Assembly: GCA_020137815.1 (NCBI GenBank)
Contig: CM035358.1
Span: 558,001 to 622,000, forward strand
Source: Hormiphora californensis
Lineage: Eukaryota > Animalia > Ctenophora
Length of the DNA stretch: 64,000 nt
Direction: 5' to 3'
Shown piece by piece: positions 1 to 64,000 of the stretch. Position numbers and translations under genes: made by a program. Each line of letters starts with the position of its first letter. Positions within the stretch are counted from its first letter, which is position 1. The notes below the pieces were generated by a model. It was not told the DNA's origin and searched no databases. It was given only the letters and a program-made list of their open reading frames with translations.

Positions 1-164
1 GTGCGCTCTTGGGTGCTCTTGGAGGCTCTTGAACTTTATTATGGTTCCTTATATCTTAAAAAATTTTTTTTTCTAAAAGGGGGTTAAAATGGGATTAGAT
101 AACAATATCAATATAAAAACACCGGTCTCCCATGGGGGAGAAGATTAATAAATTACTGCATTGA

Positions 165-3100
165 TTAAAATTGATTAAATCGGGTAGAATTAAAAGAATT
201 ATATAATAAGTTAATATCTTGTTTTTCACTCTTGTATTGTATTGTTTTGGTAAACTTATTGCCTCTATGGCCCCTTAAACTGATCACAGTTGTTCTGAGC
301 AGGGTGAAGGACAATCGCTGCCTGATATAACGGATGGTATCAGGATAAGCCTGTTTGGTTTTGTCAGCAAGCAGCTTTGCTAGGCGCCTGTAGAATTTTT
401 CTGCCTCGTTGCCCAGGGCACCAGTTATTGAAAACACAAGAGGGCAAAAACAGCTCTGCTCGACCTCAAGGACCCGTTCGTTATAGCACCGTTTTTTCTC
501 GTCCTCGTGCCGTTTCAGAGCTGTATCGAGCGGGATGGCACTGTTGGTGGGTGCCAATGGATTAAAGATACGAACATCCGTGTAAATTTTGTCCATAGGA
601 AGCCAAAAGTCCCTGGCAGCAACATCAAGGCGAGCATCGTTTGCAGTGTTCGCTGACTTTAGCCGGAACGTTTCGCCAGTGATTGGGAGAAGATGGGGTT
701 CTCTTGAAACATCACGGCATCCGGCCTCTTTCAACAAGTTTGCAGTAAGGTCCCGGATCTCATTGTGTCGGAGCTGTACGTAACCGCCAAGATGACAAGA
801 GAGGCTGTGTTCAGTGGTGTTAGGTTTTCCACACGGACAATTTGGTGGTCTACCCTCAAGTTCCAAGCAGTAGCGGAGGGACATGGAGTCCCAGAACTCC
901 TGTTTGTTCAGATTGAACCTATGTTCCTTGAGGGGGAGAGATGTTACCCATATGGAAGACCCTCGCCGTGTTCTCTCTTGGTGGAAACGCTGTTCGTTGG
1001 GTGGTAGTGCCTCTCTCACAAGTTCTTCAGCCTTGGTCTGGTTCAGCCGTTTGGTGGTCAACATCTCGGATTTTGCAGACTCCAGCTCCCGCTTAAGCAA
1101 GTGCAAACTCTCTGGATCAAATTGTGTTTTCTGTTCGTTTATGATTTTGGAGAGAGGTGCAGTAGCCGCTGCAGAACTGGCGTATTCAAAATCCGCGATC
1201 TCGACGGGGTTGAAGATTCCAAGGCCCCCATGGCGGGCAGGGAGTGACAGAAGTTTCCGATTGTTTGGGGTCAGTTGGTTGCTGATTGTTTTTGGGATGA
1301 AAGTGGATGATATGATGTCTTCCAGTGGCTGGAAGAGATCAGAGATGTCCTTGGTAGTTCTCATAATAAACAACCACCGTTTGGAGAGTCCCATGATGTA
1401 AGCAGAGAATGATGGATGGGGCTCAGATGTTGAAAAATCAGATAAGTCTGTAAGCTCTTGGGCCCACGTCTCAACCTGTTGACTGACGTACTGTTTCTTA
1501 AACTCGTCGGTACCTAGGGGAGCTCCGAGATATCTTTGTCCCTCTGATGTAATATGCACACCTGTGTCCTTGAAAATAGAGCTGGCAGTGTTCTCAAGCC
1601 CAGGTTTGACGATCAGCACAGACTTCTTTCCATTGGGGAAGTAGCCTAATCCTGGGCCAACTTCGCACAGAATGTCCCACCACTTCCGCATAGCCAAGAG
1701 TTTCCCAACAGATGCACCGTCATCGGCAAAGAAGATCTGTGCACAGTCTGCCTCGGAAAGGGCTGAGATGAGAGGATTCAGGCTGATGCAGTACCAGGGA
1801 GATGCAAGGTTGCAACCCTGAGTGGTGCCTTCACTACTCAGAATGAAAGTGCCGTTCTGTAGGAAAAGTTTGGCAGGGGATCGGTAGATGTTGATCGTGA
1901 AGGTGGCGAGCGGGGGGCAAAGATAGCGGAGATTGACGAGAGCGGTTGCCCGATTAAGCACATTAAAGGCGTTGGTTGCATCCGCTAAGAGCACTCCCTC
2001 AGAGCCATCGTCATCAAACATGCTAGACATGCTGTGGACGGCAGCCTCAATTCCACCCTGAAGGCCGGAGGCAAGCTGCAGTGGCCCGGCTGCTTCAATG
2101 ATGTCGCTGTGTAGATGGCAGACAACAGTACGCCCAATGATACGCCGGAGTATTTCCCCGATGCCGATGGGGCGGATACCCGGATTCTTGTTCAGGGCGA
2201 TCAATCGACATGAGACCAAGGCAGAGATGGTGTGTGGGTTGATGAAAGAAGTGCAGAGGCGACGAGTCATTCTTGCCAGGGCATGGGCCAGGGCATCGGA
2301 TTCGAGGTGGAAAGTTCTACTACACAACATTCTCGCCCACAGTGCATCGGTCATTCCACTGGGACCTGCTCCTCCCTTGGTTGTGGCAGCTGATCTCCTG
2401 ATTGCTTCAGTGTCAATGCTGTCAAACAGTGCTGGTTCAACACTGGGAGCTGGCAGGCGGGAGACTAAAAGGTCTCGGTTGAGTGGCTGGGCAGGGGGGT
2501 GTTTGGCACGGAGCCCCTCAATCACTTCAGGGGAGGGTGGGAGGGGTGCAGATGGAGAGGTGTTCAGCACACGGAGGGCCGCTGCAACTTTACCGTTCAG
2601 CATGAGTAGAGAGAAGCTCTTCCGGGAGTTCTGATGGTTGCTACTCATAGGGATTTTGGATTGAATAGCTTTGCACTCCCTGACTAGGCTGTCGAAGTCT
2701 CCATCTCTCCACAGTTGTAGCCTTCTCCTCAGGGCCTCACATTCTTCAGAGGGCTTGGATCGTTTGCCTGGTTTCTGAAGGAGCAGGGCTCCCATGAGGT
2801 GGAGCGCTGTGATGGCAAATGGCTCCAGGGGTGAGGAGTTTGTCCAACCGTTAATCAGACGGGTTGCCTCGCTAATGAAGGCCTTTCCAGCTGCACCTGC
2901 TGGTAGTTTTTTAAAGAGATTTGGTTTCCAACTTGCAACAGTACAATGAATTTCATACAGAGTCTGGGGGAGGGTTAATTCTGAGTGTTCACCCCAGGAG
3001 TAGGGCCGGTGGGGAATATGGGGGAAGTCTGGAATTTCCGAACAGTTGTGGCAGTGCCATGGGGCATCCTCATCTGAGGTAACCTTGTGGTACTCATCTG

Positions 3101-3395
3101 GGGACAGTCCTGCACATCTGTGGTGGTACCACCCGTCACAATTAGTACATTGAATCCAATGAACCACTCCATTGAGTGAGCGCTTGGGTTCGTTGGAGTC
3201 ATTGTAATTACTGCATGAAACACAAAGTTCAGAGGATTCATCAGAATTCACCGATATGGAGTAGGTTGAAGAAGAAGGGCAGGAGGATGGAAGGTAGGCG
3301 GAGGGACGGGATGGGGGAGGAGGAGCGATAGGCTGGTTGGATGGCGCTGGAGTCTTCTTACGCTTGGACGTTTGCCGCTTCGTGCGTCCTGTCAT
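165..3395 (-). CDS. Retrotransposon polyprotein: PHD finger, reverse transcriptase, CCHC knuckle, PD-(D/E)xK-type restriction-like endonuclease (1076 aa)
   Basis: PHD C4HC3 (CVSC...WIQCTNCDGWYHHRC...WHCHNC). RT motifs GIRPIGIGEILRRII, LLADATNAFN, EGTTQG, FFADDG, YLGAPLG. Knuckle CPCGK...HSLSC. Endonuclease RHNEIRD, ARLDV...YTDVRI, CPLVFSITG. ORF is uninterrupted. Confidence 0.95.
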   Translation of the reverse strand: MTGRTKRQTSKRKKTPAPSNQPIAPPPPSRPSAYLPSSCPSSSTYSISVNSDESSELCVSCSNYNDSNEPKRSLNGVVHWIQCTNCDGWYHHRCAGLSPDEYHKVTSDEDAPWHCHNCSEIPDFPHIPHRPYSWGEHSELTLPQTLYEIHCTVASWKPNLFKKLPAGAAGKAFISEATRLINGWTNSSPLEPFAITALHLMGALLLQKPGKRSKPSEECEALRRRLQLWRDGDFDSLVRECKAIQSKIPMSSNHQNSRKSFSLLMLNGKVAAALRVLNTSPSAPLPPSPEVIEGLRAKHPPAQPLNRDLLVSRLPAPSVEPALFDSIDTEAIRRSAATTKGGAGPSGMTDALWARMLCSRTFHLESDALAHALARMTRRLCTSFINPHTISALVSCRLIALNKNPGIRPIGIGEILRRIIGRTVVCHLHSDIIEAAGPLQLASGLQGGIEAAVHSMSSMFDDDGSEGVLLADATNAFNVLNRATALVNLRYLCPPLATFTINIYRSPAKLFLQNGTFILSSEGTTQGCNLASPWYCISLNPLISALSEADCAQIFFADDGASVGKLLAMRKWWDILCEVGPGLGYFPNGKKSVLIVKPGLENTASSIFKDTGVHITSEGQRYLGAPLGTDEFKKQYVSQQVETWAQELTDLSDFSTSEPHPSFSAYIMGLSKRWLFIMRTTKDISDLFQPLEDIISSTFIPKTISNQLTPNNRKLLSLPARHGGLGIFNPVEIADFEYASSAAATAPLSKIINEQKTQFDPESLHLLKRELESAKSEMLTTKRLNQTKAEELVREALPPNEQRFHQERTRRGSSIWVTSLPLKEHRFNLNKQEFWDSMSLRYCLELEGRPPNCPCGKPNTTEHSLSCHLGGYVQLRHNEIRDLTANLLKEAGCRDVSREPHLLPITGETFRLKSANTANDARLDVAARDFWLPMDKIYTDVRIFNPLAPTNSAIPLDTALKRHEDEKKRCYNERVLEVEQSCFCPLVFSITGALGNEAEKFYRRLAKLLADKTKQAYPDTIRYIRQRLSFTLLRTTVISLRGHRGNKFTKTIQYKSEKQDINLLYNSFNSTRFNQF

Positions 3396-3449
3396 ACCAA
3401 CGTGCCCGGACTGCCCCTCCTGGGCTGGCTCTACATCCTGCGGCGAAAT

Positions 3450-3489
3450 CTCAAATTAATTTGTTTAAAGTAGTGTTAAAAAATTTGAA
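3450..3489 (-). other. Spliced-leader (SL) exon-like sequence, 54 nt upstream of the retrotransposon ATG
   Basis: Minus strand TTCAAATTTTTTAACACTACTTTAAACAAATTAATTTGAG. 36/39 identical to the copy at 54123-54161, and the similarity stops exactly after TTTGAG. Matches the ctenophore SL as I recall it. No GT donor follows. Confidence 0.8.
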
Positions 3490-3644
3490 TGAATTTTAAT
3501 GCGCGGCTGAAATTGCAGCGCATTATGATAAATAAATCGCGCAATCCAGTGCTTTGCAGCGCAGCTTTTGTGAAAATTCATGATATAAATCACTTTTCAG
3601 TGTTTTGGTGATTTTGGTTTTTAAATTTTATCTCAGGGCTCAGG

Positions 3645-3693
3645 CTTGAAAAGCGCTGCCTTATCCCGCGGGGGGCCAGCAACGTTTGCCAAG
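3645..3693 (+). mobile_element. 49-bp mini-transposon with imperfect TIRs and TSD
   Basis: CTTGAAAAGCGCTGC...GCAACGTTTGCCAAG, flanked by GCTCAGG / GCTCCGG. A near-identical inverted copy lies at 49030-49086. Confidence 0.7.
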
Positions 3694-4447
3694 GCTCCGG
3701 CTAGGTCTCACCGCTCACGTCGCGTTTGGAGTCCGGACTCCGGCGCCCTTTTTAACTATAATTTACCTCTGCTCTGTAGTTATCCTCGCCTTAAAACATG
3801 TCACATGAGCAAACGATCGCAACATGCGCCGGCCAGGACACTTTGGAAAATTGGCGTAGCCGGCCGCCGGGCCTTACTGATCAGAATAAATAACTGTTTG
3901 GATCAAACCTAGTCAAAATTAAAGAAAGCCCTTATGAAAGTTGTGTCTACCCGAAGTGAATCGACGATTGTTGCTAACCTCTGATCTAAAGTTTTTAAGT
4001 CCTCGATATTCAATTTGAGTTTGTTCGAATTTTAGTAGCACTGACCACTGTTAGTAGCGCTAATAGGCTGTCTTTCTAAATCCCTGTTATTGATAGTTTA
4101 ACTATGATCCCGGTAAATCCAGGTTGCAACACGCCCAAACCAATTACATGCAATCTCAAACCACCTAATTACCATAATAGCAAGTAATTATTAGTTGCTG
4201 CTCACTCACGCCACTCTCCCCTCTCACTCCCTCTCTCTTGTTGTTGTTATTATAACAGTGGATCGTTCCGGTCTGTGATTATCTTGTGTTTGGTTCGAAC
4301 CGATATATATTCAAGCCAGTTTCACTCACTCTGATTATTTTACCCGTCCGACCGTCGCTCATTCTATCCTCTATATAATGTCGAGTTCTCTCTCTCTCCT
4401 TCTAACTTGTAATTCGTTGTAGCAACTGGTTAATGATAAAAGCTCCA

Positions 4448-5329
4448 ATGAGAACCCTCCTCCTTCTAGGTAAGAGTCAAGAGATATATAGCTGTTAGAA
4501 CAGCTGTTAGAACTTTATACATGGTGTCTAAATATATTCGGTGTCAGCTGTTCAAAGCCATATCCGAGAAAAGTGTTTTTTACTAAAAGGTGACTGTGTT
4601 ATCTTACTGTTTATTCCGTGTTACACTCACATGGTAATCACTCTGGTTGTTGTTTTATCGCCCCATGTACACCCTGTTACCAACTATGTACTACACTAGG
4701 ATGCCATGACAGTATTCTAATTGGGGACATGTGTGTTTTAATATTATATCACACTGAGTAGTACTACTCCAATGTTTATATTTGGTCTGTATATGGACCC
4801 CCCTGCAGTATGTCGGAAGTAACATTTACCCCACCCTGTATTTTCTAACATCTACCTATTTTTAGGAGTTCTGTGCACGATTGCAGCGCTTGGTAAGTGT
4901 AGAGAAATTGAGCAAAATAAAGTTAGAGAGAGATAGATTTAGAATGGAATATGTTAATATGTTAGGTATTCTGCTGGAGAGATGAATTAGGAAACTGCAG
5001 ATCATACTACAACAGATAATATAAAATATGTTGCATGCTCCAATCGCAGCAGCATGCACTATATTCCAGAACATAATAGGACATGTGCCCAACACATCCG
5101 TAATATATGCACATGTTCTCCCACTAATAATCCCCCCCCCCCCATTTATTCATTTGTTATGTAGCTAAACCCTTGCAAAAAACACGCAACGTTCTCCGCC
5201 CATTTCACATCTCTTCCGGGAAAGCGATACATCTGATGATTTCACTGCACATTGTGTGTCGTTCTCAATTATGTTATTGTCATACTCACAAACCGTCGTC
5301 ACTTTTTCTCCTTAAATATCTCTTTTCTT

Positions 5330-5421
<92 letters not shown>

Positions 5422-8400
5422 ATCTCACCATACTCTCTCTCCTACTTTATATATTATTATGAATTGACTTTGCGAGTGTGTCTCTTGTCTTGTTGGCTCT
5501 AGGAAATCAAGTAGACAATTGCTATCATGAATGCAGCGATGTAAAGAGAGAGGGAGAGATAGGGAGATAGAGAGAGACTGCACAGAAAGACAGGGAGAGA
5601 CTGTACAGAGAGACAGGGAGATAAAATAGTTAGCGTCGCAGAGAAGTTGATTCTCCTCTTTTCTCGAACTGCTTCACACACACGCACTTGAAAACGAGAG
5701 AAGGAGGCCGGGGGAAGCCATGCAGGCTCACTTTTATATGTCGACACCCAACCAACACACTCACACCAACAACGGGATAAAATGGGTGGGAAAAAAGATA
5801 AAAAGATAGACACTAGGGGATGGTCAGTTGGGGTTGGCCAGACACGATAATTTGCTATGTCGGGCCGCCACATGATGATGAAAGGTACAGAGAAAGTGTG
5901 AGAGAGGTCCAGACCTCTCTCTATTAGACGACAGGTTAGGAACTGTGCATGTGCAGAACTGCTACTGCAGAGAACGGGATATTACACACTCGCATGCCAC
6001 GCTAAACTAATTGGTTTCCACTACATAGTGCTGCACACAGACAAACTGACAAACAAATAATAGTACACCGTACAGGCAGACAATCTGACAAACAAATCGG
6101 GCGACTCTACACTACCCCACTCTCCAACCAATACAGCTCTATCACTTTGATACTGTGATCACCGTTAAGTGTACACTCTTGTTGCCGTCACACTAATGGA
6201 TTCGAAAAAAGTAATGTTTTCTCTCGATTTGGTAGCGGGATATTTGCCAAGGGGAAGAGAGGAGTGATTGGTTTCAGTAGAAAGTGGTAGGGTACTTCTG
6301 CTATAATACGTCAGTATTAAAATATACCAAAAAATATACCCAGTTTTTAGGGGTTATATTGACTTGCTGGTAAAGGAATGGTTATAACGGGGCACGAGCT
6401 CTTTGCGTTAAAGAGGCGTTTATCGAAAGAGGGATAGACGGGAGAGATTTAACGAAAGAAAGAAGAAGAAATAGACTGAGAGAGAGAGAGAGAAGAAGAA
6501 CTAGAGGCAGATCATACAGAGAGAATGATCGAGAGGAGGATAGAAAGGTTAGCATGCATTGCTCGTCTATCATGCACTAGCCGCTCCCGCACACTCCCCT
6601 CTATCTCTCCAACTATCCATCTCTCGCTCTCTCTCCCCCTCTTTCCCCTCTCTCTTTCTTATTTTCGATTTCTTTTGACTGACCACACAAACACATCAAG
6701 TCAACTAAACTTACTACTGCACTAAGATCTTTCTCACAGGCGTATTTTCGTGCCAAGCAAAACCGAATAGGCCAGTCATATGACGTTGTGAAATGGAACT
6801 AATTGATCTAAAAGCGATTCCACTTCCAGGGCCCTCCAATGGGTCTCTACAACCACCAAAAAAATTTACCGCGGGTACCGCGATGGAGAAATCGGTCATT
6901 TCCGGGTTTATTTTGCACCTGCATAAATATAGGCTAGGACGAATGCGATATACGGTAAAAACCGTCTTTGGAAACAAGTAGAAAAGAAATCAAGGGCACT
7001 AAAGTGTGTAGCGTCCTCGCATTAGTGGGGGTAGGTGCTGGAATTAAGTCTCTATCTTATCAGGTTAATTAGATAATTGGATAATTAGATGCGCACATAG
7101 CCGTTTTATGGTTATACGGTAAAAACCATCTTTGGAATGGAGTAGAGAAAAAAACCGAGGGTACTAGAGTGATCAGCGTCCTCGAATTAGTGGGGGTAGG
7201 TACCAAAATTAAGTTCCTATCTCATCGCGTTAATTAGATAATTGGATAATTAGGTATGCGCATAACCGTTTTTAGGTTACATGGCTATAGCCACTTAGGA
7301 ATGGTTTAGAGACTTTTCATTGGTGCCATTTTGTAGGCAATAGCCAAGTTATGGGGGGTCGACGTCGGACTTTTTAGCTCTATATTCAACCATTTAGCCG
7401 TTATATGGCTTTAAAGGTGCTCAAAATCGGTCTTTTTACCGCATTTTTGCTCACTTTGAGCACCTTTAAAGCCAAATGACGGCTAAACGGTTGAATATAG
7501 AGCTTAAAAGTCCGACGTCGACCCCCAATAACTTGGCTATTGCCTACAAAATGGCACCAATGAAAAGTCTCTAAACCATTCCTAAGTGGCTATAGCCATG
7601 TAACCTAAAAACGGTTATGCGCATACCTAATTATCCAATTATCTAATTAACGCGATGAGATAGGAACTTAATTTTGGTACCTACCCCCACTAATTCGAGG
7701 ACGCTGATCACTCTAGTACCCTCGGTTTTTTCTCTACTCCATTCCAAAGATGGTTTTTACCGTATAACCATAAAACGGCTATGTGCACATCTAATTATCC
7801 AATTATCTAATTAACCTGATAAGATAGAGACTTAATTCCAGCACCTACCCCCACTAATGCGAGGACGCTACACACTTTAGTGCCCTTGATTTCTTTTCTA
7901 CTTGTTTCCAAAGACGGTTTTTACCGTATATCGCATTCGTCCTAGCCTATATTTATGCAGGTGCAAAATAAACCCGGAAATGACCGATTTCTCCATCGCG
8001 GTACCCGCGGTAAATTTTTTTGGTGGTTGTAGAGACCCATTGGAGGGCCCTGGAAGTGGAATCGCTTTTAGATCAATTACTTCCTTTTTCAGCGATAAAT
8101 CGACGTCATATGACTGGCCTAGAACACGGTTTTGAGAGAGAGAAAGTGAGAGAAAGTGAGAGAGAGAGTGTGTGCAAAGGATAACGATTTGTTACCAAAC
8201 CGCAAGTAATTCCTCTTTGCTTATTTCGTGCTCAACGTGAAAGCTAATGATCAGGGATTCAGGAAGAACGTTCTATTTTGAGATCCAGGAGACTGGTGTA
8301 GTGAGAGAGCCATAACAGTTGTTTGGTAGTGAGTGAAGGTCGAACTCTGTGTGTGTTTGAGTGTGCGTCGGTAATGTCATTAAAATCTCCCGATCCCACC

Positions 8401-11400
8401 ACAAGTCTACCCCTTCTTCATTCCATCACTTTTCCTTCACCAGCCTGCCTCTTCATTCGTCATGACGTCACCATTCCACCACTTTTTCCGTCCTTTATTC
8501 CGACCCAATCTCAAATATCTCACCCCTATACTGTTGTAACAAGAAGGGATAGTATTCCGCCTTATAATAAATGACGATAGAATCGGGGCCTGATTTTATT
8601 AAATATCACTCCCTCTCGGCTCTCCCTCTATAAAGCTCTAGATCTCTCTCCATAATATTTTTGATACTCCCAGGTCTATGAATGTATGATCATATTTTCC
8701 CTGCAGGATCCCACTATATTCATCTCCCCATCTCTCAACCCCCCCCCCCCCCCCCCCGTGATTTCATTGATCTTAGAGAACACGAGATCTGAAATATGAT
8801 ATTTCTTCCACACACAACCAAACTCTCCCTCTAGTCCCCCGTCATGACCCACAACCAATCTCTCTCTCCCTAGTCCCCAGTCATGACCCACAACCAATCT
8901 CTCTCTCCCTAGTCCCCCGTCATGGCCCACAACCAATCTCTCTCTCCCTCTAGTCCCCCGTCATGACCCACAACCAATCTCTCTCTCCCTAGTCCCCAGT
9001 CATGACCCACCACCAAACTCTCACCCTAGTCCCCAGTCATGACCCACACATATATACCAATACAACCAGACAGATGCCAGTTGTACTGAGTACAAGTCGA
9101 AATTCAGGAACAAATTCCATCTTGATCGAACAATTTATATCTCTAAATCCTACATGAATCAGTATTCAATATCATGAATCATACCCCATTACGTCCTAAT
9201 ATTCCCCCCTATCAGGATCGTCCCCTGTGAACCGAATCACGATATGTCAGGGAGAGACAGGAAGTATTAGCTGCAACCCCGGACAGAGTCTCCGTATCTA
9301 CTCTGCCTACTATGGACGATTTGTATCAGGCGAGGTTCGTATGTTGCGAGACATCTTTGCATCTTTTTCATCCTGACATTGAGTCGAGACGTCCCGTAGT
9401 TCTGTTGTATCTAGTGCCAGTCTAACCAACATACATTCTCCCGCCAGGAAGCCTGCCCACACCGGACAGTAACACCTAATACCGACCTGTCCTGTATTGC
9501 TGATGTTAGTGCCAAGGTACAGCGAGAATGTGACGAAAAACCGAGGTGCGATGTCAAGGCCGCTAACAGGAACTTTGAGGATCGGTGCAGGAGTGTTTTC
9601 AAACATTTGGATATCGAGTTCTACTGTATAAATAATCCCATCACTACTGGTAAGAATCTGAGATTTGTTTCTTGATGTTTGAATGAGTTTCATCATGATG
9701 TTAACAGTGAGAGAGTTATTGCCGATCTTTATTCTTGAGAGTTCTAAATACATTTGGAGTATTGATCACATACACCGCTCTAATACAGTTGGAAATCAGC
9801 CTGAAGTCTTGTAATTGGCCCAATTAGCTCCCATTATAGGTCCCATTATAGGTCCCACAATTAGATCTTATTTCCTACCAAGTACAGGAGGGAGCACTTT
9901 GGTGCACTTCTATTTCCCTGAGAAATCATACAAAGAAAGAGTTCTGGAACAGTTTTAACTTTAGCTTGCCAATTACACAGGTCGTTTGATCATCTCCCTC
10001 TCAGAACTCAAATGGAGTATTCATAGCCCCACATGTAGCGCCACGTGAAGACAGTTTTAACTAATACACTGTCATCTCTAAATCAGCTTCTAACTTTCAA
10101 TATATTTCTCACACTCTTTCTCGTGATTTCTTTCACTTGAGAAAACAAAGCAACACGCAAACATAATGTTCTGATATGACTCAGTTTTGAAGATATGCCC
10201 AACCAGTCACCATCTTCCACAGTTGGCACGTTGCCAAATCACATGTCAGTCCCACTTACACGATCTTCTGCAGCATGTGTTAGCTGGTCAGGGTCTCCCT
10301 TGTTACGATGTGAAATAGAGAGAGAGAGAGAGAGGGGGGAGGGGAGAGCTAGATAGAGATACAAAGAGAGGGAGTGCACAGTGGGCTCACAGATTTTATA
10401 CATGCACTGCAATTAACAGCAAGCGGCAAAATGTTTTTGCCACAGATTAGCCTATCCTGCCAAACAGTTTCAGGGGAAGGGGGAGGAATTCCAGTATTAT
10501 AATGATGGGCATCTTTTATTAGGCAGTCTTCTAGAATAACATTTTTCATAATATGCACGAGCTATTACATGAAATAGACGTCTAAAACGTTCCAGACTAA
10601 CCCTTTTCTCTTCTCTTTCAATTCTTCAATTTTATCACCACAGCATTATCTCCTAGATGTTCTACAATCCTCCCCTCTCCAAGATGTTAACTATAACCCC
10701 CTCCCCTCTCCAAGATGTTAACTATAACCCCCCTCCCCTCTCCAAGATGTTAACTATAACCCCCTCCCCTCTCCAAGATGTTAACTATAACACCCCCCCT
10801 CCCCAAGATGTTAACTATAACCCCCCTCCCCTCTCCAAGATGTTAACTATAACCCCCCCCCCCTCCCCAAGATGTTAACTATAACCCCCCTCCCCTCTCC
10901 AAGATGTTAACTATAACCCCCCCTCCCCTCTCCAAGATGTTCTGTAACCCCCCCTCCCCTCTCCAAGATGTTAACTATAACCCCCCTCCCCTCCCCAAGA
11001 TGTTAACTATAACCCCCCTCCCCTCTCCAAGATGTTAACTATAACCCCCCCTCCCCTCTCCAAGATGTTAACTATAACCCTCACTCCCTCAGAACCTCCA
11101 ATTGCCTTCACAACTGCAACCCAGTCCCTATCGGAACAGGTGACTGACTGCCTTGACATGAAGAGAACGACGACGGTATGTTGGGTGTTTGTCTGTCCAA
11201 TACTTTTCTGTCCATATTTGTCAGTGGTTTTAAGAGGTCTAGATATCATCTTTCTCCCCACGCTCTCCCTAATTGGTCTCGTTGTATGGGGTACATCCGT
11301 GATTGGATGTAAGGGGGGCTGTCAGATACTTCCCTAGTAGATCTACATGGTAGATTAATGATCAAGCTGGTGAGAGATCAAAATAGGTAGCAAGACAGGG

Positions 11401-12219
11401 GGGGATGGGGGGAAGTTGCTGTCAAAGTCAGATATACCAATGTCATATTACACTCTTTAGAAACTTCATATAAAGAGCTTTGAATATTAGCTGTAGAAGA
11501 GTTTTGAGAAGACGCGACGGAGTGGTTATAAGTTATAACTCTTTTCAAATAGATTAAACTAAAAAAAAGGGAATAATTCTGAGAAAAGTCTCATCACTGA
11601 TAATTATAAACTAAATAAAACCTTCTATTTCAGGATACCTGTGAAGCATTGATGACCTACAAGGCCTGTCTGCTGAGTATAGAAATGCGGGAAGTGGGAT
11701 ATGCCCCCGATATTGAGAGAGTCCTCCCAGCCCTGGATGAGAGTATCAAATCCTGTCTGAGTAAGTAAAGATGTATCCTGTTTTGCAGCAATTATCATGA
11801 TAGTTCCTGATGAATAACAAATCTGTGTATTTGAATATAACGGAGAATGGCTGTATCTGGAAATTATTGGTTCTATTGTTCTCCTCTTCAATACACTCTG
11901 AACCTCCGTGATGCCGACATGATGAAGTTATATCTTTGTCTACTTGTCTGACCAGATCAGATCAATCTCCTTTTCTTTCTGTGTGTCCTCTTCCCTCAAA
12001 TATACAGCGGCTGTAGATCTGCGTAACTCGACAATCTTCTCCCCCTCTCTCCTCCCATTCTCTCTTCTCTCTACTCATACTCTCTCTCTCTCTCCTCTCT
12101 CATCTCTCGCTCATCTGCTCTCGTTCCTCTCGTCTCATCTCTCTCTTCCGTCTCCTCCTCTCTCTTCTCTCGTCCCTCTTCTCTCTACGTCCTCCTCTCT
12201 CTCTCCTCTCTCTCTCTCA

Positions 12220-12306
<87 letters not shown>

Positions 12307-13361
12307 CCTCTCCTAGTCACGTGGCAATCAGAAGATTAGAAAATTGACCTGTGTTTCCCTTACACTATATACAATCTGGTCGATGTAGGGGGTCCGTGTA
12401 GAAGCGATGCCGCGGAGAGAGAGAATGTAAAGAGTGTTAGCAGTTAGCAGCAGATACTTAGAAAAAGGATAGAAGGTTAGAAGATAAGTAGATAGCAGGA
12501 GGGAAAGTTAGCCTGTAAAAGTGGCATATATTCTTGACGAGAAAGAGTCCAGACCATAGCATGTCCTAATAGGTATTATACAGTCGAGAAGCCTGGGGAA
12601 AGAGAGAAATCAGAGAGAAATCAGAGAGGGAGAGAGAAGCCGTCTAACGGTCTACACCCATACATTCTCTCCTCTCTCCAATCGTTTTACAACACCCCTC
12701 TCTCATCTCTCTCTGAATGTGTTAAATACTAACTCTCTCTCCTACTCTAGTACACACAAGAATCCAAAAGGAATTTGACCCATGCTAGTCTTAGGTGGTA
12801 ATCAGGTTATCTTTTAAAGACGTTGTAGTGGCATGGTATCGTGCTAGCGTGTATTTTAGAGGTCAGAAGTACCGGAGACAAATTTACTCTTGAAGTGGAG
12901 AAGTCTTTGAATTGTTGAACTGTTCAGTGAGAGAATCTGAACAAGTCTTTGAATTGTTGAACTGTTCAGTGAGAGAATCTGAACAAGTCAATTAGGAAGA
13001 ATTTCGGGGAATTTTTCTTGTCAAGAACAGCCAGACTCCCAATTCGTTTAAAAAACTAGAAATCAAATCATCTCCCTTCAAGGTCTTCATTGAGATGATT
13101 TGAAGGAATTCAGGAATGCCAGACACTATATAATCATGCTAACTGATGGGGAAGATTATGTCATTGCATGGCCTTATGTTCCAAGAGTGCCTCATTTCCA
13201 GACAGGAAAATATCGACAAGTAGGGGAGACTTGGAGTTGAGCCAAGAGAGAAGGGAGGTTAGGAGAGACAGGAGCGAGAGGAAGAGAGTAGTTGGGGTAA
13301 CCTCTTCTTTTACTGGGGCGACGATTATTGCCATGGTTACCAAATGTCTACTGGGTTAGAG

Positions 13362-13453
<92 letters not shown>

Positions 13454-14731
13454 AAAAGGAAGAGGAGACATTTGTATATTATAGTAGTTGGTATAAATGT
13501 TGAGCGGTGATCTTCAAGCTACAAAGTGAATGAGAATATGTACTCAGGACTCAGAATTGTGTAAAACTTGGATTCACGGGTTACCTATAAAACAATACTT
13601 AGATCAATCATCAATAACAGGCCTTTCACCTCGGTCCTAGTTAAAATCCCAAATCTAACCCTATAAGTGACAGTTAGACACATCTCCAACCCCCACTCAT
13701 CCTCCAGGTCCCGTTATCATGCTGTGTAAACACAAGAACCTAAAGGGAAAGTGCTCCAATGTGACAGAGGCAACCGCTGACTTGGGTGATCTAGATAACA
13801 TGGTATGTGTTACCTTTCTCCACTGTTTTTTATTCATGTTTCCCAGTAAAAGTTCACTATCCCTCTGTAGGGTGCATTTAATCACCTGCAGCTTAGATTA
13901 AATTCTCAACGTTTTAGTACTAGAGTAGTAATTTAAAATATATTGCTAAACAGGGGGTTGGTCTGATTGCAGCTTTACCAAGTAGTATCGGTTACAACCC
14001 ACTCACACCATTCTCAGATCACTATTACTCACAACCTTCTCACAGTTGATTTCAAACCGCCCTACCTCACCCTCCCTCTCACCAACCCCTTTCTCTCAGG
14101 TGCAGTCAGTGAGAGTATTCGGCGGTAACTGGGCTCTATTCAGTGAACCCCATTTCCGGGGCCAGCGATATGACGTCAGGAATGGATTCACGTCTCTCTG
14201 GATGGGTGTCTACTCCCCTGAATATGGGAGTGCTGATCTGAGAACTCTGGGAAGGAGCCTCTCATCCCTGAAACCCCTCGGTTAGTGAAATGGAGATCTA
14301 GGAATATTAATATGTTAACCATCATGGTTTTGGGTGCCATAGTTATTGTTTTAAACTGGTTTAGAATACAACTCATTTAGAGCTGTTAACGCCCAATCAC
14401 CCACATACAACTTGTCTCCCATTAAGACAAGGGCTTGTCTCTCAGCTGCCATACAAAGGGAGGGGGGTTTGTTTATATTAGTCCTGGGAATTATTCACCG
14501 CATTGCGTGTGATGTAATGGAATGATCCTCTCAACTACGTGTAGCTAGAACACATTCCTTGCTTGTGATATCCTGAACAGAGAGAGAAAGAGAGAGAGAG
14601 ATTGAGAAGTGAATGAGATGAGATAGATAGAGATGAGAGAGAGAGAGGAGATCGAGAGAGAGAAGAGAGAACGAGAGAATGAATCGACGAGAGAGATGAG
14701 ACTGAGATGACTTCCTAGAGAGAGAAGTCTT

Positions 14732-14766
<35 letters not shown>

Positions 14767-17700
14767 GGGGGGTGAGAGAGCATGTTCTACAGAGACCTGG
14801 AAAGAGGGGGAGTGCGAGGGTGAAAGAATCGCTTCGTGCCACCCACCGTTACATACTGGCGCCTAGTGCACGGAAACTGAGCGGGCTGAGAGAGAGTGAG
14901 AGAGAGGAGAGAGAGTGAGAGAGAGGAGGAGAGAGAAAGGCATTCTCATTAGCGGCTTTATTGAATAAAAAAGGTGAACTAAATGTTTACACACGAACTT
15001 GTTTCCTTGTTGCACAACTACGAATAAAAAAAGTAACCCCCAGTAACCCATAAAGTTGGAATAATTTGGGACAGTAACATAATAATTCGGGACAATAGTA
15101 GACATAAGTTCTCAGTTCAACTTGTCCAATGATAATGGAGGACTAGGAAAAGTGGTTGTTACTTGCTTACTAACCTTGGTAATCACTATGTAAACCCCCC
15201 CTTCCTATTTTAGAGATGTTTGGACCCAGTACCACCAAGGATCCATCCCTAAAATTCACTTCAGATGGTAACTATGTGGCATGCAGACAGATGACAGACC
15301 CAATAACCTGAATAACTTATTTCCCTTTAGTTATCTACCGACCAAGACAGACACTTGTTTCTAGATACAACAGAACAGAACTTACACCACATCACCCCCT
15401 AACACCTACTCTCCCCTCCCCAGCTACTGACATGACAACTGATTTCACTGAAGGCTCCATCTCCTATGGAACTGTTGGCCCAACTAAGGGATCTGATTCC
15501 CCGGTTACTCTCGACCCCGGTTACTCCCAATGGGTTAAACTGGACGACATTCCTGCATCCGCCCATCCCACAATGTAAGCTTATAATCCCCGAGTGTGTG
15601 TGTGTGTGTGTGTTTACCCATGCACTGCTTATGTAAACAGTGTCTAGCAGAGAGCAGTTGTCAGGGATCTCTCTGATTGTAACGCGCGATAACACCAGTA
15701 CTAAGATCTGCGCGCTGAATTCACGTGCTTTCTTTGTGCGCACTCAAAGCGGGGCATCTCTAAGCGGGGGTGTTAGCACCCCCTGTCCGGAGTACTGCTT
15801 TTTTTCTTCTCTGTGTGTGTCGCAACACTGGAATCGTGCGCGTTCAGGGCATGTTTCAAGTTCCACGTGTCATAGCGTAGCCCCTAATTAGATTAACGAA
15901 TAATTGTTCACACTAGGTTCAAGCCCAGACAATTCCTAATACCGTAGATCAAGCCCGGACTTGATTGGATAAACACAAGCTAGGTTATGGGCTCTTTTGT
16001 AAAAGTCGTCATGATTCTGTACACCACGGAATCTGTCAACCTAGGCAGCTTCTCCGGCTCACTGAAAGAGTAATATCCCGAAATTCAAAAAAAGGCGAGA
16101 TATGCCCTCTAGACAATTGTCTGCTGAAGAAGCTGGTGTAATTTTTTTCAAGATCCGACGTAAGACGTAGCCAGTTAGCTGTAACATTTGAAATCATGCT
16201 CATAATTCGTGTAGTGCGTAACCAATGCTGACACATTGAAGTCTAAAGAGTACTGCTTTTTTCCGGAGTACTGCTTTTTCTCTCTCTGCCAAGAGGGCGC
16301 GTAGGGGGCTGTGTGTGGGGACTGTGAATGTGTTGGAGTGTGGTGCATCAAGGCAGTGTGTGTGGTATTCTGATTTCTGTCTCTTACACGACTTAGTGTA
16401 CCGGATATTATAAGAGTAGAATGTTATTATACATGACACATAATGCTTCCTACTCCCCTCAGCTGTCCCGACCGGCGACCCCACCCCTCATCTGCTCCAT
16501 CTCTCAGCTAACCTACCCCTCATCTACTCCAACTACCAGGCACCAGATATCCTACCCACCATCTCCCTCATCTACTTCATCTCTCAGCTAACCTACCCCT
16601 CATCTACTCCAACTACCAGGCACCAGATATCCTACCCATCATCTCCCTCATCTACTCCATCTCTCAGCTAACCTACCCCTCATCTACTCCAACTACCAGG
16701 CACCAGATATCCTACCCATCATCTCCCTCATCTACTCCATCTCTCAGCTAACCTACCCCTCATCTACTCCAACTACCAGGCACCAGATATCCTACCCATC
16801 ATCTCCCTCATCTACTCCATCTCTCAGCTAACCTACCCCTCATCTACTCCAACTACCAGGCACCAGATATCCTACCCATCATCTCCCTCATCTACTCCAT
16901 CTCTCAGCTATCATACCCCTCATCTACTCCAACTACCAGGCACCAGATATCCTACCCACCATCTCCCTCATCTACTCCATCTCTCAGCTATCATACCCCT
17001 CATCTACTCCAACTACCAGGCACCAGATATCCTACCCATCATCTCCCTCATCTACTTCATCTCTCAGCTATCATACCCCTCATCTACTGCATCTCTCAGA
17101 TATCCTACCCCTCATCTACTCCATCTCTCAGATACCCTACCCCTCATCAACTTCATCTCTCAGATACCCTACCCCTCATATAATACATCTCTCAGCTACC
17201 CTAGCCATCATCTACGCCATCTCTCTGCTACCCTGCCCCTCATCTACTCGATCTCACAGCTACCCTGCCCCTCATTTACTCGATCTCTCAGCTACCCTGC
17301 CCCTCATCTACTCGATCTCTCAGCTACCCTTCCCCCTCTCCATCTACTACATCTCTCAGCTACCCTACTCCTCATCTACTCCATCTCTCAGCTACCCTTC
17401 CCCCTCCCCATCTACTACATCTCTCTGCTACCCTGCCCCTCATCTCAGCAGTCAGCTACCTTACCCCTCATCTACTTCAACTCTCAGATACCCTACTCCT
17501 CATATAATACATCTCTCAGATATCCTACCCCTCTGCATCTACTCCATCTCTCAGCTACCCTAGCCCTCAGCTACCATATTCCTCAGGTACCCCAATACCC
17601 CATCCTGCTCGATCTCTCAGCTACCCTGCCCCTCATCTACTCGATCTCTCAGTTACCCTATCCCTTATCTACTCTCTCAGCTACCCTTCCCCTCCCCATC

Positions 17701-20700
17701 TACTACATCTCTCAGCTACCCTGCCCCTCATCTCAGCAGTCAGCTACCTTACCCATCATCTACTTCAACTCTCAGATTCCCTGCCCCTCATATAATACGT
17801 CTCTCAGATATCCTACCCCTCATCTACTCCATCTCTCAGCTATCCTACCCATCAGCTACCATACCCCTCAGGTATCCCAATACCCCATCCTGCTAGATAA
17901 CTGTAAGATCTTATTAGATGCTTCTAAAACCCCCAAAATACCCACCAGACCTCATTAGATACTCCTTAGAACCTTTCAGGTACCCTTACAACCTGGTCTG
18001 GTGGGTATCCTGGGGGAAGCATCTAATAAGATCTTACAGTTATCTAGCAGGATGGAGTATTGGGGTACCTGAGGAATATGGTAGCTGAGGGGTAGGATAG
18101 CTGAGAGATGGAGTAGACAAGGCGTATGATATCTGAGAGATGTATTATATGAGGGGTAGGGTATCTGAGATCTGAAGTAGATGAGGGGTAAGGTAGCTGA
18201 CTGCTGAGATGAGGGGCAGGGTAGCTGAGAGATTTAGTAAATGGGGAGGGGGAAGGGTAGCTGAGAGATAGAGTAGATACGGGATAGGGTAGCTGAGAGA
18301 TCGAGTAGATGAGGGGCAGGGTAGCAGAGAGATGGCGTAGATGATGGCTAGGGTAGCTGAGAGATGGAGTAGATGCAGAGGGGTAGGATATCTGAGAGAT
18401 GTATTATATGAGGAGTAGGGTATCTGAGAGTTGAAGTAGATGAGGGGTAAGGTAGCTGACTGCTGAGTTGAGGGGCAGGGTAGCTGAGAGATGTAGTAGA
18501 TGGGGAGGGGGAAGGGTAGCTGAGAGATAGAGTAGATAAGGGATAGGGTAGCTGAGAGATCGAGTAAATGAGGGGCAGGGTAGCTGAGAGATCGAGTAGA
18601 TGAGGGGCAGGGTAGCAGAGAGATGGCGTAGACGATGGCTAGGGTAGCTGAGAGATGGAGTAGATGAGGGGTAGGATATCTGAGAGATGTATTATATGAG
18701 GGGTAGGGTATCTGAGAGATGAAGTAGATGAGGGAGATGATGGGTAGGATATCTGGTGCCTGGTAGTTGGAGTAGATGAGGGGTAGGTTAGCTGAGAGAT
18801 GGAGTAGATGAGGGAGATGATGGGTAGGATATCTGGTGCCTGGTAGTTGGAGTAGATGAGGGGTAGGTTAGCTGAGAGATGGAGCAGATGAGGGAGATGA
18901 TGGGTAGGATATCTGGTGCCTGGTAGTTGGAGTAGATGAGGGGTAGGTTAGCTGAGAGATGGAGCAGATGAGGGAGATGATGGGTAGGATATCTGGTGCC
19001 TGGTAGTTGGAGTAGATGAGGGGTATGATAGCTGAGAGATGGAGTAGATGAGGGAGATGATGGGTAGGATATCTGGTGCCTGGTAGTTGGAGTAGATGAG
19101 GGGTAGGTTAGCTGAGAGATGGAGTAGATGAGGGAGATGATGGGTAGGATATCTGGTGCCTGGTAGTTGGAGTAGATGAGGGGTATGATAGCTGAGAGAT
19201 GGAGTAGATGAGGGAGATGATGGGTAGGATATCTGGTGCCTGGTAGTTGGAGTAGATGAGGGGTAGGTTAGCTGAGAGATGGAGTAGATGAGGGAGATGA
19301 TGGGTAGGATATCTGGTGCCTGGTAGTTGGAGTAGATGAGGGGTAGGTTAGCTGAGAGATGGAGTAGATGAGGGAGATGATGGGTAGGATATCTGGTGCC
19401 TGGTAGTTGGAGTAGATGAGGGGTAGGTTAGCTGAGAGATGGAGCAGATGAGGGGTGGGGTCGCCGGTCGGGACAGCTGAGGGGAGTAGGAAGCATTATG
19501 TGTCATGTATAATAACATTCTACTCTTATAATATCCGGTACACTAAGTCGTGTAAGAGACAGAAATCAGAATACCACACACACTGCCTTGATGCACCACA
19601 CTCCAACACATTCACAGTCCCCACACACAGCCCCCTACGCGCCCTCTTGGCAGAGAGAGAAAAAGCAGTACTCCGGAAAAAAGCAGTACTCTTTAGACTT
19701 CAATGTGTCAGCATTGGTTACGCACTACACGAATTATGAGCATGATTTCAAATGTTACAGCTAACTGGCTACGTCTTACGTCGGATCTTGAAAAAAATTA
19801 CACCAGCTTCTTCAGCAGACAATTGTCTAGAGGGCATATCTCGCCTTTTTTTGAATTTCGGGATATTACTCTTTCAGTGAGCCGGAGAAGCTGCCTAGGT
19901 TGACAGATTCCGTGGTGTACAGAATCATGACGACTTTTACAAAAGAGCCCATAACCTAGCTTGTGTTTATCCAATCAAGTCCGGGCTTGATCTACGGTAT
20001 TAGGAATTGTCTGGGCTTGAACCTAGTGTGAACAATTATTTGTTAATCTAATTAGGGGCTACGCTATGACACGTGGAACTTGAAACATGCCCTGAACGCG
20101 CACGATTCCAGTGTTGCGACACACACACAGAAGGAAAAAAAGCAGTACTCCGGACAGGGGGTGGTTAGGAAAGGGACGCCGCGGAATAAACCGGATATGC
20201 TTTGTGTTGTTTTGGCAGAACTCCAATTAAAGTTTCCACTTCTTTCTCAGGTGCCGCCAGACGTACTGCATCCTGGGTATTCGGGTTATCTTCCCTCGAT
20301 TAAACGCTGTTGCTTTGCCTACTGATCAAATCTTGAGAGATACAATTATCTCTCGACTGATGGATAGCTACGGAATCGAATCAGAACAGGTAATGGAAGA
20401 GAGGGCCTCCATCTCATTTGATAGAGGAAATGAACGAATATGTCAAGTGATGATTAATTATTATCAATTCATTGATCATTCATTTCAATCTACATGAGTC
20501 GAGTGGGTGGCCAAATGATGTAGTAGTAGTACATCCTTACCCCACCCACTCAACTACATGCTGCTATTATTAACTACATCCCCTCAGATTGTTCATGTCT
20601 CTATTGACGAGGCGTCCTCTGAACTGGAGCTGCAGATAATCGATAAGAAGGGATCTCGACAAGTTATTGACGTTGCTGCTGACATCCAGACAGATGTAAG

Positions 20701-21895
20701 GGACATATTGGATGAGGTCTCAACTCTCAAGAAACTGAATACAATATTCTAACCCTCCTCCCCCTGGTATAGGTACAACACGAGAACTTCATCTTTGTTT
20801 TGGGTGGTATGATCGTATCTCCAGACCCTAAACGATATGGTGTGACACTGAAGACAGTTCCTGAACTGTACTTACCCATCGTACAGACTAAAGGGTAAGT
20901 TAACCATTTACGGGCATCACGTGACACTCCTTATAAGGGCATATATCACGTGACTAATCACCCTCTCTTTAGACCTGATACCGAGGAAGCTGAGACCCAG
21001 GAGCCCTACCGACCTGAGACAACAGCCCCATTGGAGACTACAACTGCAAACAATGAGATAGAGACCCACTACCCTGATGTGGTCAAAGAGGATTCTCTCA
21101 TGTAAGTAGTGGACAGTGGTGAACACTGGGTTGTGGCTATTGTATTGGGAAGTAAAGAAGTGGGATCCCAATGTGAGGATAGAGGTTAGGTGGGATTTGA
21201 GAGGAGCTGGTGATATGAGACAAAACCTTGTCCGTATTTTAACACACAATATCACTACTTGTGGCTTGTTTTAACACCCAATACTGCAGGGATGAGGTTC
21301 ATAATGTGATGGTAAAGACCGAAGAGGAGGTGCCCAAGAAATACTTCTACCCAATCCTTGGAGCTGCCCTTGGATTCTTCACTGTGGTACGATTAGAATT
21401 AGGGAACATCCCCCCCCCCCCCCGAACATTGTTTTCAGTTGTTTTGAATTCTATTGGTATCCTATGCCTTGTGGAACAACATCTAATCTCCATATTCCCA
21501 GGTGGTGTGTCTATCAATGGCTATGTTGTACAGATGGTATAGGAGCCATGACTACACGGCGATCAAAAGGGCAGGCAGCAGTGTCCTAAATATTGATGTA
21601 CCAGCGCCTCCTCCCGCTAAGAAAATGGAGGTAAGTACTCCCCCTTCCAAACTATCTGACGCCGACAGACCACGCTTTGATTCGACAGTCGGGTCGGCGT
21701 CGTCACTAGAAGTATTTGGGAGTGGTGGGAAACTTTCTTGCTAAATTGAAATGGACGTGCTAATTCGACGTTTTGAGAAATTACAGTGGGCTTCACTGAG
21801 ACAGGTCTTTCAGCAAGCTATTAAAACTAACTCCCCCTCTTTTTCAGGGCTTTGAAAATCCCAGCTACCTTCTAGATGAGGTTGATAATATGTGA
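4448..21895 (+). CDS. Multi-exon type-I membrane protein: signal peptide - SUEL/rhamnose-binding lectin - helical linker - beta/gamma-crystallin domain - linker - TM - NPxY tail
   Basis: Phase-compatible GT-AG exons: 4448-4469, 4866-4892, 9216-9334, 9448-9649, 11093-11175, 11634-11760, 13708-13802, 14100-14280, 15214-15267, 15424-15574, 20251-20389, 20588-20695, 20773-~20894, 20973-~21101, ~21290-21386, ~21502-21630, 21848-21895. Peptides: MRTLLLLGVLCTIAAL; ICQGETGSISC...IYSAYYGR...C...VQRECDEKPRCDVKAANRNFEDRC...HLDIEFYC; VIMLCKHKNLKGKC...VQSVRVFGGNWALFSEPHFRGQRY...LSSLKPL; ILGAALGFFTVVVCLSMAMLY; GFENPSY. It could instead be 2-3 genes if the stops at 11766 or 14283 are used. Confidence 0.72.
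5330..5420. repeat. (CT)n microsatellite; similar tracts at ~12050-12310, 13360-13450, 33605-33685, 57400-57560, 59920-60050, 61090-61170
   Basis: Directly visible CT/GA (and GAGATA) runs. Confidence 0.95.
6768..8121. mobile_element. Foldback/palindromic non-autonomous element A (~1.35 kb), intronic
   Basis: Near-perfect inverted arms: TAGGCCAGTCATATGACG...CGTCATATGACTGGCCTA; 6800-7420 mirrors 7455-8078. Each arm carries two copies of a ~165-bp module (CGTCCTCGCATTAGTGGGGGTAG...AATTGGATAATTAG). Confidence 0.85.
8826..9050. repeat. Minisatellite, ~33-bp unit (CTCTCCCTAGTCCCC(A/C)GTCATGACCCACAACCAAT)
   Basis: About 6-7 tandem copies visible. Confidence 0.9.
10657..11085. repeat. Minisatellite, ~30-bp unit (CCCCTCTCCAAGATGTTAACTATAACCCC)
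   Basis: About 13 tandem copies, ending just before the acceptor at 11092. Confidence 0.92.
15777..20163. mobile_element. Giant foldback element B (4.39 kb) with CAC...GTG termini and 5-bp TSD (GTTAG), intronic
   Basis: GTTAG|CACCCCCTGTCCGGAGTACTGC...GCAGTACTCCGGACAGGGGGTG|GTTAG. About 710-bp near-perfect outer arms, then mirrored arrays of an 80-bp unit and a degenerate ~31-bp unit, with a ~40-bp central spacer near 17950-17995. No transposase ORF. Confidence 0.92.
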
Positions 21896-23523
21896 ACAGT
21901 GAACACAGTTGAAGGGGTGCCCTGCTGAATACAGAGCGAGCTATGTATGTGCACTACAGAGACAATGTTTTGAATGTTCGAGAGAAAAGGACTGTGTGGG
22001 ACAACACAAGATCTCTTGAGACAGAGAGTTCAATCAAAATATGTTTTTTACGTTTTCTACCTATAGAAAGTTTAGATCACAGAACGCAACACATGTATCC
22101 TGTATATAAGAAACACTTTAATTTTACCTTCAGTCAATCAACATTTTGAAATGCATACCGTTTATTTTCCCAAGATTTTCTTCATGACTGTGAAAAGAAC
22201 AAGATCTCGACCAGTCCCTGAGCATGAGTCCCATCTACTTTTATCCTGTTTTTGCCTTGATGAGTTATCTTTCAAATCAAGGTTGTGTGTGAGTAAGGTT
22301 GTGTTTTTTGGTGCGTTACTACTAGACGATGTTTAAAAACCCGGTGCCATGATCTCCGGAAGCGTATAAGGTATTTGCTTTTTTTGCAAGAGCCGATTTA
22401 AAACAAAAGATTTATATGGTAGACTAGACACCGAGAGAAAGACTTGGCTCTTATGCTACTATTACAGTGAATAAACCCTGTAAAAAGAGGGGCCATGTCT
22501 GTCTGCCAAGGTTGAGAAAGGTATATAAGGGTGAACGTCCCTTGAGAGAGAGTGTCAGGTATATATATCGCAACAAAGCAGCTGTGTGTAAACTTCCAAA
22601 ATACACTGTGTTTGTCAGCAACTGATGTTTTTACGCAAAACCACTGAGTTTTATTTGGATCAATTATTAAAGGTTCTATAGATCATGATAACGACACTGA
22701 CAGTCATAATGTAAGGCCCCTGGGTCCTATTTTAGAATAGTGACTACCTCTGGCCAAGGATCTCACTCTGTGCACGCCGGGGTTTTCTAATAAATGTTCG
22801 GCCTCTGAACTCATGATACTCAGAAGATCCCGCGTGACCGAGAGAAGTTTGGCGCGGTGCGCGTTGCATTGCTGACACAAGTGGATTCCTTACAATTCGT
22901 GTCGCCGCCTGTTACAAACATTAAAACATGGTTTCTGGGTCATGGCACATCAAGTTCTGTCCCACAATGGAATTAATAATTAAAATCTGTACATAAATTA
23001 TATCATCATTGTTCATCAAATAAATATCACGTGACACACACATACTAAAATTGTAAAAGTCTTTGGGAGAATATAAAGGTCGGCTCAAAGAAAATAGCTA
23101 GCTGCTTGACGCTTGTGATATGACGGTAGTGGTCGACAACTTCATACTGACAGCTACTTATTTTGGCACTCTCTAGCTGCAGACCACCCACCATGGTTAC
23201 ACGTCTGAACATATCTGTGAAAGGTAGCTCTTTTGATAGTTCATTACTTCTCGAGAATTGAACTGAATGATAAGATCTTTGAACAATATATTAATTATAG
23301 TTGCCTTGTTCGCTTCATTTCGTGTCAGTCATGACTATTAGATTTCTTAAAGTCTGAAGCAACCTAGCAGGCTAACTAATATTTACACATTAGTTTTTAC
23401 CAAACTAAATATATCTAATATTTAGTAGCTCTGATTTCTATTGTCGTTTTTGACCATTCTCTCTCTCATTGTGTCTCTGATATCTCTCCAACGTTCTCTC
23501 TCAAACCGTGTCTCTCTAAAGTT

Positions 23524-26500
23524 CTAAATGTCAACAGCGGGTGAGAGAGCGAACATGATCTGTGCAGTGTAGTAGAGAGTTAGGCCACATAGAGAGTTAA
23601 GGAAACATCGTTTGATAAACCGCTGCCGGGCTACGAACAGATCTGATATGTAGAAAAGGAATGCAGCCGCTAGTAGCCATGTCTTACCACTGTACCTGGA
23701 GGGAAGGGGGTTGTTGGGGTGGTGAAACATTTGCTGAAACGCACATACATTTTCAAATTATATTTTCTAGGGCGTATAATTTGAAAATGAAAGTTCATTT
23801 AAGTGATATGAAGAGACCACCACCATGCAACTTAAAAACTACAAAACTAACCCGTAACTCCCAGAAGCGAACGCAACCATCCAGCTGATTGCGATGCTGT
23901 AGGTGATCACTAGTTTCCTCATTAGGCCACTCGTATAGGGCAGAATGTATCTGTATAGAGTTGGGTAAAGATAGGTCATGATTCATTAGTGGGATGGACG
24001 ATGGGGGGGTAACAACTAGCCGCATGTATGTTAACTCTAATGCAGTCTCTGCACCTGTACACAATGAATGCAGCAGGTCCAATGACGATAGCAGAAAAAC
24101 AGAACCACTTCAACGAGATGCCAATCACCAGAAATGCTCCACTGAAAAAGAATGGGGAGGGATTAAACACATTCCATTATTTAAATCAAAGTTCGAACCG
24201 CCCCCTAAATATATGAGACGGCGCCGTTATACTCTCTCACTCTCCGAGGGGGCAGCGTCGAAAGATCAGGGGTCATAATTTGAGAGAGTCGAACAAGTAA
24301 TAATCACGTCTCACGCGAAGCAATAGTCAGAAAGAGCTAAAAGGTTAAAGATGCAAGTGGAGGGGTTTAAAATTGCATTGGTAAAATTATATAATGCATT
24401 ATATGTACGAGACATGAAGCTAGTCAGGCATTGTCGATCTGACAGTGTCTCATTTCTTGCAATCTGCTTTAGGGCGATTTAAGTAGAACTTCAATAATCG
24501 ATATGATTTGAAATACATCAAATTAGAAATGAGTTATTATTACCTAATTTCTAATAGTTGTAAACTAAATGAGTTTTTAGAACTTGTATATCACATCTTA
24601 TTAAATCTGCGTCACAAGTTTGAAAAATATCATGATATTTCGAGGTGTGCCTCCACCCCATCATGTTGTAGATGTAAGAGAGTCGCAAGCTGGTTGAGGG
24701 CGTGGGGCTGCAATCTATCTTTATCTCTAATGCATTTTACTACATATATTGCTGTTACTTTTAACTTTTAGCGACTTCTGTTCTTTGATGAACTGCAAGG
24801 GTGTCAGGTCACACCTCTAAGAATGAACAACAGTTTCATGGTTCACACTACAGTTCACACCTCTTTGATGAACCACGAGTGATCGTGCTAATGTAGTCTA
24901 GTCTAACTGCTCCATTTGCCCGTTATTTCTGCGGAAGGCACGAATTCATAGTTTATACCTTTAGCATTATATGGTCCGAGGAAGTATCGACTCTAGAATT
25001 TTGAATACGGTCCAATATACGAACCTTTTCTAGACTCTGCAATTTATAGTTTACACGGTCCAATGAACTCATTCTAGACTCTAGAAGGTCCATTATTGGA
25101 ACTCTTTCTAGTCTCTAGAAGGTCCATTACTCTTTCTACACTAACCAGTACATCATGTGAGCCAGTAGGAAGAAGAATGCTCCAATTTGGAAGTGCACGG
25201 GGTTCAGGGAGAGTAACATAACATCACCAAACGCTGAGAGAATCAAACCTGGATATGAGGGGTTGTTAGTTAGGGTACAATACTTCTTGCAAGACTTCTT
25301 GCAAACCAAACATTGGTAACGAAGTTACCCCTCCCTTGCCGGTGCGCGAAGCACACCCTACGAAGTCGCAGAGTGTGAGGTATCTTCGATACCAAGGTAT
25401 GATAACTGTTAACCTGAATTTAGTTTTATTTGGGCTTTGTTAATGAGTTTGAAATGTTACTTGAATTGTTTATACTCCCTTGTCACTTGACAATATGGGT
25501 AACTCAAATGTACCTTCGAAGAGACTATGTGAATCAACATGATACTGAAAACGAAATATGTACTATCATGTTTGGATTTCGATTTCTGAATAATTCTGAA
25601 TAATACTGTCATGTTAATATGAGGGATATGAAAAAGAAGATGCTGTATAACATACAGCAGGTTATCATATACAGTGTGACAAGATCTCCCACGGGTTAAT
25701 CAGTTAGATGGTTGTAAGGTCACGATCATATCTCCCCTCTCTCTTTGTTAACCACTCATTCCCCCATTGCCATTATATCGACATACTGCATGGTGTTAAT
25801 GGACCTCTCCAAATTGGAGACTCCCTAACAATTTCACTATTTAAGTTGCTCTATCTCTCTATTTTATCCCCTCTCTCTGCCCCTCCCTTTGAGATTCAGA
25901 GAGGGAGCGAGGGGAGCTCCTTGCCCTCTGTCTAGCTCTATCTCTCTCTCTGCCCCTCCTTTTCAGAGAGGGAGCGAGGGGAGCTCCTTTCCCTCTGTCT
26001 CTCAAAGATTTGTGAATCCAGTCTAAATGTTGCAACCCTTTTTGTCAATCTTTATCACTAATGCTCTTTTGATGCATTATCCATCTCTTGTGGCCCCATA
26101 GTGAACCTTAGTGGTTCAATATCTCTCAATATCTCTCATAATATTCATCTTGTGTGCAATATCCATTTGTTGTAAAGGGGTTTTGATGCGAGACAAGAGA
26201 GATGGTGTACATGGAACCGAACTAAATTTTGCCAAAGCTTATAAACTATACTAAATACTAATTAATCTCTCCTTAACCGAGTTCTGCCCGTGTATGTGTG
26301 AGATTCCCCATTAAGATCACCAGAAGGAGATATAGAAAATATTTGTCCAATCAACACATGTTATGATTGCTATCCATCGTAAGACTCAAGAATTATAGTC
26401 AAGAATAGATTATTATTTATTTGTCTTCCTTGCTTAGACAAAACAAGATGTTAAACATGTATAAACTATTGACGTGAGAGCTCAGCTGTATCAAAAACAC

Positions 26501-26931
26501 ATCTACCTATATAACACATGATCTACCCACTTTAAAAAGTGGGTAGATGTGTTATACTTTGTTACAGCTTTGGTTCATATCTCACTATACCAGTATCAAC
26601 TAACACGGTCGCTTGTAGTGGGAAAACGGTAATGGAAAACGAAGATACAGTAAGACGACGCGCAACCGTGACCAATCAGGGCGCTAGTACGTGCTGACAA
26701 ATGAACTTTTTGCCGCACGTTATGCACCGTGCACGTCTCCTTACTGTATTTTGCGTTACCGTATTTTGACTGCAAGCAGCACTGTAATAGTTGAGCTTTA
26801 GTTGATAAAATAGGCGATATTTTCCTTTCTTATTTCTCTCTCTTTGCACTAAGGCCCATGGTCCGTACCACCCTGATTGCTCTGGGGCACTATACGGTTA
26901 CCAAGTTTGAGTCCAGCCCCATGCGAGAGAA

Positions 26932-26984
<53 letters not shown>

Positions 26985-29981
26985 AAGGAGGAGGAGTAGA
27001 GAAGTTCTAGATTATCTGGGATTAATGTTAAATAAGTCAACCACGCCTCTGAATATTGTCATAATTCTCTTTGACCCTATCACTAGCGCAATATTGTCTA
27101 CGCCAAAGACACTCTTACAAATGGCACTAGAATTAAATAAGAAATTAAATGGAAACCTAACTGGATATGAAGGAAGAGATAGAGGGAGAGAATAGAGACT
27201 CGAGAAAGTAAAAGATAAGAAGAGATAGAGAGAGATAGAACCCGAGAAAAGGGGAAATAAGATAGATAAGAGAATCTATATATATACTAAACATATATCT
27301 ACTCTCCATCTCTATCTTCTGCTATCTTACTCTCTCTCTCCTTACATCCCTCTCTTCATCTTCCCTAATAATCTCGGAACCCCATAGTAAAAGTATTGCA
27401 CCAATAATCCGATCCCCTAAGAGCCGTAAGCACACGAGCCCCCGAAGATAGTGGATAGGGAAAGGGAATTGCAATTTGCCCCCCCCCCCCCCTAAATGCC
27501 TTCTATTAGCTCCCCTCAGCCTCTCTCCGTTACATTTTTCTCATGCTATTTTATCTTTATGTGCTTTCTTTGTCTTGCCCATATTTTACTTTTGTTTTGT
27601 CTTTCCAAAACCTCATATTTAAAAAGGGATAATGTCCTTCGCAGGCCGCTCTCACTGCCTATGTAAGATTCAGACTGCGTCGAAGGCATTGTCTCCTGGC
27701 CTTTTCGCAGCCTTAATCTTGGCTAGTCGAATTTTTTGAGAGTTATTAATAAAGTAGAATATCTCTTCTCTCTCTCTATCCTCTCTCTCTCTCCCCTCTC
27801 TCTCCGCGTGCTCCTCCCCGCCTAGCTCTCTCTCACTATACCCAGTTTAGCCTTCTTCTTATCCTTTCCTTCTATTCTTATATTCTCTTGAGAAGATTTG
27901 TCGGAAAAGAAATTGTTTTCCCTTTTCCCTTATTTAATATCCTTTTTCTCTATCGCTCCTTCAGTTTCACTTTTTCTGATACCATTAAGTGCGTTTAACA
28001 TAACCCCCCTATTTTCTGCTAGCTATATCATGTCTACCAGTAGCGGTAACTTGTTCCCACTATCAGACAGCTGCCCAACCCATCCCGGCGTATCAGCTGA
28101 ATACGAGGCTCGTTTTGGACTTAACTCAACCATGGATATCGCCACTAATTTCCTGTCTCAAGTCAACTACCTCTCTCTGATTGGTTCAACCCAACTACTT
28201 ATTGGTGGTGTGGGTGTCACACTGAACGGACTAACCCTGAGCTACTACTGCCGACTAAAAAAGCAACTGTTTGGGTGTGTCCACAAGACTATGACTCTGG
28301 TAGACCTTGTTAGCGGGGTCGGTGCGATTATCCTTGGGCTCAGTATATTCTGGTTACTCCAGGGGAACCCACCCTACAGCTACTCCATCCAGTTCAGTTC
28401 AACAGTTGTCATGGTGCTAACCCGTGTATCAGCGTGGAACCACCTCCTACTAAACCTCCTCAGGACACAGAGCGTTACATCTCCATCCCGATCTGTTGCT
28501 AACTCTACTATGGTATCCCTCCTCCTTCTACCCATGGTTCTCTGGTGCGGAGTGGCACTGGGCGATATCTTCGCAGAGAGCGAGCTGCCCTGTGTTTATC
28601 ATGTGCGGTACAACCTGATAATGCCCATATTAGGTCGGGGGTTCATGGAACGGATATCCCTGTCTCTCTGCTCCACACCCTGGTATCCTGGTATTATGGG
28701 GTTGTTGCTAGTGTGCCCATTCCTCCTTCCATCCATCACCATCTTGGTTCTCATGATAACCCAGGTTTATGTGCTGATATTCAAGAACAGACAGGTCACT
28801 AGGAAGAGTGCCCGTAGTAGGAAAATGGCCCAAACTATTGTCTACCTGTCTCTCTCCTACTCCATCTGCCATAGTCTCTACACTGTAGTAACACTGGGTG
28901 ACAACAAGAACTCTCTCCTTCTATTCTTCACCTCCTCAACAGCTCCTGCCCTTCACACCATGATAACCCCTGCTATCCTGATACTGAGAGGCCGGGCCCT
29001 CCAGACATATTGTCTGAATGTTGTGGAGAAGTACGGGGTGAGGAGAAGTAATTGGCCTGCAAGGGTACCAGGCCCTCCCATGGCTATAGACAGGAACTTG
29101 ACTACAGTGAAACCAGAAGGGAAGGAGATTACACGGTATAATAAACCTTCTAACTCACTAGGACTATAATGGGGTTTTATGTGATATTTTGTATTTATTT
29201 CTGTTAGCCTCATATTTTGAGGTAGGATGAGTTTCGTTTGTTTGGAGGCAGTGCTTCCATGTTTTCTGTTGAGCTGTTATTGTATGAAATGGTGACCCTT
29301 TTGCAATTTGCTCGCAGACATGTGTTTATTACAGATCCTGATCAAAACAGTGTCTCAGATAGATGAGAATAGAAATGCTCTGTGCAACTTACCCCAGAAT
29401 AAGTAGCTGCCCTGGTCACTGTTCACTAAGGAGCTACTCCTTGCCAGATAGAGGAATCCCAAAGAGGCAACAGTTTTAGTAACACTCTTTACATACTTGG
29501 AATAACCTGAAATGGGTTTATTAATTACAGGGTTTTATTGTTCATGTTATTGCCTCTACCACAGTATCGATGTAGAACATAATTCCCCTTAGAGGAAACA
29601 GATACTCTTGCTTATGAAGTTAAAAAAAGTGGTAAGTTCTTCAGCCGTGCTCGGTTGAAGAATTCTCAATCTTGATAAACTTTAGATATCATACTATTGA
29701 ATAATTAAAATAATAACGGAATATGTATAATATGATAAAACCCTCCTGAAATCGAACGTTTGTAAAGAGGTCAGTCATTATTATTGTGATCGGTATTCTC
29801 AATACATTGGTACGGTACTTTTCTAATGAAGACATTAAAGTTAAGTTGTAAGTAGTATTCATAACCATTAACTCAAATTACATAATGTCTCACCATAAAA
29901 CTCGTTGACTAGCAGGAGAGAGAGTGAGGTTAGGGTAACGTAAACGGGAGTCAGGGACAATACCAGGTGATCCTTGTTCAT
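23524..29981 (-). CDS. YhhN/TMEM86-like lysoplasmalogenase family membrane protein (about 6 exons)
   Basis: Exons encode MNKDHLVLSLTPVYV..., KSVTKTVASLGFLYLA...YLFWG, LILSAFGDVMLL...FQIGAFFFLLAHMMY and LFYISDLFVARQRF...LYYTAQIMFAL. The GD, AH..Y, SD and YY.AQ motifs are those of YhhN. Confidence 0.85.
26485..26787. repeat. Two short degenerate inverted repeats (MITE relics)
   Basis: ATCTACCCACTTTAAAAAGTGGGTAGAT hairpin at ~26520-26550; ACGGTAA...ATACAGTAAG...CTTACTGTAT...TTACCGT at 26625-26762. Confidence 0.5.
28030..29169 (+). CDS. Intronless rhodopsin-like 7TM GPCR (divergent), nested antisense in an intron of the YhhN-like gene
   Basis: Seven hydrophobic segments: TM1 GVGVTLN, TM2 LVDL, TM3 ending LLRTQSVTSP, basic IL3 RKSARSRKMAQTI, TM7 ITPAILILR. 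Likely ATG 28030, preceded by a polypyrimidine-AG. Confidence 0.85.
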   Translation: MSTSSGNLFPLSDSCPTHPGVSAEYEARFGLNSTMDIATNFLSQVNYLSLIGSTQLLIGGVGVTLNGLTLSYYCRLKKQLFGCVHKTMTLVDLVSGVGAIILGLSIFWLLQGNPPYSYSIQFSSTVVMVLTRVSAWNHLLLNLLRTQSVTSPSRSVANSTMVSLLLLPMVLWCGVALGDIFAESELPCVYHVRYNLIMPILGRGFMERISLSLCSTPWYPGIMGLLLVCPFLLPSITILVLMITQVYVLIFKNRQVTRKSARSRKMAQTIVYLSLSYSICHSLYTVVTLGDNKNSLLLFFTSSTAPALHTMITPAILILRGRALQTYCLNVVEKYGVRRSNWPARVPGPPMAIDRNLTTVKPEGKEITRYNKPSNSLGL

Positions 29982-30120
29982 TTGCTGTAATGAGGGGTAC
30001 TTCAGATTGTAAATCTAAATTATTGTGTGGTGATCATTGTCAGAGCAGAACAAAATCAGAAACATAGTTAAAAAAGGGTAAAAATAATAAATAAACTACG
30101 GCAACATGTAAAGCAATGTT

Positions 30121-30655
30121 GGGGGGGGGGTGCAGCCCCAAAAAAATTCAAACTTTTTCCGAAACCCAGGGTACGGTTGGTTTTTTTTGGTCGTTTTTGG
30201 TCGTTTTTGGTCGTTTTTGGTTGAAATTTCTTTGATTTTTTTGGTCGTTTTTGATTTTTTTTGGTCGTTTTTGATTTTTTTTGATCGTTTTTGATTTTTT
30301 TTGAATTTTTTTGATCTTTTTTGAATTTTTTTGATCGTTTTTGATTTTTTTTGGTTGTTTAATGTTGAACAAAAAGTTCAAAGAAAATCAAAAACGATCA
30401 AATAAAATCAAAAACGATCAAAAAAATTCAAAAAAATTCAAAAAAAATAAAAAACGATCAAAAAAAATCAAAAAAGATCAAAAAAAAATCAAAAAAGATC
30501 AAAAAAAATTAAAAAAAATCAAAAAAGATCAAAAAAAATAAAAAAAAATCAAAAAAGATCAAAAAAAATCAAAAACGACCAAAAAAAAATCAACACTTTT
30601 GAAAATCCAGGGTATGGTTGGTTTTTTTGGGCTGCACCCCCCCCCCCCCCCCCCC
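30121..30655. mobile_element. Small foldback element with inverted arrays of ~10-bp AAAAA(C/A)GATCA repeats
   Basis: G-run-TGCAGCCCCAAAAAAA ... TTTTTTTGGGCTGCA-C-run termini. T-rich repeats on the left mirror A-rich repeats on the right. Confidence 0.7.
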
Positions 30656-31553
30656 ACCCCCCCAAGTTTTTAGAAGATCGAGAGTGGGAAAGCATTAGAT
30701 GAATTGGAAGGGAGATGCATTGGAAAAGGAAGGAAAAGAAGTTTAAAAGTAAAGGAAGGAATAAAAAACCCTGGTTATACCCCCAACTCACCCCCTTTTT
30801 TGGTTGGCCCCAAACCCAACTAAAAATCGGCCTTATACAATCCTTCATTGGAAAAGTAATAACAAAACTTAGTACTTTAAATAACTGAGAGAAAAGTAAA
30901 ACTGCCTGAACGTCGAAGAGATTTGATAGAAAAGGACCCACATTTTTTTATACGCAAACTACGTCCCACAGTTAAACAACTCCATAATTCCCATTTCTCT
31001 CAGTTACCCTCAATTAAAGGGTCAGTCACACGGTTTACTTAAAAATTTCTCTTTCCCTCAATTAAAGGTATAAAAACCGGTGTAAACGAAAACCGGAAAA
31101 AAAAGGAGGAAAAAGAGAAGATAAAGAAAAAAGGGAAAAAAAAGGGGAAGAATTTGCGACCAAAACGAAGCAAATAAAAATTTTCCGGATGCGACTACTT
31201 TTTCTTTATTACTCTTTTTTCTCTCTCTTCTCCCTTTTCTCTCTTTTTTTTGGTTTTTTTTTCTCTCTTCTCTCTTTTTCTCCTCGTCTTTTGGAAAAAT
31301 CTTGGAGTCGGAGAAAATAGTAGTAAGCCTCAACCGTTTCAAGAACCTGTCTTTGTGGTTTCAGAACCCTAATTACATATTGATGCAATAGCCTCCACGC
31401 AACATCTCACGAACACTCTGAATAAAATGCAATATATCTATTAGCAAGCCCCCCATTATCTAAAATACCATTATCCCAACATGCATCTAATATATCAGTC
31501 ACTGCTTTCACAAATAAAATGTTTCTGTCGCCCGATCGCTCAATAAAGTTTCT

Positions 31554-33602
31554 CTAAACAGCATTATGATGGTGTCCAGTTGGTGTGGCGATGAACCAAT
31601 CAACCTCAAGTGTTCTCCTCCTGATATTGCAGAGACCTGTCAGATTCACTTTCCAATTCCACTCCACTCTCACTATGTGTCAACCCTGTGTGATGATGTT
31701 ATTAATGAAGTAATCAAAGAAATACACGGTAATTCAGTACTGAATTCAAAACAAAATGTCTTGAGTAGCGACAAATTATGTGATGTTTACCAGAGTTCAG
31801 TACTGCTAACAACATATGATATAGGAGAATCACCCTTTATCTAGACATGAACGGTTCAATGCAGCACTCAGTTGCACCCTGTTCTTAATAAGGGGGGGGG
31901 GGAGCGGGGGGTTGGTAACTCAGTAACTCACCTATAACACTCCTCTCCTCTAGCTCCCCATACACATAACCATTAGCTTTATCAACAGCTTTACACAGCC
32001 GGTGGAGACAACCCAGATCCTGAAATGAAGTGTCACGTGATGTGTAGGGAAATGGAAGATATTGTGGTATCAATATTGTGTGATCACTGGAAGACAGATC
32101 ACCTTGAAATACTCTTATCTCAGGTCCTAGTTGAACTACACAAACATACCTGTACGTTTAGTGGGTAAAACGACACCAAATTGTAGTCCTCTACTAAACC
32201 AATTAGAGCGGCATTTAACCGAATAAACCTCTTCCCACAAACTCTCTCATCCAGATGTTCTAATAGGTAGGAGAGATCCAGTACCTCCGTGTAGTAGTTC
32301 AACTTGAAATCTGAAATTAATAATATTGAAACAGGGTCTAGCTAGGCAAGATACACCAGCTGTCACGTGATGCCCATATTTGGTGTGTCACGTGATGCCC
32401 ATATTCGGTGTGTCACGTGATGCCCATATTTGGTGTGTCACGTGATGCCCATATTTGGTGTGTCACGTGATGCCCATTATTGGATTGTCACGTGATACTT
32501 ACCGAGAGGTCCCATTTTGTTGACTAGGTCAATCTTAGAGAGGACATTGATGTGTGGCAGTTCGAGGTGCAGCATACTAGAGAGACTGGTTAGGAGTACT
32601 GAGATGAATTTAGAGGCATCCGCACAGTAGTGAGAATCTACCAGACTAACAACACACAGCTGTGGAGGGGGATTGCAGGGGTTACTATGGTTACAGGGCC
32701 GTTACTATGACCTTGGTTGTTTGGGCAAGATAAATTATGTTATAGTTTCAGGTTAGTTGTTAGTGATAAACCTACGCATTTGAAAATTTCAGGTAGTTTG
32801 TTTCCTTTTTTACCTGGATTCCCCATTTAGTTATTTCATTGACAATATTCCTGAACGATGAATGATGTGTGTATAGCTCCACTTGACCGGGACAATCAAA
32901 TATTACATAGGCCCCACGGGACACTATCTGATCCTTTAACTCCTCCATGTGGGACTCAATATACTCCATAGAGAACAGAATGGCTCCATTGGGTCCGAGA
33001 TGGAGGCGCTCCATAACCTGGGGAATTTAGGGAACATCATGACATCTATCAGTATTGAGGGATGGAAATGAGATGAAATGTCGGAATTGAAAGGGACTGC
33101 ATATTTTAAATCATTGAGTTGCCGATAATAGCAATTTGATGAACTTTCCCCTTACAACCAGAAAACGTGGATGGCAGATGAGACTTTCATCATGAAAGTG
33201 GTATTATCTTACTAAAATATATACCCCAGTTCTGTTTAACATGTTCTGTTTAACATGAATGGGATATGTATTGGTCACGAATCACGATAATAATCATGCA
33301 ATAGAGGACTGATATAATATCAAATTTACCGAATATTGCAGGTTATGATTTAGGTCACGTAATAGTTAAACGTTTAAATTTAACTTTAAATTCTGACAGT
33401 AATTTGACGTTGCACGTAGAGTGGTAGTGACAGTATTAGCTGGAAGGTCACGCATGTCGCAAAATATAAAATGATAGAGAGGTCTTTAAATGGCGGTGGA
33501 CAAAGAAAAAGAGACATCTATCCAGAGACTAAAAGATATAAATCCCCCTACCCCTCCCCAACCCTCTTGCTTCTGTCATTTGTGAGAGAATGAGAAAGAT
33601 AT

Positions 33603-33686
<84 letters not shown>

Positions 33687-34179
33687 CAAGAAAGAGAAAG
33701 AGAGAGAGAGAGAAAACAATAGAGGAAGAGAGCGAGAGATAGTGAGAGAAGGAAGGGTACAACACTATACCTCATCTACTTCCACAATATCCTGCACATC
33801 AATATCAGCCTGGTAGGGAGGCTGCTCGTTTGCAGGATCCAGATTCACCACCACTACAGGCCGCTTTATTGTGTTCCTCAAGTGGAATGACATTGCCCTG
33901 CAGTACGTGCTCTTCCCTGACAAGAGTTATTATTGTTGAGATGTGTCAACAAGGTCTGTACAACATGATATGGTTACAGAAAGTTGATTGTTCAATGAAA
34001 AATGTTCATCTTGTCCCAACCGGAAGGGGTTAGGGGGCATTAGACAATTGCAATGAAACATTGAACTATCATTTCCAGGAATGGCGTCAGACGTTCTAAC
34101 ATTATTATACTGGTCACTATTATTGGTGTCTCTTACCTGAGCCAGGGGGTCCGATAACAAGTTGACCAAACAGCGTCAT
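31554..34179 (-). CDS. GPN2: GPN-loop GTPase 2
   Basis: Exons encode [14 protein letters not shown]|[52 protein letters not shown]...[25 protein letters not shown] and [10 protein letters not shown]. The last two motifs are GPN2-type. Confidence 0.92.
32361..32496. repeat. 25-bp minisatellite carrying six TCACGTGA palindromes, in a GPN2 intron
   Basis: (TGTCACGTGATGCCCATATTTGGTG)n. Confidence 0.9.
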
Positions 34180-34927
34180 TACATTCCTATAGACAGATAG
34201 ATAGAATGAAAGAAAGTGTGGTTAAACCTTTTTCGTCGGCGGATTAATTTTTGGCAGTATGAACTATGATTCATTTTCTAAAAACATCCCTCTCGCCTGT
34301 AGGAGGGATGGTACGTGCTATGGGCAACAATTGCGTACTGCAAATCTTACTTCTGGCACTCCTTCTACATCACCACTTGAGTTGAACAATGCCATCTAGC
34401 CGCTCAGAAGAACTGAAAGGGAGAGCCATTAGCACAGGATGCCCGGGGAATTTGCCGTTATATATAGCTCTTAGTCTAGTGGAGATAATAGTGGAGACTA
34501 GAAGTACTCTATGGTTGGATTGTGCAGTAGACTTGATCGGAGCGTTACAGAGAGGCCTATAATATGAATTTTATTCAAGCGTAGCATGCTGTTTTGCCCC
34601 CTTGTTGGCTCCATCGCGCTGGAGCGATATATATAAGGAGAGACAAAGAGAAAGGGGAGATGGGGGATATCTTTCGTTAATTTCCTGTCATAGCTATAAT
34701 ATATTATAGCATGCTTTACATCACATACAGAGAGAGAGGATGAGAGAGAGAGAACGAAGTAGAGGACGATATGAGAGCTAGAGCAGAGATGAGAGAGAAG
34801 ACCGACGAGAAGCGAGAGAGATAGACGAGATGAGAGAGAGAGAGAGAGAGAACGCGATTCAATCGTTAGCTTAATACCCTTATTATTAACTCATGGTGGC
34901 TTTGTCCCCTTAGACCTGTTATCTCTG

Positions 34928-35029
34928 TCTATAGTCAACAGCGATTGCACGTTAATAATAATTCATGCAGCGACTATTTATAGTCGCTGCATGAATTATT
35001 ATTAACGCATAATCGCTGTTGACTATAGA
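34928..35029. repeat. ~100-bp near-perfect palindrome (MITE-like)
   Basis: TCTATAGTCAACAGCGATT...GCAGCGACTAT TT ATAGTCGCTGC...AATCGCTGTTGACTATAGA. Confidence 0.85.
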
Positions 35030-35236
35030 AAGATCATGTGCCATGTAGACTGCTATGTTTTAATATATTGAATATTCATATGTCATTCTCAAACCATTCA
35101 GTATTATAATCAGGATATTCATAAATCTAACCCAGAATATTATACGCCGTAATTAGCTGTAAGGGAGAGCTTGAAACCTACTTAGCATCTCTCCATATGC
35201 CCCAGTATAAGTATAGCTATTTTCTGTTGGTTACTA

Positions 35237-37661
35237 TAATCCATGTGATTTGGGTAAATAATCAGGCCAACCAGGAATTTTGGGGGGGACGGCTAATTCC
35301 TTCACTAATAGTTAGTCTAAGAGGTCCTTATGTACCAAAAAAAAGTTTTAAATCTGAAGTGGTGGGGAAGACCCCTATAATTGGCCTTAATTGGCACTAA
35401 CCGGATATTCCCATAACTTGGCTTAGAAATGGAGTAGAGACAAAAATAAGGACACTAAAATGTGTAGAATCATCACATTATAGGGGGTAGAGACCATTAC
35501 TGAGTCGATATCTCCAATACTAATTGAGATAATTGAGTTAATTGGATAATTCATGCCGCGCATGGTTGCCGAATACAAATCCTCTTAGAATAGGAGTAGA
35601 AATGAAAATAGGGACACTAAACTGTGCAGCGTCCTCGCATTAGTGGGGGTAGACACCCATGAAAAGTTCCTATCTCAATTGGTTAATTGGATAATTGGAT
35701 AATTAGATATGCGCATAGCCGTATTAGCCTATTAGATATTCAGCAGACCATATACGATACCCTGAGACTCTAAGAGCCTCCTACATACCCCTAGTACCCT
35801 CCTAAATACCCTTCAGACCCCGCTAGATACCTCTTACACTCTATTAGATGCCCCTCGAAGCTTCCTAGATAGCCCTTACAGCTCATTGGGTAACCCTTTT
35901 ACCTTCCTATACACCCCTCAGACCCTGCTAGATGCATTTTAGATCTTCCTAGATACCCCTAAAACTCTCCAAGATACACATAAGATACCCCTTAGACCCC
36001 GTTAGATACCCCTAAAATCCTTCTAGATACCCCTCAGATCTTAACATAGATACCCCTAGTACCTTCCTGGGCACCCCTCAGATCTCAGACCATATAAGAT
36101 ACCAATCAAACATCATTAGATACCCCTCACAGCTCCCTAGATACCTTCACAGCTCCTTAGATAGCCATGTTACCCCTCTAGATACGCATCAGACCCTGCT
36201 AGATACATATCAGATCTTGCTAGATACCCCTGAACCCCCAAAGATACCCCCAGAAATCAGAATATACTAGATTCATACCCCCTTAGACACCATTAGATAT
36301 CTGTCAGACCCTTCTAGATACCCTTCAGAGCTTCATACCTGACCCTGGGCCTACTAGATACCCATCACACCCTATTAAATGCCCCTCAAGCAGAGCTTCA
36401 TACCTGACCCTGGGCCTACTAGATACCCATCACACCCTATTAAATGCCCCTCAAGCCTCAAAGCTTCATATACATACCCCTCACAGCTCCTATTAATCCT
36501 ATTAGCCTCCTAGACACCCCTCAGACTTTGATCTACCGAACCCTCCCAAAGGGTATGAGCCATACAACGCAGACCCTGCTAGATACCCCTAAAACCCTCC
36601 AAGATACCTCTCCGACTCTACTATACCCCTTAGACACTATCAGATACCCCTCAGATCCTTCTAGATACCCCTCAGAGCTTCTTAGACACCCCTCAGACCT
36701 CAGAGCGCTATCTAATGGAGGGTTTCAGGGGTATGTGGGTGTCTAGGAGTCTATTAGGGTGTCTAAAAAGCTGTGAGGTGTATCTAGGAAGCTCTTGAGG
36801 GGTGTAATTGGTATCTAGAGGGGTAAAATGGCTATCTAAGGAGCTGTGAGGATATCTTTGAAGATCTGGGGTATCTAGAACGATTTTAGAGGTATCTAAC
36901 GGGGTCTAAGGGGTATCTAGTACAGTCTAATGTGTATCTTGGAGAGTTTTAGGGGTATCTAGGAAGATCTAAAATGCATCTAGCAGGGTCTGAGGGGTGT
37001 ATAGGAAGGTTACCCAATGAGCTGTAAGGGCTATCTAGGAAGCTTCGAGGGGCATCTAATAGATTGTAATAGGTATCTAGCAGGGTCTGAGGGGTAGTTA
37101 GGAGGTTACTAGGGGTATGTAGGAGGCTCTTAGAGTCTCAGGGTATCGTATATAATATGGTCTGCTGAATATCTAATAGGCTAATACGGCTATGCGCATA
37201 TCTAATTATCCAATTATCCAATTAACCAATTGAGATAGGAACTTTTCATGGGTGTCTACCCCCACTAATGCGAGGACGCTGCACAGTTTAGTGTCCCTAT
37301 TTTCATTTCTACTCCTATTCTAAGAGGATTTGTATTCGGCAACCATGCGCGGCATGAATTATCCAATTAACTCAATTATCTCAATTAGTATTGGAGATAT
37401 CGACTCAGTAATGGTCTCTACCCCCTATAATGTGATGATTCTACACATTTTAGTGTCCTTATTTTTGTCTCTACTCCATTTCTAAGCCAAGTTATGGGAA
37501 TATCCAGTTAGTGCCAATTAAGGCCAATTATAGGGGTCTTCCCCACCACTTCAGATTTAAAACTTTTTTTTGGTGTATAAGGACCTCTTAGACTAACTAT
37601 TAGTGAAGGAATTAGCCGTCCCCCCCAAAATTCCTGGTCCTTACCCTAATCACATGGATTA
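35237..37661. mobile_element. Foldback element C (~2.4 kb)
   Basis: Inverted arms (ACCAGGAATTTTGGGGGGGACGGC ... GCCGTCCCCCCCAAAATTCCTGGT) containing two copies of the ~165-bp module seen in element A. Interior of degenerate TAGATACCCCTCAGACC repeats. Confidence 0.85.
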
Positions 37662-37743
37662 CTACATGAATCTTATTTTGAATCTTATTTTGAACCTTAT
37701 TTTATCTAGTCATATCAATCTTCCGTAACACGACTGTAGTAAG

Positions 37744-38382
37744 ATGTACCGGGGTCTCTCCTTTCTGTTCGTGATTGGACTTCTCGAATTTGTGCATTGT
37801 TCTGCAGTCAGTAGAGGTCAGTAGAGCGCACACTGCACAGTATATATGATAAATAGCGATAATAGTTCTACCCCTCTAATAATTTCACTAATTACCTCCC
37901 TACTCTAATTATCTCCCTACTCTTGATATATCTCAGGTTGGTCTCTCACAACACGAATGGAGAAGGTGCAGCTTGACCTGAAATCCCAGAGCCTGTACTT
38001 CACAACTAACTCAGTTGCACAGAGTGATGATAAAGTCGTTGTAGCCATTTATAGCAGTGAAGAAGAGGGTATCGGTAAAATATGGATCAGGTTCCATTCA
38101 AGTGGCGAGTTATTCTTTGTAGAGCATTGTATGGGTGCGTTTAATAAGATCCCTGTGGTGCCCAGTGAAGTACAGCTGAAGACATGGACCATGTCCATGT
38201 CAGACACTGCCCTCACCTTGGTATGCAATGGGGAGACGGTTCTTGAATACGAGTTCGTTAATGGTGTTGAGGAAGGGTGTGCTACAGTGTGGGGTGAAAA
38301 TGTAGAGATAGGATGGATAGAGTTCCAGAATGACATTGCACCCTCGTATTGTTTAGAGGAATGTTCAGGACCTGGTAAGTAA
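37744..38382 (+). CDS. Small secreted beta-rich, Cys-containing protein (lineage-restricted domain); further exons possible
   Basis: Exon 1 is a signal peptide (MYRGLSFLFVIGLLEFVHCSA). Exon 2 from 37937 reads GWSLTTRMEKVQLDL...TNS...C...KTWTM...LVCNGETV...CATVW...IEF. Confidence 0.7.
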
Positions 38383-38612
38383 CTGTAACAGAAACTGGAC
38401 TGATCCTCCATTTCGAAAACCATTTCATGAAATCATTTCCAACTTCTCTCATGAAATCCCGCATGAAACACAACCAGCCTACAGTCGTGAAAACCAAGAT
38501 ATCTTTATCAAATACCTATTACATAGATGACTAAACACAACAGAAAATCACGGATGTGTTATAAAAATAAAATATACCTTTTACTCTTCCAAATCAATAA
38601 AAATATAAACTC

Positions 38613-39906
38613 TCACCTGTCATATCTCGCAGCTAACTCAAAATAAATATTTTCTAACATTTTGTTTCCACCCAAGATCTCCACATTCCCAAGCTCTTCT
38701 ACCACTCGCTCACTAATCATATCACCAGTTACTTTATATCCCGTTTTCACGCCCTCCATTTCCATTTTCACAATCACATCCCCAAACTGCCAAGGCATAT
38801 TCTCATTAATATCGTTAAGAGTCTGATTCTTAAATAACCCCTGTTCTCTCCAGTCTTTGAATTTTACAAAATCATCAGCGTGTATAACAATACTAATTGC
38901 AAGATCCAATGCCCCTCGGCTGATCAGATCATGTACCAATGAGCGAAGAGTAATAGCACTATGCACCTCAAGACCATCAAACTTCTCAAGCATCTCAATA
39001 GCTGTGTGTTCATGTCCACTGTTTACCTAACTCCAGAAGCAGAGAGGAGAAGAACTCCATGTCGATAGTATTGAGAGGTAGGAGAGATTGGAGCATATCT
39101 ATCTGGCCAGTTCTGGCAAAGGCAAGTGTCAATTGTTTGGCAATAGAAGAGGTGAAATAACCCTCTGTTTCCATGCGTTGCTTGCAAGTATCATCAGCTC
39201 CTCCGATTCGCCCCGAACTGCATGGCCCACTAGAGCAGTGCTGAATGATCTGTTAGAAAATCCGTTAAAAGAAGGGGACTTGGTGAAGCTGACCCAACAA
39301 TCTCGCATTTCATTAGTTCTCCCCTCAAGTGCCAGAAACAGGGCAAACCAAGTCAGCTAGTCTCCGATCCGTAGGATTTTGATTGTAGTTGAGTCTGATA
39401 TTGAGCATCTCCATGTCACTGAACACACTCTCCAGGTCAGGCTGCCTCCTCATTTCGTGGATAGCGGAAAGGTAAGCGAAATAGAGGGCTGGATTTACCT
39501 TGTACTTTGACTCCATTAGTTGAAGTAAGACCTGGTCCAATAACTCCTTCCTCTCTTCGGGTGGGGAATATACGAGAGAGGGGCAAACTGACATTAGCTC
39601 TCTGTGAACTGCAGTTGGGTAACACAGGGGTGCCTTCATCACCCTACCAACAACACCCCTCCAATCATCTATCTTCCAAATCAAACTCCCCTTGTTGGCA
39701 AGTCGTTTGGTTTCAGGTAGCTGGAGTTCATAAATCGTGTTTCCTCCCTGCCTCCTCTGGTCCCTATTCTGTTTGTACATGTAAAATGAGAGAGTTTTGA
39801 TAATGTCAGTGTCCAGGGTGATGTTTTCAGCTACGGGTTCCACTGTTCGAAAATCGGAGACTGACCGACGGGCCATTTGAAGGAAATAGCGGTAGTTTAC
39901 AGCCAT
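38613..39906 (-). pseudogene. Intronless helical-repeat (PPR/LRPPRC-like) mitochondrial-type protein gene broken by ~3 frameshifts
   Basis: Presequence-like start MAVNYRYFLQMARRS. Helical motifs such as NPALYFAYLSAI and FSTALVGHAVRGESEE. Coding-like reading continues across frame changes near 39360, 39150 and 39028 into ORF 38613-38993. Confidence 0.5.
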
Positions 39907-39965
39907 CTCTACCTAGTGAACTGATGTGTTAATAGATGATAGAGTTATTTCGGTCTTTAAATGTA

Positions 39966-40744
39966 GGGTAAACCGGGGCAAAATGGTTAACTTTTCACTT
40001 AATCGGTTCTCACTCCCATTTAAAAAAAGATACAATGAAAAAAATTATATAGGATTAAAGTTCATTATTTTATCTTTCAAATAAGATAAATTTCAACTCT
40101 AGGGACCATCATTTACTTTACTAAATAACTAATTTAAAAATTTTGGTCGGAAAAAATGGTACCGGGGCAATTCGGACAACACCAATAGGAGTGCTTTATT
40201 TCGTCACGTGGGAGTCACGTGAACGTCCTCACAACACCAGAAGAAGATTCCCGCCTGGTGTTGTTAGAGGTGGGGGCAATTCGAACAATGTAATCTACAC
40301 GCAATCTACACGCTGGTCGTTCTTGCTCGAATTGCCCCGGTATCACGCGTGATCACGTGGTACAAAGAACTGCACATCATTGGCCCGGGAATTAACCAAA
40401 TTGCCCCGGTGTGTTAACCAAATTGCCCATGTTCGAATTGCCCCGGTTGTTCGAATTGCCCCGGTAATCTTAATTTACCAGAATTTGGAATGAAAACATG
40501 CGAATATTTAAATAATTTTTATACCATCTGAAAGCTAATATTATTAGCTTTCAGCTGGTTTTTTCAAATCGGAAATTGACCAACTTAAACCGGATCTAGA
40601 GCCTATTTAGTGGTAACGGGCAGGCTCGAACGAGCAGTTTTCTTCTGGAGATAGGATGACGTCATTATGATAGCTTAACTAGGTGAGAGACGGGCAGTAC
40701 TATGTTCGAATTGCCCCGGTTGTTCGAATTGCCCCGGTTTACCC
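39966..40744. mobile_element. MITE with TA TSD and subterminal repeats
   Basis: TA|GGGTAAACCGGGGCAA ... TTGCCCCGGTTTACCC|TA, with many internal (GTTCG)AATTGCCCCGGT copies. Confidence 0.85.
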
Positions 40745-40762
40745 TATATATACCGCAGTATA

Positions 40763-41140
40763 CTCCATTTTTTTTCAACTGTTCACCCCCCAAAGTCGTG
40801 CGCGGAATTGTTTTGCGCGTTTATCACATGTTAACGTGTAGCGCGCGCCACCCAAATTCTAATTTTTATCAAATTTCAGTTTTTGGGTGAACAGTTGAAA
40901 AAAAATGGACTTTATAGTCTGATTTTAAATAACTGTCGTTTTTTAGAGTTTTCAACTTTCTTTAAATGACCATAAGTCCGGTTCCTGATGAGATATAGAC
41001 TTGAAATTTGGAGGTTACGAAGATCTTGCTAAGTTCTTCCGAACCTCCAAATTTCAAGTCTCTATCTTATCAGGAACCAGAGATATGACAAATTTTGTTA
41101 TTTCAGGGGGGTGACAGTTTCAAAAAATCCGACTTTAGTT
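40763..41140. repeat. Two adjacent short inverted-repeat elements
   Basis: TCCATTTTTTTTCAACTGTTCACCC...GGGTGAACAGTTGAAAAAAAATGGA (40764-40909) and GGTTCCTGAT...GACTTGAAATTTGGAGGTT...AACCTCCAAATTTCAAGTC...ATCAGGAACC (40980-41078). Confidence 0.75.
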
Positions 41141-41573
41141 TGTACTTTGTCCTAAATTGGACCGAAACTGGTTTCAAAAACAAAAAAACGCACTTTTTGT
41201 AATAAAGTTTATTTTCAGAACGCAACTTTTGAAAACAGCAATCAATTTGAGCCGCGCCGCGCGTCAAAATGCCCAGTAGAAAGATCAAAATCGCGGACTC
41301 CGTTCGATACTTTCGACCAAAATTTACAATTTAAACATGTTTATTTTCTTCTAACCAAAAAGGATAACGCCCACACTATCATATTTACAGACTAAAATTG
41401 CTCAAATAAAATCGTTAAATAACGGAGAAAAAGAAGGAGGGTCTCGGAATGTTCCAGACAACAGGAACATGTTGTAATCGTTGTTATTGCTACAACTCAG
41501 TGTCTGTGTTTTTAGTGTTCTCGCGGCGTCTGCTTTAGAGGGTCAGGGGAGGGAAAGGAGCGAGAGTTCAGCG

Positions 41574-44500
41574 TCACTGGAACGCCTGCAGTCCGGTAAT
41601 AGCTCTACCAATAATCAGGGCGTGGATATCGTGTGTGCCTAAGGGGGGAGGGGGGTATTAGTAACATTGAATACGCCGGGACAATTTAATGTAATTTACA
41701 GACTATGCCCTATTGCATTTGACCGTTTAATTTGTAGTTATAATTTACCTTCGTATGTATTGACAGATTCCAGGTTCAGGACATGTCGAATAATGTGGTA
41801 CTCATCAGATATCCCATTACCTGAAATAACATAATTAATTAGGGCATAAACAATCACGCGGCACCGGTGTGTATATGACATGTTAACACAGAATGGGTGT
41901 AAACAATGTCACATACAAGGATGATATCACGTGACACATCAGAATGCTAACGCGCATGGCTCGATGTACTTTTTACACAACAGACAAGCCGCGCGTTACT
42001 GCGTTGTTGTAGGTTTAGAATAGCGCCTGATAATGATAACACCATCAGTTCATGTGACGGGACAGACACGCTATTTCTACTGTTCTATATTTCTAGATAT
42101 TGTCGGTATATTTGGAACCCCTCCCATCCCCAGTTCCGAATGAATGATTGTGATATTACCTCCAAGGATGTCTCTGCACTCTCGCGCAATGTCCAGGGCG
42201 TTTCCACAGTTGTTTCTCTTCATCATAGATATCATCTCAGGAGCTGCCCTGTAAATAGAAAGTGGTAGAGGTTAGTGTCGGAGACAGAGGTAGTAGAAGT
42301 GAAATTTATATCCTAATTCCTGTATCAGTTCGAGTGATTACAAGATTACAAGATGTGGCCTGTGGGATCAGGGATTTAGGATTGAGTACCCTGGGAGTAG
42401 AGAGAATTACTTACATTCCCTCATCCTTTAGTCTGCCCAACTGAATACACCCCTGTAACCCCAGAGCTATCCGGGTCGAGATATCAGCGAATTTCTTCTG
42501 AATTAGCTGGTTCTTTGCTAGAGGTTTGCCGAACTGTTGTCTGTCCAGTGTGTACTGTAGAGCTGTATCAAAACATGCTTCAGCGGCACCCATAGTGCCC
42601 CACGCAATACCAAACCGAGCATTATTCAGACAACCGAAGGGACCCTGAGGGAATAAGGAAATTAAATTACATGTGACCCAAATACCCACATGTGAGTCAC
42701 TATCACACAGTAACTTAAATTTTGAGTTCAATGTTCATACTCGTTATTTCATTTCTCATTGTCTACGTAGCTACTCAAAACACTCCCACCACATACCCCG
42801 AGCCCGTCTATTTTAGGTAGGAGGTTTCCAGCAGGTATCCTAACATCGTCCATTGCAATTTGCCCAGTTACACTGGCCCTCAGGGAGAACTTGCCCTCAA
42901 TCTTGGGTGTAGTCAACCCTTCCATTCCTGGAAAGAGAGGATCACTTGTTGCAGTAGTGGTTCATTAGTTTCAGGTAGAAGTTTAGGGAGACCAGAGGAA
43001 AAAATAACAATTGAACATGGTTATTACCTCGTTCCAGTACGAATCCCTTGATCCTTCCATTACACCGGGCCCACACAACAAACACATCAGCAATAGGTGA
43101 GTTGCTTATCCTGTGCAGGGAGAGAATGGGTTAATAATCGAGAGAATACACGTATATGAAATAAGTTGCGAAATCTCCCTCTTAGCATTTTATAGAACTA
43201 TGAATGAGATGGGAGGCTAGATGAGTTAGTTGAATTAGTTAGAGTGGATTCAATTATCTGGCATTGTCTGTGAGATCTAAAGGATACCAGATGTCCCTCA
43301 TTTGAACACCATGATTGTCCTTGTTACGTTGATATGTTGCCTCCTGGTAGAGGGAGTGGTGGCGACCAACCTCCGACTATCTATCAATAGGTCAGTAGTG
43401 TGACAAAGTGTGACAAATGACCGAGACAAAGAGTTAGTAACTGACAACTTTCCCTAGTGATTATCTGCGCCATATTGAGGAGGTATCAGACCAGCTACTG
43501 AAGGGAATGGAACCCGTTCTAAAAGGACAAACCTTCCCTGGCTCTGAAGGTAGGTGTCCCATGATGTCTCTGAGATCCACTAACTTACTGATCTTCAGAT
43601 CTTCTCAAACCTTTTCTACCACTTGTTTTACCCAAATATAGGGACGGTATACAAGATTGATAACCTGAAGCTGGAGACCATCTCACTGGGTCACAGTTCT
43701 GGGTCTCTAACTGATGGGATACTGACACTTCGTCTAAATAACGCCTCCGCTAATATTACAGGAGACTGGGAGGCTTACTCTTTCTGGACTACAACAGGTG
43801 ACATGGAAGGAATTTAATATTAGGTTGTCCCAGAAATAATGTCATGTCCCGATTTCTCCAACTTAGCCTATCGATTTCGATTTGAAACTTTTCTAGCTTG
43901 TTCATTTAACCCTTGACTCTATAAAACAAATGTTTGTTTTGAAAAAATTGGTTTTTGACGCGCCCTGGTGAACCCGGAAACAAGCGAGCTAAAATTTCCG
44001 CTGAACGAAAAATATGCGCATGTTAAAAACACTGCTGTACTTTTTCAGATAAGTATCTGTAAAATATTTCACTACACCATTCTTGTTTATTGGACAATTT
44101 TCTATCGTTTGAGTGGTGGATGAAGACACAGGTCCCACTCATTGCTGAGCTATGGAGCTCCAAAAAACTTTGGTCAAAATCAGAAATTTTGACTTCCGGG
44201 TCACTTCAGGTATCAGCGGATTGACTTACAAGAATTATTTTAACAGCTATTAATAGTCCCAACTAAGCTCTTAGCCTTGGAGATGCTGAATGTTTGATTT
44301 TGTAAGGTTTTGATTTGAAAGTTTGAAGTTTTTGAAAGTAGCCATAAAACAGGTCAAAATTTAGGGTAAATTTTTGGATTTTTTCGCTTTTTTGCGGCAT
44401 ATAAGCTTTGCCTGACGCTTTCATAGGTTGCGTCGAGACTAAAATCGCACAGATGTATAAACTGTGGACGATGGGCTATCTTTTGGTGCCATTTGGAATT

Positions 44501-47354
44501 CTGAAAACTCAAATGGCTTTTCTCCAGCGACGTTTATAGAAATGCAAAACTCCCGTTCAGCGGCAACCCGACTTAGGGTATCACAATACCCAATTATGGG
44601 CAGGTGAAATCCTCATTCGAGATTCAAGACACGTTCCTGAGCTAAGAATCGTCTAATTGACAAGATAGGACCGGTTAGAACTCTCTAACTCATGTATTTC
44701 TTCTAAATATCGGTACATGACATTATTTCTGGGACAACCTAATATTTGATTCGACGTTATTCCTGAGTCCTGATAAATGTCAGAAGCTAACTAAACCTAA
44801 ACATATACATGTATATAACCCCTTGAACCCATGTTCAGGTGACCTAACCCTATGGATGGCAGGTGATATGGAGATGAACATCACAGTTGGTACTGATAAC
44901 CTGTTCAACATGTCTGATTGTAAAGTTATCTTCTCTGAAACAGATCTTGATCTTAAGAAGAGCTCTGTCAACTGGCTGGTGAGTAAGTGGCTCTTTTAGT
45001 AGACAACATTAAAATCCAGAGATATAAGTCAGCTTTAGACAATCATCTAACAGTAAACTTCAGAGATATTAGCGATCAATATCTCTCCATTTTCTACTTT
45101 CCACGTCTCTCTACTGACTATAACTTCTGCCCTCTACTGACAACTAATTTCCCAGGTTCCCCTACTCCTGCCCACTGTTCAATCTACTACTGAAGCCCAG
45201 CTGTGTTCCCTCCTCGGTGACACACTGGTTAACAAGACCAATAATGTCATAGTGTCCCTGCCTGAGGAGGTGGAGGCTCCTGGAGGGAAGGTACCAGTCA
45301 AACTGGAGGGTGTTGAAATTGAAGACAACTCACTAGAGCTACTAGTTCATGTTGGAGAGGGGGAGGATGCTGAACTCATGGGATTTGAGGGTATGTTCCA
45401 GGATGCCTGTATTCAACTGAGGGAGGAGGCAGCTCAGGCTCTCTCTAGAATCTTCCTACCCCCTGGTACCATCACATCAACTATCAACATAGTTGATCTG
45501 TTGTACGGAGAGAAGGCTACCACAGACCATGTTGACCTGAATATACAGAATAATGGTACCCTCCGAGTTGGGTTCAAGTCAGGTAACAAGGTCCTAGCAG
45601 CTACTGCTGTAGCTGTTGAGGTGGTGATCCCTTCTGAGGATACCTCTCTGGGTAACATCAGGATGGGGGCCATGGGGGAGTTCAAATGTGAGGACCAGGG
45701 GAGGACTCATGTGTTGCAGTATGCAGTTAATAGGTTGGTAACTGCTAACAAACATGTCACGGTCAGTGGGTTTAATCTGGCGACAGGAGAGAGGGTGTTA
45801 GTGGGTTGTGGAGGAGTGAAGGCTCAGCAGGGTTGGGTGGATGAGATGGTGAAGGCTATACAGGAATCACTGGCTGCTTAATGTTATTGTAATCAACCAT
45901 TTGACATTTCCCATATTTGGATGTGAATTTGAACTGTTTTGGTTTTTTTTGTAGTATCAAACTTTACAAACTCAATACTGTTCACAACAAACTGAGCTCT
46001 GTCTCTCTGCTCTTTCTCAGTTCGCTGTTTCACTGACCATGTCTTTGTGCCGTTTAGAACGTACTCTCCAGTACCAGCATCGAACACAGCATTAGTCTCC
46101 ATACCAGCAGGGTCGGAACCGTGGTTAGGTTCCGTCAAACCAAACGCTCCTATTAGCTCACCACTCGCTGGAATGGGATGGGAATTAGAGGGGAATACCG
46201 GATAGGAATTGAAAATCACCGCAAACAAATGTTCATTTGCCATGCTAGTCTCTCAGTGTCTAGAATGAGCCCTAGCTCCACTCACCTAATCGAGGGAGAT
46301 ATTTGTCCTTCAAGGCCTCAGTTCCATACGCATAGATAGGCCACATAACAAGGGAGCTTTGAACGCTCATAGCACTACGGTATCCACTATCGACCCTCTC
46401 AATCTCTCGTGTAATGAGACCATACGCTACTGAGCTGGTACCAGCACAACCATACCTGGGGGAGATGGGATGTGTAAATTGGAATAGTTGCAGGATGTGT
46501 AGTTGGTAAATCAAGATAGAGAAACTGATGAATAACTGTTGTAAAATCAAGAATGCGGTTTAGTCATTTACTAACCCCTGAATGGTGGGTCCCAGGACTC
46601 CCAGTTCACCCAGATCCTTGAAGAATGACTTATCGAAAGTTTCATTCCTGAACTCCTGAGTTACTCGAGACATCAGTTTATCCTGACAGTACTCATACAT
46701 CTGATCTCTGAAGGGTATAGTCAGTAGTAGATAGTCAGTAACAGTGGTCTCTGAAGGGGATTGGATGATGGAGTTAGGAGCACGCTGAAAGTGCTGTTGG
46801 AGGTGTTCGAGAATTCCACTCGACATAAGTCAACAAACAACAGTGATATCCAGGAGACCCCGTTCTAACCTGATCATTTTCTCCTCCTCAGTCAGGAGAC
46901 TGTCCAGACTCAGAGGGTCCGCTTTGTTAAAGGACACGTAAGGTGACTTGTACCTCTCAGTCTGAAATACAAATTACAATTAAATTACAAATTTAGTTAA
47001 ACCTCCCAATATAATAATACTGTCTAAAGTGCGTTTCAAACGACTTGACCTGAGATTCCTGGAAATTCAGGATTTCCCCTTTGTAAATACACGCGCAATG
47101 CGCCAAATTCCAAGAATTACGGGTCAAGTCGCTTGAAACGGACTTTAGTGTCGGGATATTACGTCTAAATAGACCGCTCTATAGAAGCTGTGAACACGGT
47201 CAACACCAGTACCTATCCCATTACAACTCACATCTGACGATGCTGCTACTGCAGGCTGGCCACTATTAGCAGTCGTTCCTGTAGAGGAAACAGTTCGGGA
47301 TAGCACTCGACCAAAGGAGGCCGCCAATCTTGGGATGTTCTGCTGCAGGGCCAT
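41574..47354 (-). CDS. GCDH: Glutaryl-CoA dehydrogenase, mitochondrial (about 11 exons)
   Basis: [130 protein letters not shown]. Confidence 0.97.
43311..45881 (+). CDS. LBP/BPI/CETP (TULIP) family secreted lipid-binding protein, nested antisense in a GCDH intron
   Basis: Signal peptide [15 protein letters not shown], then [21 protein letters not shown]...[28 protein letters not shown]...VNWL and QLCSLL...VSLP. Five phase-compatible exons: 43311-43389, ~43458-43549, ~43642-43798, 44839-~44978, ~45156-45881. Confidence 0.75.
43820..44742. mobile_element. Tc1/mariner-type non-autonomous element (~920 bp) in an intron of the nested BPI-like gene
   Basis: TA|TTAGGTTGTCCCAGAAATAATGTCATGT ... ACATGACATTATTTCTGGGACAACCTAA|TA. 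Confidence 0.9.
47027..47145 (+). mobile_element. 119-bp MITE, TA TSD (GCDH intron 1)
   Basis: TA|AAGTGCGTTTCAAACGACTTGACC...GGTCAAGTCGCTTGAAACGGACTT|TA. Two more copies at 49016-49319. Confidence 0.92.
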
Positions 47355-47519
47355 CTCGCCTAGTAACAAGTGGGGTGGTTAGTGGGAGAGAAGTTACAAT
47401 AATAGCAAATTACAAAGTTTGTCAAAAATGTGTAAAATCTGAGTTTAAAAAACAGCGATTCATCAAACATTCTACTAACAAGTGTGACTGCATATTATTC
47501 ATCATGTGTGTGTATAAGT

Positions 47520-48848
47520 TTAACAAGCATCGACTCTAGAATCCTCTCTTTCTTCTCCATCAGTAAAGTAGCGTACATCTTGAAACTGGAGGACTTCATT
47601 TCCCCAAGACGTCCATCCTGGAGTTAGATTCCTTGCAAACACCTCCAACCCCTCTGTTCCTGCTACACGATCCTGCTCAGACCCACTATCTCCACTCCTC
47701 ACGGGGAAGAGCTCACTGAACACATTAGTAAGGGGAGGTTTACGGGAGTGTTGTACACACGGCACACTCACAATAACTCTCTTGAGGTGGGTGTAAGGGT
47801 CACTGTCGGGTATATGACACACTGTCTCGTCTGAAGCTGGACATTTCCGGGAGCTACCCTCAGAGGTATGTATATCTGTTACTGTGGTAGTACACTGTTC
47901 TGTTTCTTGAGAGAGAGAACTGTCTACTGATTCTGTTGTTTGTTCCAGAAGGTACAGTGGAAATGAGACAAGATCTTTCAGTTGATTTTCATCAAAAGTT
48001 CCTTCCTTAGTTTCATCCTCTGTTTGTTGCCCGATAAACAGCATCTCGTACGGTTTCTTGTGTGGGCTGTGGAATGGCACAATTGGTTCTCCGCTAGTGG
48101 TAACCTTCAGCCAAAAACAAACCCTCACCAACTCAAGACCCCATCGCGGGAGAAGTGAGTTCACGACATGTTCAATATAGCTGGGTTTGTTAGTAACCCA
48201 AACAGCAACAACCCCACCAGGTGACAATAACGAAGGAATGGGCAATTTGTCAAACATGTACCCAACCTTCTCATACCTTCTATCATGATACCCCTCTTTG
48301 TTATTCCGCATCTGTGTGGACAGCATTTGGTATCTGGCCCCACGTTTCACAGATTTATTAAGCCAGGGTGGATCAACGACTATTCTTGGGAATCGGGAAC
48401 ATAGTTTGGGAAGCATGTCGAAGTGGGAAATGTCTGACAGCAGGAATGAGGAATAGGGAGGAATAAAATAAGTTGCGTCTCCTGCCTTGAGTTTCAAAGT
48501 TTTACCGGAGCTGTTGGAAGTGAAACGATTATAAAGTCCAGTCTCTTTCAAGGTGATAACATCCTTTCCAAGTTTGTCAAGTTGTGATGGGTAGGGGACT
48601 GCAGCCCCAAAATCAGTACACCCCCTTGACAACTGGCAGTTTTTGTGACTGGGAACATCACCGTTCGATAACCAAGGGTCTGATGGATAACTAATGGATT
48701 GGAACACCTCAGAAACATCATGGCGACAGCAAGAGTTTTTCAGTTTAAAATGTGGTTTCGGTTGGTGGAACAATCCCGCTATTGGAGGTGGTTTCAAGAA
48801 TGATCCGTGATCGAGAATGATTAGCTTATCATTACTAAAGACTATCAT
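47520..48848 (-). CDS. METTL4: MT-A70 family N6-adenine methyltransferase, METTL4-like, intronless (442 aa)
   Basis: YFIPPYSSFLLSDI, IVVDPPWLNKSVKR (DPPW), VAVWVTN, WLKVTTSGEP...HKKPYE, SVPCVQHSRKPPL, LEVFARNLTPGWTSWGNEVLQFQ. Confidence 0.95.
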   Translation of the reverse strand: MIVFSNDKLIILDHGSFLKPPPIAGLFHQPKPHFKLKNSCCRHDVSEVFQSISYPSDPWLSNGDVPSHKNCQLSRGCTDFGAAVPYPSQLDKLGKDVITLKETGLYNRFTSNSSGKTLKLKAGDATYFIPPYSSFLLSDISHFDMLPKLCSRFPRIVVDPPWLNKSVKRGARYQMLSTQMRNNKEGYHDRRYEKVGYMFDKLPIPSLLSPGGVVAVWVTNKPSYIEHVVNSLLPRWGLELVRVCFWLKVTTSGEPIVPFHSPHKKPYEMLFIGQQTEDETKEGTFDENQLKDLVSFPLYLLEQTTESVDSSLSQETEQCTTTVTDIHTSEGSSRKCPASDETVCHIPDSDPYTHLKRVIVSVPCVQHSRKPPLTNVFSELFPVRSGDSGSEQDRVAGTEGLEVFARNLTPGWTSWGNEVLQFQDVRYFTDGEEREDSRVDAC

Positions 48849-49015
48849 TGCTATCAGAGCGTTTTCTTAATGATCAATGGCTCATAAAGCGAACTCAAGC
48901 ACCTTAAAAGTTAAAAGTGAAAACTCAAAAACAGAAAACTCAACAAAATTTGACGATAAATTTGACGAAAACTTGATCAACTTCGCAGGAAAATAGGATG
49001 CACGTTTCTGATTTA

Positions 49016-49319
49016 AAGTGCGTTTCAAACTTGGCAAACGTTGCTGGCCCCCGATAGCAGCGCGGGATAAGGCAGCGCTTTTCAAGTTTCAAACGACTTG
49101 ACCTGAGATTCCTGGAAATTCAGGATTTCCCCTTTGTAAAGTCCGTTTCAAGCGACTTGACCCGTAATTCTTGGAATTTGGCGCATTGCGCGTGTATTTA
49201 CAAAGGGGAAATCCTGAATTTCCAGGAATCTCAGGTCAAGTCGTTTGAAACGCACTTTAAATACACGCGCAATGCGCCAAATTCCAAGAATTACGGGTCA
49301 AGTCGCTTGAAACGGACTT
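49016..49319. mobile_element. Triple nested insertion: 119-bp MITE containing the 57-bp mini-element (49030-49086) and an inverted copy of itself (49139-49257)
   Basis: TA TSDs at both MITE levels and a TTTCAAA TSD around the mini-element. The empty site is visible in the paralogous copy (~52375-52385). Confidence 0.92.
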
Positions 49320-49872
49320 TAAACGTAGCGCGCTAAGCTAAAACAAAACAACGATGCATCTAAGCGATGCGCGTTTAAATTTTGATTTGTCACAAAAACT
49401 GAAAAAATCACATTTTAAAAACCGACTTTTGTGACGAATCACGAAATGACCAAGTTTAGCTTCGTTCTTCTGTCTGTGATGTAACAAGGAAATCTAACGA
49501 CTTGTTTTCTATCCAATACATACATATTACACAATATTGAGTCCCTTTTTTGCCCCAGCGAGCGTAAAATTGTTGGTTAAATGGACGGGAAACTACTACT
49601 TCCCCCTAAATCTGCTGCTCCTCCTGGATCCTACTGCTTCGCCCTGAACATGCTACTTCTTATGATGATATTTTGACTACTACTTCTTCTTGACCATTTC
49701 CTCTTATGTTATTTCCTCTGCTCAACCTCCTTTCGTTGTAGCACCGTTTTTAGACTGAGTTTGCTTCTTTGAAATATTTCTTATCCTATAAATCAGCCGT
49801 ACCAAAATTTGTCGATTTTCTATTCCCATTCATTGATAGATTCTCAATCGTAGACTGCTAGCCGATGCTGTT

Positions 49873-50341
49873 ATGAACAGCAATGGTAAGCTAATTGACA
49901 GCATCATAGATGGACATCTGGCAGTGAAACCAGCAGGTAATTTGTAATCAATTGAAGTTATACTCTTTTTTAGCCTCAGGCAGAGTAATTGAATGTTTTT
50001 GTTTCAGGGACGATAGCATCTCTACTACCGTGGCCTAAAAAATGGTAAGAGCCGCATTAGATTCGTACAAAAGCTCTCTTTGTTTTGATCCTTCCCTCTC
50101 CCTCGCCCCTCTCCCATTCTTCTCCCCTCCCTCCTCTCTTTTTTTCATGTTGTATCCTCTCCGTTCTAAGCTCACCACTCCTTCTCTCCAGGATTTCATG
50201 TGATTTGATAGAAGGTGTGTTTCACATTTACCATAAAGAAGGCGACACAGAATGTGTATCTCTCATCCACCTACCTGGTTCTGAGTATGCAGTCGATCCA
50301 AAGGAAGCACTACAGTTTTCTATCTCTGTGAAACACCCCGT
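49873..50341 (+). CDS. Duplicated 5' exons (N-terminal part of the PH domain) of the TBC1D2-like gene
   Basis: MNSNGKLIDSIIDGHLAVKPAGTIASLLPWPKKWISCDLIEGVFHIYHK...FSISVKHP with intact splice sites, matching 52967-53436. Confidence 0.7.
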
Positions 50342-52966
50342 GTGAGTATTCTGGGGAACTTTAACTTATAAATCCCACCCTGCACATGACACATCTGGTA
50401 TTAGTATGGCGGTTCAGACAGTTGGAAATAACTAATGTAAAGATACAAATCCTTCTCCCTCGGAATTTCGAAGTGTTACCCTGTCAGTTGCCGATTGACA
50501 GAGATCAGGGAAGAGATCGAGAGAGAGTTTCTTTTCTCTGCCAGTTATAGACTTGTCAACTGACATTGGACAGGGACTTGTAATTTTACAGTTGTTACCT
50601 CAAAGTGGTTCCAACTTTCTGAGCCACCCTTTACAGTCTAAAATAAGGGGGGGGGGGGTGAAATCGACCTGTACCTCGACAGTGGTGTAAATAGTATCAG
50701 TAGCAGTGTGTTTGTGTTCTAGAGAAAGGGAAGATAGAGAAAGGGAAGATAGAGAGAGGGAGGGACCCACAACAGCTAAGTAGCATCAATGTCCAGTACA
50801 ACTCTGAGTGCTGTGTTTGGAGATGGAGTATGAGAGTGGTTTCAACTATTCACAACCCTGTGACGCAGGAACGCTGTGACGTGACACACGATAGAGTCTC
50901 TGTACTGAATCAATAAGTTGACCAATCAGCTGCTTTTGAGTCGCATAGTTCTGATAAGTGATACAATGAGATAGTGTTTATTTGGGACTGCAGGCGACTC
51001 GGAGATTTATTTTAGGAAAAAATATGGGACGGTTTCGACGTCGGGTAATAAATAAAATACAAATGAAAGTCCAGCCCCGTGCGAGGGATACCGAAACACG
51101 CATCAAAACACAAATAACAAAATTGTCTTGTAACCCACAAGCTTGTGGGGCTTGAGAGAATGTTCCGTTCCATAATTATCCTATCTCGTATGGAGTGGAT
51201 GGAGAGGAGAGTAGGCAAATAGGTAAAGTAAACTTGAGTTAAAGTTCTGCGAGGGAAGGCGTGTTAGAAAAGTGTACTATCGAATGAAACAGGGGAAAGC
51301 ACGGCGGGGGAGGAAAGGAAAAATAGATGGAGGGGGGGGCAATAAGTAGCAGGGGACAAATAAAAAACAACACGAAGAAAAGATGCAAGGGATAGAAACA
51401 AATAGATGGTATGTATGGAATGGTCTTACCAACCAAACAAGGAACATTTAAAAACCAACGAATAAAACCACGAATAAAAACATAAGGTCATACCAAACCT
51501 TACACTCAAAAACAACATAGACACTCGAAACAAACACACCAATATAACACATCAAAACATGGATTAAAAAGCACACACAACAATGAGTAAAACAGCGAAA
51601 ACAAAAAACAAGGAGCAAACAGGTACAAACAAGGGCACACTGTCAGTCAGTCGGGTCGAAGTGCAGTCAACTGTATTAATACAGTTAAATACTCTCTTAA
51701 GAGTGGGGTCGAGAGAACTAATACGTATTGACAACTGTATTAACATTGAGAGGGCAACTCTGTTGATGCCACACATTGTCTATCATCTTTTCATATTCAG
51801 TTTTACAATTGATTGACAAATTGTTACATCTTTTGGTCGGGCTTAGGAAGACAAGTATTGATATCTTCCCAATTTGTGGGGTCACCCAATTTGTGGGGTC
51901 ACCCGACTGTAAACTATATAGATGTAACGATCTACTGATCGACACTGCGTACAACACAACTAGCAAAAACGTAGTTAACAGTGACAAATTATTCATCCAG
52001 GCATTTGGTGAAGGCTGCTCAAGCTTTTTCAAAAATTTCTTTCAACGAAAAACATCTAAAAAGTAGCCAAATTAAGGGCAACGATGAATTTGTAAGTTTA
52101 GAATCAACAACGACCCAAATAAAACAGGATATAAAGAAAAAACATCGAAATCGCAAATAAATTGTACAGACCGTCCGGATCAAACCTCCCAGAATCCACA
52201 AAAGTGGAAATGAAAAATTTCTGGTTCGGCTCGAGTATGGACGAACAAGTGGCACAACGCGCGCAAGCAAGAACAAAATGCGCGGCTTGGAATTGCGCGG
52301 TCTGGAGCTGCGCTCTCCACTAAATTTGACGAAAACTTGACGAAACTTCGCAGGAAAATAGGATGCACGTTTCTGATTTAAATGTAGCGCGCGAAGCTAA
52401 AACAAAACAACGATGCATTTAACGGATGCGCGTTTAAATTTAGATTTGTCACAAAAACTGAAATTTTAATCACATTTTTAAAAACCGACTTTTGTGACGA
52501 ATCACGAAATGACCAAGTTTAGCCTCGTTCTTCTGTCTGTGATGTAACAAGGACATCCAACGACTTGTTTTCTATCCAATACATACACATTACACAATAT
52601 TGAGTCCCCTTTTTTGCTCCGGCGAGCGTAAAATTGTTGGTTAAATGGACGGAATGCTCCCTCTGAACCTACTACTTCCCACTAAATCTGTTGCTCCTCC
52701 TGGATCCTACTGCTTCGCCCTGAACATGCTACTTCTTATGATGATATTTTGACTACTACTTCTTCTTGAACATTTTTTAAACCTATCTCTTATGTTCTTT
52801 CCTCTGCTCAACCTCCAGAACCCTTTCGTTGTAGCACCGTTTTTTAGACTGAGTTTGCATCTTTGAAATACTTCTTATCCTATAAATCAGCCGTACCAAA
52901 AATTGTCGATTTTCTATTCCCATTCATTAATAGATTCTCAATCGTAGACTGCTAGCCGATGCTGTT

Positions 52967-64000
<11,034 letters not shown>

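Follow-up and report, generated by a model that had tools for sequence, protein, structure and literature searches.

A spliced-leader-headed family of CRE-like retrotransposons in the ctenophore Hormiphora californensis

An intact retrotransposon carrying the host's spliced leader (SL) at its head lies near one end of the 64,000-nucleotide stretch of Hormiphora californensis DNA analysed here (contig CM035358.1; "the window"). The observation is real and family-wide, the link between leader and element is not chance, and insertion into SL genes does not explain it: judged by sequence, the SL-headed unit probably arises by reverse transcription of element RNA that has been trans-spliced.

The element, its leader and its boundaries

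The element is read on the minus strand. Its frame is open from stop to stop over 165..3455, and within it a single ORF runs from the ATG at 3395 to the stop at 165 (1076 aa, zero internal stops), which bears out the initial annotation's claim of an intact ORF for reverse transcriptase (RT) and restriction-like endonuclease (RLE). The domain order is PHD-RT-CCHC-RLE. The features are these:

165..3395, minus: single intact ORF, 1076 aa plus stop (ORF translation)
3042..3224, minus: PHD finger (Pfam PHD, E 0.002, below cut-off; PDB matches to the Pygopus, KDM5A and MLL PHDs)
1719..2183, minus: reverse transcriptase core, C-terminal end FADD (Pfam RVT_1, E 1e-5, below cut-off)
795..839, minus: CCHC zinc knuckle (motif in translation)
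483..770, minus: motifs RHN, D, D, K (motif reading), as in the RLEs of the R2 group
73..164, minus: 3' UTR (sequence); a short hairpin is predicted at 126-141
64..72, minus: A9 tail, 3 nt of it within the duplicated site (sequence)
3396..3449, minus: 5' UTR, 54 nt, 65% GC, between SL end and ATG
3450..3475, minus: 3'-terminal 26 nt of the host's SL exon, bracketed by the duplication and without mismatch to the published leader (whole SL-like stretch 3450-3489)
3476..3486, minus: candidate target-site duplication, 5' copy; resembles SL nt 8-18 (9/11)
56..66, minus: candidate target-site duplication, 3' copy; non-SL DNA comes next
54124..54169, plus: second SL copy, 38 nt of SL and 8 nt more, a separate 46-nt insert flanked by 5-bp direct repeats (54119-54123 and 54170-54174)
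54025..54268, no strand assigned: TA-bounded hairpin (MITE-like) element, 244 bp, with the second SL copy at its centre (sequence)

A PDB search with profile A1 gave 53 matches, all within the PHD stretch, and a search with the RT region gave none; the Atlas search returned unnamed RT clusters only, and Rfam had no match in the 64-kb window. By its sequence the PHD finger resembles readers of methylated H3K4; that it might serve in choosing active chromatin is speculation. The element has the features of the R2 group: one ORF in which RT is followed by CCHC and then by the endonuclease, an A-tail, a target-site duplication (of moderate significance) and 5'-truncated copies (3'-biased depth). 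Its 5' UTR contains a start-stop uORF (3436-3431) and an acceptor-like CAG (3440-3438). Intron-split host genes are present further along the window, and the neighbouring stretches 1-52 and 3646-3692 are unrelated high-copy repeats.

The leader of H. californensis is 44 nt long and is found on 56% of Iso-Seq reads (PMC8527503, in the passages on the leader). Both SL-like stretches of the window, which the initial annotation had ascribed to the ctenophore leader, match the published one: 38/40 identical at the element's head and 38/39 at the second copy (by eye). The 36/39 identity of 3450-3488 with 54123-54161 was reproduced, as was the end of the likeness at TTTGAG; the pattern has two matches in the window vs 0.00 across 100 shuffles. 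The leader ends at 3450, and the 54 nt separating it from the ATG at 3395 agree with the distance first claimed. The same passages of PMC8527503 count 718 leader copies in the 110-Mb H. californensis genome and 491 in M. leidyi, and give no explanation of them. This density amounts to about 0.4 per 64 kb, so that a second copy in the window is unsurprising by itself. Removing the 46-nt insert that contains it restores the centre of the hairpin; since this insert has its own duplication, SL DNA also lands as short units.

Where does the inserted unit begin? The longest exact repeat between the element's two ends is the 11-nt candidate duplication (56-66 and 3476-3486), which brackets the last 26 nt of SL, the element and the A9 tail, and the SL accordingly belongs to the inserted unit. 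The unit is likely to be SL(26 nt)-UTR-ORF-UTR-A9, and the apparent first 13 nt of SL likely belong to the target, which is similar here to SL nt 8-18. The two positions at which this copy departs from the published leader (3478 and 3483) fall in the repeat shared with the 3' junction. The duplication is AT-rich (its unambiguous 8 nt are found in 4.5% of 1028 AT-rich 71-nt windows), and its significance is moderate. As in a retrocopy of trans-spliced RNA, the SL ends exactly at the exon end and lies inside the duplicated target; neither the rest of an SL exon nor a GT intron follows the A9 tail. No contig among those listed bridges 3476-3520, so the SL-to-flank joint of this one copy is taken from the assembly, and an empty-site joint of 66 to 3487 is absent among the joints listed.

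The joint of leader and element in public sequencing runs

Part of the element is present in 20 of the 22 runs listed. Contigs of four of these (X1, X2, X4 and X9) were read in detail; they carry two organism labels, X9 being labelled as a different organism from the others, and the small-share marine runs X12-X20 were excluded from evidence. (A technical note: "DNA" as the run type of the four is a guess, with which the cover of intergenic sequence and the sequence above the SL agree; contigs cannot tell a spliced SL from an encoded one, and the copies are read from run contigs.) Depth drops from the 3' to the 5' end, from about 1570 to about 100 in X4 and from 11,700 to 250-570 in X1, which fits a LINE family of mostly truncated copies; depths in X2 are uneven, falling 20-fold within the AT-rich 3' UTR, and are not read as copy numbers. 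SL copies at large have flanks that are unlike on both sides (agreement 0.43-0.49).

The junction study took in 3300-3466 and 43 contigs, with a complete table of loose ends and all but 16 of the pieces listed. Unbranched contigs link UTR and SL in X1 (record 5: 3361-3462, depth 340.6), in X4 (record 18: 3306-3466 plus 9 nt; the body is a variant) and in X2 (record 13: 3411-3461), and X9 has UTR-into-SL contigs in records 24-26; in the SL-headed contigs of all four runs, and under both organism labels, leader and UTR are joined at one fixed base. Depth sums show that these contigs differ from the window at 3441, and they are therefore other copies or alleles. Four X9 contigs at 3430 together account for a depth of 194.8 vs 196.2 near the ORF start: three, with 173.5 (89%), hold 14-17 nt of SL, and the fourth (21.3) keeps TTGAG under different letters, which may be an SL variant (they are SL-like by eye) or flank. 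Some paths stop short of the SL, at copies truncated at 3366 (X1, X4) and 3356 (X2). One X2 path leaves with non-SL letters at 3442, just above the acceptor-like CAG (depth 493.5 by subtraction vs 794.8 for the SL path); it may be a copy truncated there or else a chimera made by splicing.

Among the contigs listed for the four runs none joins an intact UTR to an outron instead of the SL. An outron copy identical over the first 30 nt of the UTR is excluded because it would have split the contigs; an outron-bearing parent that has diverged within these 30 nt could escape the search. The parent locus that goes with a retrocopy, with an outron and an AG acceptor where the SL now stands, is thus missing from what was found.

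The fixed joint bears on two ways of accounting for the head without splicing of element RNA. R2-group RTs jump templates, and an RT that ran off the element RNA at its 5' end and continued on a free SL exon or an SL-headed RNA would add the head at insertion; the insert at 54124-54169 demonstrates that SL DNA can land as a short unit with its own duplication. Jumps should be ragged, however, and a single joint base is common to all SL-headed contigs under both labels, which makes such an origin very improbable. The initial annotation had also allowed that the adjacency is a chance insertion beside a dispersed SL relic. Some 700 such copies are on offer, and chimeric assembly, raised by Boroni et al. 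for the Schistosoma cases (PMC5832876, in the lines devoted to them), might be entertained for the window copy with its unbridged flank joint; the recurrence of the SL-UTR joint in four of four runs, on variant bodies, and the SL-like heads of a sister clade (below) largely refute both, and they are scarcely credible.

Relatives, and the question of SL genes

Close proteins are found at 94 to 51% identity. The label "CRE-like" holds as a resemblance: a profile match of probability 100, covering 798 columns with 24% of positions identical, supports kinship with a set that includes two Diplonema proteins named SLACS. In a quick tree of 63 rows, whose only references are SLACS proteins named automatically, a long branch (3.17) lies between the rows so named and the 47-row group with the window element. 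A metagenome scan yielded 11 loci, none in the window element's own subclade; the viral collection had no locus for the window SL, for the head of locus L001 or for the protein alignment. Three of the loci, L001-L003, belong to a 5-row clade that is sister to the window's 8-row clade (support 99 and 99, together 99), and two elements of this sister clade are at 42-44% aa to the window protein.

L001 has a head of roughly 45 nt ending AAATTTGAG, 28 nt above its ATG. It is the top SL match of its contig, with a score of 30 that is reached by 16 and 33 of 2000 shuffles, so that its likeness to the SL is modest by score; the best SL score of L003, 28, lies elsewhere than at a head. A 10-nt repeat is found just above the L001 head and at its 3' end, and may be the element's own end, since L003 shares 9 of these nt. 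L002 begins with 18 nt ending TTTGAG, and its head stands 49 nt above the ATG. The L001 and L002 heads are unlike each other and unlike the window's; heads ending in TTTGAG are present in both of the sister-clade loci whose sequence extends to this point (L003 breaks off within the ORF), and the out-of-clade L005 has no SL-like head.

An SL RNA gene has a GT donor after the exon and an Sm site 20-60 nt below it (PMC7986045). Within 120 nt after either window copy there is neither GT nor Sm-like motif, in keeping with the original remark that no GT donor follows; in L001 and L002 GTATGA comes straight after the head, without an Sm-like motif. By these signs, a generic Sm-like motif standing in for the ctenophore one, neither window copies nor sister-clade heads qualify as SL RNA genes. 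An SL-gene-specific element should have SL gene sequence on either side; the 3' junctions read, those of the window copy (the one representative of its own family), L001 and L003, lack it. The idea that the window element occupies an SL gene whose promoter is 3490-3640 goes unsupported on this account and on another: that stretch was tried as an SL promoter and rejected, behaving as single-copy DNA (depth at 3634 is 0 in X1, X4 and X9, and 43 in X2).

In a broader version the family would target SL genes in the manner of CRE/SLACS, its source copies sitting at the exon end of SL RNA genes and driven by the SL promoter, with strays carrying the exon to SL-like sites. The CRE-type protein, the resemblance between SL nt 8-18 and the window target, an 11-nt match to that part of the SL in the DNA flanking the 3366-truncated copy (X1 and X4; by eye) and the GT after the L001 and L002 heads would all suit such strays. 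They are to be set against a window 3' flank that is not SL, the absence of SL after the 3' ends of L001 and L003 (which diverge from each other past their 3' UTRs), the absence of a tail-to-SL joint among the joints listed (short contigs could hide one), a single-copy upstream flank and an Sm-like motif below none of four heads; SL-gene targeting is, on balance, distinctly improbable.

Alternatively, one capture event, its source being a spliced RNA or an SL RNA gene, may have given the family a head that has since been handed down as a constant 5' module (an internal promoter or translation leader, for example), with no new splicing in each cycle; the initial annotation's built-in SL mimic survives in this form, although no shared element-specific upstream sequence was seen. 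The nematode SL exon has a promoter role. The idea of the SL as promoter has been published for dinoflagellate retrogenes (in the pertinent passage of PMC6050394), and inheritance would explain one junction in all SL-headed contigs of four runs, the lack of an outron master and the GT after the sister-clade heads. Yet 26 nt of the head equal the present host leader, whereas at the protein level bodies within the clade are up to 58% different, and heads vary among related bodies (X9 record 27; X2 records 14 and 15; L001 vs L002), as expected from repeated capture. A head captured once and then inherited is unlikely.

A proposed cycle and its bearing

Trans-splicing of the element RNA is the best fit of the three options first put forward, its promoter-bearing master with a polypyrimidine-AG not having been found. 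In its favor are the SL identity, the duplication that brackets SL and element, the A-tail, the non-SL 3' flank and the many 5'-truncated copies, and likewise the fixed SL-UTR joint, the unlike flanks and the SL-like heads of the sister clade; on the other side stand the missing outron parent, the resemblance of GTATGA in L001 and L002 to an SL RNA gene donor, the AT-richness of the duplication, the modest L001 score and the X2 path leaving at 3442. The following steps can be suggested: 1) The element RNA would receive the SL by trans-splicing, and its reverse transcription at the target would proceed nearly up to the cap. 2) Reverse transcription would be target-primed, 3 A of the tail pairing at the nick, and 5' joining may be aided by the similarity between SL nt 8-18 and the AT-rich target. 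3) The SL-headed copies would be the likely propagating form, since no outron-bearing master was seen. 4) Transcription of such a promoterless copy might come from read-through, or start in the SL if the SL has promoter activity. 5) Re-splicing at the AG that ends the genomic SL would then restore the original 5' end on a capped RNA. The last step is weakened by the acceptor that it calls for, since GAG is an unusual one.

For R2, a ribozyme cuts the RNA out of read-through transcripts. One can tentatively think of a ctenophore clade of PHD-finger CRE-like LINEs that has lost its own promoter and in which every active copy begins with a genomic SL: host transcription and trans-splicing might cut a precise, capped RNA out of read-through, the head being refreshed from the host's SL pool, and derivatives might have seeded the hundreds of orphan SL copies. 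This wider scheme is possible, if rather doubtful.

The idea of an SL-headed retrotransposon has precedents, and the comparisons that follow rest on the relevant passages of the papers cited. CRE1, CRE2, SLACS and CZAR of trypanosomatids (PMC12278014) likewise have a single RT and RLE ORF, an A-tail, a target-site duplication and SL at the 5' junction; they occupy a fixed place in SL RNA genes, whereas the window element has SL inside its duplicated site, a non-SL 3' flank and an N-terminal PHD finger. NeSL of nematodes (PMC4640811, PMC3636483) is another RLE element tied to SL exons in an animal, but is SL-gene-specific, makes target deletions rather than duplications and has an N-terminal Ulp1-like protease. 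In Schistosoma mansoni genomic SL exons are fused to retroelements, possibly as retro-copies of trans-spliced RNA; six SL-bearing TEs are mentioned in passing by authors who did not exclude chimeric assembly (PMC5832876), while the joint of the window family is seen across copies and two organism labels. The DinoSL-relict retrogenes (PMC6050394) also keep SL in DNA after reverse transcription of trans-spliced RNA; they are passenger genes, often with tandem relics, and the window element is autonomous with a single head. About 30% of Hydra TE Iso-Seq reads carry SL (PMC12220107). The trypanosome LINEs L1Tc and ingi, also in a trans-splicing host, avoid trans-splicing and keep a 5' promoter (PMC1874656); the window family appears to do the opposite. 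No ctenophore case of an SL-headed retrotransposon was found in the literature covered (Repbase and the supplements of PMC8527503 were outside its scope).

These observations bear on the question of how RLE retrotransposons that have no promoter obtain a 5' end where they lie outside arrays of rDNA or SL genes. An SL-headed propagating form, if true, would be a third route. The trypanosome LINEs, for their part, are reported to avoid trans-splicing (PMC1874656). It also suggests a possible path between SL-headed and SL-targeting elements. For the ctenophores themselves, an SL-headed family offers an origin for the dispersed leader copies of two genomes, and may explain some of them.

The SL head and the start of the 5' UTR

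Upstream ATGs directly follow the SL-like head in the retrotransposon of the window and in L001 and L002, metagenome loci that carry sister-clade elements:
3431-3436 of the window, start-stop uORF, right after the SL head
334-363 of L001, 9-codon uORF, right after the head
21-50 of L002, 9-codon uORF, right after the head

Repeats, a hairpin element and a duplication

Positions 1-52 and 3646-3692 are each occupied by a short repeat of high copy number. A hairpin element bounded by TA spans 54025-54268; its centre holds a 46-nt SL insert and a 5-bp duplication.

Elsewhere in the genome the two repeats are directly adjacent (52 joined to 3646 in all four sequencing runs), and 3645-3693 is found again at 49030-49086. 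Segment 49318-51042 duplicates 52377-54124 with 94% identity, and the duplication stops exactly at the centre of the hairpin element. A 44-nt fragment of the retrotransposon's endonuclease region lies within this 1.75-kb duplicated segment, at 52802-52845 and 49716-49751.

Other parts of the window hold:
6791-8088, long near-perfect foldback element, arms of 363 nt
15799-20140, the same, arms of 1301 nt, with internal tandem repeats of 80 and 32 nt
35270-37638, the same, arms of 491 nt
13986-14282 (+), beta/gamma-crystallin domain exon
47523-48866 (-), MT-A70 methyltransferase domain in an uninterrupted 448-codon frame, near acyl-CoA dehydrogenase exons (42414-46559, -)

The plus-strand, stop-free frame of 425 codons at 27892-29166 gave no Pfam match.

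SL-like sequences in the sequencing runs

A second sequence family covers window positions 3428-3466 (contigs X4 record 19 and X1 record 6, from two public runs); it matches the retrotransposon over the end of the SL and for 22 nt into the UTR, and diverges beyond (853-nt contig). Run X1 also yields a 35-nt contig of depth 6000 that resembles the SL plus 17 UTR nt (3433-3466), and its depth nears 28,000 at the retrotransposon's 3' hairpin (117-122): together, these two observations possibly reflect a high-copy, SL-headed, non-autonomous derivative.
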